From contig CAZUJL010000001.1 of assembly GCA_964620045.1 (NCBI GenBank), positions 522,592 to 586,591 of the forward strand: DNA of 64,000 bases, in the 5' to 3' direction. Within the stretch, counting starts at the first letter, position 1. The number at the start of each line of letters is the position of its first letter. The notes beneath the pieces were generated by a model. The model had not been told where the DNA came from. It saw only the letters and a program-made list of their open reading frames with translations, and did not search any database. The DNA is from an uncultured Nitrospirales bacterium (GTDB taxonomy: Bacteria; Hydrogenedentota; Hydrogenedentia; Hydrogenedentales; GCA-2746185). The position numbers were made by a program, and so were the translations under genes. Below are positions 1-64,000 of this stretch, piece after piece.

Positions 1-180
1 GCCGATGAAGTCGATCCGTCCATCTCGAAGTATTAACACGCGCGTGCGCGCGAACGAGCGGGTCTCGCCCGCGCAACGCATGCTGTCTGTTCGCGGCCCC
101 CGCACTGCGCGGGGGTCTTGCTCTATGGCGCCGGGCGTTTTCGGCGCACACAGGCCGTAACTGGAGAGGACTGGCTGACC

Positions 181-2127
181 ATGTCAGCGGGTGGCACATC
201 GCCGGCGGCGCCGGCACCGGGTGGGGGCGGTCGCACGCTCGGCCCGATCTCCGATCTCGAGCGGCACCTGCCTGCCGAGTGGTGGCGGACGCTGTTCAAC
301 GCCGTGTACCTGAAGACCGACGGCGATGTGGTGGAGAACCAACAAAACACGATTCAAGACGTGAGCCGTCTGCTCGAACTCACGGGTCTCTCCCCCAATG
401 CAGAAATTGTGGACCTGTGCTGCGGCCAAGGCCGCCACACGATTGAACTCGGCCGCCGTGGTTTCGCCAAGGTCACCGGCATCGATCGTTCGCGCTACCT
501 CGTGCGCCTTGCGCGGCGGCGTGGGCAAAAACTCGGCCTGCCGGTGAATTTCCGCGAAGGCGACGCGCGCAAGTTCCGGTACGCGCAAGCGTCCGCCGAT
601 TGCGTGACGCTGTTCGGGAATTCCTTTGGCTATTTCGAGCGCACGGAAGACGACGTGGCCGTGCTGGGTGCCGTAAAGCGCATCCTCAAGCCGAAGGGCG
701 TGTTGCTGCTGGATCTGGTCGACGGCGAATGGATGCGCAAGAACTACGAGCCGCGCACCTGGGAGTGGATCGACCAGAACCATTTCGTATGCCGCGAACG
801 CGCCATCGCGTCCGACGGGCACCGCCTGATCTCGCGCGAAGTGGTGACGCATGCGGAAAAAGGCGTCATCGCGGACCAGTTCTACGCCGAGCGCCTCTAC
901 ACCTACGAAGAAATCCGCGCGCTGCTGACGCGCATGGGCTTCACCGACATCCGCCGCGAAAAAGCGCCGAGTTCGCTGTCTGATCGCAATCAGGACCTCG
1001 GCATGATGGCGAACCGCATGTTCATCCTGTGCAAGGCGCCCGCCGCGCCGGCGACGAACGTGCGCCGCGGGCCGTATTTCCCGAAGGTGACCGTGATCTT
1101 CGGCGATCCCGGCCTGCCGGACATGGTGAAGCGGAACGGGCAGTTCAACGAAGAAGACTTCGACACGATCAACCGCCTGCAAAACGCGCTGGGCGAGCTG
1201 ACGGAGTACAGCTTTAGCTACTACAACGACCACGCGGGGCTGATCGATTTTCTGCGCAAGGAACGCCCGCAGTTCGTGCTGAACTTGTGCGACGAGGGCT
1301 ACCAGAACGACGCGTTCAAGGAATTGCATGTGCCGGCGCTCTTCGAGATGTTCGACATCCCTTATTCCGGCGCCGCGCCGGCGTGCCTCGGCCTGTGCTA
1401 CAACAAGTCCTACGTGCGCTCGATCGCGGAGCCGCTGGACATCCCCGTGCCACTGGAAACCTTCCACGGTTCGGACGATCAGGCCGCGACGCTGCCGTCG
1501 ATCTTCCCCGTGCTGCTGAAACCGAACGTCGGCGATTCGAGCCTGGGCATCACGAAGGATTCCGTCGTGAGCAATCAGCAGGAGTTCATGGCGTATTGGG
1601 AGCACTTGCGCGAGACGTTCCCCAACCGCGATATCCTCGTGCAGGAATTCCTCACGGGCCAGGAGTACACCGTCGGCATCATCGGCAACCCCGGCATGCA
1701 GATGACGGTGCTGCCGGTGCTCGAAGTGGATTACTCCGGACTGGATCAGGATCTGCCGCAGATCCTCGGTTATGAATCGAAATGGGAGCCGGATTCGCCG
1801 TACTGGTCCAAGATCAAATACCACCAGGCGAACCTACCGGAGCAGAAGCGCCGCACGCTGGTCGATCGCGCGCAGTTGCTGTTTGAACGGCTCGACTGCC
1901 GCGACTACGCGCGCTTCGATTTCCGCGCGGACGCGAACGGCGAGATAAAATTGTTGGAAGCAAACCCGAACCCCGGTTGGTGCTGGGACGGGAAGATGAA
2001 CATCATGGCGGGCTACGCGGGACTTACGTATACCGACATGATGCGGCTGATTCTGGAAGCGGCGCAGGCGCGGTATTCGCTTGCGTCCGCGGCGGCGCAG
2101 ACCGCACGGGCAGCCATCGCGAGTTAA
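181..2127 (+). CDS. Fusion protein: N-terminal SAM-dependent methyltransferase domain + C-terminal D-Ala-D-Ala-ligase-like ATP-grasp domain
   Basis: ORF 118..2127; start trimmed in-frame to ATG at 181, which has a GGAGAGGA RBS about 13 nt upstream. The N-terminal half has a class-I methyltransferase motif I (VDLCCGQGRHTIELGRRGF). The C-terminal half looks like a Ddl-type ATP-grasp (LLKPNVGDSSLGI..., EFLTGQEYTVGIIGN). Confidence 0.6.
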   Translation: MSAGGTSPAAPAPGGGGRTLGPISDLERHLPAEWWRTLFNAVYLKTDGDVVENQQNTIQDVSRLLELTGLSPNAEIVDLCCGQGRHTIELGRRGFAKVTGIDRSRYLVRLARRRGQKLGLPVNFREGDARKFRYAQASADCVTLFGNSFGYFERTEDDVAVLGAVKRILKPKGVLLLDLVDGEWMRKNYEPRTWEWIDQNHFVCRERAIASDGHRLISREVVTHAEKGVIADQFYAERLYTYEEIRALLTRMGFTDIRREKAPSSLSDRNQDLGMMANRMFILCKAPAAPATNVRRGPYFPKVTVIFGDPGLPDMVKRNGQFNEEDFDTINRLQNALGELTEYSFSYYNDHAGLIDFLRKERPQFVLNLCDEGYQNDAFKELHVPALFEMFDIPYSGAAPACLGLCYNKSYVRSIAEPLDIPVPLETFHGSDDQAATLPSIFPVLLKPNVGDSSLGITKDSVVSNQQEFMAYWEHLRETFPNRDILVQEFLTGQEYTVGIIGNPGMQMTVLPVLEVDYSGLDQDLPQILGYESKWEPDSPYWSKIKYHQANLPEQKRRTLVDRAQLLFERLDCRDYARFDFRADANGEIKLLEANPNPGWCWDGKMNIMAGYAGLTYTDMMRLILEAAQARYSLASAAAQTARAAIAS

Positions 2128-2183
2128 GGGAGGGTCGCGCGCCTGCGCGACCGCAGTAGCAAGTAGAACGAAAGGTGAGATTA

Positions 2184-4442
2184 ATGACGACGACGTGGAA
2201 AGAAAAACTGGCTTCGAAGATGGAACCCGATCTCGCGCGCGAGATCGAGATTTTCGAGGCGCAGATGGAGCTGCGCAAGCGCGGCGAACTCGACGAGAAG
2301 ATTTTCGCCGAGCAGCGCCTGCGCCGCGGGGCCTATGGCCAGCGGTATGACAACGGCCAGCGGCACGACGGCGTGCAGCAGCAGACGATCAATTTCGGCC
2401 GCGAGTTGACGAAGGGGCCCGAGACCTTCTTCGACGCGCCGGGCATGATGCGCATCAAGATCCCCTTCGGCGGACTCACGGTCGAGCAGCTCGAAGTGAT
2501 GGCCGATATCGCCGAGGAGTACTCGGTGAATAACCTGCACGTGACCACACGGCAGGACATCCAGATGCACTACATCCACATCGAATCGACGCCGGACTTC
2601 ATGCGCCGGCTCGCGGCCGTGGGCATCACCACGCGCGAAGCGTGCGGCAACTCCGTGCGCAACGTGACCGCGTGCCCCTATGCCGGCGTGTGCACGGACG
2701 AGACCTTCGACGTGACGCCGTACGCCAAGGCGCTGATGAAGTTCCTGCTGGGCCACCCGGACACGATGGACTTCGGCCGCAAGTTTAAGCCGGCATTCTC
2801 GGGCTGCGCGCACCATGCCTGCGGCCTCGTGAACATGCACGACTTCGGCGCGGTCGCCAAGGTGAAGGAAATCGACGGGAAGGACGTGCGCGGATTTAGC
2901 GTATACGTCGGCGGCGGCCTCGGCGCCGTGCCGCACGACGCGAAGCTCTTTGATGAGTTCATTCCCGAATACGAACTGCTGCCGACGGTGCAGGCCGTCG
3001 CCCGCGTGTTCGCGCGGCTCGGCGAAAAGAAAAACCGCGCGCGGGCGCGCATCAAGTTCGTGGTCGCGAAACTCGGCATCGAGAAATTCCGCGAGGAAGT
3101 GCTCAAGGAAAAGGCCACGATGCCCTTCGACCCGCGCTGGAAGGGTCTGATCGATCAGCACCGCGACGGCCTGCAGGACCAGCCGCTGCACCCCGGCAAG
3201 GCACTAAACGGCGCGCTGCCGCCGGATGGCTTCTCCGTGTGGCGCGCGACGAATGTATATAAACAGCGCCAGCCGGGTTATGTGGCGGCCGTGATCACGC
3301 TGCCACTCGGCGACTTCTCGTCGTGGCAGGCGCGCAAGCTGGCGGACATCGCGCGCAAGCATTGCGGCGACACCATCCGGGCGACCGTGGACCAGAACCT
3401 GCTCTTCCGTTTCATTCCGGAAGCGAACATCATTGAGTTCTACAAGGACCTCGCGGCCATCGGCCTAAACCAGCCGGGCGCGAAGACGATTGTGGACGTG
3501 ACGGCGTGCCCCGGCACGGACTCGTGCAAGCTGGGCATTTCGTCGAGCCGCGGACTCGCGGCGGAACTGCGCAAGCGGCTGATGCAGAAGAACGCGATGC
3601 TGGACGAGGCGATCGGCAAGCTGCACATCAAGATCAGCGGCTGCTTCAACTCCTGCGGCCAACACCACATCTCCGACATCGGCTTCTACGGCGTGGCCCG
3701 CAGCATCGAGGGGCACTCGGTCCCCCACTTCCAGGTAATCCTCGGCGGGCAGTGGACCGAGAACGCGAAGTCCTACGGCCTCGCGGTCGCGGCGATTCCG
3801 TCGAAGAACATCCCCGATGTGGTCGATCGCGTCACTGCGCGTTACGCGAAAGAGCGCACGCAGGGCGAATCGTTCCAGGCGTACATCAAGCGGCTTGGCA
3901 AGCGTGAGTTGAAGGAAATGTTCGACGACCTCAGCGAAGTGCCGTCGCACGACGTGAACCCCGACATCTATCAGGATTGGGGCGACACGCGCGAGTACAC
4001 GAACGGCGACCGCGGCAAGGGCGAGTGCGCGGGCGAAGTCGTGAGCCTCGTGGACTTCAACCTGGCCGAGTCCGAGCGCGAAGCGTTTGAAGCCTCCGTG
4101 CTGCTCGAGGAAGGCAAATATCCGCAGGCGGACGCGATGGCCTATCAGGCGATGCTGTCGGCCGCGCGCGCGCTGGTGAAGACGCAGTGGCTCGACGTGC
4201 CGGCGGACCCGGACACGGTCGTGAAGGAATTCAGCAAACGCTTCGTGGACACCAAACTGTTCTCGTCGCACCTCGCGGCGGTGAAGTTCCACGAGTACCT
4301 GTTCGTGCGGCACGAGCGCGGCGCGAACGGCGTGAACCAGGAAACCGCGCGGCAGCTCGTCGAAGAATCGCAGCTCTTCATCGAAGCGGCCTTCGATTGC
4401 CAGATGCGCATGCAGAAAACCATCAGCGGAATTAAGGTTTAA
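2184..4442 (+). CDS. Ferredoxin-dependent sulfite/nitrite reductase hemoprotein (siroheme, 4Fe-4S)
   Basis: ORF 2175..4442; ATG at 2184 is preceded by AAAGGTGAG. It has two nitrite/sulfite-reductase ferredoxin-like halves and the Cys clusters that ligate the siroheme-[4Fe-4S] centre (CGNSVRNVTACP; TACPGTDSCKLG ... CFNSCGQHH). Confidence 0.8.
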   Translation: MTTTWKEKLASKMEPDLAREIEIFEAQMELRKRGELDEKIFAEQRLRRGAYGQRYDNGQRHDGVQQQTINFGRELTKGPETFFDAPGMMRIKIPFGGLTVEQLEVMADIAEEYSVNNLHVTTRQDIQMHYIHIESTPDFMRRLAAVGITTREACGNSVRNVTACPYAGVCTDETFDVTPYAKALMKFLLGHPDTMDFGRKFKPAFSGCAHHACGLVNMHDFGAVAKVKEIDGKDVRGFSVYVGGGLGAVPHDAKLFDEFIPEYELLPTVQAVARVFARLGEKKNRARARIKFVVAKLGIEKFREEVLKEKATMPFDPRWKGLIDQHRDGLQDQPLHPGKALNGALPPDGFSVWRATNVYKQRQPGYVAAVITLPLGDFSSWQARKLADIARKHCGDTIRATVDQNLLFRFIPEANIIEFYKDLAAIGLNQPGAKTIVDVTACPGTDSCKLGISSSRGLAAELRKRLMQKNAMLDEAIGKLHIKISGCFNSCGQHHISDIGFYGVARSIEGHSVPHFQVILGGQWTENAKSYGLAVAAIPSKNIPDVVDRVTARYAKERTQGESFQAYIKRLGKRELKEMFDDLSEVPSHDVNPDIYQDWGDTREYTNGDRGKGECAGEVVSLVDFNLAESEREAFEASVLLEEGKYPQADAMAYQAMLSAARALVKTQWLDVPADPDTVVKEFSKRFVDTKLFSSHLAAVKFHEYLFVRHERGANGVNQETARQLVEESQLFIEAAFDCQMRMQKTISGIKV

Positions 4443-4444
4443 TC

Positions 4445-5014
4445 ATGAACGACTTGAAACAATTCGACATTCGGATCACTTCGAAGACCTGGCAAGGCGT
4501 GGACACCGAGGCCTTCATGGGCGTGCTGCAGCGCTGGATTCAGCAGCGTGCAATTCCCGGCGTGCTCATCGACGTCGCGGACTACGGCCACATCCACCAC
4601 GGCCACGGCACGATTTTGGTCGGCCACGAGTACAACTTCAGCGTGGATTACGCGGACGGTACGCTGTCCGTGCTGGTGCGCACGAAACGTCCGGCCGAAG
4701 CGACACTCGCGGCGCGGATTGAAAACGCGCTGCGCCTGGCGCTGAAGGGGTGTCGCTTGCTCGAACAGGAACCGGAGTTCTCGGGCAAACTGACCTTCGA
4801 TCCGTCGACGTTTACCTTCGTGGCGAACGACCGCCTGCTCGCGCCGAACACCGACGCGACCTACGCCGCATTGAAGCCGGCCATCGAAGCGGCGGCCAAG
4901 GCCGTGCTGGGCGGAGGCTCGGTTGAGCTTGTGAAAAACGACCCCCGGGAGCGGATGACAGCCCGCGTTACGGCCGGAAAACCGGTGGCGCTGGCGGTCC
5001 TGGTCGGGGTGTAA
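4445..5014 (+). CDS. Hypothetical protein (189 aa), His-rich motif, coupled to the sulfite reductase
   Basis: ATG at 4445, 2 nt after the sir stop (TAATCATG). Contains HIHHGHGTILVGHEY, which could be a metal-binding site. I recognise no family. Confidence 0.5.
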   Translation: MNDLKQFDIRITSKTWQGVDTEAFMGVLQRWIQQRAIPGVLIDVADYGHIHHGHGTILVGHEYNFSVDYADGTLSVLVRTKRPAEATLAARIENALRLALKGCRLLEQEPEFSGKLTFDPSTFTFVANDRLLAPNTDATYAALKPAIEAAAKAVLGGGSVELVKNDPRERMTARVTAGKPVALAVLVGV

Positions 5015-5095
5015 ACGCCGGGCGGAAAGCTATTGCACCGCCCGGTGCGCATGTGTTACCTTGTATACGCACGTACATTTGAAGCCTCGCAAGTT

Positions 5096-5222
5096 GCTTA
5101 TCAAGAGCGGTGGAGGGACTGGCCCTGTGAAACCGCGGCAACCACGGCTTTTTCTTCGGAAAAAGACGAAGGTGCTAACTCCGACCCACCCCGTATACGC
5201 GGGGGTGCGGGAGAGATAAGTG
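5096..5222 (+). promoter_or_regulatory. SAM-I (S-box) riboswitch
   Basis: The sequence matches the S-box consensus. P1 is gCTTATCAAGAG ... AGATAAGt. The core reads GGTGGAGGGACTGGCCCtgtGAAaCCgcGGCAACC ... GGTGCTAAcTCC. There is an extended P4 insertion. Confidence 0.8.
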
Positions 5223-5250
5223 GCAGACCGCTGATACGTATAGCGTTGTT

Positions 5251-5290
5251 CGCCTCGCATCCCTCCCTGGGTTGCGAGGCGTTTTTGTTT
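5251..5290 (+). terminator. Rho-independent terminator, the expression platform of the SAM riboswitch
   Basis: Hairpin cgcctcgca-tccctccctgggt-tgcgaggcg followed by tttttgtttt, 37 nt upstream of the next start codon. Confidence 0.7.
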
Positions 5291-5326
5291 TAGCCCCCAA
5301 CGGGGCGTTGGAAAGGCTGCAACGCA

Positions 5327-6628
5327 ATGGCGGCAGGCAAGCGGTATTTCACTGCACTGAAGGGTCGCGAGAGCGGCAAAGAATACTCGCCGGACGAAGT
5401 GCGGTACGTGTGCGAATTCGACTTCGGCCCGCTGGAAGTCAAATACGACTACGAAGCGATTGCGCGCGATCTGACCAAGGACGTCATCCAGTCCCGCCGC
5501 CCGAGCATGTGGCGTTACAAAGAATTACTACCGATCGAAGGCGAGCCGACCGTGGGCGCGCAGGCGGGCTTCACGCCGCTCGTAAAAGCGGACCGTCTCG
5601 CGAAGCGTCTCGGCGTGACCGGCGAGCTGTACGTGAAGAATGACAGCGTGTGTTACCCGACGCTCTCGTTCAAAGACCGCGTGGTCAGCGTCGCGCTCTC
5701 GCGCTCGAAAGAATTTGGATATAAGACCGTGGCCTGCGCGAGCACGGGCAACCTGGCCAACTCCGTCGCGGCGAATGCGGCGGCCGCCGGCCTCGAATGC
5801 TTCGTGTTCATCCCGCACGACCTCGAACCGGGCAAGGTGCTGGGTTCGCAGGTGTTCGGCGCGAACGTGATTCGCATCGACGGGCCTTACGACAAAGTGA
5901 ACCGCCTGTGCAGCGAAGTGGCGGACAAATACAAGTGGGCGTTTGCGAATGTGAACATGCGCCCGTACTACGCCGAAGGCAGCAAGACGATGGGCTTCGA
6001 GATCGCCGAGCAGCTTGGCTGGCGCCTGCCGGATCAGGTGGTCGTGCCGATGGCGAGCGGCTCGCTCATGTGCAAAATCGAAAAGGCCTTCAACGAGTTC
6101 AAGAAACTGAAGTTCGTCGAAGACCATCACGTGAAAATTTACGGCGGCCAGGCGGAAGGCTGTTCGCCGATTACCGAGGCCGTGAAGAAGGGCATCGACC
6201 TGATTAAGCCGGTGGAGAAGCCGGACACGATCGTGAAGTCGCTGGCGATCGGCAACCCGGCGGACGGCTTCTACGCCGCGCGCTGCATTCAAGATTCCGG
6301 CGGCTACAGCGAGAACCCGACGGACGCGGAAACGGTCGAGGGCATCCGCCTGTTGGCCGAGTGCGAAGGCATCTTCGCGGAGACGGCGGGCGGCGTGACC
6401 GTGGCCGCGGCGAAGCGCTTGTTCGAATCGGGCAAGCTCGATCGCAAGGGCTGTACGGTCATCTGCGTGACGGGCAATGGCCTGAAGACGAAAGAGTGCC
6501 TGGACGGGCAGTTCAAGACGCTCGACGCGATCGCGCCGAACCTCGGCGCGTTTGATACGCTGTACGACTCGTTGGGTTCGACCGGTCCCGCGGCGCGCGC
6601 GCCGAAGGCCGTGGCGGCGTTGGCTTAA
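5327..6628 (+). CDS. Threonine-synthase-like PLP-dependent enzyme (fold type II); candidate homocysteine-forming MetM-type enzyme
   Basis: PLP lysine motif SFKDRVVSVALSRSKEFGYKTVACASTGNLANSVAANAA. GAAAGG RBS. Sits downstream of the SAM-I riboswitch and upstream of the sulfur-carrier gene. Confidence 0.75.
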   Translation: MAAGKRYFTALKGRESGKEYSPDEVRYVCEFDFGPLEVKYDYEAIARDLTKDVIQSRRPSMWRYKELLPIEGEPTVGAQAGFTPLVKADRLAKRLGVTGELYVKNDSVCYPTLSFKDRVVSVALSRSKEFGYKTVACASTGNLANSVAANAAAAGLECFVFIPHDLEPGKVLGSQVFGANVIRIDGPYDKVNRLCSEVADKYKWAFANVNMRPYYAEGSKTMGFEIAEQLGWRLPDQVVVPMASGSLMCKIEKAFNEFKKLKFVEDHHVKIYGGQAEGCSPITEAVKKGIDLIKPVEKPDTIVKSLAIGNPADGFYAARCIQDSGGYSENPTDAETVEGIRLLAECEGIFAETAGGVTVAAAKRLFESGKLDRKGCTVICVTGNGLKTKECLDGQFKTLDAIAPNLGAFDTLYDSLGSTGPAARAPKAVAALA

Positions 6629-6678
6629 TTTTGTTGGGTGACACCGCCGGGAGGGCGGTGACGAAAGGATGCAAAAAC

Positions 6679-6957
6679 ATGGCTGTGAAGGTCCTGATTC
6701 CGACGCCGTTGCGCAACCTGACCGGCGGCAATGAGACGGTCGAAGCGAATGGCAAAACCATCGCGGAGATTTTTGTCGACCTCGAGCGCCGGCACCCCGG
6801 CATCCGCGAGCGCCTGTGCGACGACAAGGGCGAAATCCGCCGCTTCGTGAACGTCTATCACAATCAGGAAGACATCCGCTTCAAGGACGGCAAGCAAACG
6901 GCCGTGGCGGATGGCGACGACGTATCGATTGTGCCCGCAATTGCGGGTGGCTGCTGA
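6679..6957 (+). CDS. MoaD/ThiS/CysO-family sulfur-carrier protein (beta-grasp), C-terminus ...AGG-C
   Basis: ORF 6631..6957 trimmed to MAVKVLIP, which has AAAGGAT upstream. About 92 aa. Ends AIAGGC*, i.e. Gly-Gly plus one removable residue, like CysO/HcyS-type carriers. Confidence 0.6.
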   Translation: MAVKVLIPTPLRNLTGGNETVEANGKTIAEIFVDLERRHPGIRERLCDDKGEIRRFVNVYHNQEDIRFKDGKQTAVADGDDVSIVPAIAGGC

Positions 6958-6972
6958 GCGCGACCCATCCGC

Positions 6973-8631
6973 GTGATGCGCGCCGGAATGGATAGCCTCC
7001 GGCGCGCGGTCCGGCCGCTGGCGTGGGTGCTGGTGCCCGGAATTTTCTGGGTCATCTCGTGGAGCGAGTACCGCCTCCCCACGCTGCTCTTCCTTCCAGT
7101 TTTTCTCTTCTTCTCGGCGCCAATGCTCGCGGCGCTTCTTGCGCTGCACGTGGCGATGTTCGTGTTGGTCGCGTTTGCGCCTATACCGCGGCCGCCGGAT
7201 CTTTTGCTCGCGGTCAGCGCGATCCTGGGCCTGTGGTTTGGCCTGCGCGGCCAGCTTTTCACGGCGGGCCGGTTCGTCGCGCGCAGGGCCGGCTCCATAC
7301 GCGTCTTCGCGCTTTGCGCAGCGATAGTGTTGCCGCTCGTCGCACTCTTCCGAGGATTCCCGTGGTTCGCGTATCTGCTGCTCGGCGTGGGTTATTTCGC
7401 GCTGTATCGATTCCTGAAACCCTATGCGCCTGCTGCCGCGAAATCGCGTCGCGCGTTGGTCGTCAACATAACTTTGGCCGTTGTCGCCACTGCGTTCAGT
7501 CTCGGCGTGCTCGAACTCGGCGCGCGTTACCTCATTAAACTGCCGCCACCCAAACCGAATCTGGAAAACATGATGGTGGCGGACCCGAAGGCGCTGTGGG
7601 CGCCGCGTCCGAATTTCGAAATGGAAATGTCGTACCCCACGCCGACCGGCGAGCGCGTTCCGTTTAGGCTGCACCACTCGTCGCAAGGCCTGCGCGGCGA
7701 CGAAGTGCCGCCCAAGCAGCCGGGTGAATTTCGCGTGCTGATGCTGGGCGATTCGTTCACCTACGGCTGGAACGTGAGCCAGGGCGAGGATGTGCCGTCG
7801 CAATTGCAGGCGACCCTGCGTGCGGCGCACCCCGATCGCACAATCACGGTGATCAACCTCGGCGTACCGGCGTACGCGCCGTGGCAGGAACTCGAACTGC
7901 TCAAGGAACGCGGGCTCGCGTTCGCTCCGGATATAGTGATCCTGCAGCTTTTTCCGGCGAACGACATCACGGAGAGCCTGACGAAGTTTGGTCGCACATT
8001 GCCCACCTTTGGCCAGTGGGAAACGCACAAGATGTATCGGTGGAGGCAACAGCAGGATCGCGCGTATCGGCTGGAACGATGGCTACGCGCGCACAGCGCG
8101 GCGTACAACGTGTTTCGCGAATCAAACCACGGTGGACGCGGAATACCGGGCATGGTGTACCGCTTCCGCTTCACGCGCGGCACGGGCGCGATCAATGTCG
8201 ACACGGGCGCGGCGCGGACCTATTGGCTGGAAGCGCTGCGCACGGAGTGGTACCCCGAACTCACGGAATCGTGGACGGAATGCCAGAAGGATGTCGTCGC
8301 GATCGCCGATACCTGTAAGGCGAGCAACATAAAATTTCTCGCGTATGCGATCCCGCTCAATATCTTTTCCGATGCGGTGTGGCAATCCGCTTTTGATGAG
8401 TCGTCGCGCAAGGCCGGCGAATCGATCCCGTATGAGGCCTACAAGGACACGCGGCTCGCGCAAGAATTCCTGGAGGCGAACCAGTTGCCGTGGATGCCCT
8501 TGCTGGAACCGCTACAAGCCACCGGAAAACCCGACGCGTACTTCATCGCCGGGGACGGTCACCTCAATGCTGAGGGGTGCCGGTTGGTGGCGCGGTTGCT
8601 GGCGGAGCAGCTGGAATCGCAGGAGCTGTAG
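6973..8631 (+). CDS. Membrane-anchored SGNH/GDSL hydrolase (N-terminal ~6 TM helices + periplasmic SGNH domain)
   Basis: Hydrophobic N-terminal 190 aa. SGNH block I FRVLMLGDSFTYGW. Block V AGDGHLNAEG (D-x-x-H). Paralogous to 10604..11983. Confidence 0.7.
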   Translation: MMRAGMDSLRRAVRPLAWVLVPGIFWVISWSEYRLPTLLFLPVFLFFSAPMLAALLALHVAMFVLVAFAPIPRPPDLLLAVSAILGLWFGLRGQLFTAGRFVARRAGSIRVFALCAAIVLPLVALFRGFPWFAYLLLGVGYFALYRFLKPYAPAAAKSRRALVVNITLAVVATAFSLGVLELGARYLIKLPPPKPNLENMMVADPKALWAPRPNFEMEMSYPTPTGERVPFRLHHSSQGLRGDEVPPKQPGEFRVLMLGDSFTYGWNVSQGEDVPSQLQATLRAAHPDRTITVINLGVPAYAPWQELELLKERGLAFAPDIVILQLFPANDITESLTKFGRTLPTFGQWETHKMYRWRQQQDRAYRLERWLRAHSAAYNVFRESNHGGRGIPGMVYRFRFTRGTGAINVDTGAARTYWLEALRTEWYPELTESWTECQKDVVAIADTCKASNIKFLAYAIPLNIFSDAVWQSAFDESSRKAGESIPYEAYKDTRLAQEFLEANQLPWMPLLEPLQATGKPDAYFIAGDGHLNAEGCRLVARLLAEQLESQEL

Positions 8632-10534
8632 GCGCCAGATAACCTAGCGCTTCCAACTGCTGGCGCTGTTCAACGGTGAGACCGGCATCCGACGTATCCG
8701 TCGGCGGCGCGTGCGGCCATTCTTCGATGCGCTTGAAGTTCATGCGGCGCAGCGTCGGCGCTTCGAACCGCGCCTTGGTGCCTGGCGCGAGCGTGATGAC
8801 CAGCCGCGCCGTGTCCTTCAGCGGCACGATGGTGGCGGCAAGCGATTGATCCGCGCCGGGTTTCGCGCAGACGTGCTCCCAAATATCCAGCGCGCGGCCC
8901 GTGCCCGGCCAGCGATACTCGGCGGGCGCCAGCGACATATAAATCCGGCCGGTTTCGAGTGTGTATTTCATTTCCAGAAACAACGGCTCGTAGGGCGTGA
9001 GGCCCTCGGCCGTGTACGCCAGTTCCGAAACCGGTATCTCCACCTGCCAGCCGCCGTCGCCGGTCTGCGCAAGGGTTGAGGACGCGCTATCGGAAGTGGC
9101 GGATTTCAATACATTATCGCCGAGCAACGCGCGCTCATCACCGCCGCGAATATTTTCCGGCGTGTACTCTGCCCAGCGTGGATTGAACGCGCGCAGCCGC
9201 GCATTGAGATCATCGGCAATCGCGGTTTGCGTCCCGAGCAGATCCGTAAGGCCTTTGGTGTCCTCGCGATACTTGTACAGATTCTCTTCGTATGGCCACG
9301 CGTGCCACGGCTGGTGCTGGCTGCGATTGCCGACGAGCATGTACCAGTAGTCGCCGGAAATCAGCGCGGCATTGGCGCCATTCTGCAGCGCGCTCTCGGA
9401 GTACACGTCGTGTGGCGTCACCGCGCCGCCCGCGATCGCGGACATCAGGCTTGTGCCGCGCAGGCCTTCCGGCGGGGCGATTTCGAAGAGGTCCATAAAC
9501 GTCGGATAAAGGTCCATCAGGCTCACCGGCTCGCCGTGGTGCGCGGGCTTCAGGCCGGCGTAGTTCACAATCAGCGGCACATGGATTTCCGTCGGGCGCA
9601 GCGCGGCGAAGTGGCCCCACCATTGGTGTTCAAACATTGCTTCGCCGTGATCGGCGCTGATGATGAGCAGGTCCCGGCGCGGGTCCCAGTCGAGCGCCTT
9701 CAACAATTCCGGCAGTTGCGTGTCCGTGTATCGAATCGCGCCGTCGTAAAGTCCCGTCAAGAACTCGATGTCCGCCGGGCCGAGGTTGTGCAACTGGCTC
9801 CAGAAGGGATACAGGCTGCGCGCGTGCAGGCGGCGCGTTTCGATGTACGCGTCGCCCTCGACGACGGCGCTGCCTTCGTAGGGCTTCGTGAACATTGTGC
9901 CGTAGGGGTACGGCGGGCGATACGGGTTGTGCACGTCCATCGTGTGAATATAAATAAATTCGCGCTGCTTGGGTTCCCGTTTGTAGTTCGCGCGCAGGTC
10001 GGCGGTGACCTCGTCGATGCTCGCAAGAATTTTTCCCGGCGTCGAGATGATGCGGAAGTCCGAGAAGCCCTGTGCATAGCCGCGGTCGTGCCGCAGCGCG
10101 TAGTTGGCCGAATAGCCGCGGCACACCACGCCCGCGCCGCTGAGCGCCTCCGCGAGCGTAACGATGTCGTCTGGAATGATGTTGACGTTGGGATTGCCGC
10201 CGAGTTGTGTAAAGGGGCGTCCGGTGAAATAACCCGCCACAGAGTGCAGCGTCGCGTGAGACGGCGAGATCGCCCAGTCGAAGGTCGCGGACTGTTGTAC
10301 GAGGTTGTCCATCCAGGGCGAGGTGTCGCGTTCGTAGCCCCAGGCGCCCATGTGATCCGCGCGAAGGGAATCCACGGCGATCCAGATCACGCGCTTGGGC
10401 GGGCCGCCGCGCAGGTGGGTGGCCGAATCCCGCGAGCAGGTGGAGGCCAGCGCGGCGACGGCCAGCAGCGCGGCAATGCGTGCAAGACCACGGAGGCGAT
10501 GGCCGAAGGACGCGCGCAACTTCATTTCCTCCAC
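8564..10534 (-). CDS. Secreted sulfatase-family (alkaline-phosphatase superfamily) hydrolase/transferase, non-canonical active site
   Basis: Signal peptide, then IWIAVDSLRADHMGAWGYERDTSPWMDNL. The position of the C/S-x-P-x-R formylglycine motif reads AISPSHATLHSVAGYFTG, so the motif is absent. Pro/Ala-rich C-terminal tail. The 3' end overlaps the convergent SGNH gene by ~68 nt. Confidence 0.65.
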   Translation of the reverse strand: MEEMKLRASFGHRLRGLARIAALLAVAALASTCSRDSATHLRGGPPKRVIWIAVDSLRADHMGAWGYERDTSPWMDNLVQQSATFDWAISPSHATLHSVAGYFTGRPFTQLGGNPNVNIIPDDIVTLAEALSGAGVVCRGYSANYALRHDRGYAQGFSDFRIISTPGKILASIDEVTADLRANYKREPKQREFIYIHTMDVHNPYRPPYPYGTMFTKPYEGSAVVEGDAYIETRRLHARSLYPFWSQLHNLGPADIEFLTGLYDGAIRYTDTQLPELLKALDWDPRRDLLIISADHGEAMFEHQWWGHFAALRPTEIHVPLIVNYAGLKPAHHGEPVSLMDLYPTFMDLFEIAPPEGLRGTSLMSAIAGGAVTPHDVYSESALQNGANAALISGDYWYMLVGNRSQHQPWHAWPYEENLYKYREDTKGLTDLLGTQTAIADDLNARLRAFNPRWAEYTPENIRGGDERALLGDNVLKSATSDSASSTLAQTGDGGWQVEIPVSELAYTAEGLTPYEPLFLEMKYTLETGRIYMSLAPAEYRWPGTGRALDIWEHVCAKPGADQSLAATIVPLKDTARLVITLAPGTKARFEAPTLRRMNFKRIEEWPHAPPTDTSDAGLTVEQRQQLEALGYLAPTAPAIPAAPPATAPPTGTPQH

Positions 10535-10603
10535 GGGATCGCTCTATAGTTCCGGAAACACAGCCTAGCAAACGATCCACGGCGATTTCCGCCGGAGCAC
10601 CCG

Positions 10604-11983
10604 GTGCCAAGAATGAGTCCACGCATAGCCAAGCCCGTCCGCGCCGTGAGCACGTTGCTGGCTGTGGTGTTTTTCGTGGCGGCGTTCGTGCGCGGCGTGC
10701 CTGCCGTGCCGGCGGCGATTGGGGCCGTCCTGTTTGCCGCTGTCGCGGTGGTCGCGCACCGCAGCGCGCCGCGGACGCAGGGCGGCACGAAGCGTGCGTT
10801 CGGCCTTCTCGCGTTGGCGGCGATTTCGACGATCATCGCGCTGGTCATTCTCGAGATCGGCGCACGCGTGCTTATTCGCCGGCCCTTGCCCTCCCCCCAC
10901 CGCTCCATCCTGTGGGAGCACCATCCGCGCAGCTACTGGGCGCCCGCGCACAGCGTGCACGACAACGGCGTCGATCGAAAAAGTCCGACGGAATGGAACG
11001 TGTTCCACGTCGACCTCTCGTCGCAAGGCATGCGCGGCCCGGAGGTCGGCGTGAAGCAGCCGGGCGAGCTGCGCGTGCTGCTCGCGGGCGACTCGTTCAC
11101 CTTCGGCTGGGGCATGCCGGAAGGCAAGGACCCGGCCGCGCAACTGCGCGCGAAGCTTACGGAGAAAATGGGCGGGCGGCCCGTGAGCGTGCTGAACACG
11201 GGCACGATCGGTTTTGGACCCTGGCAGGAACAAATTTTAATGGAAGAACGCGGCCTGCCGCTCGATCCGGATGTTGTGATCCTGCAACTGTATCCGCCGA
11301 ACGATCTCGGCAATACGCTGGCGAAATTCGGCCGTGTGTTGCCGGCGTACTACCCGCGCGTCGAGGAGTTCCTTGCGTACTGGCGCGATTACGACCACTG
11401 GGCCGTGCGCACGGAGACCTGGCTGCGCGTGCACAGCCAGGCGTATCAGGCGTATCGGATCATTTGGCGCGACACCAGCGTCAGCCTGCCGGATATCCTC
11501 GGGCATCTGAAATTCGTCACGCCATATCCGGGACTGAACCTGCCGCCGCCGGCGAACCGCCCGCCGATCATCGAGTCAACGCTGACGGAGTGGTATCCCG
11601 ATCTCGATTTCGCGTGGGGCGAATTCACCGCGGATGTCCTGCAAATCGTCGAAGTGTGCCGCGTGAAAAACATTCCGATCATCTTGTACGCCGTGCCTTT
11701 CCGATTGATTTCGGAGAAAGGCTGGAACGACTACATGCGCGAAGTGGAGGCGCAGACCGGCGGCAGCGTGCACTACGAGCAGTTCAAGGACGTGCGCAAG
11801 ACCGAGGCGTTTTTTGCCGAGAACAACCTGAACTGGATCCCGCTGCTGGATGCGCTGCGCGCGCAGGTCGATCCCGATGCGCTGTTTCTGCCGTGGGACG
11901 GCCACTTCAACGAACCCGGCGGCGCGCTGATGACCGACCTGATCGTCGAACGCCTCGAAAAAGACGGCCTGCTGAAGCCGTAA
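10604..11983 (+). CDS. Membrane-anchored SGNH/GDSL hydrolase, paralog of 6973..8631
   Basis: TM N-terminus. LRVLLAGDSFTFGW (block I). WDGHFNEPGG (block V). Several blocks are collinear with the first copy (SSQGMRGPEVGVKQPGELRVL vs SSQGLRGDEVPPKQPGEFRVL). Confidence 0.7.
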   Translation: MPRMSPRIAKPVRAVSTLLAVVFFVAAFVRGVPAVPAAIGAVLFAAVAVVAHRSAPRTQGGTKRAFGLLALAAISTIIALVILEIGARVLIRRPLPSPHRSILWEHHPRSYWAPAHSVHDNGVDRKSPTEWNVFHVDLSSQGMRGPEVGVKQPGELRVLLAGDSFTFGWGMPEGKDPAAQLRAKLTEKMGGRPVSVLNTGTIGFGPWQEQILMEERGLPLDPDVVILQLYPPNDLGNTLAKFGRVLPAYYPRVEEFLAYWRDYDHWAVRTETWLRVHSQAYQAYRIIWRDTSVSLPDILGHLKFVTPYPGLNLPPPANRPPIIESTLTEWYPDLDFAWGEFTADVLQIVEVCRVKNIPIILYAVPFRLISEKGWNDYMREVEAQTGGSVHYEQFKDVRKTEAFFAENNLNWIPLLDALRAQVDPDALFLPWDGHFNEPGGALMTDLIVERLEKDGLLKP

Positions 11984-11990
11984 AAACGAA

Positions 11991-12011
11991 GGGCGGCCAC
12001 TGGGGCCGCCC
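11991..12011 (-). terminator. Hairpin terminator between convergent genes, mainly serving pepF
   Basis: gggcggccac-tg-gggccgccc, with a U-run on the minus strand (rc of taaaaacgaa). Confidence 0.4.
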
Positions 12012-12034
12012 CTACGAATCGATTTGGATCGATC

Positions 12035-13843
12035 TTAGTCCAGCAACTCTTCCAGCTCGTCCACGAGTTCGGAAAAGCGTTGCATGGCCGCCTGCACGGG
12101 GGCCGGCTTCCCGAGATCGACACCGGCATCGCGCAGCAGATCGAGCGGATACTTTGAGCAGCCGCCTTTCAGGAAGTTCAGGTAGCGGTCGCGCTCGGCG
12201 TTGCCGCCGTTCAGCACCATGCGGCTGAGCGCAATCGCCGCGCTGAGGCCGGTGGCGTATTTGTACACATAAAACGCGCGGTAGAAATGCGGAATGCGCA
12301 TGCCTTCCAGCTCGAGCGCTTCGTCGACGACGAACCCCGGGCCGAAGTAGAACTCCAGCAGCGCACGGTACTCGTTGCGCAGGCGCTCGACCGTGAGCGG
12401 CTCGCCGCGCTCGGCGATCTCGTGGATGATCTTTTCGTACTCGGCGAACATCGTCTGGCGGACGATGGTCCCGCGGATTTCGTCGATCTCGCGACAGACG
12501 AGCTGCGCCTTGCGCTTCGTGTCCTTCGCGCGCGCGAGCAAGTGCTGGCCCAGCAACTGTTCGTTGAAGGTGGACGCCACCTCGGCGACGAAAATCGTGT
12601 AGTTGTAGTACTGGAACGGCTGGTTCCGCGCGCTATAGTAGGTGTGCATCGAGTGGCCGGCCTCGTGCGCGAGCGTGAACATGCTGTCGAGCATCTCGGC
12701 CTTGTAGTTCATCAGAATGTAGGGCGGACCAAAAAAGCCGCCGCCCGAAAACGCGCCCGAGCGCTTGCCGCGGTTCTCGTAGCGATCGACCCAGCGGTCG
12801 CGCACGAGCCCTTCGTGCAGTGTCTTCGCGTAGTCGTTGCCCAGCGGTTCCACGGCGTCGCACACCTGCTTCGCCGCGTCCACATAGGCGATGTGCGACT
12901 TCGGCAGATCGACCAGCCCGCAGTACGTGTCGTAGTGATGAACGTCCTTCAGCTTCAGCGCTTTTTTGCGCAAGGCCATGTAGCGGTAGACCGTCTTGAT
13001 GTTCCCGCGCACGGCCTCGATCAGGCTGGTGTACACATTCGTGGGTACGTTGTCCGGGAACAACGCGGCCTCGAGCGCGCTGGGGTAATTTCGCGCGCGG
13101 GCGTGGTACACGTCCTGCAGCACGCTGGAGCTGAGCGATGCGGCGAGCGCGTTCTTGTGATCCTCGAACACGGTGTAAAACTTTTCGAAGGATTCCTGTC
13201 GCACGGAACGCTTGCGCGATTCGAGGAACACGCGGAAGGAGCCCTGGCTGAGTTCCACCTGCGTGCCGGTCTCGTCCTTCACCGTGCCGAATTTAAAATC
13301 CGCATCGGTAAGCTGCGAGAAAATCCGGCCGGCCGATCCCGCCACCTGGCCCTGCATCGCGAGGAGGCGCTCCTCCGCGAGACTCAGCACGTGTGGCTTG
13401 TATCGCGTGAGGCGTTCAAGCGACAGGCGATACGGCTTCAGCTCCGGCGCCTTCAGGTATGCGTCCAGCTTTTTCTTCGGTAGCGCCTGCAGTTCCGGCG
13501 CGATGTAGCTGGCCAGCTCCGCGGCGCGGGTCGACAGGAACGTGTATTCCTGCACCATGCCGGAGTAGGCGCTGTTGGCGATGTCTTCGGACTGCTTGAG
13601 GAAAGCATACGAGCCGACACGTTCGGAGAGCTGCTCGTACGTGACGTCGAAATCGAAGCACGCGCGCACGATCTTGGCCGAATCGCCGAGCTTGCCTTTG
13701 AACTTTTCGTAACCCGAAACTTCCTTTTCGAGCTTTTTGAACGCCGCGCGCCAGGCGGCGTCGTCCTTGAACAGCACGCTCAGGTCCCAAGTATCGGCAG
13801 CTTTCACTTTGCTGCGCGGCGGTAGTGTCTTCACGGCGGCCAT
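12035..13843 (-). CDS. pepF: Oligoendopeptidase F (M3B metallopeptidase)
   Basis: HEAGHSMH zinc motif; 602 aa PepF-like architecture. Confidence 0.85.
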   Translation of the reverse strand: MAAVKTLPPRSKVKAADTWDLSVLFKDDAAWRAAFKKLEKEVSGYEKFKGKLGDSAKIVRACFDFDVTYEQLSERVGSYAFLKQSEDIANSAYSGMVQEYTFLSTRAAELASYIAPELQALPKKKLDAYLKAPELKPYRLSLERLTRYKPHVLSLAEERLLAMQGQVAGSAGRIFSQLTDADFKFGTVKDETGTQVELSQGSFRVFLESRKRSVRQESFEKFYTVFEDHKNALAASLSSSVLQDVYHARARNYPSALEAALFPDNVPTNVYTSLIEAVRGNIKTVYRYMALRKKALKLKDVHHYDTYCGLVDLPKSHIAYVDAAKQVCDAVEPLGNDYAKTLHEGLVRDRWVDRYENRGKRSGAFSGGGFFGPPYILMNYKAEMLDSMFTLAHEAGHSMHTYYSARNQPFQYYNYTIFVAEVASTFNEQLLGQHLLARAKDTKRKAQLVCREIDEIRGTIVRQTMFAEYEKIIHEIAERGEPLTVERLRNEYRALLEFYFGPGFVVDEALELEGMRIPHFYRAFYVYKYATGLSAAIALSRMVLNGGNAERDRYLNFLKGGCSKYPLDLLRDAGVDLGKPAPVQAAMQRFSELVDELEELLD

Positions 13844-13975
13844 ACGATTGCGCTCCCCTCGTGCGGTTCAAAACAGGCGCAAAGTATACGTCGCAGGGCG
13901 TGGCCCGACAAAGCACGCATGCTTATTGGCCGCGATCTATTTTCGTTATACTGCCCGAATTCGTTTTGAGCCGGG

Positions 13976-15754
<1,779 letters not shown>

Positions 15755-15826
15755 CGCGTGGAACCCTTACAGAGTTTTGGTTTATAACCACAGCAACCAA
15801 ATCGCGGACTATAGGAGAAGAAAATC

Positions 15827-16396
15827 ATGAAGAAGCAATGGGTACGTTGGGGAATGGCAGCGGCGGCGGTGTGTGCGGTCGCGCTGGGCACCGTGCAAGT
15901 CGGTCTTGCCCAAGGCGGCAAGCGGCGCATCGATGCCAGCCCGGGCGCGTCGGTGTCGCAGCGCATCGGCCTGTCCGAAGTGAAAGTCACCTACGCGCGG
16001 CCGGGCGTGAAGGGCCGCGAAATCTGGAATACGCAGATCGTTCCGTACGGCGGCACGCCGACACCGTGGCGCGCGGGCGCAAATGAAAACACAATCTTCG
16101 AATGCGACGCGAACGTGAAGATTGAAGGCAAGGACCTGCCTGCGGGGAAGTATGGTTTCCACATCATCCCGACCGACAAGACCTGGACGCTGATTTTCAG
16201 CAAGGACAATGCGGGCTGGGGCAGCTTCCGCTATAAGCCGGAAAACGATGCGTTGCGCATTGACGTGACCCCCGGCGAAAGCCCGATGACCGAGTGGCTG
16301 ACCTACAGCTTCGACGACCTGACCGGCACCTCGGCCGTGTGCTCCCTTGCGTGGGAAAAGAAAAAGATTTCCTTCAAGGTCGAACTCGCGCAGTAA
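15827..16396 (+). CDS. Secreted protein, DUF2911-like
   Basis: Signal peptide; 189 aa. The WRAGANENT ... GFHIIPTDKTWTLIFSK pattern resembles DUF2911. AGGAG RBS. Confidence 0.45.
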   Translation: MKKQWVRWGMAAAAVCAVALGTVQVGLAQGGKRRIDASPGASVSQRIGLSEVKVTYARPGVKGREIWNTQIVPYGGTPTPWRAGANENTIFECDANVKIEGKDLPAGKYGFHIIPTDKTWTLIFSKDNAGWGSFRYKPENDALRIDVTPGESPMTEWLTYSFDDLTGTSAVCSLAWEKKKISFKVELAQ

Positions 16397-16414
16397 AACA
16401 TCAATATTTTTCAT

Positions 16415-16451
16415 GCCCGGCCCCGGTTCGCACCGGGGCCGGTTTCTTTTT
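16415..16451 (+). terminator. Rho-independent terminator
   Basis: gcccggccccggttcgcaccggggccgg followed by tttctttttg. Confidence 0.65.
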
Positions 16452-16576
16452 GTGCCGTCGATCCACCCCGGCCGGATTGGGTATAATTAGCCTGCGCACA
16501 CGGCCATATCGGCGCTGCCGCTGCGCCCCGCTTAGGGCTTCTTCAAGCAGCCAATCAAGGAAAGGATGCGACGCAC

Positions 16577-17605
16577 ATGCCCGTCGTGAATTTCGAGAAA
16601 TACTGTGAAATGCTGGATCGCGCAACCAAGGGAAAGTTCGCTTACCCCGCGATCAACGCTTCCAACATGGAAACGATCAACGCGGCGCTGGAAGGCTTCG
16701 CGGCGGCCAAGAGCGACGGCATCATCCAGATGTCCACGGGCGCGGGCGAGTTTGCCTCCGGCAGCGCGAAGAAAATGGCCGTTGGCGCGATTTCGCTGGC
16801 CGAGCACGCCCACCGCGTCGCCGGGTTGTACGACATCAACATCGCCCTGCACACGGACCACTGCGTGCCGGAGAAGGTCGAGACCTTCATGATTCCGCTT
16901 ATCGAAGAAACCGAGCGGCGCATCAAGGAAGGCAAGGGACCGCTGTACAACAGCCACATGTTCGACGGCAGCGAGCTTCCGCTGGACAAGAACATGGAGA
17001 CCGCCGTGGCGCTGATGAAGCGCATGCAGAAAAATAACCAGATGCTCGAAATCGAAGCCGGCGTCGTCGGCGGCGAGGAAGACGGCATCGACAATACCGG
17101 CGCGCCGAAAGAAAAATTGTACACGACCCCGGAGGACATGGTGGCGGTGTACGAAGCGATGTCCAAGGTGCCGGGCGCGAAATACATGTTCGCGGCGACC
17201 TTCGGCAACGTGCACGGCGTGTACAAGCCGGGCAACGTGAAGCTGAAGCCGGAAATCCTCAAGAACGGCCAGGCGGCTGTTACGAAGAAATACGGCGCGA
17301 ACGCCGCGTTCTGGCTCGTGTTCCACGGCGGTTCGGGCTCGACGCAGGAAGAGATTCACGAGACGCTGAACTACGGCGTCATCAAGATGAACGTCGACAC
17401 CGACTGCCAGTACGCCTTCACGCGGCCGATCGCGGACCACATGATGAAGAACTACGACGGCGTGCTGAAGATCGACGGCGAAGTGGGCAGCAAGAAAGCC
17501 TACGACCCGCGCGCCTACCTGAAGGCGGGCCGCTCGAGTATGGCCGCGCGCGTGAAGCAGGCGTGCATCGATCTGAAGTCCGACGGGAAGACCATGGGCC
17601 GCTAA
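16577..17605 (+). CDS. fba: Fructose-bisphosphate aldolase, class II
   Basis: N-terminus MPVVNFEKYCEMLDRATKGKFAYPAINASNMET; 342 aa. A TATAAT box lies upstream at ~16484. Confidence 0.9.
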   Translation: MPVVNFEKYCEMLDRATKGKFAYPAINASNMETINAALEGFAAAKSDGIIQMSTGAGEFASGSAKKMAVGAISLAEHAHRVAGLYDINIALHTDHCVPEKVETFMIPLIEETERRIKEGKGPLYNSHMFDGSELPLDKNMETAVALMKRMQKNNQMLEIEAGVVGGEEDGIDNTGAPKEKLYTTPEDMVAVYEAMSKVPGAKYMFAATFGNVHGVYKPGNVKLKPEILKNGQAAVTKKYGANAAFWLVFHGGSGSTQEEIHETLNYGVIKMNVDTDCQYAFTRPIADHMMKNYDGVLKIDGEVGSKKAYDPRAYLKAGRSSMAARVKQACIDLKSDGKTMGR

Positions 17606-17627
17606 GGCGCCCCGGAGTGCGTGCACG

Positions 17628-18548
17628 ATGAAGATATTGCTGGCCAAGCCGCGCGGGTTTTGCGCGGGCGTTGAACGGGCGATCGTCTGCGTGGAGCAGG
17701 CGCTCGAACGCTACGGCGCGCCGGTCTATGTGCTGAACGACATCGTGCACAACAAGGCGGTGGTGGACGACCTGAAAAGCAAGGGCGCCATCTTCGTCAA
17801 AAATCTCGACGACGTACCCGCCGGCGCGCACCTGCTGTTCAGTGCGCACGGCGTGGGCCCGGAGCGCTGGGCGCATGCCGAGCGCCTGAAGCTTGAAGTG
17901 ATCGACGCGACGTGTCCGCTCGTGGAGAAGGTGCACTACGAAGCGCGGCGCTTCGCGTCGAAGGATTTCACCATCGTCCTCGTCGGCGAAGAAGGCCACG
18001 ACGAAACCGTCGGCACGATGGGCTGGGCGCCGGAACACATCCGCCGTATCATGACCGTCGCCGAGGCCGAGGCGCTGCAGGTGCCCGACGAGAACAAAGT
18101 CGCCTTCATTACGCAGACCACGCTGAGCGTGGAAGACTGCGACGTCGTGGTGGCCGCGCTGCGCAAACGCTTCCCGAATATCCAGGGCCCGCCGAAGGCC
18201 GACATTTGCTATGCGACCTCGAACCGGCAGGCGGCCGTGCGCGCGCTCGTGCCGGATGTCGATCTCGTGCTGGTGGTGGGCGATCGCGAGAGCGCGAACA
18301 GCACGCGCCTGGCGGAGATTTCCGCGGAATATGGCAAGCCGAGCTTCCTCATCAGCAATGCCGCCTCGATCCGCGACGAGTGGATGCGCGGCGTGAATAC
18401 CGTGCTGGTGACTTCCGGTGCGTCGGTGCCGGAGCGGCTAGTAAAAGAAGTCCTCACGCATCTTGGACGTTTCGGCGCGACCGAAGTGCAGGAATGCGAG
18501 CTCGTTCAGGAAGACGTGCACTTCCGCCTGCCGGCGACCATCGCCTGA
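17628..18548 (+). CDS. ispH: 4-hydroxy-3-methylbut-2-enyl diphosphate reductase (IspH/LytB)
   Basis: MKILLAKPRGFCAGVERAI; three conserved Cys regions; 306 aa. Confidence 0.9.
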   Translation: MKILLAKPRGFCAGVERAIVCVEQALERYGAPVYVLNDIVHNKAVVDDLKSKGAIFVKNLDDVPAGAHLLFSAHGVGPERWAHAERLKLEVIDATCPLVEKVHYEARRFASKDFTIVLVGEEGHDETVGTMGWAPEHIRRIMTVAEAEALQVPDENKVAFITQTTLSVEDCDVVVAALRKRFPNIQGPPKADICYATSNRQAAVRALVPDVDLVLVVGDRESANSTRLAEISAEYGKPSFLISNAASIRDEWMRGVNTVLVTSGASVPERLVKEVLTHLGRFGATEVQECELVQEDVHFRLPATIA

Positions 18549-18583
18549 ATTCCCCGGCGACGTTCCTATGCTAGACTCGGTGC

Positions 18584-21415
18584 GTGTCGAATTCTCTGCC
18601 TGCCCTGCATGATCTCGCCGCGACCCGCGCGGATATTCGTTTCGACGCGCTGACGCGCCGGCTCTTCGCCACCGACGCCTCCATCTATCAAATTGAACCC
18701 AAGGGCGTAGCGTTTCCAAAGTCGTCCGCGGAGACCTCGGCCTTCGTGCAGGCGGCGGCCTCGGACAATGTCAGCGTGATTCCGCGCGGCGCGGGCACAG
18801 GTCTCGTAGGCGGAGCGATCGGCGACGGCCTTGTGATTGATCAGGCCCGGCACAATCGCCGCATCACGCGGCTGAACGTCGATGCGCGCACGGTGCATGT
18901 CGAAGCCGGCGTCGTGCTCGACCAACTCAATGCCTACCTGCGGCCGCACGGCTTGCGATTCGGGCCGGATGTCGCCACGAGTTCGCGCGCGACGCTCGGC
19001 GGCATGATCGCGAACAATTCCTCCGGCTCTCATGTGCCGGTGTATGGCACGACGATCGACCATGTGCGTTCGATCGATTTCGTGCTTGCCGATGGTCGTC
19101 AGGTGATCATCGGCTCCGAGGCCGGCGATCTCGAGTTCATTCATGCGCGCGCGGCGGCGATTCTGGAGCCCTGCCGCGCGGAACTGGACGCGCGCATGCC
19201 ACCCGGCCTGCTCAAGCGCTGGCCTGGCTATGGCATCGAAGACTGGTTGCGACGCGGCGCGGCATTGCCGTGGCTCATCGGCGGCAGCGAAGGCACGCTG
19301 GGCATCATTAGCGGCGCGGAACTTGCCCTGCATCCCCTGCCCACGCGCAAAGGCCTCGGCGCGATTTCGTTCGCGACCGTCGCCGACGCGATGCAGGCCG
19401 CCGTCGTGCTACTGGATTTGCACGCGGCCGCAATCGAGCACATCGATCGCGTGCTATTCGAACAAACGCGCGGCCAGCTCGCGTTTCGCAAGGGCCGTGC
19501 GTTGCTTGGGCTTGATGAGGCGCCGTGCGAAGCGATCTTGCTGGTGGAATTTTTCGGCGATGTCGACGCGCCGCTCGCCGAATTGCGACGCCGGAATCTC
19601 GGCCTGCGCACGCGCACCTTTACGGCAAACGACGACATGGACGCCATCTGGAACGTACGCAAGGCCGGGCTCTCGCTACTGTCCGGCTGCGTGGGCGCGG
19701 CCAAACCTGTGACGGGCATCGAAGACACCTGCGTGCGCCCGCAAGACCTGGCGGAATACGTACGGGCGCTGCAGGGCGTGCTGTGGCCGCTGGGACTAAA
19801 GGCGTCGTTTTACGGCCACGCGGCGGCTGGCTTGCTTCACGTGCGGCCGGTGCTCGATCTGCATTCGGCCGATGATCTGCGCAAATTCCGGAAACTCGGC
19901 GACGAAGTTTCGACGATTGTGAAACAGTTCAAGGGATCCATCTCGGCGGAGCACGGTGTTGGCCTTGCGCGCACGGAGTATATGGCCGCGCACCTGGGCC
20001 CGACGCTCACCGAGGCCATGCGCGAGATCAAAACCACCTTCGATCCGAAAAACGTGTTCAACCCCGGCAAGCTCGTGCACGACGGGCGGTATCGATTCGA
20101 CACGCGGTTGCGCTGGGGCGCGGGGTATCACCTCGAGTTGCCGTTCGCGCCGAAGCTCGAATTCGCATTTAAGGATCAGTCCTTCGTCGGCAATCTCGAA
20201 CAATGCAACGGCTGCGGCGGGTGTCGCAAGGACGCACCGACGATGTGCCCAACGTATATCGCGACGGGCGAAGAAATCATGTCCACACGCGGCCGCGCGA
20301 ACGTGATCCGCGCGGCGCTGGATGGCACGCTCGAGGGCGGTCTTGCGTCGGCGGAACTCGAAGCCGCGCTGTCGAATTGCCTGTCCTGTAAGGCCTGCAC
20401 GACGGAATGCCCGAGCAACGTAAACCTTGCGCTGCTCAAAGCCGAACTGAACCACGCAAAACATCGACAGTTAGGTTTGCCGTTGCGCGATCGTCTGCTG
20501 AGCCGCGTCGATCTGATCGGCGCGATGGGCAGCCGCGCGCCAACGCTGGCCAATGCGGCGTTGTCGTTCGGGCCTGCGCGTCGCGCGATGCAGGGCGCGG
20601 TCGGGCTTTCGGCGGAACGGCCACTGCCAAAATTCGCGCGCGAGCGCTTCGACGAATGGTTTGCGCGGCACAAGCCGAATCGCGTGCCCACGCGCGGACG
20701 CGTCGTGCTGTGGGACGATTGCTTCACGCGCTACTACGACCCGAAGATCGGCATGGCGGCCGTGCAGGTGCTGGAAGCGGCCGGATTCGAGGCGGTGTTG
20801 CCCAAGGATCGCGCGTGTTGCGGTCGACCGGCGTTCAGCCTCGGGCGGCTCGACCTTGCGGAAGAATGGGCCGAGCACAACGCGAATCTGCTCTCGCGCA
20901 TTGACGAAGATACACCCATCCTGTTTCTCGAACCGTCGTGTTTTTCGATGATGTACGACGACTATCGCGAGCTGGATGTGCTCGGCTCCGACAATCTCCG
21001 CGGCCGCGCGCGGCTCTTCGAGCAATTCCTGGCGGAGGTGTTGGATCGGGACCCCTTCGCCCTGCGCTTCAAGCCGATGTCCGCGCGGGCGGCCATACAC
21101 ACGCATTGCCATGCAAAAGCGCTCACCGGAACCGGCGCGACGCCGCGCGTGCTGGGGCGTGTGCCGGAGTGCGACGCGCGGGTGCTGGATACGGCGTGCT
21201 GCGGCATGGCCGGGGCCTTCGGCGCGCTGGCGGAGAAGCAGGAACTCTCGGGGAAACTGGGCGCGTTGTTGGCAGAAAAACTCGAAGACGCGCCCGCGGA
21301 TGCCTTTGTAATCGCGTCCGGTACAAGCTGTCGTCAACAGATCGAATACACAACGAATCGCCGCCCCTTGCACGTGGCGGAATTCCTGGCGATGGCGCTG
21401 GAGCCGACGCGGTGA
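18584..21415 (+). CDS. FAD-linked oxidase fused to 4Fe-4S and CCG cysteine-rich domains (YdiJ/GlcD-GlcF-like 2-hydroxyacid dehydrogenase)
   Basis: N-terminal FAD_binding_4 (RGAGTGLVGGAIG). Central ferredoxin motifs (CNGCGGCRKDAPTMCP; CLSCKACTTECP). C-terminal CCG motifs (ACCGRPAF; CCGMAGAFG). 943 aa. Confidence 0.8.
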   Translation: MSNSLPALHDLAATRADIRFDALTRRLFATDASIYQIEPKGVAFPKSSAETSAFVQAAASDNVSVIPRGAGTGLVGGAIGDGLVIDQARHNRRITRLNVDARTVHVEAGVVLDQLNAYLRPHGLRFGPDVATSSRATLGGMIANNSSGSHVPVYGTTIDHVRSIDFVLADGRQVIIGSEAGDLEFIHARAAAILEPCRAELDARMPPGLLKRWPGYGIEDWLRRGAALPWLIGGSEGTLGIISGAELALHPLPTRKGLGAISFATVADAMQAAVVLLDLHAAAIEHIDRVLFEQTRGQLAFRKGRALLGLDEAPCEAILLVEFFGDVDAPLAELRRRNLGLRTRTFTANDDMDAIWNVRKAGLSLLSGCVGAAKPVTGIEDTCVRPQDLAEYVRALQGVLWPLGLKASFYGHAAAGLLHVRPVLDLHSADDLRKFRKLGDEVSTIVKQFKGSISAEHGVGLARTEYMAAHLGPTLTEAMREIKTTFDPKNVFNPGKLVHDGRYRFDTRLRWGAGYHLELPFAPKLEFAFKDQSFVGNLEQCNGCGGCRKDAPTMCPTYIATGEEIMSTRGRANVIRAALDGTLEGGLASAELEAALSNCLSCKACTTECPSNVNLALLKAELNHAKHRQLGLPLRDRLLSRVDLIGAMGSRAPTLANAALSFGPARRAMQGAVGLSAERPLPKFARERFDEWFARHKPNRVPTRGRVVLWDDCFTRYYDPKIGMAAVQVLEAAGFEAVLPKDRACCGRPAFSLGRLDLAEEWAEHNANLLSRIDEDTPILFLEPSCFSMMYDDYRELDVLGSDNLRGRARLFEQFLAEVLDRDPFALRFKPMSARAAIHTHCHAKALTGTGATPRVLGRVPECDARVLDTACCGMAGAFGALAEKQELSGKLGALLAEKLEDAPADAFVIASGTSCRQQIEYTTNRRPLHVAEFLAMALEPTR

Positions 21416-23076
21416 GTGCGGACTCGGCCGAGGACAACCTCGCGCGCGTTATCCACTACCACGATCGCACGAAACACGACTTCAACCGTTCCGCGCGCGG
21501 GCCGGGGTATCTCGATTGGGCAAACCAGCCCGATCCGTTTCGGCGTTACGATGGCGCGCCGTTGTATTTGCTGCCGCTTGACGAAAGCGAGCCGGCGACG
21601 CCTTACGAAAGTCTGTATGCGCGCGCTGTGAAGCCGCGCGCGCTGGACGTCCATTCGCTCGGCTGGTTTTTGGAATGTTCGCTCGGGGTATCCGCGACAA
21701 AATCCGCGGGCGGTTCGACGTGGAAACTGCGGTGCAATCCTTCCAGCGGCAACCTCCATCCGACCGAGGGGTATGTGCTTGCGCCGGCACTTTCTGAATT
21801 GTCAGAGACCCCCGGCGTCTATCACTACCGCGCCGACGAGCATGCCTTGGAACAACGGTGCGCATTATCCGCCGATGCCTGGAATGCTCTCGCGAATGAG
21901 TTCCCGGCGGGCACATTTTTCGCCGGGCTAAGCTCGATTCACTGGCGCGAGGCATGGAAGTACGGCGAGCGTGCGTTCCGTTACTGCAACCACGATGTCG
22001 GCCACGCACTTGGCGCGCTGCGCTATGCCGCCGCGGCCCTTGGCTGGCGGTGCGTACTGCTGCGTGGATTGAGTGACGGCGACATCGCGTCGTTGCTGGG
22101 CCTTGCGCAGAACGACACGGCCGCGGAGCCGGAACATCCCGATCTGATGATCGCGATCGTAACCAGCGAGGACGATCATTCGACGCCTACAATGCTTGCA
22201 ACCGAAACCTATACCGCTGGAAGCGACTGGCGTGGCACGCCAAATGCCCTCAGCGATGAGCATGTCGACTGGGCCGTTATCGGCGAAACGGCCGCAGCCT
22301 GCATTAAACCGCGCACCGAGACTGCACCGCACACGATAACGACCAATACGCGCGCAATCACGGCATCTCACATCACGGAGATCACCGCGGGGCGAATCTT
22401 TCGCCAGCGGCGCAGCGCGATCGACATGGACGGAGTATCCACGCTTTCGCGCGAAGTGTTCTATACGATGCTGGAACGTGTGATGCCGCGCGATGGGCGG
22501 CCGCCTTTCGACGTGTGGAGGTACTCGCCGGAGATCCACCTTGGGCTGTTCGTGCATCGCGTCGAAAACCTTGCGCCGGGACTTTATTTCTTACTGCGCA
22601 ATGCCGCACACCAAGACGCGCTCAAATCGGAAATGCGGACAGACTTCATCTGGGCCGCGCCGCAGGACTGCCCCCCACACCTTCCGCTGTATCACCTCGC
22701 CAGCGGCGACGGCCGCGGACTCGCGGCGCAGTTAAGTTGCATGCAGAGCATCGCCGGGGCCGGCGCGTTCAGCCTGGGCATGATCGCGCGTTTCGAGGCG
22801 CCATTGCGCGAACACGGCGCCTGGTTTTATCCCCGCCTCTTCTGGGAGGCCGGCCTGATCGGGCAGGCGCTGTACCTCGAGGCGGAGGCCGTCGGCCTGC
22901 GCGCCACGGGCATCGGGTGCTACTTCGACGATCCGGTGCACCGCGTCTTCGGTCTGCGCGGCCATGCGTTCCAGTCGCTATACCACTTCACAATCGGCGG
23001 GCCCGTGGACGACCCGCGCCTGACGAATCTGCCGCCGTACAGCGCTGAGCGGCGCGCGCGGCGCGGTTGGGTGTAA
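21412..23076 (+). CDS. Tandem nitroreductase-fold protein, SagB/ThcOx-type dehydrogenase family
   Basis: The GTG start overlaps the upstream stop (GTGA). N-terminal YHDRTKH signature. Two nitroreductase-like halves, about 554 aa. The 20938 ORF start is an artefactual extension. Confidence 0.6.
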   Translation: MSADSAEDNLARVIHYHDRTKHDFNRSARGPGYLDWANQPDPFRRYDGAPLYLLPLDESEPATPYESLYARAVKPRALDVHSLGWFLECSLGVSATKSAGGSTWKLRCNPSSGNLHPTEGYVLAPALSELSETPGVYHYRADEHALEQRCALSADAWNALANEFPAGTFFAGLSSIHWREAWKYGERAFRYCNHDVGHALGALRYAAAALGWRCVLLRGLSDGDIASLLGLAQNDTAAEPEHPDLMIAIVTSEDDHSTPTMLATETYTAGSDWRGTPNALSDEHVDWAVIGETAAACIKPRTETAPHTITTNTRAITASHITEITAGRIFRQRRSAIDMDGVSTLSREVFYTMLERVMPRDGRPPFDVWRYSPEIHLGLFVHRVENLAPGLYFLLRNAAHQDALKSEMRTDFIWAAPQDCPPHLPLYHLASGDGRGLAAQLSCMQSIAGAGAFSLGMIARFEAPLREHGAWFYPRLFWEAGLIGQALYLEAEAVGLRATGIGCYFDDPVHRVFGLRGHAFQSLYHFTIGGPVDDPRLTNLPPYSAERRARRGWV

Positions 23077-23108
23077 AATCCCTGCGGGGAACGGGGGACG
23101 CTCGCCGC

Positions 23109-23690
23109 ATGACGCCGGATCAACTCAATGCTTACTGGACGCGCACGTTTCCAGAGTGTCCGCCCGTCGGGTTTCTGCTCAAGCACATCTACAAAGATCG
23201 CGTTGCGCGCTTCCGCAGCTTTGAGAATGGCAAGAAGCACGCGGCCGCCGAACCAGATTACGTCCAGGTGTGCGCGCGGCAAAACACGTTGCTCGATCAT
23301 TTGTTCGTCGGCGAGCCGCAGGTCGTGCTGATTACGACCATTCCATCGGACAACGAGATGCCACCGAAGAACGCGCCGTCGTTTCTGAACTTCGATCCGA
23401 ACGGCCGCTTCGTGCACAGCCTCGGCATGCACGAATTCCAACTGGAGTTTCAAACGCCGTCGTACTGGCATTTGTTTATGAGCAGCTCGGATTTCGCGCC
23501 CGGTTGTTTCGATCCCGTCCTGCGCGCGGCCGCGGAGGACATGGCGGTCGCGGGCGTGGTCAATGTGATTTTTCTCGGGCCGTCGTCGCGCCGATTGCTG
23601 CACGTCTACCCCGGCGGCGCGGACGCCATTCTCGAAAACGATATGAAGCGCGAACAAATCCAGTCGCGCTATGCGGACTGGTCCGCCTGA
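23109..23690 (+). CDS. Hypothetical protein (193 aa), third gene of the oxidase/SagB-like operon
   Basis: ATG at 23109, 33 nt after the SagB-like stop. No family recognised. Cys- and His-containing. Confidence 0.45.
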   Translation: MTPDQLNAYWTRTFPECPPVGFLLKHIYKDRVARFRSFENGKKHAAAEPDYVQVCARQNTLLDHLFVGEPQVVLITTIPSDNEMPPKNAPSFLNFDPNGRFVHSLGMHEFQLEFQTPSYWHLFMSSSDFAPGCFDPVLRAAAEDMAVAGVVNVIFLGPSSRRLLHVYPGGADAILENDMKREQIQSRYADWSA

Positions 23691-23693
23691 GCC

Positions 23694-24257
23694 TTACACG
23701 AAGAAGGGATTGAACCGCCGCTCGACGCCGATGGTCGAGCACGGTCCGTGCCCCGGGCACACGATAGTGTCGTCCGGCAAGGTAAACAGGTTCTTGCGCA
23801 CATTCTCGATTTGCCGCGCGGAGTCTTCCGGATTGGACGTGCCGCCCACCGAGCCCGCGAACAACGCATCGCCGGTGAACACAATCCCCGGGAAAATCAG
23901 GCTCAAGGCAACCGCCGTGTGCCCGGCGGTGTCCACCGTACGCCCCGCCAACCGGCCGATCTGCACCGTATCGCCGGGTTGCGCGACCATAGCGCTCGCC
24001 ACGCCACCCGGAGACGGAATCGCGCTAATCACGCGCGCGCCAAAATGTTTCGCGGCATCCGGGATGGCCTGGACATGGTCCCAATGCTCGTGCGTAACGA
24101 AAATGGTCGTGAGTTTCAGGTTGTGACGCTCGACATACTCCGGCAGGCGCAGATCGAAATCGCCGCAATCCACCAGCAGGGCCTCCCGCGTATCGGGGCA
24201 GGCGTAGATAAACGAATTTACTTCGATCGGATTGAGCCGGAAGTGGCCGAGCATCAT
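23694..24257 (-). CDS. Small MBL-fold metallo-hydrolase (glyoxalase-II/YcbL-like)
   Basis: HxHxDH motif VTHEHWDH. Trimmed to the MMLGHF start. That start ATG overlaps the upstream stop (ATGA). Confidence 0.75.
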   Translation of the reverse strand: MMLGHFRLNPIEVNSFIYACPDTREALLVDCGDFDLRLPEYVERHNLKLTTIFVTHEHWDHVQAIPDAAKHFGARVISAIPSPGGVASAMVAQPGDTVQIGRLAGRTVDTAGHTAVALSLIFPGIVFTGDALFAGSVGGTSNPEDSARQIENVRKNLFTLPDDTIVCPGHGPCSTIGVERRFNPFFV

Positions 24258-24748
24258 TGCTTGATCCCGTCCAGCTTCGCGTTCTCCACGTTCGGCTTTC
24301 CCGAAACGTCGCGCAAGTCCGCGCCGGTCAGGTTCGCGCGCCGCATGATCGCGCGATCGAGATTCGCCTCCCGGAAGTCCGCACCCTGAAAGTCCGCGTT
24401 GCCGGGCCGCGCGTAGTACAAATTCGCGCGGCGAAAATCGGCGCCGTGTGCGCGTGTCCCCACCAGATTGCAGCGGCTCAATTCCGCATCGGCGAACACG
24501 GCCCCATCCGCAATCGCGCCGCCCAGCACGGCGAATTCGAGGTTGGCGCCGGTGAAATCCGCGCCGGCGCAGTCGGCCCCATCCAGAAAACACCCAAACA
24601 AATTCGCGCCGCGAAACACCGCGCCGGCCAGCGACATGCCGGACAGCCGCGCATGGCGCAGATCCGCGCCGGAAAAATCAGCACCGGAAAGATCGTGGCC
24701 GCGCAGGTCTCGTCCGCGCAGATCTTCATTGGCAAACGACGCCGACAT
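24254..24748 (-). CDS. Pentapeptide-repeat protein (~165 aa)
   Basis: Nearly the entire protein is A(D/N)LxG pentapeptide repeats (ADFSGADLRHARLSGMSLAGAVFRGANL ...). The start overlaps the upstream stop (TGATG). Confidence 0.8.
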   Translation of the reverse strand: MSASFANEDLRGRDLRGHDLSGADFSGADLRHARLSGMSLAGAVFRGANLFGCFLDGADCAGADFTGANLEFAVLGGAIADGAVFADAELSRCNLVGTRAHGADFRRANLYYARPGNADFQGADFREANLDRAIMRRANLTGADLRDVSGKPNVENAKLDGIKQ

Positions 24749-25428
24749 CAATGCACGTCCTGCTTGGACAATTTCGCTTCGGCCCAGTCGGCATAAAACG
24801 CGACTTCCTTGATACAGGCGCGAAATTCCGCCGGCGTGGCCTTCTGCGCGCGCAAGGAATGCACCAGCTCGAACCACGCCTGGCCGTCCTCATCGACAAT
24901 CGCGAAGCTGGAATGCGGCAGGCGTTCGTTGGTGCGTAGCGCCCATTCAAAATGTTTCGCATCCACCGGGCCGCAACGGCTGCGCACACGGATCGTCTGC
25001 GCGCCGGCCTCGGAGGTGCCGTGCGAGGCAAATACCTTCTGCGTGCGCCCGTCCTTCAGCGTGACGATGATTTCGTAGCCGCCGTCGGCCGCGCGCGCAC
25101 TGCGTTTGCCCGGCCGTTCGATGGCCCGCACGAGTTCATCCAGCGTGAGCAATGCTTCCTTGCTGGTGCGCCCGGCATCGCGCCAGGTGGCATCGCCGAG
25201 CGCCCGCTGCACCGCGGCGCGCACATCGGTGTCCGTATCCTCGGCAAACATCGCCAGGGCACCGCGCGCACGCGAGACGACCTTGCCCAGAAAATCGGCC
25301 GCGTCGCGCCGGGTCACCCAAGTGCCGCCGCGGTTCGACAGTTGCGCCACCGCGCGATCGAGATCGTCTGCCATGCGCACCTCCTCCGGACCGGCCATTG
25401 TAGCGAACCCGCCCCCTTCATATACCAC
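24748..25428 (-). CDS. Hypothetical protein, N-terminal HEAT/PBS-lyase-like repeats + uncharacterised C-terminal domain
   Basis: VRAAVQRALGD-type repeat. C-terminal ~115 aa unknown. True start is probably MADDL (~25374). First gene of a three-gene minus-strand operon. Confidence 0.45.
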   Translation of the reverse strand: MVYEGGGFATMAGPEEVRMADDLDRAVAQLSNRGGTWVTRRDAADFLGKVVSRARGALAMFAEDTDTDVRAAVQRALGDATWRDAGRTSKEALLTLDELVRAIERPGKRSARAADGGYEIIVTLKDGRTQKVFASHGTSEAGAQTIRVRSRCGPVDAKHFEWALRTNERLPHSSFAIVDEDGQAWFELVHSLRAQKATPAEFRACIKEVAFYADWAEAKLSKQDVH

Positions 25429-25502
25429 GTATTCGGGCGGCGTATTCTTGACCCATCGCGAAGGCGCGCCCTATCATGCCCGCTCAAACTCCGGGGGCGC
25501 GC

Positions 25503-26396
25503 ATGGCGAAAATCATTGACGGCAACAAAGTGGCGGACGCGATCCGCGCGGGGATTGCCGCGGACATTCAGGCGCTGGCCAAGCGCGGCATTCAGCCGGG
25601 GCTCGCGGTCGTGCTCGTGGGCGAGGACCCGGCCAGCCAGGTGTACGTGCGCATGAAGCGCAAAGAGTGCGCGGAACTCGGCATGCTCTCCGTCGATCAC
25701 ACGCTGCCCGCGTCGACCTCTGAAAAGAAACTACTCGCGCTGATCGACAAGCTCAACGCAGATCCCAAAGTGCACGGCATTCTCGTGCAGCTTCCGTTGC
25801 CGAAACAGATCGACGAAGGCAAAGTGATCAACGCCATTTCGCCCGAGAAGGATGTGGATGGATTTCATCCGGTGAACGTCGGGCGGATGCTCGCGGGCGA
25901 GCCGGGATTCCTGCCGTGCACGCCGGCGGGCTGCCAGCAGTTGCTGCTGCATTATGGTTACGACCCCGCGGGCAAACACGTCGTCGTGCTGGGCCGCTCA
26001 AATATCGTGGGCAAGCCGGCGGCCGCGATTCTGATGCAGAAGGCGGCCGGCGCGAATGCGACCGTCACCGTCTGCCATTCGCGCACGAAAAATATCGCCA
26101 AGTACACCCGCGAGGCGGACATCCTCATCGCCGCGATGGGCTCGGCCAGGTTCGTGAAGGCCTCGATGGTGAAAAAAGGTGTGATTGTGATCGACGTGGG
26201 CACGAATCGCGTCGAGGACGCGACCAAGAAATCAGGATTCCGACTCGTCGGCGACGTCGATTACGATGCGGTCTCGAAGAAAGCCAAAGCCATCACACCG
26301 GTGCCGGGCGGTGTCGGCCCGATGACGCGCGTGATGCTGATGAAAAACACCGTGGAAGCGGCGAAGCGCACGGATTCCAAGGGCAAGCGCCGCTAG
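25503..26396 (+). CDS. folD: Bifunctional methylenetetrahydrofolate dehydrogenase/cyclohydrolase
   Basis: MAKIIDGNKVADAIRAGIAADIQALAKRGIQPGLAVVLVGEDPASQVYVRMK. Confidence 0.9.
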   Translation: MAKIIDGNKVADAIRAGIAADIQALAKRGIQPGLAVVLVGEDPASQVYVRMKRKECAELGMLSVDHTLPASTSEKKLLALIDKLNADPKVHGILVQLPLPKQIDEGKVINAISPEKDVDGFHPVNVGRMLAGEPGFLPCTPAGCQQLLLHYGYDPAGKHVVVLGRSNIVGKPAAAILMQKAAGANATVTVCHSRTKNIAKYTREADILIAAMGSARFVKASMVKKGVIVIDVGTNRVEDATKKSGFRLVGDVDYDAVSKKAKAITPVPGGVGPMTRVMLMKNTVEAAKRTDSKGKRR

Positions 26397-26842
26397 TTGT
26401 CGCCGGGCGGAAATTCACGCATCAAGCCCGCCACACTGTATGCGAGCATTCCGCCCGCCAGTGCGGGGATCATCTCTGCGATATAGATCGCAAATTCAAA
26501 CGGCCACAAATTGTGGGAACCTGGATTAACCATCATGTCCACAATCGCGATGACAAAGAATGACGCCATCGTGGCGCAACATTTGAGCGGCCAGTAACGC
26601 GGCGATTTCCACCCAATCAACATGCCAATGCCAAACAGCACGATCAGCGTCCAATACGTCTGCTTGTCGATCGCAAACTCAACGGCACCGAAGAAATCGA
26701 ACGGGGCCACTTCGCGGCTTTGCATATAGGGCGGCACCAGCAGGGCCAGGAAACCCAGGAACGCGGCAAACATGAACCAGAACACGGTGGTTCGCCGACT
26801 CTCGACTACCGGAGCGTCATTTTCTTCTAGATCGTCAGACAT
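26393..26842 (-). CDS. Hypothetical integral membrane protein (149 aa)
   Basis: Four predicted TM helices; no recognised family. Confidence 0.45.
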   Translation of the reverse strand: MSDDLEENDAPVVESRRTTVFWFMFAAFLGFLALLVPPYMQSREVAPFDFFGAVEFAIDKQTYWTLIVLFGIGMLIGWKSPRYWPLKCCATMASFFVIAIVDMMVNPGSHNLWPFEFAIYIAEMIPALAGGMLAYSVAGLMREFPPGDN

Positions 26843-26865
26843 CGGTCAACACCGCGCCGGCGAAA

Positions 26866-28185
26866 CTACGCCTTGAATATTTTGTCCCGCCCGTCGCGCA
26901 CATCCTTGGTCGCGTTGCGCGTATCGAGCACGAGTGTCGCGTGCTTCACGATGAAGGGATAATCGAATTTGTCGTGCGCGGTGACGATGAGCACGGCATC
27001 AAAAGAACCCACCGTTTTCTCGTCGAGCGTCACGGATTTCAGACCGAGATCGTATTTGCGCATGCGCGGCAGTGTGGGCACGAAGGGATCGCTATACGCC
27101 ACCTCGGCGCCGCGCTCCTGCAGCAATTCGATCAGGGTCAGCGCGGGAGACTCGCGCGGATCGCCGACGTTCGGCTTATACGCGACGCCCAGCACCAGCA
27201 CGCGCGCGCCCTTCAGCGCGCGGCCGCGATCGTTCAGCAGGTGCATCAACACGCCGACCACGTGCGCGGGCATGGCAGTATTGATCTCGCCGGCCAGCTC
27301 GATGAACCGCGTCGATACGCCGTATTCGCGCGCCTTCCAGGTGAGGTAGAAGGGATCGATGGGGATGCAGTGGCCGCCCAGGCCCGGGCCGGGATAAAAC
27401 GGCATGAAACCAAAGGGTTTCGTCTTCGCGGCTTCAATCACTTCCCAGATGTCGATGTCCATCTTCGTGTAAATGAGTTTCAACTCATTCACGAGCGCGA
27501 TATTCACGCCGCGAAAAATATTTTCAAGCAGCTTCACCGCCTCGGCCGTGCGCGCGTTCGACACGCGAATGGTGGACACCACCACGCCGCGGTACAAAGC
27601 ATCGGCAGCGTCGAGCGCCTCGGGCGTGCATCCACCGACGACCTTGGGGATCTTTCCGGTGGAAAAATCGGCGTTGCCGGGGTCTTCGCGCTCGGGCGAG
27701 TACGCGAGCAGGAAATCCTTACCGGCGCGCAGGCCGCCCTTTTCGAGTTCGGGCTGTAGGATTTCTTCCGTCGTGCCGGGATAAGTGGTGGACTCCAGCA
27801 CAACGATCTGCCCCGCGCGCAGGTGCGGCGCGAGCGATTTGCCGGTGTTCACAATGAAGGAGAGGTCCGGCTCGTGGTGCTCGGCCAGCGGCGTCGGCAC
27901 ACAAATCAGGATCGCGTCGGCTTCCTTCGTGCGCGCGAAATCCGCCGTCGCCTCGAACTTGCCGCTGCCGCGCAGTTGCTTCACTTCGGCGGCCGGGATG
28001 TGCCCGATATAACTCTCGCCACGGTTCAGCGATTCGGCCTTCTTGGGATCGATGTCGAAGCCGAGCACGCGAAATCCGGCGCGGGCGAACGTCATGGCGA
28101 GTGGCAGGCCGACATAGCCCAAGCCCACAATTCCCACAACGGCCTGGCGCGATTCGATGCGCTGGATGAGCTGGGCTGGATTCAC
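26866..28185 (-). CDS. Nucleotide-sugar dehydrogenase (UDP-GlcNAc/UDP-ManNAc dehydrogenase family)
   Basis: N-terminal Rossmann VGIVGLGYVGLPLA; UDPG/MGDP dehydrogenase central and C-terminal domains; 439 aa. Confidence 0.85.
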   Translation of the reverse strand: MNPAQLIQRIESRQAVVGIVGLGYVGLPLAMTFARAGFRVLGFDIDPKKAESLNRGESYIGHIPAAEVKQLRGSGKFEATADFARTKEADAILICVPTPLAEHHEPDLSFIVNTGKSLAPHLRAGQIVVLESTTYPGTTEEILQPELEKGGLRAGKDFLLAYSPEREDPGNADFSTGKIPKVVGGCTPEALDAADALYRGVVVSTIRVSNARTAEAVKLLENIFRGVNIALVNELKLIYTKMDIDIWEVIEAAKTKPFGFMPFYPGPGLGGHCIPIDPFYLTWKAREYGVSTRFIELAGEINTAMPAHVVGVLMHLLNDRGRALKGARVLVLGVAYKPNVGDPRESPALTLIELLQERGAEVAYSDPFVPTLPRMRKYDLGLKSVTLDEKTVGSFDAVLIVTAHDKFDYPFIVKHATLVLDTRNATKDVRDGRDKIFKA

Positions 28186-28252
28186 GCGCGGTTTTCCGGA
28201 ATCAAACGGCCGCCATTAGACCCGAAGCGGCAGGCCGGACACAACGGGGGCA

Positions 28253-29662
28253 CTAGGCGACGATCTCGGTGATCGGCTTGCCGAGGCCATCGCGCGTAAC
28301 GTAGAACGGGCGCTTCTCGATGACGTAGTTGTGCCGCGGGCTGATGCCCATGGCGCGGTAGATCGTTGCGTGCAGGTCTTCGATCACGACGCGTTTCTCC
28401 AACGTCTTGCACGGGCGCTCGTCGGCCGTTTTACCGTGGAGATACGCCTTGCGCGCGCCGCCGCCGAACATCAGCACGCAGCCGGCATCGGTGAAGTGGC
28501 GGTGCATGCCGTAGTGCTTGAGCTCGGTCATTACGTCCGGCACTTCGACCTGATCTGTTACCTTCTTGTCCGGCTTGCCCTCGGTGAGCATGTCGCGGCT
28601 GAACTCGCTGGCAAGCACGATCAACGTGCGATCGAGCAGGCCGCGTTCTTCGAGATCAAGCACCAACTGCGCGATGGGCCGATCGATACGCTGCTTCAAT
28701 TCCACAAGACGTGTGTGTCCGTTCTCGTGCGTGTCCCAATGCTCGAAGGGCACATATTCCGTGGTCACTTCGATGAACCGCGCGCCGTACTCCGTCAAGC
28801 GCCGCGCGAGCAGACATCCCTTGCCGAAACGGCTCGTGCCATAGGCTTCGAGCACTTCCGGTTTTTCGTCGGCCAGATCAAACGCCTTGGCCGCGTCGCT
28901 CGAGAGCAGGCGGTCGGCGCCTTCGAGCGAGTGCATCAGCGAATCGCGGTGATACTCGCTGCCGAGCTGCGCGATCGGGCTGGCGGCCACCATCTTGTTG
29001 TGCAGATCGCGGCGCCGGGCATAACGCGCGCCCGTCATGCCCGCGGGCGGGCGCACCGTCGCCTGCGCGGCGGACGGATCGGGCACGAAGAAGGGGCCGA
29101 ACTCCGAACCGAGGAAACCAGCCGTGTGGAAGGCTTTTAGCTCCTCGCTCTCCCCCACGCTCAGACTCTGGCCGATATCGATAAACGCGGGCACGTCCGG
29201 ATGCTTCGGTCCAAGCGTCCTGGCAATCACGGCGCCAATGTGCGGCGCGGCGACCGTAAGCGGCGGCGCATAGCCTGTGTGCCAGTTGTACTGATGGCGC
29301 GAATGCAGAATCGCGCCGAGGTCGCCGGCGGTGTACGTGCGGATCAGCGTACCGCGATCCATCACCTGGCCGATGTGTTCGAGGCCTTCGCTGAACTCGA
29401 TACCGTCCACAATCGTCGGCACGGGCTTAAATGTGCTGAGCACTTCGGAGCTGGCGAGTCCGGGTTCGAACGCGCGATAGCGCTTCGGATCGAAGGTCTC
29501 GGTGTGCGCCATGCCGCCGCCCATCCAGAGGATGATGAGTGTGTCGGCGGTGGCGGCGGGAACCGGCTCGGTGTCTTCCGCGCGGCCAATGACGGGCGCG
29601 CCGGACGCGAGCGCGCCCAGCGTGGCGGCAGTCGAGTATTTCAGGAAATCGCGGCGTTTCAT
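28253..29662 (-). CDS. DUF1501 protein (Tat-signal, sulfatase-like fold), PVC-type partner of PSCyt proteins
   Basis: Twin-arginine signal MKRRDFLKYSTAATLGALASG; DUF1501 architecture. Confidence 0.8.
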   Translation of the reverse strand: MKRRDFLKYSTAATLGALASGAPVIGRAEDTEPVPAATADTLIILWMGGGMAHTETFDPKRYRAFEPGLASSEVLSTFKPVPTIVDGIEFSEGLEHIGQVMDRGTLIRTYTAGDLGAILHSRHQYNWHTGYAPPLTVAAPHIGAVIARTLGPKHPDVPAFIDIGQSLSVGESEELKAFHTAGFLGSEFGPFFVPDPSAAQATVRPPAGMTGARYARRRDLHNKMVAASPIAQLGSEYHRDSLMHSLEGADRLLSSDAAKAFDLADEKPEVLEAYGTSRFGKGCLLARRLTEYGARFIEVTTEYVPFEHWDTHENGHTRLVELKQRIDRPIAQLVLDLEERGLLDRTLIVLASEFSRDMLTEGKPDKKVTDQVEVPDVMTELKHYGMHRHFTDAGCVLMFGGGARKAYLHGKTADERPCKTLEKRVVIEDLHATIYRAMGISPRHNYVIEKRPFYVTRDGLGKPITEIVA

Positions 29663-29754
29663 ATGTTCGTCATCGCGAGGAGCGGGGTTTGCGACGAAGC
29701 AACCTCTTCATCCAGCACCCACTCTTAAAAACCTCGCCAGCCTCCATTTAATGC

Positions 29755-31641
29755 CTAGTATATCAGTTGAAATTCCGGATGCATGAACAGGCTCCACAGG
29801 AAATCCTGCAGGTCTTCCGATTTGGAAAGGTCCAACCCCGCATCGGCCACGAGCTGCCGCTCGGCGGCGGACGGCTGCCGCTGCATTGCGCGGACGTATA
29901 ACTCGCCGACCGGATCGGTTAGCGGCGTTTTCAGCAGGTGGTTCGCCGCCTTGGCCAGGTACTTCGCCAGCGTCTCGCCGTTGGTCAACTCGATGCCTTG
30001 CAGGCGCGAATATTCCAGCGGGCGGCGCATGGTGACCATTTCGCGGTTCGGCCGGCCGAGCACCAGCGCGAGTTCATCCGCCGGCACGCGCCACGCGCGC
30101 ACGGTGCCCTCGGAACGCGAATCCTCCTGCGGCGCAGGCTCATACTTCGGCTCCGCCTGCCAGAATCCTGTCACGCGCGACATCGCGTCGTAAAATTGTT
30201 CCGCATCGATACGACGCACGGCGGGGCCGTGGAACACATACCCGCCTTCGCCTTCGATCGCGGTGTTGCTCACGAGTTGGTACGCCTGCGACGACGCAAT
30301 CTGGCCGAGCAATCGCTGCAAGTCATAACCATTCGCCGCGAAATCCGCCGCGAGCCAGTCAAGCAGATCCTCGGACCAGGGCGGATTCTCCAGCACGTCG
30401 GTCGGCTCGCTCATGCCGCGACCCATCAGCGCGCCCCACACGCGGTTGACCAGCATGCGCGTGAAGCGGCCGTTGTCCGGGGCGACGACGAGCTCGGCCA
30501 CACGCGCCTGCCGCTCCGGCAAGGTCACGGCGGCGTCGATCGCGCCGAGTTCCGGGAACAGAAAGCGCAGCTCGGCCGTCTTGCCGGTGGGCACGTCGCA
30601 GCGCACGAGTTCGAGGGGCGCCTCGGAGAACGCGCTCGCGAGGCCATAGGCGTCCGCGAGTTTCCAGTTGTCCACAAAGCTGTCGTGGCACGAGGCGCAT
30701 TTGAGGTTCACGCCCATGAACACCTGCGACACGTTGCGCGCGGCCTGCATCGGCGCGGTCTGGTTCGCTGTCGCCGCGCCACGCCACACGATGCCCTTGA
30801 TGAATCCGCCGGACCCGGCGGTGCCGCTGACGAGTTCGCGGGTGAACTGATCGTAGGTTTTGTTGTCGCGCAGCGACGAATACAGCCAGCCGGTAATCTG
30901 TTCGCGGCCGCCGTCAATGTAGCCCGTGCCCTGGAAGTCGTTGCGCAGCGTGTCGTTCCAAAACGTCATCCAGTGCTCGGCGTAGCTGCGGCGATCGGCG
31001 AGCAGGCTCTGTACAAGCTGTTCGCGCTTGTCTTTCTTCTTGGACCCAACAAAATCGGTGAGTTCCGAGTCCGTCGGCAGCAACCCGATCAGATCGAGAT
31101 ACGCACGCCGCGCGAAAACACGATCTTCAACGGTGGCCGGCACCTCAATCTTTCGATCGGCGAAATACGCCGCGGCAAACCGATCAATCGGCGCTTTCGA
31201 TCCATGAATACCCGGCACATTGGGCACGGCCACCTCGCGCGGCTTAAGCGGCGGCGTCCATGCCGGCGCGAGCGGCGTGGCGAGGTCCCAGTTCAGGCCC
31301 TCGTTAATCCAGCGGCGCAGAATGTTAATCTGCTCGGGCGTAAGCGGCTCGCCCTTGTTCGGCATCCGCTCTTCCTTGTCCGTGCTGGTGACCAGTTCAA
31401 TGAGCAGGCTCTCGTCCGCCTTGCCCAAGACGACCGCCGGCCCGAACTCGCCCCCCTTCAGCAGTTCTTCTCGTGACAACATGCTCAGCCCGCCGCGACG
31501 CTCTTCGAGGCCGTGGCACTTCAGGCACCGTTCGGCCAGGATCGTGTGCACGTCGCGGGAAAAGGAAATCGGCTGCTGGGCAGTCGCGCCGCCTGCAGCA
31601 ACGAGCACTAAAATTCCGGAAATCCATCGCATCATGGTCAT
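29755..31641 (-). CDS. PSCyt1/DUF1549/DUF1553 Planctomycete-type cytochrome-c domain protein
   Basis: Signal peptide. CxxCH heme motif (CLKCHG). DUF1549 and DUF1553 regions. 628 aa. Adjacent to the DUF1501 gene, as is typical. Confidence 0.8.
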   Translation of the reverse strand: MTMMRWISGILVLVAAGGATAQQPISFSRDVHTILAERCLKCHGLEERRGGLSMLSREELLKGGEFGPAVVLGKADESLLIELVTSTDKEERMPNKGEPLTPEQINILRRWINEGLNWDLATPLAPAWTPPLKPREVAVPNVPGIHGSKAPIDRFAAAYFADRKIEVPATVEDRVFARRAYLDLIGLLPTDSELTDFVGSKKKDKREQLVQSLLADRRSYAEHWMTFWNDTLRNDFQGTGYIDGGREQITGWLYSSLRDNKTYDQFTRELVSGTAGSGGFIKGIVWRGAATANQTAPMQAARNVSQVFMGVNLKCASCHDSFVDNWKLADAYGLASAFSEAPLELVRCDVPTGKTAELRFLFPELGAIDAAVTLPERQARVAELVVAPDNGRFTRMLVNRVWGALMGRGMSEPTDVLENPPWSEDLLDWLAADFAANGYDLQRLLGQIASSQAYQLVSNTAIEGEGGYVFHGPAVRRIDAEQFYDAMSRVTGFWQAEPKYEPAPQEDSRSEGTVRAWRVPADELALVLGRPNREMVTMRRPLEYSRLQGIELTNGETLAKYLAKAANHLLKTPLTDPVGELYVRAMQRQPSAAERQLVADAGLDLSKSEDLQDFLWSLFMHPEFQLIY

Positions 31642-31695
31642 GCCAGCATAATAACCGATTTCGGACGATCAACCGCCTCAATCGTCACAGACGGC

Positions 31696-34146
31696 CTAGA
31701 ACAGTCCATACGGATCGAGATCGGATTTTAATACAACGCTTTTCGGAATCGTCTCATCAAACTGCACACGCAACTGCCGGGCAAGTGCATTCAGTGTTTT
31801 CGCGGATCGGCAAAACGCGCCGAGGTTCCAGCGGTATTTGGTCTTGACGCGGTAAATCGTGGCCGGCGCGGGGCCGAGCAGTTCGACGGCCCGGAGATCC
31901 TGGGTTTCGAGCGCCTCGCGCGCCCACCCGACCAGGCGCATGGCGGCGCGCTCGGCGGCGGATTCGTCTTCGGATTCAATGGTGAATTGGACCATGCGGC
32001 GGAAGGGCGGATAGCCGGAGCGCTGGCGGTCGGCGATCTCGCGGCGGTAGAACGCGGCGTAGTCGTGGTGCTGCGCGGCCAGAATCGCGTAGTGGTTCGG
32101 CCGGCAGGTCTGGATCAGCACCTCGCCGGGGCGCTCGCCGCGGCCCGCGCGGCCGGCCACCTGCGTGAGCAACTGGAAAATATTCTCGGCCGCTCGGAAG
32201 TCGGGCATGGCGAGGCCGTTGTCGGCGTTCAGCACGCCCACGAGCGTAACGCCGGGATAGTCGTGCCCCTTCGCGATCATCTGCGTGCCCACGAGCACAT
32301 CGACCTCGTGCTTCGCGAAGCGTTGCAGAATTTTCGCGTGACCGTGCTTCGTCGCCGTCGTGTCGCGATCCATCCGCTCGATGCGCGCGTTCGGGAAACT
32401 GCGCAGCAGGTAGTCCTCCACCTTCTGCGTGCCCTGGCCGAGATAGGTCAGCGGCGCGAAGCCGCAGTCATCGCACGCCATCGGCACGCGCCGGCGCAAG
32501 TTGCAGTAGTGGCACGCGAGAAACTGTCCGCGCGCGTGATACGTCATCGTCACGTGGCAATCGGTGCACGCCGTGCACGATCCGCAGGCCGGGCACAGCA
32601 AGAACGGCGAATGTCCGCGCCGGTTGAGCAGCAGAATCACCTGTTCGCGCTCGGCGATCCGCGCGCCGACCGCATCCTCCAGCATGCGCGAGAGCACGAC
32701 CTCGCCCGCCTGCTCGCGCACTTCGGCGCGCATATCCACGAGCTTCACCTGCGGCAACGCGGCGCGGGTGGCGCGGCGTTTCAGCTCGAGCCGCACAGAC
32801 TTGCCGGTCTCGCTGTTGTGGTAGGACTCGATGCTCGGCGTGGCGGAGCCGAGCACGCACACGGCGTTGTTCATCTGCGCGCGCACGATGGCAGCGTCGC
32901 GCGCATGGTAGCGCGGCACTTCGCCCTGTTTGTATGAGCCGTCGTGCTCTTCGTCCACGATGATGATGCCGAGGTTTTGCAGCGGCGCGAAGATGGCCGA
33001 GCGCGCGCCGACCACAATGCGCACCTCGCCACGCTGCGCGCGCCGCCATTCGTCGTAGCGCTCGCCCGCGCTGAGGCCGCTGTGCAGCACGGCGATGTCG
33101 GTCTGGAACCGCGCGAGGAAGCGGCCTACGGTCTGCGGCGTCAGCGAGATTTCCGGCACGAGCACGATCGCGCTTTTCCCAAGCGCCAGCGCGCGTTCGA
33201 TCACCTGCAAATACACTTCAGTCTTGCCGGAACCCGTGATGCCGTGCATCAGGAATGTTTTGAACTCAGCGGTATCCAGCGACCGCGCGACGGCATCGAA
33301 GGCCGCCTGTTGTTCCTCGTTCAGCGGCAGTTTCTCGCGCGAGGCCGCGTCCGCATGCAACAACGGCGTCCGGTACATCTCGCGATCTTCGCGGCGGATA
33401 AGGCCTTTTTCTTCCAGCCCTTTCAGCGCTGCCGTGGTCGCGTCGTGTCGTGTGCACAGCGGCGCGGCCGCTTGCTCCGGATCGTTGCGAAGGAGGTCAA
33501 AATAAATCGCCGCCTGTTTAGGCGCACGGCGTTGCAGGGCCACTTGCTCTTCGATCGGCAGCACCGCCTCTTCAATGAGTACCGCCCACGCTTCGGTGCG
33601 CTCGGAGACCGTCGCCCGCGTCGCAACGGACGCCCGGGTGAGCGCGCCACGCCGTTCCAGCGCGGCCAGCGCGGATGCCAATTCCTCCTCGCCCAGCATG
33701 CGCTTGAGTTCGGCGTCGTCCAGCGGCCCGCGCGCGTGCAGCGCGGCAATCACTTCGCGCTGGCGCTCGGTGTAGCGACCATCCGGCAATGCAGACGCGA
33801 GACGATATTCTTTTTTCGTACGCTGGTTGATGCCGGGCGGCACGGCGCTCGGCAGCACTTCGCCCAGCGAGCAGCAGTAGTACTCCGCGATCCACGTGCA
33901 GAGCTTGATGATCTCCGGCGACAGCGCGGGCGTTTCGTCCGGCAGCTCGGCGATGTCGCGGACCTTCTCGATCTCGCTCTCGTCAGACAGCCCGACGATA
34001 TATCCTGTCTCGAGCCGGCGCTGCACCGGCACAAGCGCGCGCATGCCGATCGCGGCACGATCGGCATACGTCGGCGGAATGGAATAGGTAAAAGGGTGGT
34101 CGAGCGGTAGCGGCAGGGCCACCTGCGCGAAGCGGCGCCCCGGCAT
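31696..34146 (-). CDS. priA: Primosomal protein N' (replication-restart helicase)
   Basis: Walker A GITGSGKT; DEEHD box; Cys4 zinc-ribbon insert CPACGSCTACTDCHV ... CHYC ... CDDCG; 816 aa. Confidence 0.9.
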   Translation of the reverse strand: MPGRRFAQVALPLPLDHPFTYSIPPTYADRAAIGMRALVPVQRRLETGYIVGLSDESEIEKVRDIAELPDETPALSPEIIKLCTWIAEYYCCSLGEVLPSAVPPGINQRTKKEYRLASALPDGRYTERQREVIAALHARGPLDDAELKRMLGEEELASALAALERRGALTRASVATRATVSERTEAWAVLIEEAVLPIEEQVALQRRAPKQAAIYFDLLRNDPEQAAAPLCTRHDATTAALKGLEEKGLIRREDREMYRTPLLHADAASREKLPLNEEQQAAFDAVARSLDTAEFKTFLMHGITGSGKTEVYLQVIERALALGKSAIVLVPEISLTPQTVGRFLARFQTDIAVLHSGLSAGERYDEWRRAQRGEVRIVVGARSAIFAPLQNLGIIIVDEEHDGSYKQGEVPRYHARDAAIVRAQMNNAVCVLGSATPSIESYHNSETGKSVRLELKRRATRAALPQVKLVDMRAEVREQAGEVVLSRMLEDAVGARIAEREQVILLLNRRGHSPFLLCPACGSCTACTDCHVTMTYHARGQFLACHYCNLRRRVPMACDDCGFAPLTYLGQGTQKVEDYLLRSFPNARIERMDRDTTATKHGHAKILQRFAKHEVDVLVGTQMIAKGHDYPGVTLVGVLNADNGLAMPDFRAAENIFQLLTQVAGRAGRGERPGEVLIQTCRPNHYAILAAQHHDYAAFYRREIADRQRSGYPPFRRMVQFTIESEDESAAERAAMRLVGWAREALETQDLRAVELLGPAPATIYRVKTKYRWNLGAFCRSAKTLNALARQLRVQFDETIPKSVVLKSDLDPYGLF

Positions 34147-34149
34147 CGG

Positions 34150-34746
34150 CTACTCCCGCAGTTCGGCGTCCCAGTAAGCCGTGTCGAGGAAGCGCTGCCA
34201 GCTCGAGATGCGCCCGGCGGGCAGGCGCGTGCCGAGCGTCGGCAGCCACGCCGGCTTGTGCGGCCGGCGGATCAGCGGCATTTCGGCCTCGGGCGGCGTG
34301 CGATCGCCCTTGCGCACGTTGCACTGCACGCACGCAAGCACGAGGTTGTCCCACGTGTCGCGTCCGCCGCGCGACCGCGGCATGACGTGGTCAATGGTCA
34401 ATTCCGACTTCGCGAGTTTCTTCCCGCAGTACTGGCAGGTGCTCTTGTCGCGCTCGAAAATGCTGCGGCGCGAGAAGCGCACTTCCTTGTGGAAGAAGCC
34501 ATTGAATGCGTTGAGGATGATGATCTCCGGCACGCGCACTTTCATCGTCGGCGTGTGAATGAACCGGCCCTCTTCGCGCGCGAGCGACAACTCGCACCAG
34601 TCGGAGAAATCGTGTTGGCGGTAATCTGCCGGATCAACGGCGCGGGCGAGGTCCTGATAGAGCAGCGCAAGGGCGCGGCGGACGGACGCAACGTTCACGG
34701 CCACCCACGAGCGGTTCAGGACAAGTACCTGGCCCTCGATGTGCAT
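34150..34746 (-). CDS. HNH endonuclease
   Basis: CQYCGKKLAKSELTIDHVMPRSRGGRDTWDNLVLACVQCNVRKG. Trimmed to the MHIEGQ start. Confidence 0.75.
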   Translation of the reverse strand: MHIEGQVLVLNRSWVAVNVASVRRALALLYQDLARAVDPADYRQHDFSDWCELSLAREEGRFIHTPTMKVRVPEIIILNAFNGFFHKEVRFSRRSIFERDKSTCQYCGKKLAKSELTIDHVMPRSRGGRDTWDNLVLACVQCNVRKGDRTPPEAEMPLIRRPHKPAWLPTLGTRLPAGRISSWQRFLDTAYWDAELRE

Positions 34747-34881
34747 GCACGACCTCTCGGTGTGCCGCGCGCGCCGTGCGCCCGGCCCGTGCCACCCACG
34801 CCCATGCATACTACAAATCGCCTGTTAAACCTGCATGAGCAAGGGATAATGAGTATAGAAATCTCGCAAACCCCAGTTCAA

Positions 34882-35015
34882 CCTACCTTTTCTTTGGAGA
34901 AAGAAAAGGTAGGACCAAAAGAAACCATAAAGGGGTTTGGGAATGTGGGAGGGCGAGCGTCGTCGCGAGCTACAGTCGCCGGTAAATCCAAGCTCGCGAG
35001 GACGCTCGCCCTCCC
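34882..35015. repeat. Cluster of nested perfect inverted repeats (structured RNA or REP-like element) in a lower-GC intergenic region
   Basis: A 13-bp-stem hairpin cctaccttttctt-tggag-aagaaaaggtagg (34882–34913) is nested inside caaacccc ... ggggtttg. A second 15-bp-stem inverted repeat, gggagggcgagcgtc ... gacgctcgccctccc (34947–35015), carries an internal tcgcgagc/gctcgcga pair. Confidence 0.5.
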
Positions 35016-35077
35016 GCTGCGCCTGAGCTTGCTCCGGTAGATAGAATGGTGATCTCGACAACGGAAAGGGCGCGGCG

Positions 35078-35641
35078 ATGGGCGACGACTTTCTGGGCGG
35101 CCTGGCAAAGAGTATTTCCGACATTGAGCGTCGCGCACGGGAACATTTCGGCAAGCTGGACTACGAGACGTTCAACTGGAGCTCCGAGCCGGGCCGCTGG
35201 AGCATCGGACAGTGCCTTGAGCATCTGGTGAAATCGAACGAGCCCTACTTCGCCATTTTCGATCGTCTCGCGAACGGCACCCACCGCGCCACGATCTGGG
35301 AACAGATCCCAATCTGGCCGATGCTCTGGGGCAAGGCGCTCTACAACACCATCAAACCCGAAAACGCGCGCAAAGCCAAGGCACCCAAAATTTTCCAACC
35401 AACGATCGGGACGGTACTGCTCTCGACACTCGACGAGTTCTGCCGGCAACAGCCGCGGCTCATCGCCGCGATGAGCAACCTCAAACACCTCGACCTGGAG
35501 GCGACAATCATCACGTCGCCGGTCGCGAGAGTTATTACTTACAGCTTGAGAGACACCTTCGCGATTCTGGCCGCACATGAAGAGCGGCACATGCGCCAGG
35601 CGGAGCGGGTGTTGGTGGCAATGAGTAAGTTAAAGATCTAA
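35078..35641 (+). CDS. DinB/YfiT-family (DinB_2) metal-dependent protein
   Basis: WSIGQCLEHLVKSNEPYF ... ILAAHEERHMRQ, the His triad pattern of DinB_2. Confidence 0.6.
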   Translation: MGDDFLGGLAKSISDIERRAREHFGKLDYETFNWSSEPGRWSIGQCLEHLVKSNEPYFAIFDRLANGTHRATIWEQIPIWPMLWGKALYNTIKPENARKAKAPKIFQPTIGTVLLSTLDEFCRQQPRLIAAMSNLKHLDLEATIITSPVARVITYSLRDTFAILAAHEERHMRQAERVLVAMSKLKI

Positions 35642-35667
35642 GCGGCGGGACGCCGCTTCCACATTAA

Positions 35668-37455
35668 CTACTTCCCATTCGCCCGATTCGCCTGCAGTAC
35701 GCAGCGGAATCCCACCGTGGTGAGTTGGGCTTCGCGGAAGAGGCCTTTGCGGGCGCAGCAGCGGAGTTCGGGGGGCTGGGAGTGCCAAGAGCCGCCGCGG
35801 ACTACGCGGCGCGGTTCGCTGGGGACGTCGGTGTCGCCTCCCGTGCCGGGGTCGTAGGGCACGAAGGCGCCCGTGGTCCATTCGAACACGTTGCCGGCGA
35901 GATCGAAGACGCCGTCGGGCGTGGCGCCGGAGTCGTGCATGGTGACAATCGACGGCATGCCGAGGTAGTCGCCGTAGTTGCAGACGGCCGTGTCGGGTTC
36001 GAGCGTGCCCCAGGGATATTTGCGGCTGTCCTTGCCGCGCGCGGCGAATTCCCACTGGCGCTCGTTGGGAATTGCCTTGCCGCACCACTGCGCGTAGGCC
36101 TGGGCGTCGTCGAAGGTAACACCGACGACGGGCTGGCGCGGACCGTTCAGCTCAGGGTCGCGCCAATATTTCGGCTCGGCGTGGCCGGTGGCCTTTATGA
36201 ACGCGCCGTATTGGTCGTTCGTCACCGGGTACTTGTCGATGTAGAACGGCTCAATGCGCGTTTCGAATTCAGGCGCTTCCTCGCGGAAGTCGTTGCAGCC
36301 CATGAAAAAGCTGCCGCCGGGCAACAGGACCATGTTCTCCGTGGACACCTGCTTGCCGGACTGCGTCTGCACAGAGACGCCTTCGCGGGCCTTGTATGAC
36401 TTTTTGTAGGCGGTGCCGAGCGCGTCGCGGAACTCGCGCGCGGATTGCCAGCGGCGCTCGCGCTCCTTAAGCAACGCGCGGTCGAGCACCTCGACGACGG
36501 AGGGCGAGACATCCTGTCGCACTTCGAGCACGGTGACCGGGTCGTCAATCGGCGTGCGCAGCGTGAGCAACTCGTGCAGGATCAGGCCCATGCTGTAAAT
36601 ATCGGAGCGGAAATCGATCGGCAGGTGGCGGTGCTGCTCGGGCGAGGCGTACACCGCCGTACCCACGATGCGTTTGGGCTTCGGCTGCCCCGGCTGCAGG
36701 ACTTCCTGCTCGTCTTCCACGGCGACCGCGAGACCGAAGTCGAGCACCTTCGCGCGGTCGCCCGGCAGCAACATGATGTTTTCCGGCTTCAAGTCGCGGT
36801 GAACCACCATGCGGTGGGCGTAGTCGAGCGCGGAGAGCGACTGCAGCGTAAGGTCGATGGCGAGGTGCGCGTCCATCAGGCGGCGCTCGGCCCGGTGTTT
36901 CTTGAGGTACGCGCGCAGCGAGGCGCCCTTGAGCAGCTCCATCGTCAGGTACAGGATACCGTCGGGCGTGGTGCTCACGTCGTGGACGGACACGATATTC
37001 TCGTGGCGCAGGCGGCGCGCGATCTGGGCCTCTTTAATGAAAAGCTGCTGGCCACGCTGGGTGGCGAGCGCGCGGGGGTGCATGAACTTCAGCGCGACTT
37101 CTTCGTCGATCAGCGCGTCGTGCGCTTTATATACAACACCCATGCCGCCTTTGCCGATCTTGGCGTCGATAATGTACCGGTCGGCGATGCGGGTGCCGCT
37201 CTCGAAATTGAGGGCCTGTTCGGCGGGGCGCTGCTCGGTGGTGGGCACGCGGACGGCCGCGCCACAGCCGAAACACAGGCCGGGCCGCCCCTGGACCGTG
37301 TCCGGGACGATGATGCGAAGTCCGCAGCTCCCGCACGTGACATGGATCATCGGTGGTTTTCCCGCCCCAAGGAATCTGTCGGGAATCGTAGCACTGGTGC
37401 GCCGATCCGGCAAAATAGGACAGCGTTTCACCATTGACAAAGGCCTGATCGCCAC
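35668..37455 (-). CDS. Ser/Thr protein kinase fused to a C-terminal formylglycine-generating-enzyme (FGE-sulfatase) domain, with an N-terminal zinc ribbon
   Basis: CGSCG ... CFGCG ribbon. Kinase subdomains I–XI (GKGGMGVVYKA, HRDLKPEN, DFG). C-terminal RVVRGGSWHS ... FGE-type domain. Confidence 0.8.
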   Translation of the reverse strand: MAIRPLSMVKRCPILPDRRTSATIPDRFLGAGKPPMIHVTCGSCGLRIIVPDTVQGRPGLCFGCGAAVRVPTTEQRPAEQALNFESGTRIADRYIIDAKIGKGGMGVVYKAHDALIDEEVALKFMHPRALATQRGQQLFIKEAQIARRLRHENIVSVHDVSTTPDGILYLTMELLKGASLRAYLKKHRAERRLMDAHLAIDLTLQSLSALDYAHRMVVHRDLKPENIMLLPGDRAKVLDFGLAVAVEDEQEVLQPGQPKPKRIVGTAVYASPEQHRHLPIDFRSDIYSMGLILHELLTLRTPIDDPVTVLEVRQDVSPSVVEVLDRALLKERERRWQSAREFRDALGTAYKKSYKAREGVSVQTQSGKQVSTENMVLLPGGSFFMGCNDFREEAPEFETRIEPFYIDKYPVTNDQYGAFIKATGHAEPKYWRDPELNGPRQPVVGVTFDDAQAYAQWCGKAIPNERQWEFAARGKDSRKYPWGTLEPDTAVCNYGDYLGMPSIVTMHDSGATPDGVFDLAGNVFEWTTGAFVPYDPGTGGDTDVPSEPRRVVRGGSWHSQPPELRCCARKGLFREAQLTTVGFRCVLQANRANGK

Positions 37456-37495
37456 TTAGGCTTCCGCCACGGGGAATACCGCTCGGGGGACTCTC

Positions 37496-38620
37496 ATGGA
37501 GTCGATTACGCTGAATCCGCCTTCGCAGGCGTCGCAGGAAAACCGTCGCGCGGCGCGCGTGCGCAAGGTGCGGCCGGTGGCATTTGTGGCGCGAAGCGCG
37601 GACGCCGAACCGGCGATGCGCACAGTGACGGCGAACATAAGCCGCGGCGGAATGCTGCTGGTGACACGGCAGGATTCATTTCCGCCGGCGGGCTCAAGTG
37701 TATTGCTGATGCCGTTTGATGTTTCCGCGCAAAACTCGCCCGATGCCGGCGCGGCAATCCAGGGTCGGATCGTGTACACACGTTTTTCGCCGCGCGCGCA
37801 GTTACGCTTCGCGGGACTGAAGTTTGAGCAGGATCTTCCCGCGCGCGCCGCGCAGATTCTGGGGCTCGACGGGCGACCGGATTCCGTGTCCGACGCCGTG
37901 ACGACGCTGGAAGAATTGGAAATGCTTGCGACCGCGCCACGCGCTATCGCGCGGGCATCGTTTGACGATACCGCCCATGCCGCTCCCGAGCCGCGCATGG
38001 CCGAGATGCCGATCAGCGAACCGTATGGCGGCGGACCCGTCGGCCGCGTGCGCGAAGCGCTGGCCATCGCGCGCGTGGAATTTATTCGCGCGACGAGCGC
38101 GTTTATGGAAGCGTGGGGTGAATCTCAAATCCGCGATACTTTGGGCGCGCGCCATGCCTTGGCGCGCGCGAAAGGCGCGGACGGTCTGCGCGAAATGAAA
38201 CGCGAATGGATTGGGTTGCGCGGGAATTTCGCGGCGCTGGCCGAAGCGGAATTTGAAAAGAGCGGCGCGTGGCCCCGGGCCGGGTTCATGGATGCCGCCG
38301 AAAACCCCTATTACAACACCGAACAAGACCAGCCGCGCGCGGCCGTCATGCAGACACTGCGCATGCTGGCGGGCCAGGTGGGCCGGGTGCTCGTGCGGCA
38401 TGGCTTTGTCGATGTCGGCGCAGGTTCAGACTGGGCGCTGACCAACGAACGCAGCGGGTTAACGTTTACGGGCGCGATGGCGTTTTCTGACGCCATGCGC
38501 GATACGTTGATGCGCGCGGGCCAGTTGCAGGCGGAATTGTTGCGCTCGCTTGAACAGGCCACTCTGATGCGGGAAAACGAAGCGCGCGCCGAAGCCTTGC
38601 GGATATGGGATCGCGCATAA
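37496..38620 (+). CDS. PilZ-domain protein with a ~270-aa uncharacterised C-terminal extension
   Basis: The c-di-GMP-binding motifs RRAARVRKV (RxxxR) and NISRGGMLL (D/NxSxxG) lie in the first ~90 aa. Confidence 0.6.
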   Translation: MESITLNPPSQASQENRRAARVRKVRPVAFVARSADAEPAMRTVTANISRGGMLLVTRQDSFPPAGSSVLLMPFDVSAQNSPDAGAAIQGRIVYTRFSPRAQLRFAGLKFEQDLPARAAQILGLDGRPDSVSDAVTTLEELEMLATAPRAIARASFDDTAHAAPEPRMAEMPISEPYGGGPVGRVREALAIARVEFIRATSAFMEAWGESQIRDTLGARHALARAKGADGLREMKREWIGLRGNFAALAEAEFEKSGAWPRAGFMDAAENPYYNTEQDQPRAAVMQTLRMLAGQVGRVLVRHGFVDVGAGSDWALTNERSGLTFTGAMAFSDAMRDTLMRAGQLQAELLRSLEQATLMRENEARAEALRIWDRA

Positions 38621-38789
38621 CGCAATCCTAACGCGTAGGCGATTTCCAGCACAGGTTTTTCTTTACAGGATTTCGGCTGAGGCATATACTCGACTGTACG
38701 GATTCGGCACGCGGCGGGTTGTAGCGTGCGGTGGGCTGTCGGGGGTCTGCGCAGCAAACCATGGGCTTCGCGGTTAACACAGAGGGGAT

Positions 38790-40463
38790 GTGTCTATGTT
38801 CACGAAACGGGTAGGGATAGGTATGTGCGCGGGCGCCTTGGCGCTGGCGCTCGCGGTATCGGTTGGTCCGCTGCGCGCGGTATGGGCAGATCTGGGACTC
38901 TCCGGCGTCATCGATGTGGAGATTACCGATCCGGAAGATGTCGAACTGAATGTGTTCACGCCGGACGCCGACGTGCCGGACTCGCTGGAAGTGGGTATCT
39001 CTTCAACCGTCAGCCCGGAAGTGCGCGGTGGGTTGAGTGTGGATGACATCGACTCGGTCGTGACGGCGCTGGGCGGCCAACTGGACAACGCCGGCGTGAT
39101 CACGGACGAACTGGACGACACCGAAGCCACGCTCGTAAACGAATTCGGCGACATCTCCGAATACGTCGCGGTGCTGGATTTGGCGGAGCTGGATTACGAA
39201 AACATCAGCCGGGGCAATATTTCCGGCCTGATTGCCGAAGACGTGATCCGCACCGTGGCCATCGTGGACGGGTACTACGAATCGCGCGACGTGCGCGACA
39301 TCGTTGAAGCCGACGCGATCGACGTGGCCGTGCAAATTCGTGATTCGGCCGATATCGACGAAGACGGCAACGGCCTTCCGGATGCGACCGCGCTGCTGGA
39401 GAACGACGACTTCATCCTGATCGGCCGAAACGGAACGATCACGATTGTAAAGAACATCGGATCGACCGGACGCGGCGTGACCGAAGCGGTCGTGGATCAT
39501 TATTACGAAAGCCAGTTCGGTCCGACGCTCGTGACCGTGGAATCGCCGACGCTCGAAGCGTTGCAGTTGGCGGACAATTCCTTCGATGCGTTCGATACGG
39601 CGCGCCTGATCATCACGATTTCGGAAGACTCGAGCGACTTGGTCGATGAGCCTTCGAGCTTCAGCCCGGTTGCGGATTTCGATCTCGTGGACAGCAACGA
39701 CGATCCGCTTCCCGCGCCAGAGAACCTCTTCGTGCGCGTCGTGATCGCGGTGACGGATGCCGCGCGCGGTTCGATTCCCGACTGGACCTTCGTCGGCGAC
39801 TTGCCGGGCGGGTTGGAACTGATCGGCGAACTGAGCGGCCCTGGCATCGCCGAGAGCCTGGAAGACGGCACGGATGTGGATGCGTATTCCTACAGCCTCA
39901 CGATGGTGCAGGACAATGAGGAAATCACCGCCGAATCCGATAGTGACTCGGAGTGGGCGGAAGCCGATGATGTCAACGTGACCAACGAAGATACAGCGGA
40001 CGACGAAAACGATTCGCGCGACGTGGTCGAAGCCGATGACGGCGACGACACCGTGCGCGCGACCTTCCTGCTCGGCTCGGCGATCTTCGGCTCAAACGTG
40101 ACGCCGCGCGTGGGTGGCGGTGGCGGCGGTGGTGGTGGCAGCGGCTGCTTCATTGCGACCGCGGCCTACGGCACGCCGATGGCCTCCGAAATCCAGTCGC
40201 TGCGCGACGTGCGCGACGCGTACATGATGGATACGGCACTGGGTTCGGCGTTCGTCGATGCCTACTACCGCATCAGCCCGCCGATCGCGCGGATGGTGTC
40301 CGAATCCCCGGTGGCGAAGACCGCCGTGCGTGCGGCGTTGACGCCGGTGGTGACGGTCAGCGAATGGACGATGGAGTCGCCGGCGCTCGTGGCGATGGGC
40401 ATGATCGGTTCGATGTTGCTTGCGGCGGCCGCGGTGGCGCGCCTGCGACGCCGTGCGGTGTAA
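38790..40463 (+). CDS. Highly acidic secreted protein with a poly-Gly linker and a conserved Cys-containing C-terminal anchoring module (CFIATAAYG ... TM ... RLRRR)
   Basis: Signal peptide (AVWA|DL). Strongly acidic (Asp/Glu-rich) along its whole mature length. GGGGGGGGSGCFIATAAYGTPMASEIQSLRDVRD ... YYRISPPIA. Terminal TM helix followed by RLRRRAV. Confidence 0.6.
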   Translation: MSMFTKRVGIGMCAGALALALAVSVGPLRAVWADLGLSGVIDVEITDPEDVELNVFTPDADVPDSLEVGISSTVSPEVRGGLSVDDIDSVVTALGGQLDNAGVITDELDDTEATLVNEFGDISEYVAVLDLAELDYENISRGNISGLIAEDVIRTVAIVDGYYESRDVRDIVEADAIDVAVQIRDSADIDEDGNGLPDATALLENDDFILIGRNGTITIVKNIGSTGRGVTEAVVDHYYESQFGPTLVTVESPTLEALQLADNSFDAFDTARLIITISEDSSDLVDEPSSFSPVADFDLVDSNDDPLPAPENLFVRVVIAVTDAARGSIPDWTFVGDLPGGLELIGELSGPGIAESLEDGTDVDAYSYSLTMVQDNEEITAESDSDSEWAEADDVNVTNEDTADDENDSRDVVEADDGDDTVRATFLLGSAIFGSNVTPRVGGGGGGGGGSGCFIATAAYGTPMASEIQSLRDVRDAYMMDTALGSAFVDAYYRISPPIARMVSESPVAKTAVRAALTPVVTVSEWTMESPALVAMGMIGSMLLAAAAVARLRRRAV

Positions 40464-40504
40464 CGTCGAACCGCGATTGATACAATAAAAATCACTAACG
40501 CGGT

Positions 40505-40545
40505 GGCGTGGACTATAAAGTCCGCGCCGCCGCTTTTCTTTTGTC
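40505..40545 (+). terminator. Rho-independent terminator after the acidic-protein gene
   Basis: ggcgtggac-tataaa-gtccgcgcc then cgcttttcttttg. Confidence 0.5.
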
Positions 40546-40595
40546 TGGTATTGCAGACAATCTGCTAATTTTGCGGCGAATTGACAAGATATTTG

Positions 40596-40625
40596 TTGAC
40601 AACGATTTCCGCAAATCCTGATACT
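40596..40625 (+). promoter_or_regulatory. Sigma70-like promoter for the fliQ operon
   Basis: TTGACA, a 17-nt spacer, then TGATACT. A GGAG RBS lies 7 nt before the fliQ ATG. Confidence 0.35.
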
Positions 40626-40672
40626 GTTGGCGCGACCGGGGATTGGGGCTGACTCCCGGCGGAGATGCCGCC

Positions 40673-40942
40673 ATGACGATTGATGACGTCCTGTTTTTGG
40701 GACGCGACGCGATGATTGTGACGCTGCTCGTGTCCGCGCCCATGCTTCTGTCGGGGCTCGTGGTCGGCCTGATCATCAGCGTGTTCCAGTCGGTCACACA
40801 GATTCAGGAAATCACGCTGACCTTCGTGCCGAAAATCATCGTGGTGTTCGCCGCGTTCGTCATTTTCCTGCCGTGGATGAGCGAGACTCTGCTCGGATTC
40901 GTGGTGCCGTTGCTGGGGAACGCACACGAGTGGGCGCGCTAA
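40673..40942 (+). CDS. fliQ: Flagellar export apparatus protein FliQ
   Basis: MTIDDVLFLGRDAMIVTLLVSAPMLLSGLVVGLIISVFQSVTQIQEITLTFVPKI, a classic FliQ/SctS. The TTG-extended ORF was trimmed. Confidence 0.85.
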   Translation: MTIDDVLFLGRDAMIVTLLVSAPMLLSGLVVGLIISVFQSVTQIQEITLTFVPKIIVVFAAFVIFLPWMSETLLGFVVPLLGNAHEWAR

Positions 40943-40945
40943 CGA

Positions 40946-41716
40946 ATGGTGGCGGAGATTGAAATCCTCAAGCTGTTCATCCTCGTGATGGTGCGCTTTT
41001 CCGGTCTAATCGTGACGGCGCCCATCCTGAGTTCGAACAACTTTCCCGTGATGGGCAAGCTCGGCCTGATCGGCGGCCTCGCGATGGCGGTGACGCCCAC
41101 CCTACCGGCGCTCTCCACTCCCCTGCCGGCAGAGGCGATCCCATTCGCGATCGTGGCGCTGGGCGAACTTTTGGTGGGCATGGCGTTGGGGCTCGTGATG
41201 CAGATCGTGTTCGCGGCGATTCAAATCGCGGGCCAGGTAATGGACATGCAGTCGGGGTTTGGTCTGATCAACGTGTTTAATCCGGCCTTGGAAACACAGG
41301 TGCCGCTGTTTGGTTTTCTGTTCTTCATCATTGCCGTGCTGTACTTGCTCACGAGCTTTGGGCACCACATGATGATCCTGTCGCTGGTCTCGACCTTCGG
41401 CCGCGTACCCGTGGGCGGATTCGCGCCCGACACCTCGATGATGGGGCAGATGGCGGCGTGGGCCGGGCTGATGTTTAACGACGCGGTGCTGCTGGCCGCG
41501 CCAGTAGCGGGCGCGATGATGCTCGCCTACGTGACCATGGGCATCATGGGCCGCGCAGTGCCGCAGTTGAACCTTTTCGTAATCGGATTTCCGCTGACCA
41601 TCGCGGGCTCGCTCATCGTGGCCGCGTTGTCCATCGGGTACTACCTCGACCTGCTGGACAACATGTTCGGCGGGATGTTCCGCACCATTAACCAGATGAT
41701 CAACGGGCTGGGCTAA
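40946..41716 (+). CDS. fliR: Flagellar export apparatus protein FliR
   Basis: 256 aa with 6–7 TM helices, immediately after fliQ. Confidence 0.8.
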   Translation: MVAEIEILKLFILVMVRFSGLIVTAPILSSNNFPVMGKLGLIGGLAMAVTPTLPALSTPLPAEAIPFAIVALGELLVGMALGLVMQIVFAAIQIAGQVMDMQSGFGLINVFNPALETQVPLFGFLFFIIAVLYLLTSFGHHMMILSLVSTFGRVPVGGFAPDTSMMGQMAAWAGLMFNDAVLLAAPVAGAMMLAYVTMGIMGRAVPQLNLFVIGFPLTIAGSLIVAALSIGYYLDLLDNMFGGMFRTINQMINGLG

Positions 41717-41719
41717 GCA

Positions 41720-42814
41720 ATGGCCGACCAACCCGCGGGCGAAAAAACGTTACCGGCGTCGCAGCGCAAGCTGCAGATGGCGCGCGAGCGCGGGAACGTG
41801 GCCCGCAGCGGTGATCTGACGACCGGGGCACTGCTGCTCACCGCAGGCATCGCGCTGACGATCGTCGGCCCGATGGCCTTCAAGCAACTCCTCGGAATCA
41901 CGGCGCACTACTTCGGCGAGATCGATTCGCGCATCTATACCGTGGATGACATGCGCGTGTTGTCGATTCAGGCATTGCTGATGATGGCGCCGGCGGCATT
42001 GCCCCTGATGCTGATCCTCATGGGCATGGGCATTCTGATGAACGTGACGCAGTTCGGGATCGTATTTTCGAGCCAGGCCTTGCAACCGAAATTCGAGCGG
42101 CTCGATCCGATCAAGGGTTTCCAGCGCCTGTTCAGCCTGCGCTCGCTCGTGGAGCTGCTCAAATCCATCGTCAAGTTCGCCGCGATCGCCGCCGTCGTGT
42201 GGTTCGGTGTGCGCAACCGCCTGCCGGAACTGCTTGCGCTGATGGGCACGAACGCGTGGGGAGCCTCGGTGGGCACATGGAGCCTCGTGTGGGCCGTGTG
42301 GTGGCGCGTCGGCCTCACGATGCTCGCGATCGGAATTTTGGACTTCGCATTCCAGCGTTGGCAGTATTTGCAGGATCAGCGGATGACGCGCCAGGAAGCC
42401 GTCGAAGAGATGCGCCAATTGGAAGGCGATCCGCGGATTCGGCAGCGCGTCCGGCAGATTCAACGGCAGATGGCCATGCGCCGCATGATGGTGGATGTGC
42501 CGACGGCGGACGTGGTGATCACGAACCCAACGACATACGCCGTGGCGCTACGATACGAGGCGGATCGCATGCAGGCCCCCCGCGTGGTGGCGAAGGGCAT
42601 GCGGCTCGTGGCCGAGCGCATCCGCGAGACGGCGGTGAAGAACAATGTGCCGATCGTGGAGCGGCCGGAAGTGGCGCGGGCGTTGTATAAGGACGCGGAA
42701 ATCGGCGGCTTCGTGCCGGAGGGTTTGTTCCGCGCCGTGGCCGAAGTGTTGGCATATGTGTATCAAATCGATCGCCGGGCCGAGAAGTTGGCCGAGCGGC
42801 GTAAGACAGCCTAA
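41720..42814 (+). CDS. flhB: Flagellar export apparatus protein FlhB (autocleavage site reads NPTT)
   Basis: N-terminus ...LPASQRKLQMARERGNVARSGDL. Four TM helices. C-terminal domain has VVITNPTTYAVALRY where the canonical site is NPTH. Confidence 0.85.
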   Translation: MADQPAGEKTLPASQRKLQMARERGNVARSGDLTTGALLLTAGIALTIVGPMAFKQLLGITAHYFGEIDSRIYTVDDMRVLSIQALLMMAPAALPLMLILMGMGILMNVTQFGIVFSSQALQPKFERLDPIKGFQRLFSLRSLVELLKSIVKFAAIAAVVWFGVRNRLPELLALMGTNAWGASVGTWSLVWAVWWRVGLTMLAIGILDFAFQRWQYLQDQRMTRQEAVEEMRQLEGDPRIRQRVRQIQRQMAMRRMMVDVPTADVVITNPTTYAVALRYEADRMQAPRVVAKGMRLVAERIRETAVKNNVPIVERPEVARALYKDAEIGGFVPEGLFRAVAEVLAYVYQIDRRAEKLAERRKTA

Positions 42815-42830
42815 GAGGACGTAAACGAAG

Positions 42831-44909
42831 ATGGCGATTCCGGCCGAACGGATGCCGACGCAGCCGCGATTCCTGATGCGCAATCAGGACGTGGCGCTCG
42901 CGGTGTCTGTGGTCGCGATCCTCATGGTGCTCGTCATCCCCATCCCCACATGGATGCTGGACGTGTTGCTGTCGCTGAACATTTCCGCGTCGATCGTGGT
43001 GTTGCTGTCGACGATCTATCTGAAGAGCGCGGTGGAGTTTGCCGTGTTCCCCTCGTTGCTGCTGATGCTGACGCTGTTCCGGCTCAGCTTGAACGTGGCG
43101 GCGACACGCCTGATCCTCGCGCAGGCGGACGCCGGCTCCGTGATCAACGCCTTCGGCGGATTCGTGACCGCGGGCAGTCCCGTGGTCGGATTCATCATCT
43201 TCGCGATCCTGATCATCATCCAGTTCGTCGTGATCACGCGCGGTGCGGGACGCATCTCTGAAGTCGCCGCGCGGTTCACCTTGGACGCGATGCCCGGCAA
43301 GCAGATGGGTGTGGACGCCGACCTGAACGCGGGCCTCATCACCGAAGCACAGGCGCGCGAGCGGCGCTCGAAGATTGAGCGCGAGGCCGACTTCTACGGG
43401 GCCATGGACGGCGCCACGAAGTTCGTGCGCGGCGACGCGATCGCGGCCATCATCATCACGCTGGTCAACATCATCGGCGGCTTCATCATCGGCGTCGCCA
43501 TGCGCGGCATGAGCTTCCCGGATGCGCTGTCCACCTATACGCGCCTGACCGTGGGCGACGGCCTCGTGTCGCAGATCCCCGCGCTGATCATTTCCACGGC
43601 CGCCGCCATGATCGTGACGCGCGCCAGCTCAAACGAAAACCTCGGCGCCGACCTCACCGAGCAGCTCACGCGCTATCCGCGCGCCCTGATGAGCGCGGCC
43701 GCCATGCTGGCGCTAATCGGCATCGTGCCCGGCATGCCGCATCTCCCCTTCCTGATTGTCGCCGCCGCGCTCGGCGCGCTCGGCTGGCAGTCGCAGCGGA
43801 TGTCCGTGGAGCGCGTGCAGGTGGAAGCCGCCACAGCGCTGGAAGAGGCGAAAAAAGTCGAAGCGGCGCCGCCGAAAACCGAAGACTACCTTGTCGTCGA
43901 TACGCTGAAGATCGAATTGGGCTATGGCCTGATCGCGCTGGCGGACAAGAAACAAGGCGGCGATCTGCTCACGCGCATCCAGATTCTGCGGCAGCAGATC
44001 GCGAGCAAGCACGGGTTCATCGTGCCCGTGATCCGGATCGTGGACAACATGCGTCTGCGGCCGAACGAATACCGCGTGTTGCTGCGCGAGACCGAGATCG
44101 CGCGATACGAGATGCTGCCCGAGCACTACCTCGCCATGAACCCCGGCCTGGTGCGCGAAGAAATCGAGGGCGTGCCGACGACGGAGCCGGCCTTCGGCCT
44201 GCAGGCGATGTGGGTGCCGCGCCGGGATCGTGATCGCGCGGAGCGTCTCGGCTACACGATCGTGGAGCCGAGCGCCGTGCTCGCGACGCATCTCACCGAG
44301 TTGATCCTGTCGCACGCCGAAGAACTCGTGACGCGCGAAGACACGCAGGCGTTGCTGGACAATCTGAAATCGACGGCGAAAACCGTGGTGGCCGAATTGA
44401 TCCCGGCGCTCTTGTCGCTCGGCGAGCTGCAGAAGGTGATTCACAACCTGCTGCGCGAGCGCGTCTCCGTGCGAAACCTGCAGATCATCCTCGAGACACT
44501 GGCGGACTATGCCCCGCGCACCAAAGACACCGACATCCTCACCGAATACGTGCGCCATGCGCTGGCGCGGCAGATTTGCGCGGACTATAAGGACGAAGAG
44601 GGCGTGCTGCGCGTGGTCACCCTCTCCCCCACCCTGGAACAGGAGCTGAGCGAGGCCATTCAGAAAGCCGAGCCGGGCCGCTTCATTCCCGTGGACCCGG
44701 CCCGCGCGGACGCGATCGCGCAGGCCGCGGCGCGCGCCGTGCAGCCGATGGTGCGGGCGGGGTATGAAGGCATTGTGCTGACCTCGGCACAGGTGCGGCG
44801 GTATTTCCGGCGGATGGCGGAGAGCCGCACGCCGAAGATTGTGGTGATGTCGTATAACGAGGTCGACCCGGCCGTAAAACTCAATAGCGAGGGTACCGTC
44901 GCGCTATAA
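42831..44909 (+). CDS. flhA: Flagellar export apparatus protein FlhA
   Basis: 692 aa. N-terminal TM domain with the FHIPxG-region equivalents. Large cytoplasmic domain. Confidence 0.9.
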   Translation: MAIPAERMPTQPRFLMRNQDVALAVSVVAILMVLVIPIPTWMLDVLLSLNISASIVVLLSTIYLKSAVEFAVFPSLLLMLTLFRLSLNVAATRLILAQADAGSVINAFGGFVTAGSPVVGFIIFAILIIIQFVVITRGAGRISEVAARFTLDAMPGKQMGVDADLNAGLITEAQARERRSKIEREADFYGAMDGATKFVRGDAIAAIIITLVNIIGGFIIGVAMRGMSFPDALSTYTRLTVGDGLVSQIPALIISTAAAMIVTRASSNENLGADLTEQLTRYPRALMSAAAMLALIGIVPGMPHLPFLIVAAALGALGWQSQRMSVERVQVEAATALEEAKKVEAAPPKTEDYLVVDTLKIELGYGLIALADKKQGGDLLTRIQILRQQIASKHGFIVPVIRIVDNMRLRPNEYRVLLRETEIARYEMLPEHYLAMNPGLVREEIEGVPTTEPAFGLQAMWVPRRDRDRAERLGYTIVEPSAVLATHLTELILSHAEELVTREDTQALLDNLKSTAKTVVAELIPALLSLGELQKVIHNLLRERVSVRNLQIILETLADYAPRTKDTDILTEYVRHALARQICADYKDEEGVLRVVTLSPTLEQELSEAIQKAEPGRFIPVDPARADAIAQAAARAVQPMVRAGYEGIVLTSAQVRRYFRRMAESRTPKIVVMSYNEVDPAVKLNSEGTVAL

Positions 44910-44974
44910 CGCGGGCGAGGTACACCGGAACCCGAATAGGCTATTATAGGAGCCACGGGGGGAACCTCCAGGCC

Positions 44975-46369
44975 ATGCGCCAGCGCTTCCACAAATTTCG
45001 CGCGGGTACGCTCGACGAGGCGTATCTCGCCATGCGCGACAAGCTGGGCGACGAGGCCATCGTGGTGCGGACGGCGACGGTGCCGCACGGCGGGTGGCTC
45101 GGGCGGCTGATTGGACAAAAAGCAGTCGAGGTGACAGCTTCCGTGACGATTGATGACGACGGTCCCGTGCGCGCACGGCCGCTGAGCCCCGTGGAAAAGA
45201 AATACCGTAGCGGCGCATCGACTCCGGCCATGGCCTCCGCCAGTGAGTCCGTCGGCACCGACGCGACCGTGCGCGATACTGTGGACTTCTTCCGGAAAGT
45301 GGTGACCCAGGCCCAGCAAAAAGCGGGCATCGCCGGAGAAGATAAATCACGCGCCGCCACCGCGCCCACCGGCGCGCCGACGCCTCCGATCATGAACACC
45401 GGCAACGCCGTGCCGGCGGAGGTCATCCCCTTCGAAGCGCCGAAGCGCGCCGAGCCCGAGCCGCTTTCGCAAGAGGACATTCGCAAAGACCTGGCCGAAA
45501 TGCGCGAGATGCTCGGCATTTTGACGGCGGAGACGCCGGGCGCGGGACTCTCCCCGGAATTCGTGCCGCACTACCAGATGCTCATCAAGCAAGGCGTGTC
45601 GCGCAAGCGCGCGGCGGCGCTGGTGCAGGCGGCGGCGGGGCGCGGCGATCTGCGCGCGTTCCGCGATCCGCGCATCTTCCGCGAACGGTTGAAGATGGAA
45701 ATTCGCCGGCATGTGCAGGTGACGGGCGGCATCGCGCTCGAATCCGGAAAGCGCAAAGTGGTCGCGCTCGTGGGCGCGACGGGCGTCGGCAAAACGACAA
45801 ACCTCGCCAAGCTGGCGGCGCTGTATTCCGTGCAGGAACATGCGCGCGTGGGCGTGATCACGACAGACACCTACCGCGTCGCGGCGACGGACCAGTTGCA
45901 GGTCTACGCGAACATCATCAGCCTGGACATGAAAGTCGTGCATCAGGCGACGGAAATGCGCGCGGCCCTGCGGGCGTTTGCGGATCGCGATTTGGTGCTG
46001 GTGGATACGGCCGGCGGCAGCCCCTTCAACCGCGCGCAAATGACCGATGCGCGGGCGTTGGTGGAGGCAGCCGAGCCGGACGAAGTACATTTGCTGGTGA
46101 GCGCGAATGTGTCGCTAGAGGATCTGCGCGAGGTGGTCACGCATTTCTCGCTGCTGAAACCGAGCGCGCTGTTTTTCACGAAGTTGGATGAAACGCGCCG
46201 ATACGGGCAGTTGTTCAGCCTGGCGGCAGAGGCCGGCCTTCCGCTGAGTTATTTCAGCGTGGGCCAAAATGTACCCGACGACATCATGCCGGTAAGCGGC
46301 GGCACGGTGGCCAAACTCGTCGTGGACGGTGGGGACGACCTTGGCGGAACAAGCGCAAAATCTTCGTGA
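44975..46369 (+). CDS. flhF: Flagellar biosynthesis SRP-type GTPase FlhF
   Basis: G1 VALVGATGVGKTT; DTAG; NG-domain architecture. Confidence 0.85.
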   Translation: MRQRFHKFRAGTLDEAYLAMRDKLGDEAIVVRTATVPHGGWLGRLIGQKAVEVTASVTIDDDGPVRARPLSPVEKKYRSGASTPAMASASESVGTDATVRDTVDFFRKVVTQAQQKAGIAGEDKSRAATAPTGAPTPPIMNTGNAVPAEVIPFEAPKRAEPEPLSQEDIRKDLAEMREMLGILTAETPGAGLSPEFVPHYQMLIKQGVSRKRAAALVQAAAGRGDLRAFRDPRIFRERLKMEIRRHVQVTGGIALESGKRKVVALVGATGVGKTTNLAKLAALYSVQEHARVGVITTDTYRVAATDQLQVYANIISLDMKVVHQATEMRAALRAFADRDLVLVDTAGGSPFNRAQMTDARALVEAAEPDEVHLLVSANVSLEDLREVVTHFSLLKPSALFFTKLDETRRYGQLFSLAAEAGLPLSYFSVGQNVPDDIMPVSGGTVAKLVVDGGDDLGGTSAKSS

Positions 46370-47207
46370 ATTCGTCCGGAAGAACCAGGGCCTGGCGCGC
46401 GTCATCGCGGTGACGAGCGGCAAAGGCGGCGTTGGCAAGACGAACACGAGCGTCAATCTCTCGATCGCGCTGGCGCAAAAGGGCCAGCGGGTCGTGATCA
46501 TGGACGCCGACCTCGGGCTCGCGAACGTCGAAGTGTTGCTCGGGCTGAACTCGCTGTACAACCTGCAGCATGTCATCAGCGGCGAAAAAACCATGGCGCA
46601 GATCCTCGTGGAAGGCCCCGGCGGCATCGCCGTCGTGCCGGGCACGTCGGGTCTCGCGCGATTGGCCGACTTGTCCGAACAGGGCCGGCAGAATGTGATG
46701 GCGGGCCTGCGGCAGATGCAGGAGCGCGCGGATTTTGTCGTGGTGGACACGATGGCCGGTATCGGCAAGAGCGCGACGGCGTTTGTGCTCGCGGCGGATG
46801 AAGTGTTGCTGGTGTCCGCGCCGGAGCCGAGCTCGATCGTGGACGCGTACGCCATGCTGAAGACGATTTATCAGAAGCGCGACGACGCGATCGTGCGCCT
46901 GATCGCGAACATGGTCATGAACAAGAACCAGGCCTCGCTGGTGTATTCGAAACTCAGTGGCGCGGCGCAGCAGTACCTCGGACGCAAGCTGAGCTACCTC
47001 GGCATGGTGCCGCGCGACCCGCACGTAGGCCAGGCCGTCATGCAAAGCCATCCCTTTATGCTGCGTTATCCGTCCAGCCCGGCTGCGAAGAGCATCGAGG
47101 ACATCGCCGAGCGCCTGATCAGCCAGCGCGCGGTGACGCCCGGCACGGAAGGTTTCCTGCGGCGCTTCGCGCAGACGCTGGGCCTCGGCGGCGCGCGCAC
47201 GGCGTAA
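46329..47207 (+). CDS. flhG: MinD/ParA-family flagellar number regulator FlhG (FleN/YlxH)
   Basis: Deviant Walker A VTSGKGGVGKTNTSVNLS; follows flhF. Confidence 0.8.
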   Translation: MGTTLAEQAQNLREFVRKNQGLARVIAVTSGKGGVGKTNTSVNLSIALAQKGQRVVIMDADLGLANVEVLLGLNSLYNLQHVISGEKTMAQILVEGPGGIAVVPGTSGLARLADLSEQGRQNVMAGLRQMQERADFVVVDTMAGIGKSATAFVLAADEVLLVSAPEPSSIVDAYAMLKTIYQKRDDAIVRLIANMVMNKNQASLVYSKLSGAAQQYLGRKLSYLGMVPRDPHVGQAVMQSHPFMLRYPSSPAAKSIEDIAERLISQRAVTPGTEGFLRRFAQTLGLGGARTA

Positions 47208-47759
47208 ATGATCCGGCTAAACCTCGGGTGCGGGCGCGACTACCGGCCCGGATGGGTCAACGTCGATTTCAATAGCACCGTTCGCGCGGACGTGTATTCA
47301 ACGTTCACCGAGGGCCTGCCGTTCAAGGACAACTCCGTCGATCTGGTCGTGCTCGACAATGTGCTGGAGCACGTGCACCGAGATCGCTACTTCGCGTTTC
47401 TGGACGACGTCCACCGCGTGTGCAAACCGGGCGCGAGAATTCAGATCTGGGTGCCGCACGCGAGCGGCATGTGGGCGCTCAAGCACCCGACGCACTTCAA
47501 CTTCTTCGGCATCAGCAGCTTTTCGACCTTCCAGCCTGAGGCACAGTTCAACGGCGAACGCTACGGCGCGGCACGGTTCCATGTGCGCAGGGAGCGCCTG
47601 CTGTTCTTCCACCACAAGCTGATCAACGCGATGTTCCTGAGCCGCCTGCCGATCAACGGCCTCTTCAACTTCGGCGGCGTGCTCTGGCAGGAACTGATGG
47701 AGCGATTCCAGTTCTTCGGTTTCGACGAAATTTATTTCGAGCTGGAAGTGGCGAAGTAA
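47208..47759 (+). CDS. Class-I SAM-dependent methyltransferase (Methyltransf_11/23-like), last gene of the flagellar export operon
   Basis: Its ATG directly abuts the flhG TAA. Motif VVLDNVLEHV ... RVCKPGARIQIWVP. Confidence 0.65.
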   Translation: MIRLNLGCGRDYRPGWVNVDFNSTVRADVYSTFTEGLPFKDNSVDLVVLDNVLEHVHRDRYFAFLDDVHRVCKPGARIQIWVPHASGMWALKHPTHFNFFGISSFSTFQPEAQFNGERYGAARFHVRRERLLFFHHKLINAMFLSRLPINGLFNFGGVLWQELMERFQFFGFDEIYFELEVAK

Positions 47760-47769
47760 CGTTCACGCT

Positions 47770-50286
47770 CTAGTCGCGGAACATCCTATTTTCCAGAACC
47801 ACCAGTTCCCCTTCCAGCGTGGTCTCGGAAATGACGTCGCCGTCGTTGTCGTTGTCGAAGTCGCCAATAACCAGTTGGGTAAGGCCGCCGGTGTTGAAGT
47901 GGTAAGGCTGGCTGAAAGTACCGTCGCCCTGACCCGCTGCGATCGCCAGGCCGGTGCTCTCCGACCAAATGACCGCATCAGGGATGCCTTCTCCTGTGAC
48001 GTCAACAGCATCGGCGTCCACATCGCCAAACAGGCTTCCTATCATCGCCTGAAATCCTGCAGAAAGTTCGAACATCCCTTTGGCATTCAGAATCAGCGAG
48101 TGGCCAAACAGGCGAGCTTGCTGCGGGAAAACCGACAAGTCGTTTAACGTCACGGACCCGGTGAACACATCGAGATCATCATCGGAGTCTAAATCGACAA
48201 CGGTTGTGGAAAGGACGATCCAGGGCACATTAATGTCCTGCACGTGCTGCAACGATCCGTCGCTCTGCCCGTAGAGGAGTGACACGATGGTTCGCTGTGC
48301 CCCATTTCCATTGCCAATCTGATCCCGGAACCGGACCATGTCAACACGGCCGTCGCCGTCAAAATCAGCGAATTCGTGCGGAAACCCGCCTTGCAATATG
48401 ACGCCGCTCCCGCCAGGGAACACAGGGATTTCGGACGTTACAGCGGATTCGAAGGTGCGGTTGGGGCCGCCGGGCCGCACAATGAATTGATCCATTTCGC
48501 CTGCCCGCTGATTGGTGACAAGGTCTAGTAATCCGTCGCCCGTGATGTCCACCATACCGATCAGAAACTCATCGCCGATATTGGCGACGGTCACGATCGG
48601 TTCAAACTCCATATTGCCCCGGCCATACGTCACGCGAATATCGCTGTTGAAAAACCAATACACCGAGTCGAGCTCGCCGTCCGCATCCAGATCGACCGCG
48701 CCTTCAAATGAAAAGTCGGGCGCGTCGGAGATTTGAATCAACGGCAGTGTGCGCAGATCGGCGTCGCCATAGTTGCGCAAAATACCCAGGTAGCGTTGGG
48801 CGCTTCCACCGAAGAAATCGATATCGTTGTCTACGTCTAAATCGATGGTCTGGTCAATGCGCACGCCGTTCAACGGAATGCGGGTTTCCGGCGAGAAAGT
48901 CCCATCTCCATTGCCCAACAGTAGACTTAAGTCGCCAGAGTCGGTGCTGTTTCTGATAACCAAATCAAGGTTGCCGTCATTGTCGACGTCGAACGGTTCG
49001 GTTGTATGGTTTCCGGGGCGCGGCCTATTGGTAAGCAGATCTCCCTCTGGATCCATCTCAATGAGCGCCGGCGATTCCTCCCGAAACGTGCCGTCGCCGT
49101 TCCCAAAATAAAACCGGAGAAAAGGTGCTCCGTCCGTCACGGTGATGAGCAAATCGAGGTTGCCGTCGCGATCGGCATCCATCGTCAGCGCGCGATTGGA
49201 TGTGATTGCATCAATGACCTGTAGTGCTGGGCTGAACGTCCCGTCGCCGATCCCCATCGCCAGAGCCAACACCGGCTCCGCGGTTCCGCGCCGGGTCGCC
49301 CGCCCACCCGTGATCACCAAATCGGGGATCGTATCGTCATTAAAGTCGGCGACGGCCAAAATGTCCGCGCCAACGAGCGCAGGCTCCACGGCGGAGGCCA
49401 ATGCCGCGCCAAACGTGCCGTCTCCCGTTCCCAGAAATGCAAGAATACCCTCGTCGTTTGACCAGCCTGCGATGTCCACATTCCCGTCACCATTCATATC
49501 GGCCGGTGCCGCCAGTACGTCTCCCGAAACATCGATTTCGTCCACCATGGCGCCAAACGTGCCATCCCCATTGGACAGTGCAATCGCCACACCGTTGACG
49601 TAATAGAAAAGAATGTCGTCGAAGCCGTCGAGATTGAGATCTTCCCCGTATAACGTGCCGAAATTGGAAGGCGACTGAACGTCGGCCGCCGGCTCGAAGC
49701 TTCCATTACCCTGATTGACGAGCGGCAGAATCTCGCCCGTTGAGTACCCCAACGACAACAGATCCTCAAAGCCGTCGCCGTTGATGTCCGCCCCGGCGAT
49801 ATCAGTGGTCACATCTGCAATCCCGACCAACCCCAGCAACTCGGCCTCCGCAAAGGTGTTGTCGCCGTTGCCGCGCAGAAGCGACCAGTCGTATGACAAA
49901 GAACCACGTGTATCGAAGTAAAGGAACGATACAATGTCGAGATTACCGTCGCCGTCGAAATCAGCAATCGCGCTGTTCTCGCCGATGCCTGGCAATGTCT
50001 CCGGACCAAAGATGTCGGTCTCTGATCCCGGCGCCAAATGCAACGCAGAATCTTCCCCGCCAACCCGTTCCTCGTAAAAAAATTCCGGTAACCCATCGTC
50101 ATTGAAGTCCGCCAACTGCATATCGCCCGTGCCATAGATGCGCATCTGCGTACCGACGAACATCAGCGGACCCGAAAACAGCGCCGCATCGGGACCGGAC
50201 GCGCCACCTCCGCCTCTCCCGCTGCCGCAACCTGTTAGCCCGAAAGCGGTTATCAGCAGTGCGATTCCGGCCCGTCGCATGGTCAT
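47770..50286 (-). CDS. Lipoprotein with ~15 FG-GAP/VCBS (integrin-alpha-like) repeats
   Basis: Lipobox LTGC. Repeated D-x-D/N-x-D-G-x-x-D motifs (DFDGDGNLDIV, DMNGDGNVDIAGW, ...). Start trimmed to MTMRRAG. Confidence 0.7.
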   Translation of the reverse strand: MTMRRAGIALLITAFGLTGCGSGRGGGGASGPDAALFSGPLMFVGTQMRIYGTGDMQLADFNDDGLPEFFYEERVGGEDSALHLAPGSETDIFGPETLPGIGENSAIADFDGDGNLDIVSFLYFDTRGSLSYDWSLLRGNGDNTFAEAELLGLVGIADVTTDIAGADINGDGFEDLLSLGYSTGEILPLVNQGNGSFEPAADVQSPSNFGTLYGEDLNLDGFDDILFYYVNGVAIALSNGDGTFGAMVDEIDVSGDVLAAPADMNGDGNVDIAGWSNDEGILAFLGTGDGTFGAALASAVEPALVGADILAVADFNDDTIPDLVITGGRATRRGTAEPVLALAMGIGDGTFSPALQVIDAITSNRALTMDADRDGNLDLLITVTDGAPFLRFYFGNGDGTFREESPALIEMDPEGDLLTNRPRPGNHTTEPFDVDNDGNLDLVIRNSTDSGDLSLLLGNGDGTFSPETRIPLNGVRIDQTIDLDVDNDIDFFGGSAQRYLGILRNYGDADLRTLPLIQISDAPDFSFEGAVDLDADGELDSVYWFFNSDIRVTYGRGNMEFEPIVTVANIGDEFLIGMVDITGDGLLDLVTNQRAGEMDQFIVRPGGPNRTFESAVTSEIPVFPGGSGVILQGGFPHEFADFDGDGRVDMVRFRDQIGNGNGAQRTIVSLLYGQSDGSLQHVQDINVPWIVLSTTVVDLDSDDDLDVFTGSVTLNDLSVFPQQARLFGHSLILNAKGMFELSAGFQAMIGSLFGDVDADAVDVTGEGIPDAVIWSESTGLAIAAGQGDGTFSQPYHFNTGGLTQLVIGDFDNDNDGDVISETTLEGELVVLENRMFRD

Positions 50287-50297
50287 TCTCCAATTTC

Positions 50298-50330
50298 GTA
50301 TAAGCGTAAAATACAATATAACGCTTATAC
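50298..50330. promoter_or_regulatory. AT-rich perfect palindrome (putative operator) immediately upstream of the FG-GAP lipoprotein gene
   Basis: gtataagcgt-aaaatacaatata-acgcttatac, i.e. 10-bp arms. About 12–45 nt upstream of the likely start. Confidence 0.35.
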
Positions 50331-50603
50331 ATTAATGTCAAGGCTGCGAACAGAGCCTCGCGCAGAGCCGGAATACTGGCTAACTTTCCAAATGGTTCCC
50401 GATTACTCCCACGGAAAATCTTGCCCACCTTGTTTCGCACGGCGCGGATTTGTGGCAAACGGTTCGAATCTCCAAGTCCATCAGCGCTGTCCACCAAATC
50501 ACCCTTGTCTAGCAACCGCTCCACTCCGCGCCGGAGTGCAACAAGCCGCAGCATATATAGGAAGAGAGACACTTCGGGCGCGGGTGTCGCCGCGCAGGGG
50601 TGG

Positions 50604-52079
50604 TCAGGCGCCGGTGCTGCCCAGCGACTGGATGAGACTCGCCTTGGTGGCGCCAAGCTGCGCGGAGAGCTGGACGTTGTAGATTTCGGGATTGCGCAGG
50701 CGCTTGTACTCTTCGGGAATGGCGGCGATTTGGTCCAGCGCGCGTTTGCGCAAAGCGTGGATATCGGGCGCGGGTGCAGTGGCACGGCCGTTTTCGAAAA
50801 CGGTCTGCAGGATATCCTCAGCCCGCGCGGTGCCGCGCAGCGACGTGGGCAAGTGCGGCAGGGCGCGCTGGCGGGTGGGAATGGTGCCGGAATCAGGCCG
50901 GGTCTCGTCTACGTCGAAAAGCACATCGCCAATCGGCTCGTTGCGATCGTTGTAATAGCGGACAAGATTTTTGCGGCTGGGATCGGTGGCCTTCGACATG
51001 TTCGACGATATTTTTATTTTCGACTGCCACTCTCCCCCACTCTGGATGGCAACGAGTTTATAGACGCCGTTCAGCGCGGGGCTGTCGTGCGAGGTAATCA
51101 AATGCGTGCCGACGCCCCAGGCATTGATCTTCGCGCCTTGACGCTTGAGGTCGGCGATGAGGTCTTCTTCGAGATCGTTCGAGGCCACGATCAGCGGATC
51201 GTCGAAGCCGGCATCGACCATTTTCCGGTGCGCGATCTTGCTGAGCTTGGCCAGATCGCCCGAATCAAGCCGAATCGCCGGACGCACCTCCACCCCGCCC
51301 TCGCGCATTTCGCGGAACACGCGGATGGCGTTGGGCACGCCGCTCTCGATCGTGTCGTAAGTATCGACCAGCAAAATCGGATTCTGCGGATAAAGCTTCG
51401 TAAACGCGCGGAAGGCGTCCAGCTCATTCTCGAAACTCATGACCCAGGAGTGCGCGTGGGTGCCCGCGACGGGAACACCGTACACTTTGCCGGCAAGCAC
51501 ATTGGAGCTGGAGCCGCACCCGCCGATGTAGGCCGCGCGCGAACCACTCAGGCCGCCGTCGGGCCCGTGTGCGCGGCGCAGGCCGAACTCCAGCACCGGT
51601 TCGCCCTGCGCGGCAAGACAAATGCGCGCGGCCTTCGTCGCGATCAGGGTCTGGTAGTTCATGAAATTCAGCAGCGCGGTTTCAATGAGCTGCGCTTCGA
51701 CGATGGACGCCTCGATCTGTACGATCGGTTCGTGCGGAAAAATCAGCGTGCCTTCGGGAACCGCGCGGACCGTGGCGCGCGGACGAAATGCGCGCAGGAA
51801 ATCGAGCGTGGCGTCGTCAAAACGCTTCAACGACTTCAGGTACGCGATATCGTCGTCCAGAAACTGCAGATGCGTCAGATAATCCAGAAATGGCTGCAAC
51901 CCTGCGCACACGGCGAAGCCGGAATTGGGCGGCAACGACCGGAAGAAGTATTCGAAGCAAACGCGCGTGTCGGCGCGGCCTTCCTTCAGATAGCCGGCGA
52001 TCATGGTGAGCTGGTAGAAGTCAGTCAGCAGCGCGAGGCCCTGGCGATCGTACCAGGGCTGATTGCCGCCGGGCATCAT
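50604..52079 (-). CDS. pncB: Nicotinate phosphoribosyltransferase
   Basis: LLTDFYQLTM; LEFGLRRAHG; GTHAHSWV. Trimmed to the MMPGGN start; the rest of ORF 50604..52598 is an artefactual extension. Confidence 0.8.
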   Translation of the reverse strand: MMPGGNQPWYDRQGLALLTDFYQLTMIAGYLKEGRADTRVCFEYFFRSLPPNSGFAVCAGLQPFLDYLTHLQFLDDDIAYLKSLKRFDDATLDFLRAFRPRATVRAVPEGTLIFPHEPIVQIEASIVEAQLIETALLNFMNYQTLIATKAARICLAAQGEPVLEFGLRRAHGPDGGLSGSRAAYIGGCGSSSNVLAGKVYGVPVAGTHAHSWVMSFENELDAFRAFTKLYPQNPILLVDTYDTIESGVPNAIRVFREMREGGVEVRPAIRLDSGDLAKLSKIAHRKMVDAGFDDPLIVASNDLEEDLIADLKRQGAKINAWGVGTHLITSHDSPALNGVYKLVAIQSGGEWQSKIKISSNMSKATDPSRKNLVRYYNDRNEPIGDVLFDVDETRPDSGTIPTRQRALPHLPTSLRGTARAEDILQTVFENGRATAPAPDIHALRKRALDQIAAIPEEYKRLRNPEIYNVQLSAQLGATKASLIQSLGSTGA

Positions 52080-52669
52080 GCGAATTCTTTCGACGTCACC
52101 AGGTGCGCGCCGGCTTCCTTCATCGTTTCGAGGGCGGTAGCGGTTGAACCAAGCGGGACATCGATGCCGCGACACGCGTCCGTGATCACGACGACGTCGT
52201 ATCCGAGCTTGCGCGCGTCCAGTGTGGTGTGTTTGACGCAGTAATCGGTGGCCATCCCGGCCAGGAAAATGCGCCGCACGCCCCAGCGCTGCAGCCGTGA
52301 ATCCAGATCGGTGCCTTCGAAGCCGCTGTACGCCTCTTTGTCCGGATGCACGCCCTTGCTGACGATGGCCGCCGCGAGCCCCGTGCGCAAGTCGGGATGA
52401 AACTCCGCGCCCGGCGTGTCCTGCACGCAGTGCTCGGGCCAACTCTTGTCGACGAACTGTGGGGCGTCGTCGAAACTGATGTGATCGAAGGGATGCCAGT
52501 CGCGTGTAAACACGACGCGATCGAAGTGCGGCATGATGCGATTGACGATAGGGACGACGCGGTGACCGTCCTTCACCGGCAACGCGCCCCCGGGGCAAAA
52601 ATCATTCTGCACGTCGACTACGATGAGGGCGTCGGTGGGCTCGGTGGTCATGGGACACAATTCTAGCAA
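52076..52669 (-). CDS. pncA: Nicotinamidase (isochorismatase family)
   Basis: ALIVVDVQNDFCPGGALPV; catalytic Cys in TDYCVKHT. Its stop overlaps the pncB start (ATGA). Confidence 0.8.
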   Translation of the reverse strand: MLELCPMTTEPTDALIVVDVQNDFCPGGALPVKDGHRVVPIVNRIMPHFDRVVFTRDWHPFDHISFDDAPQFVDKSWPEHCVQDTPGAEFHPDLRTGLAAAIVSKGVHPDKEAYSGFEGTDLDSRLQRWGVRRIFLAGMATDYCVKHTTLDARKLGYDVVVITDACRGIDVPLGSTATALETMKEAGAHLVTSKEFA

Positions 52670-52677
52670 AAAAGAAA

Positions 52678-52706
52678 GGCGGCCCTAAGCACGCTTAGGG
52701 CCGCCC
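52678..52706 (-). terminator. Rho-independent terminator of ilvB
   Basis: ggcggccctaagcacgcttagggccgcc with a T-run on the minus strand (rc of aaaaaagaaa). Confidence 0.55.
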
Positions 52707-52717
52707 CGATTGACGAT

Positions 52718-54565
52718 TTAGAACATCGAGGTGTCGCCGGTTTTGGACGCGCTGGGCGGCGGGGTCTCGCGCGGCGTGATGTAATCGCCCACAAGCATGT
52801 CTTTGTAACTTTTCCCGGGGCCGACCATCGGCATCACCATCGCAAACTTGTCGATCATGACTTCAAGGAACGCGGGCCCGGGGAAATTCACGAAGTCCTC
52901 CAGCGCTTTCTGCAGCTTGTTGCGCTCGCTCACGCGCTTGGCGAACTTGTAGCCGTCGGCCTCGGCGGCTTTCACGAAATCCTTCTGGTGCAGCGACTTG
53001 TCGGTGCCGGAGTAGCGCTCGTCGAACATCAGCGTCTGCCACTGGCGCACCATGCCGTCGCCGAGGTTGTTCAGCAGCAGCACCTTCACGGGGATGCCGT
53101 AGGTCGTGCAGGTTTCCAGATCGCCGAGGTTCATGCGGATCGAACCGTCGCCGTCAACGTCGATGACAAGCTTGTCCGGGCACGCGAGCTGCGCGCCGAT
53201 GGCCGCCGGCAAGCCGAAGCCCATCGTGCCCATCGAGCCCGACGTAAGCCACGTGCGCGGATTCTTGAAGTCGAAGTACTGCGCGGCCCACATCTGGTGC
53301 TGGCCGACGCCGGTGCTCACGATCGCCTCGCCCTTGGTGATCTTGTTGAGCACCTCGATCACTTCCTGCGGCTGGATGTCTCCGTCGCGCTTGTAATTGA
53401 ACGCGTGCCGTTTCTTCAGCGCGGCAACATGGTCGTGCCAGGGTTTAAACGATTTCTTGAAGCCTTTTCCGAAGTCGATCAGCTCGCGCAGTGTGCGCTT
53501 GCAGTCGGCCGTGTGCGCCCAGGTGACCTTTTTCACTTTGCCGATTTCGGCCGCATCGATATCGAGGTGCGCAATATTCCGCGCGTTCGGCGCGAACTCG
53601 TGCACTTTGCCCGCAACGCGGTCGTCGAAACGCGAACCCACGGCGATCAGGAAGTCGCAATCCTCGACGGCGTAGTTGGCATAGGCCGCACCGTGCATGC
53701 CGAGCATGTGGAGGCAATTCGCTTCGGTCGTATCAAGCGCGCCGATGCCGAGCAGCGTGGTGACGCCCGGCAGGCCGAATTTTGTGCAGAACTCGCGCAG
53801 TTCTTCAGCCGCGTTGCCGCCAATCGCGCCGCCGCCCGCATACACCAGCGGGCGCTCGGACTGGGCAAGCATCTGGAAGAAGCGATCCGCCATATCCTTC
53901 GAAAGCTTCACCGCATCGCTTTCGGCCTTGCGCTCGTCATAGCCGCGGAATTCGACCAGGCCTTCGCCGCGGAAGATGCCAAGGTGCTGCTGCACGTCCT
54001 TCGGAACGTCGATCACGACAGGGCCGGGGCGTCCGCTCCGCGCAATGTCGAACGCCGAGCGCACGGTGGCTTCGAGCTGCGACTCGTCTTTCACGAGGAA
54101 CACGTGCTTGGCACACGAGGTCATAATGTTGAAGATTGGCGCTTCCTGGAACGCGTCCTGCCCGATGGCCGCGCGCGGCACCTGGCCGGAGATCATGATC
54201 ATTGGGATGGAGTCGGCCATGCAGTCGCGCACCGGGGTGACGCAGTTCGTGGCGCCGGGACCGGAGGTCACAAGGCACACGCCGACGCGGCCGGAGGCGC
54301 GAGAGTACCCCGCGGCCATGAAGCCCGCGCCCTGTTCGTTCGCCGGCACAACAAGGTTAATCTGCTCCTTCTTGCCATGCGACGCGTTCCATTTGAAGAT
54401 GGCGTCGTAGGTCGGAAGGATCGCGCCGCCGCTGTAGCCGAAGATCGTGTCCACGCCTTCGTCGGCGAGTACCTGGATGATCATGTCGGCGCCGTCCATT
54501 TGCTTGCCGGCCATGGAGTGGCTGCTTTTCTCGTGCAATTTCGCGGGCTTTCGTGCTGTCGCCAT
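52718..54565 (-). CDS. ilvB: Acetolactate synthase large subunit (ThDP-dependent)
   Basis: TPP_enzyme N, M and C domains; 615 aa. Confidence 0.85.
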   Translation of the reverse strand: MATARKPAKLHEKSSHSMAGKQMDGADMIIQVLADEGVDTIFGYSGGAILPTYDAIFKWNASHGKKEQINLVVPANEQGAGFMAAGYSRASGRVGVCLVTSGPGATNCVTPVRDCMADSIPMIMISGQVPRAAIGQDAFQEAPIFNIMTSCAKHVFLVKDESQLEATVRSAFDIARSGRPGPVVIDVPKDVQQHLGIFRGEGLVEFRGYDERKAESDAVKLSKDMADRFFQMLAQSERPLVYAGGGAIGGNAAEELREFCTKFGLPGVTTLLGIGALDTTEANCLHMLGMHGAAYANYAVEDCDFLIAVGSRFDDRVAGKVHEFAPNARNIAHLDIDAAEIGKVKKVTWAHTADCKRTLRELIDFGKGFKKSFKPWHDHVAALKKRHAFNYKRDGDIQPQEVIEVLNKITKGEAIVSTGVGQHQMWAAQYFDFKNPRTWLTSGSMGTMGFGLPAAIGAQLACPDKLVIDVDGDGSIRMNLGDLETCTTYGIPVKVLLLNNLGDGMVRQWQTLMFDERYSGTDKSLHQKDFVKAAEADGYKFAKRVSERNKLQKALEDFVNFPGPAFLEVMIDKFAMVMPMVGPGKSYKDMLVGDYITPRETPPPSASKTGDTSMF

Positions 54566-54713
54566 GACTATCTCTCCTGAACGACTCGAAGGTCGCTGAT
54601 CATCGTATCGGCGATGGGTCCAAACCCATCCTACGCTGCCTGTGTTTCCATAAAGTAAGAGCGCCGCCTAACCTGGCGGCGCTCCGTGGATTCGTTAGTA
54701 CTGGTACTTATGC

Positions 54714-56555
54714 TTACTGGCCCGGAGCGTCCGTCTTGGAGGGTCCTACACCCTCGCCTGGTTTTACCTGCTTTTCCGAAGCACGGACCGCCGCCATCAT
54801 TTCGTTGGCCGCATCGGCAAGCGTGCCGCCGGCGCTGAGCATCGAGGCCGGAAGGGCGTCGCCCACCGCGTCGCGAATGCTGACCGGGGTGTCGTCACCG
54901 CTCTTGCCATACTGCTCGCGCAGCTTCACTTCCTCATTTTCCTTGAACGCACGGATGCTGAGGCCGATCTTCCGCTCGACTGCGTCGATGCTGATGACGC
55001 GCGCGGTGGCCTTCTCGCCAACCTTGAGCACATCTTCCGGCTTTTGCACATCGCGTGCGATTTCCGAGACGTGGATGAGGCCTTCGATGCCGCCCTTCAA
55101 GCGCGCGAACGCGCCGAACGACACGAGCTTGGCGATCTCGACTTCAAGGTCGACGCCGACGCGAATCTCGTCGATCAGCTTCTGCCACGGATCCGGCTGA
55201 AGCTGCTTGTACCCGACGCTGATCTTCTCGTGCGCGGGATCGATGGCAAGAATCTTGACCTCGATCTCCTGACCCTTCTCGAGAATCTCGGAGGGGTGAT
55301 TGACCTTCTGCGTCCAGGAAAGGTCGCTGACGTGCAACAGCGCGTCGATGCCTTCTTCGATCTGGACAAACGCGCCGTAGTCGGCGAGGTTGCGCACGGT
55401 GCCCTTCACAATGGTGCCGATCGGGTACTTGCGCTCGATCGCCATCCACGGGTTCGGCATCGTTTGCTTGATGCCGAGCGCGATCTTCTCTTCTTCCGGC
55501 GAAACGTTCAGCACCATCACGTCGATCGGCTGATCAAGCTGGACGACTTCGCTCGGGTGGCGCACGCGGCGGGTCCAGCTCATTTCAGAGACGTGGACCA
55601 TGCCCTCGATGCCTTCTTCAAGCTGCACAAACGCGCCGTAGTCCGTCATGCTGACAACCTTGCCATGCACGACCGTGCCGACCGGGTAGCGGCGCTCGAC
55701 CGACTGCCACGGGTTCGGCGACTTCTGCTTCAGGCCAAGGCTGATGCGCTCGGACTCCGAATCGAAGTGCAGCACCATGACCTCGATCTTGTCGCCGACC
55801 GAAACGACCTGCGAGGGGTGCTTCACGCGGCCCCACGACATGTCGGTCACGTGCAGGAGACCGTCGATACCGCCGACGTCGACGAACGCGCCGAAGTCGG
55901 TGATGTTCTTCACTTCGCCGCGGATAATCTTGCCGATTTCGATCGTCTTGAGGAGCTGTTCCTTCTCGCCCTTGCGCTGCTCTTCGAGGAGCTTGCGGCG
56001 GGAGACGACGACGTTGCGGCGGCGCTTGGTGAGCTTGATGATCTTCATTTCCATGGTCTGGCCGATGTAGCGATCGAGATCGCCGGTCGGACGCCACGTG
56101 AGCTGGCTGGCGGGCATGAACGCGTCGATACCGATATCGACCTTGAGTCCGCCCTTGACGCGACGGACGATCTTGCCGTTGATGACGCCGTCCTTCTCGT
56201 AGATTTCCTGGATATGCGCCCAGTTACGAATACGATCGGCCTTCTGCTTCGAGAGGACCGGCATACCGTGTTCGTCTTCCGGCGCTTCAATGTAAACATT
56301 GATCTCGTCGCCGACCTTCAGGTCGCCGATGGAGCCGAATTCGTTAAGGTCAATCGCACCTTCGCTCTTGTAGCCGATGTCGACCAGCACGCGATCGGAC
56401 GCGATTTCAACGACGCGACCTTTAACGACTTCACCCTCGCGGAAATCTTCCAGCGAGGCTTGGTACAGTGACGCGAGTTCCGCATCGGTAAATTCCTCGT
56501 CGCGGCCGAGATCGAAGGCCATGTCGAGGATATTGCCCTCTTGTTGATTTGACAT
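54714..56555 (-). CDS. rpsA: 30S ribosomal protein S1 (six S1 domains)
   Basis: Repeated S1 motifs (G.V.G.V..I..FGAFV.L..G..GL.H.S); 613 aa. Hairpin terminator at ~54655–54685. Confidence 0.85.
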   Translation of the reverse strand: MSNQQEGNILDMAFDLGRDEEFTDAELASLYQASLEDFREGEVVKGRVVEIASDRVLVDIGYKSEGAIDLNEFGSIGDLKVGDEINVYIEAPEDEHGMPVLSKQKADRIRNWAHIQEIYEKDGVINGKIVRRVKGGLKVDIGIDAFMPASQLTWRPTGDLDRYIGQTMEMKIIKLTKRRRNVVVSRRKLLEEQRKGEKEQLLKTIEIGKIIRGEVKNITDFGAFVDVGGIDGLLHVTDMSWGRVKHPSQVVSVGDKIEVMVLHFDSESERISLGLKQKSPNPWQSVERRYPVGTVVHGKVVSMTDYGAFVQLEEGIEGMVHVSEMSWTRRVRHPSEVVQLDQPIDVMVLNVSPEEEKIALGIKQTMPNPWMAIERKYPIGTIVKGTVRNLADYGAFVQIEEGIDALLHVSDLSWTQKVNHPSEILEKGQEIEVKILAIDPAHEKISVGYKQLQPDPWQKLIDEIRVGVDLEVEIAKLVSFGAFARLKGGIEGLIHVSEIARDVQKPEDVLKVGEKATARVISIDAVERKIGLSIRAFKENEEVKLREQYGKSGDDTPVSIRDAVGDALPASMLSAGGTLADAANEMMAAVRASEKQVKPGEGVGPSKTDAPGQ

Positions 56556-56688
56556 GAAACGGTGAAACCCTTCTTTTTATTGGGATTTATCCCGAACAGC
56601 GGGATAGCGAACCAGAGTAGCATTCGGCGGGACGGCCTTGCAAGCTTGTGGGTGCGCTGGACTTAGGGCTCCCAGCCTCTTTTCGGGC

Positions 56689-57477
56689 CTATTTCGGCAG
56701 GCGGCGGACCGAAAAGCCGGCCGTAATAAACCAGCCCGGCGCCTCGGAGGTAAGGCCAACGCCCGCCGCGAGGTCGAACTGCATGTTGTCGCGCAGCAGC
56801 CAGGTGAGGCCGCCGTCGATGCTGTGGGCGGGGCCGAGATCGTCGCTCAGCGGCGTGTCCCCAAAGACTTCGATGAACGCGCCCCAGCGCTCGGCGAAGT
56901 CGTAGCCCAACGCGGCGGTGTATTCGAGGCGCGCGGTGGTGTCGCGGCCGGTGCCGTCGTCTTCCTCTTCTGTGGCCCACGCGACGCCAAGGTTGTAGCC
57001 AAAGGAAAAATCGCGCGGGAGCGTGTGGCCAAAGGAAAACCGGAACGCCGGATCAAAGCGCTTGCTCGAGATGTCGTTGGAGCCGATGGGAAGCGTCGTG
57101 CCGACCAGCAACGCGGCCTCGGGGCGCCAGCCGTCTTCAGACCAGAGGCCAACCTTCGCGCCGAGCGCGGGATCGGCGAAGTCGCTCTCCGCGCCGCCGG
57201 CGAACTGTGTGGTGAGCGTCGGGATCTCGAAGCGCAGTTCGAGACGCTCGATCAGCCCATAGCGCGCCAGCAACGCCGGCGCTTCGAGGACTTCGTCGTC
57301 CGGCGAATCTTCGGAATACGACATGCCGAATTCGAGCTGCAGATGCTGGTGCGGCACGAGCGCGCTGGATTCCGTCTGGTCGGGGCGATCGGTATCGATA
57401 GGACCGGGCGATTCTTCGGCGCGGGCGGCCTCCAGCAGGCCGAACAGAAACAGGACGGGCGCGAGAATGCGAGACAT
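56689..57477 (-). CDS. Outer-membrane beta-barrel protein, MetA-pathway/transporter family-like
   Basis: Signal peptide; TDRPDQTES motif; alternating amphipathic strands; C-terminal F/W-rich strand. Confidence 0.5.
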   Translation of the reverse strand: MSRILAPVLFLFGLLEAARAEESPGPIDTDRPDQTESSALVPHQHLQLEFGMSYSEDSPDDEVLEAPALLARYGLIERLELRFEIPTLTTQFAGGAESDFADPALGAKVGLWSEDGWRPEAALLVGTTLPIGSNDISSKRFDPAFRFSFGHTLPRDFSFGYNLGVAWATEEEDDGTGRDTTARLEYTAALGYDFAERWGAFIEVFGDTPLSDDLGPAHSIDGGLTWLLRDNMQFDLAAGVGLTSEAPGWFITAGFSVRRLPK

Positions 57478-57695
57478 GGACGGCTCTCTGGGTGTTGCAG
57501 GTTCACTAAGTTAGTGTATATTTTATAAATTAGTCAAGATTAACTTTTAATGCACCATTCTTCATGACCGGTCGCGGTGCGCGGAGAGGTCCCCGCTTTC
57601 GCGGGGATGACATGTGCAGGGGTTGCCTTTTATGTTTGCGCTGTCCCGCGAAGGCACCCCGGCGTGGCCATTAAGCCCTTGCAAAGGCTATACTT

Positions 57696-58577
57696 GTGGA
57701 ACGAGTGCATGGTTATCCGGATGAATACATGCCGTTAATTCCCACAATCCCGTTTTACCTCGCCGTCACCTGCTATCTGCTGGCGGCGGGGCTGGCGTTG
57801 CGCACCTTCCGCACGCCGGACGACCGCGCCCTCGCGCTGGCGCGGCACGCGGCCGGCGCGGGGAACACGCTGCTGCTGGCGGTGTTTGTGTATCGCTGGT
57901 GGCAGTTCGGCGCGGTCCCGTTCACGGGGATGGGCGATTCGCTGAACCTGTTTTTGGTGTTGTGCACGGGAATCATGTTGACGGTGCAGCGGCGGGCGGA
58001 GATGCGGCCGTTGCTCGTGTATTACTTCCCGGCGCTCGCCGTGATGGCGATCATCAGCGGACTCGTCGGCCCGCGTTATTTAAGCGACGCGCCGAAAGCG
58101 TTGAATGGATTGCTGCTCACCGTGCACGTCGGCCTCGTGTTCCTCTCCTTCGCGCTGTTCTTCGTCGCAAGCCTCACCAGCGCGGCCTACGCCGCAAAAG
58201 CACAGAAGCTGAAAAAACTCTCTACCGGCGGATTCACCAGTCGCCTGCCGTCGCTGGATCTGCTCGATGGGACGCTCTACAAACTGATCGCGGCCGGCTA
58301 TATCTCCTTCGTGCTCACCGCCGCGCTCGGTCTCGGCTGGGCCTTCAGCGCGCGTGACCTGCTGGGCGAGTACTGGTACATCTCGCCGAAAATTTTCCTC
58401 TCGTTCGCGATGGTGGCGCTCTACGCCGTGTGTTTCCACGGCCGTGGCCTGGGGCTGCTGCGCGGCCCAAACCTCGCGTATCTCGTGTCCTTCGGCTTCT
58501 TCTCCCTGCTCGCGATCTATCTCGTGATGAGCACCTTCCAGGTCGGCGGCGCTGAGTTCTGGGGGAACGCTTCATGA
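57696..58577 (+). CDS. Cytochrome-c-assembly-family membrane protein (HemX/CcsA-like) preceding hemA
   Basis: Eight predicted TM helices. Sits in the position of B. subtilis hemX. Its stop overlaps the hemA start. Confidence 0.55.
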   Translation: MERVHGYPDEYMPLIPTIPFYLAVTCYLLAAGLALRTFRTPDDRALALARHAAGAGNTLLLAVFVYRWWQFGAVPFTGMGDSLNLFLVLCTGIMLTVQRRAEMRPLLVYYFPALAVMAIISGLVGPRYLSDAPKALNGLLLTVHVGLVFLSFALFFVASLTSAAYAAKAQKLKKLSTGGFTSRLPSLDLLDGTLYKLIAAGYISFVLTAALGLGWAFSARDLLGEYWYISPKIFLSFAMVALYAVCFHGRGLGLLRGPNLAYLVSFGFFSLLAIYLVMSTFQVGGAEFWGNAS

Positions 58578-59848
58578 GCCTGATCGTCTCCGGCATGAAC
58601 CACCGCACCAGCGAGCTGGCGCTGCGCGAGCGCGTCGTGTTCGCGGCGGAGGCCTTGCCGAAAGCCGTCAAGACCCTGCGCGGCAATGTTGAAGATGCCG
58701 GCGTCGTAATCCTGAGCACGTGCAACCGCTCGGAGATTTACCTGAACCACGCGGGCGACGCGCCCTATCTGCACCACGAAGTGCGCAAGTTCCTGAGCAC
58801 GTGGCACGGCATTCCGGAAAACGAGATCGGCCCAGCGTTGTACGAATACGAAGGCCGCGAGACCGTGGGGCATTTGTTTCGCGTGGCCGCGAGCCTCGAC
58901 AGTCTCGTCGTCGGCGAGCAGCAAATCCTGGGGCAAGTGCACGACGCCTACCTGCTCGCGCACCAGGAACAAGCGACCGACAAAGTCATCAACGCGCTAT
59001 TCCAAAAGGCCTTCACCACCGCGAAGCGCGTGCGCACGCAAACCACCATCGGCGAAGGCAAGGTATCGGTGAGTTCGGTCGCGGTCGATCTCGCCGTGTC
59101 GATCTTTACCGATCTTTCCAGCGCGACCGTGGTCGTGATCGGTTCGGGCGAGATGAGCGAACAGACGCTGCAGCATCTGGTGCAGCAAGGCGTCGGCCGC
59201 GTCATCGTGGCGAACCGCACGATCGAAAACGCCCGCGCGCTGGCGCAACGTTTCGGCGGCGAGGCCATCGCGTTGGACGCGCTGGACGCGCGGCTGCACG
59301 AAGCGGACATCGTCGTCAGCTCGACCGGCGCGCCGGGCCTCGTGGTGCACGCGCACCAGTTGCAGGACGCGCTGTGGAAGCGCGGCCAGAAGCCGATGTT
59401 CCTCATCGACATCGCCGTGCCGCGCGACATCGACGCCGCCGCGAACCAGCTCGACAACATCTACCTCTACACCATGGACGATTTGCAGGTCGTCGCGGAC
59501 CGCAACGTCGAAGCGCGGCGCGAGGCGATCGAGCGCAGCCTGGAGCTGGTCGACGCCGGCGTGGAGCAATTCTGGCGCTGGATGCGCGGCCTCGCGGCCG
59601 AGCCGACCATCGTGTCGTTGTCCAAGGAACTCGACGACATCCGCCTGCGAGAACTCCAAAAAACGCTCTCGAACATGCCCGGCCTGACGCCGGAGCAACG
59701 CGAAGAAATCGAATACCTCACCAAGCGGCTCGTGAGCAATATCCTGCAGCGGCCCCTCACCGAAATTAAGCAACAGGCGCACACCGAAGAGCACGGCAGC
59801 GTGCTGCAGGCCGTGCGGCGGCTGTTCGGCCTGAAGGAAGGAACGTGA
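58574..59848 (+). CDS. hemA: Glutamyl-tRNA reductase
   Basis: VVILSTCNRSEIY active-site Cys; NADPH-binding GSGEM. Confidence 0.9.
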   Translation: MSLIVSGMNHRTSELALRERVVFAAEALPKAVKTLRGNVEDAGVVILSTCNRSEIYLNHAGDAPYLHHEVRKFLSTWHGIPENEIGPALYEYEGRETVGHLFRVAASLDSLVVGEQQILGQVHDAYLLAHQEQATDKVINALFQKAFTTAKRVRTQTTIGEGKVSVSSVAVDLAVSIFTDLSSATVVVIGSGEMSEQTLQHLVQQGVGRVIVANRTIENARALAQRFGGEAIALDALDARLHEADIVVSSTGAPGLVVHAHQLQDALWKRGQKPMFLIDIAVPRDIDAAANQLDNIYLYTMDDLQVVADRNVEARREAIERSLELVDAGVEQFWRWMRGLAAEPTIVSLSKELDDIRLRELQKTLSNMPGLTPEQREEIEYLTKRLVSNILQRPLTEIKQQAHTEEHGSVLQAVRRLFGLKEGT

Positions 59849-60804
59849 GGGATCGCGTCGTCATCGGATCGCGCGGCAGCAAGCTCGCGCTCGTGCAGTC
59901 CAACCACGTGGCGGATCTGCTGCGCGCCGCCGCACCGGGCCTGAAAGTCGACATCGAGATCATCTCGACCCGCGGCGATCGCATCATCGATCGTCCGCTG
60001 GCGGAGATCGGCGGTAAGGGCCTGTTCACCGAAGAACTCGAACGCGCGCTGCGCGACAAATCCATCGACATCGCCGTGCACAGCCTGAAGGATCTGCCTG
60101 TGCAGGATCCGCAAGGCTTGATAGTGGCCGCGATCCCGAAACGCGCGACCCCGAACGACGCGCTCGTGGCGCGCGAAGTGAAATCGCTCGGCGCGTTGAA
60201 ACAGGGCGCGCGCATAGGAACTTCCAGCCTGCGGCGCAAAGCACAGCTATTGCTGAAGCGTCCCGATCTCGAAATCGTCGATCTGCGGGGCAACGTCGAT
60301 ACGCGCATCGCAAAGGTCTTGGAGCGCGGCGAATTGGATGCCGCGGTGCTGGCCTGCGCCGGACTCGAGCGCATCGGCCGCGCGGATGTGATCGTCGAAA
60401 AATTGCCGCCGGACGTGATGCTGCCGGCGCCCGGTCAGGGTGCCTTGGGCATCCAATGCCGCATTGATGACGCGGACGTGCTCAGCCTGCTCGGGAAACT
60501 CGACCACGCCGACACACGCACGGAAGTGACCGCGGAGCGCGCGCTGCTGGAAGGCCTCGGCGGCGGGTGCCAGGCGCCGATCGGCGCGCTGGGCGAGGCC
60601 TCCCCCGCGGCGAACGGCATGACGGGCGTGACGCTGTTCCGCGTGACCTGCGGTGTGTTTTCCGTCGACGGCGGGCCCAGCGTGCGCATCGCAACCCATG
60701 CTGTTCCCGGCACGCCGCCGAGCCTTGTAACCGATGTTGTCGAAGTGGTTCTGGAAAAAATGCGCGCCGGCGGCGCAGACAAAATCATCGCGCAATACCG
60801 ATGA
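59845..60804 (+). CDS. hemC: Hydroxymethylbilane synthase (porphobilinogen deaminase)
   Basis: IGSRGSKLALVQ; cofactor Cys in LGGGCQAPIG. Confidence 0.9.
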   Translation: MRDRVVIGSRGSKLALVQSNHVADLLRAAAPGLKVDIEIISTRGDRIIDRPLAEIGGKGLFTEELERALRDKSIDIAVHSLKDLPVQDPQGLIVAAIPKRATPNDALVAREVKSLGALKQGARIGTSSLRRKAQLLLKRPDLEIVDLRGNVDTRIAKVLERGELDAAVLACAGLERIGRADVIVEKLPPDVMLPAPGQGALGIQCRIDDADVLSLLGKLDHADTRTEVTAERALLEGLGGGCQAPIGALGEASPAANGMTGVTLFRVTCGVFSVDGGPSVRIATHAVPGTPPSLVTDVVEVVLEKMRAGGADKIIAQYR

Positions 60805-61589
60805 ACGCGCCGCTCGAAAAACCGCTCACCGGCAAAAAAATCGTCGTCACGCGCGCCCGGGCGCAGTCCGACAAGCTCGCGAAAATGTTGGAAGACCTCG
60901 GCGCAGCAGTGATCGAGTTTCCCACAATCGAGATCAAACCCATCTCCCCTCCCCCGCCGATCCCGCCGTTGAGCGGATTCGACTGGATTGTGTTGACCAG
61001 CGTGAACGGCGTAACCACATTCTTGGATGCGCTGAACCGCGGACACGCGGATGGCGATCTGCGCAACTGCCGTGTCTGTGCCGTAGGCCCCGGCACGACG
61101 AGCGCGCTGCGCGATCGCGGCGTGAAAGTGGACGTCACCGCGAGCGACTACCGCCAAGAAGGCGCGCTCGACGTGTTGCAGGAAACCGATCCTCTGCTCG
61201 GCGGCAAACACTTCCTGCTGCCGAAGGGCGATCTGGCGCGCGAATTTCTGCCCGAAGAACTGCGAAAACTTGGCGCGCAGGTGACCGAGCTTGTCGTCTA
61301 TCAGACCGTCAGCGTCGCGACCGATCCGGCGAAAGTCCGCGCGATGATCGACGCCCGGCCGGACGCCGTTACCTTTACCAGCGGCTCCACGGCGCGCAAT
61401 TTCGCGCAGATCGTGGGCGCCGAAAACCTGCAGCGCATGAACGGCGTGCTCTTCGCCGCCATCGGGCCGGAGACGGCCGCCGCCGCGCGCGCCTGCGACA
61501 TTCCGGTGTACCTGGAGCCGGCGCAGCACGATCTGCAGGCTCTCGTGCGGGCGCTGGCGAAGGCCTTTACCGGCCGCGAACTGGAATGA
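60801..61589 (+). CDS. hemD: Uroporphyrinogen-III synthase
   Basis: Starts MNAPLEKPLTGKKIVVTRA and overlaps the hemC stop (ATGA). HEM4 fold, ~262 aa. Confidence 0.75.
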   Translation: MNAPLEKPLTGKKIVVTRARAQSDKLAKMLEDLGAAVIEFPTIEIKPISPPPPIPPLSGFDWIVLTSVNGVTTFLDALNRGHADGDLRNCRVCAVGPGTTSALRDRGVKVDVTASDYRQEGALDVLQETDPLLGGKHFLLPKGDLAREFLPEELRKLGAQVTELVVYQTVSVATDPAKVRAMIDARPDAVTFTSGSTARNFAQIVGAENLQRMNGVLFAAIGPETAAAARACDIPVYLEPAQHDLQALVRALAKAFTGRELE

Positions 61590-61644
61590 GTTTTTAAGCG
61601 GGTATTGCCTGCTATGATTTGGAGTTGAATAGAGCGAGGTCCCC

Positions 61645-62634
61645 ATGAATTTTCCGATTACAAGAATGCGCCGGATGCGGCGGAACGCGACCCTGCGGCG
61701 GATGGTGCGCGAAACGCGGCTGTCGGTGGACAACCTGATCCTGCCGCTGTTCGTGCGCGAAGGCCGCGATGTGAAGATCGCGATCAAATCCATGCCCGGC
61801 AACTACCAGTGGAGCGTGGACACGCTGACCGAGGAATGCCGCGCGGTACAGCAGCTCGGCATCCCGGCCGTGATCCTTTTCGGCATTCCCGATCACAAAG
61901 ACGCGGAAGGCACCTCGGCCCACGCGGACGACGCGATCGTGTGCCGCGCGGTGGAAAGCATCAAGCGCGCGTGTCCTGACCTGTGCGTGATCACCGACGT
62001 CTGCCTGTGCGAATACACGGACCACGGCCACTGCGGGATCATCGCCGAAAACCTCGACGGCAACCTGGATGTGGACAACGACGCGACCCTCGATGTGCTC
62101 GTGAAGGAAGCCCTGGCGCATGCGCGCGCGGGCGCCGATGTCGTCGCGCCGTCAGACATGATGGACGGCCGCGTAGCGGAAATCCGCGACGCGCTGGACG
62201 ACAACGGTTTCCAAAACCTGCCGATCATGGCCTACAGCGCGAAGTTCGCGTCGGCCTTCTACGGGCCCTTCCGCGACGCGGCGGAGTCGCCCCCGCAGTT
62301 CGGCGATCGCTCGAGCTACCAGATGGACCCGCCGAACCTGAAAGAGGCCCTGCGCGAGATCGCGATGGACATCGAAGAAGGCGCGGACGTGATCATGGTG
62401 AAGCCGGCGCTGCCGTACCTCGACGTGATCCGGCGCGCGGCGGACGAATTCGATCTGCCGCTGGCGGCGTACAATGTCTCGGGCGAGTTCTCGATGATCA
62501 AAGCGGCGGCCGCGAATGGCTGGATCGACGAGCGGCGCGCGGCGATGGAATGCCTGACGGCGATTCGCCGCGCGGGCGCAGACATGATCCTGACCTACTG
62601 GGCGAAGGATGCAGCGGGATGGCTAAAGGGATAA
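61645..62634 (+). CDS. hemB: Porphobilinogen synthase (delta-aminolevulinate dehydratase)
   Basis: Active-site lysines and Zn-site Cys (DVCLCEYTDHGHCG); 329 aa. Confidence 0.9.
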   Translation: MNFPITRMRRMRRNATLRRMVRETRLSVDNLILPLFVREGRDVKIAIKSMPGNYQWSVDTLTEECRAVQQLGIPAVILFGIPDHKDAEGTSAHADDAIVCRAVESIKRACPDLCVITDVCLCEYTDHGHCGIIAENLDGNLDVDNDATLDVLVKEALAHARAGADVVAPSDMMDGRVAEIRDALDDNGFQNLPIMAYSAKFASAFYGPFRDAAESPPQFGDRSSYQMDPPNLKEALREIAMDIEEGADVIMVKPALPYLDVIRRAADEFDLPLAAYNVSGEFSMIKAAAANGWIDERRAAMECLTAIRRAGADMILTYWAKDAAGWLKG

Positions 62635-63239
62635 TGCAGCGCGCAAGCGCCTGCGCAGTTCTCGCGCTAACACTTGCGTTCGCGCCGTTTACGTTTGCCG
62701 ATGATCCGTCCGACGGAACGGAAGCGTCGGTAAAACCTCGCACGCCTAAGGCGGCGCCTGCAGCAGCAGACGCCCCTGCACCCGCCGCGCCGGAAGCTGC
62801 TGAAGCCGCCACAACCGAAACCGCTCCGAACTTCACCTTGCCAAATACCCAGGCAGGCATGACGCGCATCAAGTGGCCGCGCGAAAAAGCCGTGTTTCTC
62901 ACCTTCGGTGAGCAGGCCAGCCAGACGGCGACGCAAGCGTGGAGCGGCAAGATGAAAGAGCACTACGCGGAGACGATGGAATTCGTCGGCATTGCGTGGC
63001 TCGCGCGGATTCCAAAGGAAATGCACGTCGCTGCCGAGACCATCATCAAGGCCTCATATCCGGATGTCCTGATGGACAAGAGCGGCTCGTGCGCGGAGCG
63101 CTACCAGTGCAAGCCCGGCATCGTAAACGCCTTCCTCATCGCGCCGGACGGCACGATCCTCAAGCGCATCCACGAGCCGATGACGGACGAAAACTTTGCC
63201 GAAGTCGAAAAACTGGTCGCACCGCACATAAAAAAGTAA
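62634..63239 (+). CDS. Secreted thioredoxin-fold (redoxin-like) protein, coupled to hemB
   Basis: Its ATG overlaps the hemB stop (TAATG). Signal peptide ...PFTFA|DD. C-terminal CAERYQCKPGIVNAFLIAPDGTILKRI, redoxin-like. Replaces the artefactual 61983..63239 ORF. Confidence 0.45.
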   Translation: MQRASACAVLALTLAFAPFTFADDPSDGTEASVKPRTPKAAPAAADAPAPAAPEAAEAATTETAPNFTLPNTQAGMTRIKWPREKAVFLTFGEQASQTATQAWSGKMKEHYAETMEFVGIAWLARIPKEMHVAAETIIKASYPDVLMDKSGSCAERYQCKPGIVNAFLIAPDGTILKRIHEPMTDENFAEVEKLVAPHIKK

Positions 63240-63259
63240 CAACCCTCACGGAGATCCAC

Positions 63260-63775
63260 ATGAATCACGACGAGCACATGAAGTCGCGGCGGGAAATTCT
63301 GATGGCGGGCGGCGTGATCGCGGCGAGCGCGGCGCTGGTCGGCAGCGCGCACGCGCAGGATGCCGTGCCGGATCTGAAGTATGAATACCTCTGCTCCGCG
63401 GAAGCGGAACTGGAGCCGGGCCAGCCTGTCGGCAAGTCGCCGCTGGGTACGCGCACCATCGTGTACGTGAAATCCGGCATCGTGAAGGGGCCGAAGATCA
63501 ACGGCAAAGTGCTACCGGGTGGTGGCGACTGGTACCTCACGCGGCCGGACGGCGTCGGCGAGGTGGATGTACGCGCGACGATCGAAACCGACGACGGCGC
63601 GCTGATTTACACGCACTACAAGGGCGTCATCGACGCGAAGAACGGCTACTTCCGCACCACGCCGCGCTACGAGACGAGCAGCGAAAAATACGCGTGGCTG
63701 AACAGCATTGTGGCAGTGGGCGTCGGCTCGAGCATTGCGAAGGGCGTCCGCTACGACATCTTCCGGATTCTGTAA
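63260..63775 (+). CDS. Tat-signal DUF3237-family protein
   Basis: SRREILMAGGVIAASAALVGSAHA Tat signal; LPGGGDWYLTRPDGVGEVDVRATIETDDGALIYTHYKGV, typical of DUF3237. Confidence 0.55.
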   Translation: MNHDEHMKSRREILMAGGVIAASAALVGSAHAQDAVPDLKYEYLCSAEAELEPGQPVGKSPLGTRTIVYVKSGIVKGPKINGKVLPGGGDWYLTRPDGVGEVDVRATIETDDGALIYTHYKGVIDAKNGYFRTTPRYETSSEKYAWLNSIVAVGVGSSIAKGVRYDIFRIL

Positions 63776-63807
63776 ACGCTTTACCGTCAGCAAACATTTC
63801 TCAGCCC

Positions 63808-63850
63808 CATGCGTCCGCGCGGATTCAACACCGCGCGGATTTTTCTTTGC
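63808..63850 (+). terminator. Rho-independent terminator
   Basis: ccgcgcgga-ttcaacac-cgcgcgg followed by atttttcttt. Confidence 0.5.
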
Positions 63851-63915
63851 GCGGCGGACTTGCGGGCGGCATTTTTACTTGGCATAGTGGCAACGACTGT
63901 CGGAGTCGGAGTGAG

Positions 63916-64000
63916 GGCTGTGTCATGTCGCGTGAAGATGTGATCAAGGAAATCGCGAAAGCGAAGCGGCACGTGAAGATGGTGATCTGCAACCGCAAGT
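63916..64000 (+). CDS. Partial CDS (5' end only), unknown
   Basis: Open frame MSREDVIKEIAKAKRHVKMVICNRK... continues past the window edge. Confidence 0.3.

What the first reader, a model, noticed from the sequence alone, without database searches (positions are those of the whole stretch)
5096..6957. SAM-I riboswitch controls a threonine-synthase-like enzyme plus a GG-Cys sulfur-carrier protein, suggesting a protein-thiocarboxylate route to homocysteine
A textbook S-box sits exactly upstream of a two-gene unit (ThrC-like PLP enzyme, then a MoaD/ThiS-type carrier) and directly downstream of a sulfite-reductase operon. The S-box has P1 CTTATCAAGAG/AGATAAG, a GGTGGAGGGACTGGCCC core and its own terminator. 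SAM control implies a role in Met biosynthesis, not Thr. The arrangement matches the recently described ThrC-like/sulfur-carrier (MetM/MetO-type) chemistry, in which a carrier-protein thiocarboxylate donates sulfide to O-phosphohomoserine, and the CysM/CysO and HcyS/MetY systems. This would be an unannotated methionine-sulfur route in a PVC-type genome.
Basis: partly seen in the sequence, partly recalled or inferred. Interest (0 to 1): 0.7.

Follow-up and report, generated by a model that had tools for sequence, protein, structure and literature searches.

The report
SAM-riboswitch-controlled MetM/MetO homocysteine operon
A SAM-sensing RNA switch controls a two-gene unit (a threonine-synthase look-alike plus a small sulfur-carrier protein) that most likely makes the methionine precursor homocysteine; the pathway was first shown in Streptomyces in 2024, so this is a correct reading of a known kind of system that databases still mislabel, not a new one.

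Summary
Rfam's SAM-I model hits window 5095-5222 at 78.7 bits (gathering score 44.4). A strong terminator follows, then a 433-aa ThrC-family PLP enzyme and a 92-aa CysO-like carrier ending in GG-Cys.

The layout S-box, ThrC-like gene, carrier recurs in 76 of 77 testable related loci from Hydrogenedentota, Verrucomicrobiota and Planctomycetota. It also occurs in the actinomycete Nonomuraea, which additionally has a canonical ThrC elsewhere. The clade carries invariant motifs (STGNL, SFKDRVV, RPYYAEGSK) that differ from crystallised ThrC.

The order there is cysM-like, JAMM peptidase, CysO-like carrier fused to a MoeZ-type E1/rhodanese, then the sulfite-reductase genes.

This matches the MetM/MetO/Mec/MoeZ route (Hasebe et al. 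2024; included in GapMind 2026), so it is a new member of a known kind. Local peculiarities are the GG-Cys cap (near relatives end in a free GG), the carrier-E1 fusion and a degenerate zinc ribbon. I could not obtain the S. albulus MetM sequence, and the enzyme's activity is untested.

The parts
1..36 (+). Last 36 nt of a 490-aa gene. It encodes a CysO-like carrier domain (ends VPAVAGG at residue 91) fused to a MoeZ-type ThiF adenylyltransferase and a rhodanese domain. The rest of the gene lies upstream of the window (L081 3238-4710), preceded by a JAMM peptidase (L081 2787-3218) and a cysM-like gene (L081 1826-2785).
   Evidence: L081 is identical to the window over window 1-300, and the riboswitch leader (5095-5296) and carrier gene match exactly. 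Gene calls. NCBIfam: MoeZ PRK07878 524.9 bits, MoeB PRK07411 569.8 bits, SAMP1-like N-terminal domain. Sequence. The JAMM motif HSHx7SxxD is intact. cysM TIGR01138 339 bits.
181..2127 (+). Intervening gene: a fusion of a SAM-dependent methyltransferase and an ATP-grasp (D-Ala-D-Ala-ligase-like) domain. No role in the pathway is assigned.
   Evidence: Pfam Methyltransf_25 and Dala_Dala_lig_C. Among the 80 related loci it is found only in L001 (87% identity).
2184..4442 (+). NirA/Sir-type sirohaem-[4Fe-4S] reductase, the probable assimilatory sulfite reductase that supplies sulfide. About 170 C-terminal residues match no family.
   Evidence: Pfam NIR_SIR and NIR_SIR_ferr, two copies each. NCBIfam NirA family 267.6 bits, below its cutoff. 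Also found upstream of the ThrC-like gene in L001 (86% identity) and L008 (55%). The HMMs do not separate sulfite from nitrite reductase.
4445..5014 (+). Conserved 189-aa protein of unknown family, encoded directly after the reductase gene.
   Evidence: No Pfam or NCBIfam hit, even at E<=1. Found next to the reductase in L001 (72% identity) and L008 (32%).
5095..5222 (+). SAM-I (S-box) riboswitch aptamer.
   Evidence: RF00162 at 78.7 bits against a gathering score of 44.4. My own covariance model scores it 120.6 bits. Covariation across 77 homologous copies.
5251..5291 (+). Intrinsic terminator of the expression platform: hairpin 5251-5281 plus U-tract 5282-5291. This makes the riboswitch a transcriptional OFF switch.
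   Evidence: RNAfold of 5236-5296 gives -25.8 kcal/mol. The hairpin is also present in the minimum-energy fold of the whole leader, alongside aptamer helices P2-P4.
5327..6628 (+). MetM-like enzyme: a ThrC-family, fold-type-II PLP enzyme of 433 aa, with the PLP-binding lysine K116 in the SFKDR motif. Predicted to be an O-phosphohomoserine- and carrier-thiocarboxylate-dependent homocysteine synthase.
   Evidence: Clade motifs STGNL, SFKDRVV and RPYYAEGSK are invariant or nearly so in about 320 homologues. 51.7% identical to the S-box-linked Nonomuraea paralogue and 35-36% identical to crystallised ThrC.
6679..6957 (+). MetO-like sulfur-carrier protein: a CysO-type beta-grasp protein of 92 aa whose C-terminus is Gly-Gly-Cys.
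   Evidence: Pfam ThiS 63.7 bits. Best PDB hits are CysO of M. tuberculosis (3dwg_C) and of Amycolatopsis (4n6e_B), E about 8e-25. 48% identical to the Nonomuraea carrier. The GGC ending is shared by 5 distinct sequences in its 90% cluster.

Best explanation
Window 5095-6957 is a metM-metO-type operon under a SAM-I riboswitch.

Regulation: when SAM is plentiful, the aptamer folds and the downstream terminator stops transcription. When SAM is scarce, the two genes are transcribed.

Chemistry (inferred by analogy):
1. The 92-aa carrier is made with a C-terminal Gly-Gly-Cys.
2. The JAMM peptidase encoded about 2 kb upstream of the window start removes the Cys and exposes Gly-Gly.
3. The MoeZ-type E1/rhodanese adenylates that terminus and converts it to a thiocarboxylate. 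The sulfur comes from sulfide made by the neighbouring sulfite reductase.
4. The ThrC-like PLP enzyme eliminates phosphate from O-phosphohomoserine and adds the carrier's thiocarboxylate sulfur at C-gamma.
5. Homocysteine is released, probably by JAMM hydrolysis of a carrier-homocysteine adduct. This step is modelled on CysM/CysO/Mec and on my recollection of HcyS/MetY/HcyD.
6. A cysM-like gene and a second CysO-like carrier, fused to the E1, sit in the same cluster. The island would therefore make both cysteine and homocysteine through protein thiocarboxylates.

What is shown: the RNA element, the terminator, the protein families, the gene order and their conservation. What is inferred: substrates, the sulfur-transfer steps and the peptidase's roles.
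For: - Riboswitch: the S-box is confirmed by Rfam and by covariation, and the terminator by folding.
- Conserved linkage: the S-box lies directly upstream of the ThrC-like gene in 11 of 12 loci by Rfam and in 76 of 80 by covariance model, with 3 of the 4 misses being truncated contigs. A carrier homologue follows the gene in 75 of 80 loci.
- Same layout in an actinomycete: Nonomuraea has the same triad, and a canonical ThrC exists elsewhere in that replicon.
- Carrier identity: closest to CysO.
- Distinct enzyme clade: motif substitutions relative to crystallised ThrC.
- Accessory genes: cysM-like, JAMM and carrier-MoeZ-rhodanese genes lie on the same contig directly upstream, and the same cluster occurs in a Planctomycetota MAG, L008.
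- Literature: MetM/MetO is described with OPH, a thiocarboxylated carrier, Mec and MoeZ (GapMind 2026 preprint 10.1101/2024.10.14.618325). metM of S. albulus has an upstream SAM riboswitch (PMC12172450). The CysM/CysO/Mec/MoeZR mechanism is described in PMC3227635. B. subtilis ThrC is 33% identical to MetM (preprint 10.64898/2026.09.15.751699), against 36% for the window protein versus B. subtilis ThrC.
Against: - No biochemical evidence exists for this protein or for any PVC or Hydrogenedentota homologue.
- The S. albulus MetM sequence could not be obtained, so orthology to the characterised enzyme is indirect.
- The protein passes the NCBIfam thrC equivalog cutoff.
- The Microcystis MetM homologue was reported to act as a threonine synthase and deaminase in vitro, without raising methionine levels (PMC12172450).
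- The rest of this genome could not be searched for a canonical thrC, for thrB or for other homocysteine routes.
- Only 1 of the 80 related loci (L008) shows JAMM and E1 genes within the 6-kb flanks.
- I did not find a convincing antiterminator helix.
Confidence: 0.8

Rival explanations
1. The enzyme is a genuine, possibly bifunctional, threonine synthase placed under SAM control to balance use of O-phosphohomoserine between the Thr and Met branches. The carrier gene would be a functionally unrelated passenger.
For: - TIGR00260 thrC scores 265.7 bits, above its 167.1 cutoff.
- The best PDB hits are all threonine synthases.
- The Microcystis MetM homologue showed threonine synthase and deaminase activity in vitro (PMC12172450).
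- I could not check whether this genome has another thrC.
Against: - A SAM-OFF switch on a threonine synthase would cut Thr synthesis when Met is plentiful. From my own knowledge, that is the opposite of the known logic in plants, where SAM activates ThrC.
- The carrier is co-located in 75 of 80 loci.
- Motifs that are conserved in crystallised ThrC are replaced throughout the clade.
- Nonomuraea has a separate canonical ThrC.
- The more specific NCBIfam ThrC model PRK08197 scores below its cutoff (283.4 against 303).
Confidence: 0.08
2. The pair makes a different sulfur compound under SAM control. One option is cysteine from O-phosphoserine, in a CysM/CysO-like reaction carried out by a ThrC-fold enzyme. 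Another is a thio-metabolite other than homocysteine.
For: - The carrier is most similar to CysO.
- SAM riboswitches also control cysteine and transsulfuration genes in some bacteria (my own knowledge).
- Substrate specificity was not tested.
Against: - A dedicated cysM-like gene with its own CysO-like carrier domain is already present in the cluster and is not under the S-box. The S-box was the only Rfam hit on L081.
- ThrC-family enzymes act on O-phosphohomoserine.
- The published homologous system yields homocysteine.
- No secondary-metabolite genes were identified in the neighbouring ORFs that were scanned.
Confidence: 0.07
3. The carrier works in molybdopterin or thiamin biosynthesis (as MoaD or ThiS), and the ThrC-like enzyme uses free sulfide or no sulfur at all.
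For: - Some database members of the carrier's cluster are labelled 'molybdopterin synthase sulfur carrier subunit'.
- It hits NCBIfam moaD_arch at 44.1 bits, below the 49.5 cutoff.
Against: - No moaE, thiG, thiF or thiH gene is nearby.
- PDB similarity to CysO (E about 8e-25) is far stronger than to MoaD proteins (E 4e-9 or weaker).
- SAM control and the fixed pairing with the ThrC-like gene across phyla would be left unexplained.
Confidence: 0.03

Closest known systems
MetM/MetO O-phosphohomoserine route to homocysteine in Streptomyces albulus (Hasebe et al. 2024, Appl Environ Microbiol 90:e01247-24), with Mec and MoeZ as listed in GapMind 2026
   Same: - A ThrC-homologous PLP enzyme is encoded next to a small ThiS/MoaD-type carrier.
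- A SAM riboswitch lies upstream (reported for S. albulus in PMC12172450).
- The route depends on a JAMM/Mec peptidase and a MoeZ E1. Both genes are present in this cluster.
- An actinomycete (Nonomuraea) has the identical layout with a protein 51.7% identical to the window's.
   Different: - The host is a Hydrogenedentota-like uncultured bacterium, not an actinomycete.
- Here the operon sits inside one island with sulfite reductase, cysM, JAMM and E1.
- The E1 carries its own fused CysO-like domain.
- The window enzyme has lost 3 of the 4 N-terminal zinc-ribbon cysteines that the actinobacterial and many other homologues keep.
- Identity to the characterised S. albulus proteins is unmeasured.
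CysM/CysO/Mec+/MoeZR cysteine pathway of Mycobacterium tuberculosis
   Same: - The carrier is a close CysO homologue (E 7.8e-25 to 3dwg_C).
- It would be thiocarboxylated by a MoeZ-type E1 with a rhodanese domain.
- The acceptor is a phosphorylated amino acid bound to a fold-type-II PLP enzyme.
- A JAMM hydrolase releases the product from the carrier (PMC3227635).
- A full cysM-JAMM-carrier/E1 set sits just upstream.
   Different: - The riboswitch-controlled enzyme has the ThrC fold, not the CysK/CysM fold, and should act on O-phosphohomoserine to give homocysteine.
- The carrier is encoded with a terminal Cys, which makes it the genetic equivalent of the CysO-cysteine adduct that Mec+ cleaves.
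HcyS/MetY/HcyD/HcyF protein-thiocarboxylate methionine pathway of Wolinella succinogenes (Krishnamoorthy and Begley 2011; cited in PMC5764234; mechanistic details from my own knowledge)
   Same: - Homocysteine sulfur comes from a carrier-protein thiocarboxylate.
- The carrier is made with an extra residue after Gly-Gly, which a JAMM peptidase must remove.
- A sulfite reductase gene lies in the neighbourhood.
   Different: - The Wolinella PLP enzyme is MetY, a fold-type-I O-acetylhomoserine sulfhydrylase, and its substrate is O-acetylhomoserine.
- No ThrC-like enzyme and no S-box is reported for that system.
Canonical threonine synthase ThrC (e.g. B. subtilis 6cgq, Aquifex 2zsj, Thermus 1uim, M. 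tuberculosis 2d1f)
   Same: - Same fold and the same PLP-lysine motif (SFKDR).
- Presumably the same substrate, O-phosphohomoserine.
- phmmer E-values of 3e-51 to 8e-44.
   Different: - Only 35-36% identity.
- About 60 extra N-terminal residues forming a zinc-ribbon-type domain.
- Invariant substitutions: STGNT to STGNL, FKDRG(M) to FKDRVV, NPYRxEGQK to RPYYAEGSK, GNAGN to A(S/G)GS.
- SAM-riboswitch control and an obligate carrier-gene partner.

Membership tests
SAM-I (S-box) riboswitch, Rfam RF00162 | Scores above the family's curated gathering threshold over the full covariance model (four-way junction P1-P4 with the conserved core) | tested here: met
   78.7 bits against 44.4, model positions 1-108 of 108, E 7.6e-17.
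SAM-I (S-box) riboswitch, Rfam RF00162 | Helices supported by covariation among homologues | tested here: met
   Across 77 copies, 97% of cells are paired (39-53% in slid controls) and 11 pairs change on both sides. No shuffle out of 500 reached the observed covariation score. The alignment was fitted to the model, so the counts lean towards it.
SAM-I (S-box) riboswitch, Rfam RF00162 | An expression platform that can turn genes off (intrinsic terminator) upstream of a Met/Cys/SAM-related gene | tested here: met
   Hairpin 5251-5281 plus U-tract 5282-5291, 36 nt before the ATG at 5327. No antiterminator was convincingly identified.
SAM-I (S-box) riboswitch, Rfam RF00162 | Binds SAM and terminates transcription in response | not testable with these tools
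   Needs in-line probing or a transcription-termination assay.
MetM (MetO-thiocarboxylate-dependent homocysteine synthase) | ThrC-homologous fold-type-II PLP enzyme with the catalytic lysine | tested here: met
   PALP 1.4e-68 and thrC HMM hits. K116 in SFKDR aligns with the ThrC PLP-lysine motif.
MetM (MetO-thiocarboxylate-dependent homocysteine synthase) | Encoded next to a small ThiS/MoaD-type carrier gene (metO) | tested here: met
   The carrier ORF starts 50 nt after the stop codon. The pairing is conserved in 75 of 80 related loci and in Nonomuraea.
MetM (MetO-thiocarboxylate-dependent homocysteine synthase) | SAM riboswitch upstream of metM (reported for S. albulus) | tested here: met
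   The literature statement is in PMC12172450.
MetM (MetO-thiocarboxylate-dependent homocysteine synthase) | Closer in sequence to the characterised S. albulus MetM than to true ThrC | not testable with these tools
   The paper and the sequence are not held, and a search seeded with the Nonomuraea protein returned only Streptosporangiales. Proxies: 51.7% identity to the S-box-linked Nonomuraea paralogue against 35-36% to ThrC structures, and a published 33% identity between MetM and B. subtilis ThrC.
MetM (MetO-thiocarboxylate-dependent homocysteine synthase) | Accessory Mec (JAMM) hydrolase and MoeZ E1 present in the genome | tested here: met
   Both are on the same contig 2-4.7 kb upstream of the window start.
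MetM (MetO-thiocarboxylate-dependent homocysteine synthase) | Converts O-phosphohomoserine plus MetO-COSH to homocysteine | not testable with these tools
   Needs an enzyme assay or genetic complementation.
CysO/MetO-type sulfur-carrier protein | Beta-grasp ThiS/MoaD fold with strong similarity to CysO | tested here: met
   Pfam ThiS 63.7 bits. E 7.7e-25 and 7.8e-25 to the 4n6e_B and 3dwg_C CysO chains, aligned end to end.
CysO/MetO-type sulfur-carrier protein | Free C-terminal Gly-Gly available for adenylation and thiocarboxylation | tested here: not met
   It ends Gly-Gly-Cys, whereas 70 of 72 related carriers end in a free GG. The protein therefore needs C-terminal processing, and a JAMM peptidase gene is in the cluster. 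The cap is stable in 5 distinct sequences.
Canonical threonine synthase (ThrC, EC 4.2.3.1) | Matches ThrC equivalog HMMs above their cutoffs | tested here: inconclusive
   TIGR00260 passes (265.7 against 167.1), but the best-matching model PRK08197 fails (283.4 against 303), as do four other ThrC models.
Canonical threonine synthase (ThrC, EC 4.2.3.1) | Keeps the motifs conserved in the two crystallised ThrC sequences aligned here (STGNT, FKDRG, NPYRxEGQK, GNAGN) | tested here: not met
   They are replaced by STGNL, FKDRVV, RPYYAEGSK and A(S/G)GS. The first three replacements are invariant or nearly so in about 320 clade members. That these positions line the phosphate and PLP sites is my recollection of ThrC structures and was not tested here.

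The most novel reading that the evidence does not exclude
In this lineage both sulfur amino acids may be made only through protein thiocarboxylates, using carriers that are synthesised as inactive pro-forms. One CysO-like domain is fused to the N-terminus of its own E1. The free MetO is capped with a genetically encoded Cys, which makes it chemically the same as the CysO-cysteine product adduct. A single JAMM peptidase would then mature both carriers and release product on every turnover, so it would gate all sulfur flow into Cys and Met. The SAM riboswitch would control only the Met branch.
Probability: 0.3. Interest if true: 0.45.

Novelty: new member of a known kind. Interest (0 to 1): 0.3.

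Why it matters
The value is mainly in annotation and metabolic reconstruction.

- Mislabelled genes: among the roughly 320 homologues collected here, from Hydrogenedentota, Verrucomicrobiota, Planctomycetota and Actinomycetota, those that carry a database name are called 'threonine synthase'. Named members of the window carrier's cluster are called 'molybdopterin synthase sulfur carrier subunit'.
- Consequence: recognising these as SAM-regulated MetM/MetO units fills the homocysteine step in methionine biosynthesis for many uncultured bacteria. It also avoids false predictions of methionine auxotrophy.
- Distribution: the near-universal S-box linkage (76 of 77 loci) is independent comparative support that the 2024 Streptomyces pathway is widespread.
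- Test material: this locus puts sulfite reductase, cysM, JAMM, a carrier-E1 fusion and metM-metO(GGC) on one contig. That makes it a compact set for reconstituting the whole thiocarboxylate-dependent sulfur assimilation route.

Tried and rejected
- Primary papers: I tried to read Hasebe et al. 2024 (PMC11497804), Krishnamoorthy and Begley 2011 (PMC3089676) and O'Leary et al. 2008 (PMC2647513). None is held, so I relied on papers that cite them.
- S. albulus MetM sequence: a search seeded with the Nonomuraea homologue returned 120 Streptosporangiales proteins and no Streptomyces.
- Literature search for CysO/JAMM/HcyS/HcyD found nothing.
- Terminator scan: the consensus promoter/terminator scan found neither a promoter nor the riboswitch terminator. 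RNAfold did find the terminator.
- Antiterminator: only a weak alternative pairing appeared (5200-5212 with 5260-5269). It does not disrupt the 9-bp lower stem, so I claim no antiterminator.
- E1, JAMM and other Met/Thr genes inside the window: none found in the ORFs scanned with Pfam. They lie just upstream of the window instead.
- Organism name: the cluster look-up gave no name.
- The 189-aa protein and the reductase's C-terminal extension: Pfam at E<=1 gave no credible family.
- GG-Cys as an assembly error: rejected. Three independent assemblies call a 92-aa product, and five diverged sequences share the ending.
Full report
**1. Observation**

Rfam's SAM-I model (RF00162) matches window 5095-5222 on the + strand over the whole model. 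The score is 78.7 bits against a gathering score of 44.4 (E 7.6e-17), and it is the only Rfam hit in the 64 kb window.

Downstream, RNAfold predicts a hairpin at 5251-5281. It has a 9-bp CGCCUCGCA/UGCGAGGCG lower stem and a 3-bp upper stem, and is followed by UUUUUGUUUU at 5282-5291. The hairpin coexists with aptamer helices P2-P4 in the minimum-energy fold of the whole leader. The simple consensus scan missed it. I found no convincing antiterminator.

The ATG at 5327 opens a 433-aa ORF that hits PALP at 1.4e-68 and TIGR00260 thrC at 265.7 bits. A 92-aa ORF follows at 6679-6957, hits Pfam ThiS at 63.7 bits and ends ...VPAIAGGC. Upstream lie a NirA/Sir-type sirohaem reductase and a 189-aa protein with no family.

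**2. What the proteins are**

- *Carrier.* Its best solved relatives are the CysO proteins of Amycolatopsis (4n6e_B) and M. tuberculosis (3dwg_C), both at E about 8e-25 and aligned end to end. MoaD and SAMP proteins match far more weakly.
- *Enzyme.* It matches only threonine synthases in the PDB (E 3e-51 to 6e-29), and those matches cover roughly residues 60-390. The first 60 or so residues form an extra N-terminal domain.
- *Motif differences.* In an alignment with two crystallised ThrCs and eleven homologues, the enzyme keeps the PLP-lysine motif (SFKDR, K116). It differs at several motifs that are conserved in ThrC: STGNL for STGNT, FKDRVV for FKDRG(M), RPYYAEGSK for NPYRxEGQK, and A(S/G)GS for GNAGN. 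The first three replacements are invariant or nearly so across about 320 homologues from four phyla.
- *Caveat.* From memory of ThrC structures, these positions line the phosphate and PLP pockets.

**3. Comparative genomics**

- A scan of reference genomes gave 80 loci with homologues at 62-90% identity. Most are Verrucomicrobiota, with some Planctomycetota and Hydrogenedentota, and the closest (L001, 90%) is a Hydrogenedentales MAG.
- A carrier homologue follows the ThrC-like gene in 75 of 80 loci.
- Rfam finds an S-box directly upstream in 11 of 12 loci tested.
- A covariance model built from those copies finds exactly one S-box per locus, always on the same strand just upstream of the gene, in 76 of 80 loci. 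Three of the four misses (L004, L005, L061) are contigs cut at or within 16 nt of the gene start. The only real exception is a KSB1 MAG (L011).
- Across the 77 copies, 97% of base-pair cells are paired, against 39-53% in slid controls, and 11 pairs show compensatory changes.
- The actinomycete Nonomuraea gerenzanensis has the same triad: an S-box at 68.7 bits, a ThrC-like gene 51.7% identical to the window's, and a 91-aa carrier ending in AGG. The same 11.85-Mb replicon also holds a canonical ThrC that is 56.5% identical to B. subtilis ThrC. In that genome, then, the riboswitch-linked gene is an additional paralogue alongside a canonical ThrC.

**4. The missing E1 and JAMM**

An exact look-up of the enzyme found Logan contig SRR13076514_556 (L081). 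It is identical to the window over window 1-300, and the riboswitch leader and carrier gene match exactly. The contig extends 4.7 kb beyond the window's left edge, where it encodes three genes in order:
- a cysM-like PLP enzyme (TIGR01138, 339 bits);
- a 143-aa JAMM protein with an intact HSHx7SxxD motif;
- a 490-aa protein whose first 91 residues are a CysO-like domain ending VPAVAGG, followed by a MoeZ-type ThiF domain and a rhodanese domain.

The last 36 nt of that third gene are window 1-36. The fused carrier domain is 43% identical to the free carrier. A Planctomycetota MAG (L008) has the same set, including the carrier-E1 fusion, directly upstream of its S-box-metM-metO unit. Apart from the reductase, no other Met, Thr or sulfur-assimilation gene turned up among the window ORFs scanned.

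**5. The GG-Cys terminus**

- Seventy of 72 related carriers end in a free Gly-Gly; one ends GGR and one GGSAN.
- At the DNA level the window reads GGC-TGC-TGA where its closest relatives read GG(C/G)-TGA. That fits a 3-nt duplication.
- It is not an assembly error. Three independent assemblies call a 92-aa product, and five diverged sequences in the carrier's 90% cluster share GGC. The sister lineage ends GG, and one member ends GGCSR.
- A carrier-Gly-Gly-Cys is chemically the CysO-cysteine adduct that Mec+ hydrolyses in M. tuberculosis (PMC3227635). The neighbouring JAMM is therefore the obvious maturase.

**6. Mechanism**

*Shown:* the riboswitch, the terminator, the families, the gene order and their conservation.

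*Inferred by homology and from the literature:*
- SAM binding terminates transcription.
- At low SAM the enzyme and carrier are made.
- JAMM removes the terminal Cys.
- The MoeZ-type E1/rhodanese thiocarboxylates the Gly-Gly end, using sulfide from the sulfite reductase.
- The ThrC-like enzyme performs a gamma-replacement on O-phosphohomoserine with the thiocarboxylate.
- Homocysteine is released, probably through JAMM hydrolysis of an adduct.

The regulatory logic fits methionine, not threonine. Repressing a true ThrC when SAM is high would be the opposite of the plant arrangement, where SAM activates ThrC (my own knowledge).

**7. Comparison with what is known**

This is the MetM/MetO pathway described in Streptomyces albulus by Hasebe et al. 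2024. The GapMind 2026 preprint lists its steps as MetO, Mec, MoeZ and MetM, and notes that MetM is 'often misannotated' as threonine synthase. PMC12172450 states that S. albulus metM has an upstream SAM riboswitch.

I could not obtain the S. albulus sequences, so membership rests on architecture, accessory genes, clade motifs and an actinobacterial proxy. The system also resembles CysM/CysO/Mec/MoeZR, which uses the same carrier family, and the Wolinella HcyS/MetY/HcyD pathway, which uses a capped carrier but a different PLP fold.

**8. Verdict**

The finding is a new member of a known kind.

Local peculiarities:
- the GG-Cys cap;
- the carrier-E1 fusion;
- loss of three of the four zinc-ribbon cysteines (GSCD pattern in 10 of 120 close homologues, against CCCC or CCCD elsewhere);
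- co-location of the Cys and Met thiocarboxylate branches with the sulfite reductase.

Remaining doubts:
- there is no biochemistry for this clade;
- an in vitro report describes threonine synthase and deaminase activity for the Microcystis homologue;
- the rest of the genome could not be inspected.

The 'PVC-type genome' label is not established. The window does hold planctomycete-type PSCyt/PSD1/DUF1501 genes, but the nearest relatives are labelled Hydrogenedentota.

Noticed in passing
L081 3238-4710 (last 36 nt = window 1-36); also L008 3076-4554: The MoeZ-type E1/rhodanese carries an N-terminal CysO-like carrier domain with an internal ...VPAVAGG junction. The carrier would have to be cut off by a peptidase before it could be thiocarboxylated. 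The fusion is conserved in a Planctomycetota MAG, and in both loci a JAMM gene sits immediately upstream.
   Followed up: partly
window 4445-5014: A 189-aa protein with no Pfam or NCBIfam match, even at E<=1, is encoded directly after the sulfite-reductase gene. It keeps that position in L001 (72% identity) and L008 (32%), so it may be an unrecognised partner of the reductase.
   Followed up: partly
window 3900-4442 (C-terminal ~170 residues of the reductase ORF 2184-4442): The NirA/Sir-type reductase is about 750 aa long, roughly 170 residues longer than the region covered by the NIR_SIR domains. The C-terminal extension matches no family; the only hits are sub-threshold HEPN/PaREP1 noise.
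   Followed up: partly
window 181-2127: A fusion of a SAM-dependent methyltransferase and an ATP-grasp (D-Ala-D-Ala-ligase-like) domain lies between the E1 gene and the sulfite reductase. Among the 80 related loci it is found only in the closest relative, L001. Its function and any link to sulfur metabolism are unknown.
   Followed up: no
window 5327-5460 (N-terminal ~45 residues of the ThrC-like protein): The N-terminal CxxC...CxxC zinc ribbon is intact in the actinobacterial homologues and in about half of the others. In the window protein and its closest relatives it has degenerated to G..S...C..D. Many Verrucomicrobia have C..C...C..D.
   Followed up: partly
L012, L015, L029, L047, L051, L053, L063, L078 (two intact copies); L060 (first copy lacks the GG end): In eight Verrucomicrobia loci, two tandem carrier paralogues follow the ThrC-like gene. 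The first ends ...PA(F/Y)AGG and is 38-48% identical to the window carrier. The second ends ...PAIAGG and is 54-58% identical. Both have a free Gly-Gly. In L060 the first copy runs on past the GG position.
   Followed up: partly
L008 4551-4898 and 4938-5570: In the Planctomycetota MAG, a thioredoxin and a 1-Cys peroxiredoxin lie between the carrier-E1 gene and the S-box. This recalls the link to oxidative stress reported for the mycobacterial CysO pathway.
   Followed up: no
window 6976-8631 and 6984-7013: A GDSL/SGNH-like ORF starts 19 nt after the carrier's stop codon but is absent from all 80 related loci. A 10-bp GC-rich hairpin (GCGCGCCGGA...TCCGGCGCGC) without a U-tract lies at its 5' end. 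It is unclear whether this gene is co-transcribed under the riboswitch.
   Followed up: no
window 35668-37455 (-): A Ser/Thr protein kinase domain is fused to an FGE-sulfatase (formylglycine-generating-enzyme-like) domain. A sulfatase gene lies elsewhere in the window at 8564-10534 (-).
   Followed up: no
window 40643-47207: A flagellar export gene block: FliQ-, FliR-, FlhB- and FlhA-like proteins, an SRP54-type FlhF-like GTPase and a MinD/ParA-like ATPase. This implies a motile organism.
   Followed up: no
L002, L004-L006, L054, L055, L060, L064, L070: The record titles of several MAGs carrying near-identical or clearly verrucomicrobial loci name unrelated taxa (Rhodothermaeota, Nitrospirales, Klebsiella, Chitinophaga pinensis). 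These look like binning or labelling errors in the public records.
   Followed up: no
L011 (KSB1 MAG): This is the only related locus with adequate upstream sequence (345 nt) that has no S-box. A carrier homologue is still present downstream.
   Followed up: no

Follow-up and report, generated by a model that had tools for sequence, protein, structure and literature searches.

The tight packing of three genes at one locus raises the question of whether they form a pathway of their own or are ordinary neighbours. The first (OX) encodes an FAD- and Fe-S-binding oxidase, the second a tandem SagB-like protein, and the third a protein of family DUF3885. A sequence-only reading of the 64,000-nucleotide stretch in which they lie (the window) had suggested that the trio might form a dedicated pathway, possibly related to the machinery that oxidises azolines in RiPPs.

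A check of open reading frames and junctions recovered all three genes (Table 1). OX and the SagB-like gene overlap by 4 nt as first described, the sequence GTGA at 21412 combining the GTG start of the second gene with the stop codon of the first, and this is in keeping with the translational coupling proposed for the pair. A GGAG lies 7 nt 5' of this GTG, and no other start codon occurs from the OX-internal region up to the conserved YH..TKH motif (residues 16–22). Gene callers picked the same start in the SagB-like genes of relatives. An overlap of 4 nt between stop and start is the commonest type in bacterial operons, so the overlap alone is not remarkable. The third gene follows after 32 nt (23077–23108), not the 33 nt originally counted.

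Table 1 Features of the locus, with positions in the window.
Feature	Position	Strand	Details
Terminator-like hairpin, strong	16417..16442	+	After the DUF2911 gene; 11-bp stem with 10 G-C pairs, then a T-run
fba, class II fructose-bisphosphate aldolase	16577..17605	+	First gene of the co-directional string; PF01116, 5.5e-78
ispH (LytB)	17628..18548	+	22 nt 3' of fba, 35 nt 5' of OX; PF02401, 9.5e-91
OX	18584..21415	+	GTG start; 943 aa
SagB-like gene	21412..23076	+	GTG start inside the GTGA of the OX stop; 554 aa
YHDRTKH motif	21457..21477	+	Residues 16–22 of the SagB-like protein
K183-Y184 of the SagB-like protein	21958..21963	+	Aligns with K201-Y202 of McbC (6GOS_C)
DUF3885 gene	23109..23690	+	ATG start; 193 aa
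Metallo-beta-lactamase-fold gene, convergent	23694..24257	-	Stop 3 nt from the DUF3885 stop

The trio closes a string of genes that all point the same way, fba-ispH-OX-SagB-DUF3885. The only strong terminator-like hairpin in the region of the string precedes fba, at a distance of 134 nt, and probably delimits the transcription unit on its upstream side; the convergent metallo-beta-lactamase-fold gene marks the downstream boundary. Consensus scans for promoters or terminators inside the string gave matches at the level expected from shuffled sequences. We infer that the string is co-transcribed. Genes within about 8 kb comprise DUF885, DUF2911, fba, ispH, the metallo-beta-lactamase-fold gene, a pentapeptide protein gene, folD, ugd and DUF1501. 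PADLOC returned no defence system match for the trio or the three downstream genes, and no rRNA or tRNA genes were found in the window.

HMM searches of OX matched FAD_binding_4, FAD-oxidase_C, Fer4 and CCG, bearing out its initial description as YdiJ-like. The FAD domain, of the D-2-hydroxyacid dehydrogenase type, spans residues 39–497; the GlpC-like Fe-S/CCG module to which it is fused carries Fer4 at residues 538–613 and two CCG motifs (C745-C746-G747 and C872-C873-G874). Both CCG motifs (745–747 and 872–874) are invariant among 20 orthologues, as are the cysteines C541/C544/C547/C555 and C599/C602/C605/C609. With FAD_binding_4, FAD-oxidase_C, two [4Fe-4S] motifs and two CCG motifs, OX has the architecture of YdiJ, and the same fusion of GlcD-like FAD and GlpC-like Fe-S/CCG parts occurs in YdiJ of E. 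coli and Pantoea (PMC9504171) and in Dld-II-type Fe-S D-lactate dehydrogenases. OX is shorter than YdiJ (943 against 1018 aa) and is not a YdiJ orthologue, because it scores 484.7 bits on the equivalog NF049975, for which the cutoff is 1350. Among solved structures, its FAD domain is closest to D-lactate dehydrogenase, LctD, glycolate oxidase and D-2-hydroxyglutarate dehydrogenase. The family is very large (more than 6,000 word-index matches), and standard annotation already names OX 'FAD-binding and (Fe-S)-binding domain-containing protein'. OX is a YdiJ/Dld-II-type D-2-hydroxyacid dehydrogenase whose FAD domain, by homology, would oxidise a substrate of the D-lactate, D-2-hydroxyglutarate or glycolate type. 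From there electrons would travel over two [4Fe-4S] clusters and the GlpC-like CCG module, to be taken up by a quinone or another acceptor.

The SagB-like protein comprises two nitroreductase-fold halves that match TIGR03605, and Pfam Nitroreductase is matched as well. The score of the whole protein on TIGR03605 is borderline, at 90.8 bits in two stretches against a cutoff of 78.4; alone, the N-terminal half reaches 70.2 bits and the C-terminal half 24.9, each below the cutoff, which is passed only by summing. HMMs, PDB 3EO7 and a structure model are the basis for calling the protein a tandem, and BLASTP of one half against the other detected no similarity (E=11). The N-terminal YHDRTKH motif is present as first reported; Y16, H17, K21 and H22 are invariant in 23 family members, and the motif is a family signature common to 3EO7 (HYHERTKYD). 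Invariance in 23 sequences extends to W182 K183 Y184 G185 E186 R187, within which lies the Lys-Tyr pair that aligns with McbC. A conserved Lys-Tyr motif near the flavin is reportedly found in SagB/ThcOx-type dehydrogenases (Melby et al. 2014; Ghilarov et al. 2019). The structure was predicted with a pLDDT of 85.6 and a pTM of 0.92, and Foldseek ranked 3EO7, ThcOx, 3HJ9, BmdC and McbC, in that order, ahead of generic nitroreductases for this model; the ThcOx and BmdC fold matches span the oxidase domain only (about 250 columns). Because the TIGR03605 score, the Lys-Tyr alignment and the fold ranking all support the SagB type, the protein does not lack a SagB signature, and its earlier assignment as a tandem SagB/ThcOx-type protein stands. 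Standard annotation already names it 'SagB/ThcOx family dehydrogenase'; judged by sequence, it is a SagB/ThcOx-type and presumably FMN-dependent enzyme.

The top fold match, 3EO7, is Ava_2154 of Anabaena variabilis, an unpublished and uncharacterised JCSG structure labelled 'putative nitroreductase'. It matches the SagB-like protein from end to end as a two-domain pseudo-dimer (profile E 2.8e-41 across both halves; Foldseek E 3.7e-26, TM 0.64/0.73) at an identity of only about 20–30%, and carries R-Y where the SagB-like family carries K-Y. Since 3EO7 is itself uncharacterised, the match names a family and not a function. A literature search found no functional study of the tandem SagB-like family, and 3EO7 appeared there only as a molecular-replacement model, having been the search model for the ThcOx and BmdC structures (PMC5108345, PMC8795117). 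The SagB-like protein is thus placed in a very large uncharacterised family whose sole solved structure is 3EO7.

The third gene was assigned to DUF3885 (PF13021) at 79.7 bits against a gathering cutoff of 23, covering model positions 2–184 of 189. No solved-fold relative was found for its product. Its subfamily has 30 word-index matches at 45–100% identity, all within the lineage discussed below, and it is absent from two loci of that lineage (L174 and L175); it is a lineage-restricted, dispensable gene.

Conservation of the trio across PVC genomes had been envisaged. The trio proved syntenic in one lineage only, and that lineage, assigned through a named relative, is probably Hydrogenedentota, not PVC. 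Among the lineage relatives gene order matches across the entire neighbourhood, with fba, ispH, folD and ugd (UDP-glucose dehydrogenase) all in place and SagB-like identities of 56–100%. Outside the lineage, 80 GTDB species loci that carry a SagB-like orthologue were inspected (the best 80 of more than 596 species loci), and OX and the DUF3885 gene are both missing from 79 of them; 62 of these loci include 2.9 kb or more of sequence upstream. The reverse census gave the same fraction: the SagB-like gene is missing from 79 of the 80 metagenome loci that carry an OX orthologue (53–61% identity); downstream flanks of at least 500 nt are available for 66 of these OX-centred loci, and of at least 1.7 kb for 43. 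Inside the lineage, 10 of 11 members retain a 4-nt RTGA overlap at the junction of OX with the SagB-like gene, at OX identities down to about 61%, and in a second Hydrogenedentota locus (L073) OX is followed by one unknown ORF and then the SagB-like gene. No case was found of the adjacency surviving decay of the surrounding synteny; OX and the SagB-like gene are adjacent only where fba-ispH is collinear, with L073 a partial exception. As everything is collinear inside the lineage, the adjacency is little informative. The kept overlap and L073 could nevertheless reflect selection for co-production and not inertia.

Elsewhere the SagB-like family is very large (more than 6,000 word-index matches; 886 clusters of 50% identity at E<=1e-30). 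About 50% identity is retained across more than eight phyla and, in hundreds of species, the gene mostly stands alone; such a distribution does not fit the earlier statement that proteins of this kind are normally found in azoline-oxidising RiPP machinery. Orthologues outside the lineage, at 47–56% identity, occur in Nitrospirota, Planctomycetota, Proteobacteria, Acidobacteriota, Omnitrophota, Photobacterium and others. No conserved neighbour emerged from 39 diverse loci, where each Pfam family was present in at most 4 of the 137 neighbours. Tight coupling was seen at some loci to genes for thioredoxin-like DUF255, SelO and rhodanese proteins, as were fusions to an aldo/keto-reductase-like extension or to rhodanese. 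SelO was considered as an independent multi-phylum neighbour and downgraded; the SagB-like proteins of the three SelO-linked loci are 77–87% identical, so these loci count as one subclade. The DUF255, SelO and rhodanese neighbours are the better lead to the function of the family; together with the fusions, they suggest that it takes electrons from, or hands them to, variable partners.

The reading that we favour, with a probability of roughly 0.6, is that the trio is the downstream end of a housekeeping string, co-directional and specific to the lineage, in which two independently widespread redox enzymes are juxtaposed and translationally coupled. We regard it as an ordinary local gene arrangement and not a new pathway because it is confined to one lineage, belongs to a housekeeping string and is accompanied by no peptide-antibiotic machinery. 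Under this reading, OX and the SagB-like enzyme would have become adjacent in the lineage, with translational coupling and probably no obligatory functional link. The SagB-like enzyme, a 3EO7-type intramolecular pseudo-dimer, would act on some non-RiPP substrate. Substrates and cofactors are those that we infer for each protein.

The best of the alternatives, which we consider doubtful, is a lineage-specific redox partnership in which the SagB-like flavoprotein would take electrons from OX or donate them to it. Electrons might pass from a D-2-hydroxyacid through FAD, [4Fe-4S] and CCG to the FMN enzyme, which would reduce a substrate that is possibly thiol- or sulfur-related, or they might flow in reverse; translational coupling might ensure equimolar amounts of the two proteins. 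The overlap kept through most of the lineage and the proximity of the two genes in L073 are consistent with such a partnership, as are the homology of the CCG modules to GlpC/HdrB-type modules and the coupling or fusion of the SagB-like family elsewhere to other redox or sulfur proteins. For YdiJ-type enzymes no physiological electron acceptor is known (PMC9504171), which leaves room for a protein partner. Against it stand the absence of the pairing from 79 of 80 loci in each of the two censuses outside the lineage and the limited information carried by adjacency in a fully collinear lineage.

A broader version, and an unlikely one, is that the widespread orphan SagB-like family serves thiol/sulfur redox homeostasis and is translationally coupled, lineage by lineage, to interchangeable redox partners (DUF255, SelO, rhodanese, the aldo/keto-reductase-like fusion and, here, the YdiJ-type OX). 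OX would then be its physiological electron donor or an HdrB-like CCG-module partner.

Slightly less probable still is that gene 2 encodes an ordinary NAD(P)H-dependent nitroreductase or flavin reductase for detoxification, unrelated to its neighbours. The Pfam Nitroreductase match and the many generic nitroreductases in the fold-search list would suit this, but no NCBIfam equivalog of the NfsA, NfsB or Acg type was matched, only SagB-type models, and SagB/ThcOx-type structures head the fold ranking. The tandem arrangement, with its many invariant His, Cys, Lys and Tyr residues, also differs from the homodimeric NfsA/B.

The azoline dehydrogenases of RiPP/NRPS pathways, McbC (6GOS/6GRH), ThcOx (5LQ4) and BmdC (7LY4-7), share the SagB-type nitroreductase-fold domain of gene 2. 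They use FMN, which is putative for gene 2, and are homodimers or RRE-carrying proteins encoded beside cyclodehydratase, NRPS and precursor genes, whereas gene 2 encodes a fused pseudo-dimer without an RRE and is found alone or with housekeeping or redox genes. No YcaO or E1-like cyclodehydratase gene lies within about 8 kb, and the families listed for the 137 neighbours at the 39 other loci do not include YcaO; RRE and precursor genes were likewise looked for in the window and at these loci, and none was found. The trio junctions measure 35, -4, 32 and 3 nt, too short for a precursor peptide gene at any of them, and Pfam and NCBIfam searches detected no RRE domain, the SagB-like protein having only nitroreductase/SagB domains. 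Despite the TIGR03605 match above the cutoff, the alignment of K183-Y184 with McbC K201-Y202 and a fold closest after 3EO7 to ThcOx, BmdC and McbC, a SagB-type enzyme of azoline-oxidising or other peptide-modifying (RiPP-like) machinery, with OX as a new accessory oxidase, is very improbable and largely refuted by this genomic context, by halves that each fall below the TIGR03605 cutoff, and by about 50% identity across phyla in lone genes with no conserved neighbour, the pattern of a housekeeping-type gene and not of a natural-product cluster. The proposed dedicated pathway is likewise not borne out by a trio found in one lineage, whose main partners occur without each other in nearly all loci surveyed outside it, which lacks cyclodehydratase, precursor and RRE, and whose third gene is missing from L174 and L175.

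As found, the locus matters little: both enzymes were already recognised by standard annotation, and they lie side by side as a local feature of a single lineage. It is a caution that a TIGR03605 match does not imply RiPP chemistry for the tandem SagB-like family, and the operon packing with fba and ispH makes it a documented case of adjacency that is not pathway evidence. For the large orphan SagB-like family, the recurrent tight neighbours elsewhere, which are thiol/sulfur redox proteins, offer a lead. Were OX and the SagB-like protein redox partners, the pairing would help to assign the electron acceptor of YdiJ-type dehydrogenases; were the family's partners interchangeable, it would provide a handle both for de-orphaning the 3EO7 family and for the YdiJ-type acceptor.

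The sequence-only reading described three open reading frames, the first (OX) overlapped at its stop by the GTG start of the second (the SagB-like gene). The coordinates and this junction were confirmed: OX stop and SagB-like start share GTGA, a 4-nt overlap. The close adjacency proposed for the third gene (the DUF3885 gene) also held, with a gap of 32 nt in place of 33 nt. The SagB-like start is preceded by GGAG at a distance of 7 nt, is the only start codon available 5' of the conserved N-terminal motif without a long extension into OX, and has its equivalent chosen by gene callers in relatives. Gaps of 22 nt (fba-ispH) and 35 nt (ispH-OX) were found upstream, the sole strong terminator-like hairpin lies 5' of fba, and the stop of a convergent gene for an MBL-fold protein lies 3 nt from that of the DUF3885 gene. 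The short gaps, the hairpin and the convergent gene together make fba-ispH-OX-SagB-like-DUF3885 a likely transcription unit. Because this five-gene string combines glycolysis, isoprenoid synthesis and the trio, operon membership here was not taken as pathway evidence. The sole Rfam match in the window was a SAM-I riboswitch (78.7 bits; gathering score 44.4), and no tRNA or rRNA genes were found in the window.

Features of the window and of the comparison loci (L numbers; genome or metagenome stretches)
Feature	Stretch	Positions	Strand	Start	Product
SAM-I riboswitch RF00162	window	5095-5222	+		
terminator-like hairpin	window	16417-16442			
fba (upstream of trio)	window	16577-17605	as trio		
ispH (between fba and OX)	window	17628-18548	as trio		
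OX	window	18584-21415		GTG	943 aa
SagB-like gene	window	21412-23076		GTG	554 aa
DUF3885 gene	window	23109-23690		ATG	193 aa
convergent three-gene string	window	23694-25398	-		MBL-fold protein, 187 aa; pentapeptide-repeat protein; 216-aa protein with weak HEAT match
DUF1501 gene, then PSCyt1/PSCyt2/PSD1 gene	window	28253-29662 and beyond	-		
counterpart of the DUF1501 pair	L081	14842-17665			
SagB-like gene, two ORFs	L171	135-1827			195 aa + 347 aa
ispH, OX, SagB-like gene, then convergent MBL gene	L174	4324-6567			
ORF between OX orthologue and SagB-like gene	L073	1270-2150			~321 aa
DUF255 gene	L067 (Luteitalea)	5332-7899			
DUF255 gene	L076 (Photobacterium)	5731-7938			
DUF255 gene	L071 (Burkholderiaceae)	5700-7877			
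SelO gene	L035	6193-7935			
SelO gene	L042	5987-7756			
SelO gene	L063	4362-6038			
rhodanese-domain gene	L067	9641-10243			200 aa
rhodanese-domain gene	L053	2340-2924			200 aa
SagB-like fusion	L034	7998-11075			~1030 aa

The whole block is collinear in relatives whose SagB-like proteins are 56-100% identical to that of the window (L081-L091, L171-L175), and in most of them the downstream region from the MBL gene to folD to ugd is collinear as well. The closest named relative, one of these, was submitted as 'Candidatus Hydrogenedentes bacterium', so the lineage is probably Hydrogenedentota rather than PVC. An RTGA overlap between OX and the SagB-like gene is retained in 10 of 11 lineage loci, the other (L087) having a 5-nt gap. 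In L171, a single metagenome contig, the SagB-like gene was called as two ORFs owing to a frameshift, from assembly error or pseudogene, and the DUF3885 gene still comes after it. The latter gene is missing in L174 and L175, where the MBL gene directly follows the SagB-like gene, and it is therefore not an obligatory third component. Its product is a Pfam DUF3885 member (79.7 bits) with only 30 relatives in a word-index search, all 45-100% identical; its structure was modelled confidently (pLDDT 87), and no sequence or fold relative was found among solved structures. The three-gene string beyond it, whose gene ends overlap or abut, is kept in the lineage, including L173 and L174. Further downstream lies a DUF1501 and PSCyt1/PSCyt2/PSD1 pair, typical of Planctomycetota- and Verrucomicrobiota-type genomes, which may explain the PVC assignment in the sequence-only reading.

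Gene 1 had been read as encoding a YdiJ-like FAD/Fe-S/CCG protein, and Pfam bore this out, matching FAD_binding_4 (aa 39-175), FAD-oxidase_C (253-497), a two-cluster Fer4 region (538-613) and CCG (707-790). Twenty orthologues all retain unchanged the two ferredoxin-type cysteine motifs and a pair of CCG motifs, at 745-747 and 872-874. The best NCBIfam model was the YdiJ D-2-hydroxyglutarate dehydrogenase equivalog, whose score of 484.7 bits fell well short of its cutoff (1350), and the C-terminal third matched GlpC. The nearest solved FAD domains are those of D-lactate dehydrogenases, LctD, glycolate oxidase and D-2-hydroxyglutarate dehydrogenase. Taken together, these matches class OX as a putative YdiJ/Dld-II-type D-2-hydroxyacid dehydrogenase.

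OX and the SagB-like protein both come from very large families: word-index searches returned over 6,000 matches for each, and at E ≤ 1e-30 the SagB-like protein matched 886 clusters of 50% identity. At about 50% identity it spans Nitrospirota, Planctomycetota, Proteobacteria, Acidobacteriota, Omnitrophota, Nitrospinota, Myxococcota and Photobacterium. The nearest named relatives, mostly Verrucomicrobiota and Hydrogenedentota for OX, and Hydrogenedentota, Planctomycetota and Nitrospirota for the SagB-like protein, hint that the two may be differently distributed. Among the best 80 SagB-like-centred GTDB species loci, 62 of which had an upstream flank of at least 2.9 kb, an OX orthologue was nearby in one (L073) and DUF3885 in none. 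L073 is another Hydrogenedentota MAG, in which OX and the SagB-like gene are separated by one ORF without a Pfam match on either strand. Conversely, the SagB-like gene occurred in one of 80 OX-centred metagenome loci (OX identity 53-61%; downstream flank at least 500 nt in 66), namely L091, which carries the same fba-ispH block as the lineage. The sequence-only reading had called for the trio's conservation to be checked across PVC genomes; the pairing proved confined to one lineage, with the partner absent from 79 of 80 loci in each set. No description of it was found in the searched literature. Each of the two proteins falls in a family that is known and already annotated.

We favour, with a probability of about 0.6, a lineage-specific juxtaposition in which two independently widespread redox enzymes and a dispensable small protein form the tail of a housekeeping operon. 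Electron transfer between the CCG module of OX and the SagB-like flavoprotein, as a local partnership, would accord with the overlap kept in the lineage, with the second arrangement in L073, and with the still unknown physiological electron acceptor of YdiJ-type enzymes (PMC9504171); we regard it as a tentative alternative. In eight Nitrospirales loci (L003, L009, L021, L030, L037, L052, L072, L079) a gene for a GlpC-like Fer4+CCG protein of ~443 aa follows the SagB-like gene at a distance of ~2.5-7 kb. This protein and the C-terminal third of OX share 25-28% identity. Its recurrence there probably reflects lineage synteny, though the CCG theme is in common.

Two stretches of the SagB-like protein matched Pfam Nitroreductase, and its TIGR03605 (SagB family) score was 90.8 bits (cutoff 78.4), a sum over two halves giving 70.2 (N) and 24.9 bits (C) alone; BLASTP detected no similarity between the halves. 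Its sole solved homologue by sequence is 3EO7 (Ava_2154 of Anabaena, 511 aa), an unpublished structural-genomics 'putative nitroreductase', which both halves match and whose N-terminal motif, HYHERTKYD, resembles HYHDRTKHD here. YHDRTKH is a signature of the 3EO7-like family, with Y16, H17, K21 and H22 invariant across 23 members. A profile of these members extends to BmdC, McbC and ThcOx, and aligns the invariant W182-K183-Y184 with McbC F200-K201-Y202, the Lys-Tyr pair being what we take to be the catalytic motif of azoline dehydrogenases. For the AlphaFold2 model (pLDDT 85.6, pTM 0.92) the best match was 3EO7, aligned along the full length (E 3.7e-26), followed by ThcOx, 3HJ9, BmdC and McbC. 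Generic nitroreductases ranked lower, so the label 'tandem SagB-type' is right at the family level and a generic nitroreductase role is unlikely.

Pfam families were counted among 137 neighbours of the SagB-like gene in 39 non-Nitrospira-type loci, and none occurred more than four times. The most recurrent independent neighbour was DUF255 (Thioredox_DsbH, YyaL/SPATA20-like), which in L067 and L076 immediately precedes the SagB-like gene and overlaps it by 4 nt, and in L071 is divergently oriented; the SagB-like clades concerned are only 44-53% identical to one another. SelO, a protein adenylyltransferase linked to redox homeostasis (PMC10364804), lies directly upstream on the same strand in L035, L042 and L063. 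Since the SagB-like proteins of these loci are 77-87% identical (SelO 76-85%), they count as one subclade; its labelling under different phyla would reflect horizontal transfer or misbinning. A rhodanese-domain gene lies immediately 3' in L067 and L053, and the 824-aa protein P0415 fuses the tandem module to rhodanese and ankyrin repeats. The top matches in the 50%-representative library were ~1030-aa fusions (P0280, P0282, P0284 and that in L034) with a ~480-aa C-terminal extension weakly matching the aldo/keto reductase family.

Such neighbours and fusions suggest a redox role with changeable partners, perhaps thiol- or sulfur-related, rather than peptide maturation. The link once drawn to azoline-oxidising RiPP machinery is very improbable, with no YcaO, RRE or precursor gene near the trio and redox-type neighbours elsewhere; nor did the trio or the three downstream genes match any PADLOC defence model. 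The 3EO7-like orphan family, for its size, conservation and recurrent thiol-/sulfur-redox neighbours, is the more interesting by-product.

Follow-up and report, generated by a model that had tools for sequence, protein, structure and literature searches.

A conserved operon of Hydrogenedentota pairs a pentapeptide-repeat protein with a minimal MBL-fold enzyme

To our knowledge, apart from Qnr/MfpA, whose members protect gyrase, and a handful of others such as HetL, most bacterial pentapeptide-repeat proteins (PRPs) are of no known function, and the only cytoplasmic PRPs that are mechanistically understood act on gyrase. MfpA is chromosomally encoded, in the mfpA-mfpB 'conservon', next to a putative regulator. 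Gyrase is likewise named as the target of cytoplasmic PRPs with an understood mechanism in PMC12864828. The YbjN family and the class I T3SS chaperones are small, non-enzymatic, partner-binding proteins; DR1245 is a partner of DdrB, and a resemblance to T3SS chaperones is described for YbjN proteins (PMC3575483, PMC5398634). Among MBL-fold enzymes of the glyoxalase II/persulfide dioxygenase branch, Arg163, Thr164 and Asp165 of human ETHE1 line a proposed substrate channel (PMC4383860). Here, we describe an operon in which a PRP, an MBL-fold enzyme of this branch (MBL) and a protein with a predicted YbjN-like domain (g1) are encoded together.

The operon lies on the minus strand of a 64-kb stretch of DNA (the window, the positions of which are used throughout) and consists of g1 (25374..24748; 208 aa; ATG start, from the ORF list and the orthologue alignment), PRP (24748..24254; 164 aa; Pfam Pentapeptide) and MBL (24257..23694; 187 aa; Pfam Lactamase_B). 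The overlapping stops and starts reported in the initial annotation can be read directly in the sequence. At the TGATG junction (24746..24750), the g1 stop (TGA, 24750-24748) and the PRP start (ATG, 24748-24746) have their A in common, i.e. an overlap of 1 nt, and at the ATGA junction (24254..24257) the PRP and MBL genes share 4 nt, the PRP stop (TGA, 24256-24254) falling within the ATGATG (24257-24252) of the MBL start. A gap of 3 bp separates the MBL stop (TAA, 23696-23694) from that of a convergent gene on the plus strand (23690-23688). The start of g1, previously set at 25428, has to be moved: all 21 of 21 aligned g1 orthologues begin with MADDLDRA and a Shine-Dalgarno sequence, GGAGGAG, lies 6 nt upstream of the ATG at 25374; therefore, the gene spans 25374..24748 and does not start from the GTG at 25428. 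The divergent intergenic region of 101 bp (25375..25475), which holds this Shine-Dalgarno sequence and is common to the operon and folD (25476..26396, plus strand), presumably contains the operon promoter. A promoter/terminator scan of the operon gave nothing above the shuffled expectation, and its sole consensus promoter match points towards folD. The setting is that of a housekeeping locus, since the GC content of the window is uniform, core genes surround the operon (folD, ispH, fba, flagellar export and heme synthesis) and none of five proteins matched the PADLOC models of anti-phage defence; a defence system was rejected on the latter ground. The operon is single-copy and shows no sign of mobility.

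We compared 48 related loci, most of them titled Hydrogenedentota. MBL was located directly 3' of PRP in 48 of 48, a proportion well sampled by a genome scan with two peptide patterns derived from the PRP alignment, which samples the taxonomic limits less well, and g1 was present in 39 of 48; the synteny that the initial annotation had wanted checked thus holds. The PRP and MBL genes overlap in 45 of the 48 loci (by 4 nt in 41 and by 1 nt in four), and a TGATG or ATGA-type overlap joins g1 to PRP in most loci containing g1. Because the same order and overlaps occur in 45 of 48 PRP/MBL loci and in most g1/PRP loci, their recurrence is far more than chance would give. Moreover, the overlaps have been kept although the proteins are only 40-60 % identical across loci, in agreement with the tight co-expression first suggested from the window. 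The surroundings vary: folD is the divergent neighbour in around 16 of the 48 loci, and three loci (L007, L008 and L009) are flanked by unrelated genes. The operon is real and has been maintained throughout an entire bacterial phylum of which little is known.

A search with an MBL profile yielded 80 loci, only two of which have a PRP upstream, i.e. L049 (49 % identical) and L050 (35 %), the divergent PRP of L050 being missed by tblastn and detected by an HMM search. The other 78 MBL relatives (up to about 47 % identical) had no PRP or g1 within flanks of up to 3 kb, or less on short contigs. The MBLs of L049 and L050 both carry the GGT loop described below, a change specific to the PRP-coupled enzymes. 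Full-text literature searches for a PRP-MBL operon gave only incidental co-mentions and nothing relevant; as far as these searches show, the pairing is undescribed, as had been supposed, and so appears to be the g1-PRP-MBL combination.

PRP belongs to the pentapeptide-repeat superfamily (PF00805; 116.2 bits against 20.2; E = 4e-34) and is predicted to be cytoplasmic. As read from its sequence, it comprises 32 uninterrupted in-register pentapeptides in about eight coils, with no loops, no C-terminal helix and four residues after the last repeat, the register being unbroken; the features of Qnr/MfpA/AlbG-type DNA mimics, i.e. the dimerisation helix, Qnr loops A and B and strong acidity (the net charge is -3, with an orthologue median of -2), are absent. 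Its scores lie below the NCBIfam cut-offs for Qnr (NF033086; 48.9 against 240 bits), MfpA (NF000349; 52.2 against 360), HetL (83 against 260) and Alr5209 (88 against 125), and a plasmid tblastn with PRP returned generic, repeat-driven matches of 40-48 %, none specific to Qnr or McbG. The C-terminal coils bear a signature, NLVG...LYYSRPGNADF...RAIFRRANL...ANFENA, in the conservation profile of 36 orthologues, and this surface signature is also kept in loci without g1. Many orthologues have an N-terminal CCCH motif, which in some of them resembles putative DNA-binding zinc fingers at scores below threshold, and it is present in every one of the 48 loci that is without g1.

MBL is a member of the MBL-fold superfamily (PF00753; 61.1 bits against 22.7; E = 1.8e-16), namely a core-only representative of the glyoxalase II/persulfide dioxygenase branch. 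Its AF2 model (pLDDT 94) matched 4ysb, 2xf4 and 7ev5 in Foldseek (TMq 0.86-0.89), and in a PDB sequence search YcbL (2xf4; 7e-22) came first, followed by Myxococcus ETHE1 (4ysb; 3e-20). The 2xf4 match falls into two stretches separated by a deletion of about 19 residues; no curated YcbL/GloC model exists. The HxHxDH metal-binding motif (H56-E-H58-W-D60-H61; 24075..24092, minus strand) is seen in the sequence, and all seven metal ligands, i.e. H56, H58, D60, H61, H113, D130 and H170, are invariant among the orthologues compared (43 and 44). By its ligand set, MBL is predicted to be metal-competent. What sets it apart is the loop G138-G139-T140 (23838..23846, minus strand), a clade-specific substitute for the substrate-channel loop G-R-(T/S)-D at nine residues from the bridging Asp130: GG(T/V) is found in 48 of 48 PRP-coupled loci and GR(T/S)D in most uncoupled relatives. 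In the sequence alignments, G139 falls opposite the Arg of YcbL (GRSD) and Myxococcus ETHE1 (GRTD), while the basic residue at the corresponding position of GloB is Lys143; the substrate-site basic residue of GloB, YcbL and ETHE1 is thus absent, with an invariant Gly in its place. The top NCBIfam match, GSH_gloB (TIGR03413), reached 80.6 bits where 200.8 are required; it spans model positions 10-164 out of 248, MBL itself ending at residue 187, and the C-terminal helical glutathione-binding domain of GloB is missing. Failing the curated threshold, lacking this domain and altered in the loop, MBL is probably not a plain glyoxalase II, an identity that the initial annotation had listed among its refuting outcomes, and plain GloB was ruled out on these three counts. 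A persulfide dioxygenase also seems improbable: it is as similar in fold as YcbL, yet MBL has neither its channel residues nor its C-terminus. Faint precomputed Pfam matches to the Anti-Pycsar protein Apyc1 in orthologues, with none in the window protein, were treated as generic MBL similarity. Within this branch, hydrolases and dioxygenases cannot be told apart by fold and sequence, as ETHE1 has retained these ligands too (PMC4383860).

The window g1 has no Pfam (E<=0.01) or NCBIfam match. Its AF2 model (pLDDT 85.9) matched 2plg, 8q8o, DR_1245 (4h5b), AmyR, YbjN, CesT and ExsC in the PDB (Foldseek E 1e-5 to 1e-2), superposing with a probability of 1.00 over about 135 aligned columns (TM on the target 0.5-0.67). 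Going by this model, the C-terminal alpha/beta domain (residues ~76-208) has the YbjN/class I T3SS chaperone fold. The N-terminus (residues ~1-75; nt 25374-25150) may form a HEAT-like helical hairpin, to which a profile search lends weak support: besides 60 full-length representatives at E<1e-30, multi-HEAT-repeat proteins match over residues 14-62. Weak Pfam matches to HEAT_2, YbjN and CesT_Tir_1 occur among g1 homologues; for the HEAT repeat (PF13646) these are weak precomputed matches in orthologues and none in the window protein, and for the YbjN family (PF10722) only a distant homologue gave 16.4 bits, against a threshold of 22, with no match for the window protein. The earlier description of g1 as HEAT-like therefore applies, weakly, to the first 75 or so residues and not to the C-terminal 130, which are YbjN/T3SS-chaperone-like.

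Several arrangements hint at what g1 may do. P0184, P0233 and P0290 combine a domain resembling it with a Ser/Thr kinase in one protein, and in P0204 g1 and PRP are naturally fused in frame, albeit in a single case that could be an assembly error. A distant g1-like family lies directly upstream of the gene for a different hydrolase, of the penicillin-amidase family, in all four members checked; the two genes have 17 nt in common in L129/L130, L131 and L133 and lie 136 nt apart in L134. Across the 48 loci, g1 alone is found in 29, g1 and the CCCH motif in ten, CCCH alone in nine and neither in none, a reciprocity that rests on few clades and on raw counts without phylogenetic correction; L050 has neither, its contig ending 428 nt upstream.

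In the explanation that we tentatively prefer, the operon is of a housekeeping type, inherited vertically on the chromosome and characteristic of Hydrogenedentota and a few lineages further away. It would be made up of a PRP-MBL unit and a g1 adaptor and would function independently of the convergent FAD-oxidase/SagB-like/DUF3885 operon. Its core would be a translationally coupled pair, i.e. a cytoplasmic PRP beta-helix and a minimal, metal-competent MBL, made in fixed proportion and acting as one unit, in which the conserved C-terminal PRP coils would bind MBL and either govern its substrate site or complete it. MBL would depend on metal for hydrolysis, with thioesters or esters as the likeliest class of substrate, though not S-lactoylglutathione or glutathione persulfide. 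As for g1, the YbjN/DR_1245/CesT/ExsC fold, the P0204 fusion, the g1/CCCH reciprocity and the penicillin-amidase neighbours all argue for a binder, which would be a non-enzymatic adaptor or chaperone docking onto PRP and whose role may be taken over by the N-terminal, zinc-finger-like CCCH extension of PRP. Translational coupling means co-production and is not proof of a PRP-MBL complex. It is tempting to go further and regard PRP as an obligate enzyme subunit, its C-terminal coils supplying or gating the substrate-binding elements no longer present in MBL (the Arg-Thr-Asp loop, the insertion of YcbL and the C-terminal domain of GloB/ETHE1) and g1 or CCCH recruiting a macromolecular substrate or target. 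This stronger version we consider doubtful; if true, it would define the first enzymatic partner of a cytoplasmic bacterial PRP and the first role for such a protein beyond topoisomerase protection.

Other explanations start from PRP itself. The initial annotation had seen a SagB-type gene just across the 3-bp convergent gap; the gap and the facing operon are there, but the adjoining gene encodes a DUF3885 protein (23067-23690, plus strand; Pfam 5e-22) and is the last of the convergent operon, in which the SagB-like gene occupies about 21412-23076 (plus strand). As this gene exceeds the cut-off of the SagB-domain model (TIGR03605; 90.8 against 78.4) and the two operons are only 3 bp apart, PRP might be a McbG-like immunity protein of a non-canonical TOMM pathway around the SagB-like dehydrogenase. 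However, the SagB-like and DUF3885 genes adjoin the trio in seven of the 48 loci, all from the closest clade (L001-L006 and L010), and in one of 39 species-representative genomes, the flanks of the other 41 loci being unrelated housekeeping genes. Neither the large ORFs of the window nor the flanks of relatives contain a YcaO, the absence of which had been noted from the start, and the SagB-like gene is coupled to a GlcD/GlcF-type FAD/FeS oxidase and DUF3885, not to a precursor or cyclodehydratase; the cluster of precursor, YcaO and SagB/McbC that goes with McbG-type immunity is therefore lacking. With flanks that differ, SagB confined to the closest relatives, no YcaO and a PRP far below the Qnr and MfpA cut-offs, the proposed tie to TOMM or McbG is unsupported and scarcely credible, which removes a tempting link to microcin immunity. 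PRP could instead be an MfpA/Qnr-like DNA mimic whose housekeeping task is to regulate or protect DNA gyrase or topoisomerase IV, g1 its regulator, like MfpB for MfpA, and MBL an independent enzyme sharing the transcript; the MBL might, for example, destroy a small-molecule topoisomerase poison. The precedent of gyrase as the target (PMC12864828), the mildly acidic PRP, a surface signature kept without g1, as would fit a universal cellular target, and the faint likeness of some CCCH motifs to DNA-binding zinc fingers speak for such a mimic. Yet the Qnr and MfpA scores, the missing C-terminal dimerisation segment and Qnr-type loops and a charge weak for a DNA mimic speak against it, and it leaves unexplained why PRP never occurs without MBL and why the MBL loop is changed only in the coupled clade. 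We regard it as rather unlikely.

Starting from the enzyme, MBL could be a short YcbL/GloC-type glyoxalase II or a persulfide dioxygenase, with PRP and g1 as unrelated passengers kept by operon inertia. Its closest sequence and fold matches (YcbL, BLEG-1, TTHA1623, Staphylococcus aureus GloB and ETHE1), its top NCBIfam match and the JGI annotation of orthologues as hydroxyacylglutathione hydrolase all point that way. Such a detoxification enzyme is nevertheless unlikely in view of the low and truncated GSH_gloB match and the replacement of the YcbL/ETHE1 Arg by an invariant Gly; inertia is also hard to square with a 4-nt overlap in 41 of 48 loci amid reshuffled surroundings. A toxin-antitoxin-like pair, in which PRP blocks the active site of an MBL that might otherwise do harm and g1 or CCCH releases PRP on a signal by ExsC-like partner switching, would account for a gene order and 4-nt overlap like those of antitoxin-toxin pairs, for the match of g1 to the partner-switching chaperones ExsC and CesT and for the kinase fusions, which suggest a signalling role. 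Against it stand the lack of any PADLOC match and the single-copy, immobile, housekeeping setting, and we know of no toxic members of the glyoxalase II/persulfide dioxygenase branch; we consider it very unlikely. A PRP invariably and translationally coupled to one enzyme, the substrate loop of which has changed in step with the coupling, offers a concrete, testable handle on PRP function outside the Qnr group. The operon also provides a lineage marker for the uncultured phylum Hydrogenedentota, and g1 points to an unannotated family of HEAT+YbjN-like adaptors that accompanies different hydrolases in different phyla.

Compared with the known systems, PRP shares with MfpA, Qnr, AlbG and McbG a cytoplasmic right-handed quadrilateral beta-helix of A(D/N)(L/F)xx repeats, deduced for PRP from sequence, and, like MfpA, it is chromosomal and encoded beside a putative regulator. 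In contrast to those systems, which have no fixed enzyme gene, PRP is always coupled to one, and no biosynthetic or resistance cluster surrounds it. The best sequence and fold matches of MBL are YcbL/GloC, TTHA1623 and BLEG-1, short type-II glyoxalase II-like MBLs of ~210 aa, which have the same metal ligands and C-terminus, PGHGPxSTxGxERxxNPF, and likewise do without the GloB helical domain; compared with YcbL, MBL has some 19 residues fewer from motif 1 to motif 2 and GGT instead of GRSD, and its gene always follows a PRP gene. ETHE1-type persulfide dioxygenases are similar in fold (TMq 0.86 to 4ysb) and align in sequence without gaps over residues 15-184, but MBL lacks their C-terminal ~45 residues and the Arg163-Thr164-Asp165 channel residues (PMC4383860). 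Finally, the likeness of g1 to YbjN, AmyR, DR_1245, CesT and ExsC is one of fold in its C-terminal domain; with its additional N-terminal HEAT hairpin, g1 stands apart from the YbjN family as a separate, unannotated HEAT+YbjN-like family.

By ORF reading, the trio extends from 25374 to 23694 on the minus strand, and the operon with overlapping stops and starts proposed in the initial annotation was seen directly in the sequence. The last base of the stop TGA (24750-24748) of the first gene, g1, is also the first base of the ATG of the gene encoding the pentapeptide-repeat protein (PRP; junction TGATG), whose own stop (24256-24254) lies inside the ATGATG at the start of the metallo-beta-lactamase-fold (MBL) gene, i.e. 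a 4-nt ATGA overlap. Pfam assigned the middle and last genes to Pentapeptide (4e-34) and Lactamase_B (1.8e-16), respectively, while g1 had no Pfam match. Order, strand and overlaps of the earlier description stood, whereas two details had to be revised. The longest possible g1 ORF starts at GTG 25428, the start chosen earlier, but g1 was placed at 25374..24748 (208 aa, start ATG 25374) because all 21 of 21 orthologues begin MADDLDRA and GGAGGAG lies 6 nt ahead of this ATG. Moreover, the gene across the 3-bp gap is not SagB-like, i.e. the MBL stop (23696-23694) faces the stop of a convergent DUF3885 gene (23067-23690, plus strand; Pfam 5e-22).

The DUF3885 gene overlaps the end of a SagB-like gene (about 21412-23076, plus strand; 554 aa, two nitroreductase domains), which itself overlaps the gene of a GlcD/GlcF-type FAD/FeS oxidase (18584-21415, plus strand; 943 aa), the three forming a separate operon with overlapping junctions (18584-23690, +). 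Elsewhere, the window encodes a 696-aa protein that joins a class I SAM methyltransferase domain to a D-Ala-D-Ala-ligase-like ATP-grasp domain (37-2127, +). A sulfite/nitrite reductase gene (2160-4442) precedes a plus-strand SAM riboswitch (5095-5222; RF00162, 78.7 bits), which is followed by the gene for a PLP-dependent (PALP) enzyme (5294-6628). One minus-strand gene (35668-37455) encodes a Ser/Thr protein kinase joined to an FGE-sulfatase (formylglycine-generating-enzyme-like) domain, and sulfatase and DUF1501/PSCyt-PSD genes elsewhere in the window are reminiscent of a Planctomycetes-like repertoire. A GC dip (0.564 vs ~0.63) at the gene for an 848-aa FG-GAP-repeat protein (47770-50316, -) showed no sign of a mobile element, and the next gene encodes an ordinary NAPRTase.

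Close relatives (g1 69-92 % identical) harbour the same trio, which says little because the entire neighbourhood is likewise conserved. We also searched with the MBL and inspected contigs of orthologues only 50-60 % identical. Three of these loci (L007, L008 and L009) carry the three genes with overlaps as in the window, in wholly different flanks (TerC/Fe-S biogenesis, ruvAB, der/plsY) and with neither SagB nor DUF3885 adjoining. Scanning species-representative genomes with the PRP alignment, via two PRP-derived peptide patterns, yielded 39 loci, i.e. by record titles 25 from Hydrogenedentota or similar, nine from 'uncultured Nitrospirales/Nitrospiraceae' and five with other labels; the proteins of those nine interleave with Hydrogenedentota proteins, so that we read their titles as a probable naming problem.

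Across the 48 loci compared, the MBL gene directly follows that of the PRP in every one and g1 lies upstream in 39, so the synteny for which the initial annotation had called is retained. SagB/DUF3885 were found only in L001-L006 and L010, and in about 16 of the 48 the divergently oriented neighbour is folD. PRP and MBL overlap by 4 nt in 41 loci and by 1 nt in four, and are separated by a gap in three; g1/PRP junctions overlap in most g1-bearing loci. As far as sequence can indicate, the layout fits co-transcription, with conserved translational coupling; the operon context is housekeeping, without a defence or biosynthetic signal. In L027 (4489-5049), a 559-bp gap separates PRP from MBL, and in L016 (4453-5268) the MBL frame extends to 272 aa while homology stops at residue 141, which may reflect a frameshift or an assembly error.

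Conversely, when metagenomes were scanned with the MBL alignment, at least 80 loci came up, in which PRP was sought by tblastn and then HMM. Among the matches listed, only L049 (49 % identical) and the low-GC L050 (35 %; divergent PRP 57 nt upstream of MBL) had an upstream PRP, while the other 78 listed relatives (at most ~47 % identical) had none in flanks of up to 3 kb, less on short contigs. Coupling to the PRP is limited to what appears to be a single group of MBL orthologues; it is ancient enough to extend past the phylum (L047, L050) and is kept while the surroundings reshuffle.

The MBL (187 aa; AF2 model pLDDT 94) retains all seven binuclear-site ligands, invariant across 43-44 orthologues. 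Its top fold matches were Myxococcus ETHE1, YcbL, BLEG-1, PDO-rhodanese fusions and S. aureus GloB, and its top sequence match was YcbL (7e-22). It is a predicted core-only enzyme: what YcbL inserts between motifs 1 and 2 is missing, as is the C-terminal domain found in GloB and ETHE1. After the bridging Asp130 it reads GGT, in contrast to GRSD in YcbL and GRTD in ETHE1; all 48 PRP-coupled loci have GG(T/V), and GR(T/S)D is retained by most relatives that are not coupled. The Arg of this loop corresponds to Lys143, a glutathione-binding residue, in human GloB. The proposed substrate channel of human ETHE1 is lined by Arg163, Thr164 and Asp165, and its metal ligands are those of glyoxalase II as well (PMC4383860). 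Given the invariant ligands, stripped core and altered loop, the MBL is probably active, but on other than canonical glutathione-linked substrates. Judged by its predicted ligands, it is a catalytically intact, stripped-down enzyme whose putative substrate loop changed along with the gain of a PRP partner.

The PRP comprises 32 uninterrupted pentapeptides with only four residues beyond the last repeat, has a net charge of -3, and its sequence shows neither signal peptide nor loops. Its C-terminal coils bear a family signature (NLVG, LYYSRPGNADF, RAIFRRANL, ANFENA), of which some residues face outward. Orthologues of about 200 aa (L007 5402-6004, L013 ~3851-4453 and 17 other loci) carry an N-terminal motif, HYxPxxCx4Cx3ALTGx3CWxH, absent from the window PRP and similar to CCCH zinc fingers (Zf_WRKY19, zf-C3Hc3H) only below the Pfam threshold. 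This motif is present in all loci without g1: 29 of the 48, which are phylogenetically non-independent, have g1 only, ten have both, nine have the motif only and none has neither, suggesting overlapping roles. The chaperone-fold adaptor g1 seems dispensable where the PRP carries its own N-terminal domain.

The g1 model (AF2, pLDDT 85.9) combines an N-terminal helical hairpin region with a beta-rich alpha/beta domain. At E<1e-30, a profile search returned 60 full-length family representatives; in the wider family the C-terminal domain comes after HEAT repeats. In P0184, P0233 and P0290, the g1-like HEAT+YbjN-like module forms the C-terminal domain behind a Ser/Thr kinase, which suggests that this domain family, as yet unannotated, acts in signalling or substrate recruitment. 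Proteins of the YbjN-like kind bind partners and are not enzymes (PMC3575483, PMC5398634). DR1245 binds DdrB (PMC3575483), and AmyR shows the fold of a chaperone but plays no part in secretion (PMC5398634). A distant HEAT+YbjN-like relative (~241-249 aa) from another phylum (LytB only 32 % identical) is encoded immediately ahead of a gene of the penicillin-amidase family (Ntn hydrolase) in 4/4 contigs checked, with a 17-nt overlap in L129/L130 (5001-8211), L131 (5001-8259) and L133 (4001-7199) and a 136-nt separation in L134 (2043-5235), which suggests that g1-like adaptors accompany hydrolases more generally. The upstream flanks of this pair vary, and include a BlaI/BlaR1-like pair in L133.

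We tentatively propose, with slightly less than even confidence in the package as a whole, that PRP and MBL would assemble into a complex, the PRP controlling or completing the MBL active site, that g1 would dock on the PRP, as supported by one natural fusion joining a g1 domain in frame to a PRP (P0204), and that the reaction would be metal-dependent hydrolysis of an ester or thioester, probably of a small molecule. A gyrase-directed, MfpA-like PRP beside an independently acting enzyme seems unlikely; the PRP falls below every curated PRP family threshold (Qnr 48.9/240, MfpA 52.2/360, HetL 83/260, Alr5209 88/125). That the MBL is simply a glyoxalase II or PDO and the other two genes are passengers we consider rather improbable; the MBL scores 80.6 with the curated GSH_gloB model, under its cut-off of 200.8.

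An inhibitor/enzyme pair with partner switching is a poor candidate. The initial annotation had found a tie of the PRP, as a McbG-like immunity protein, to a non-canonical TOMM system suggestive, which we regard as very improbable: the SagB-like protein does pass the TIGR03605 SagB-domain threshold (90.8 vs 78.4), but no YcaO or precursor was found near it, and it is therefore a SagB-like dehydrogenase outside any TOMM context. Close relatives (L001, L004, L006) share its operon.

Compared with known systems, all parts of the proposed PRP-MBL-g1 assembly belong to known superfamilies (PRP, MBL, YbjN-like fold), while in curated family tests no trio protein falls in a characterised family, and our literature searches turned up no account of this gene combination. 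Through its clean phylum-wide association, the function of a non-Qnr PRP comes within reach of experiment.
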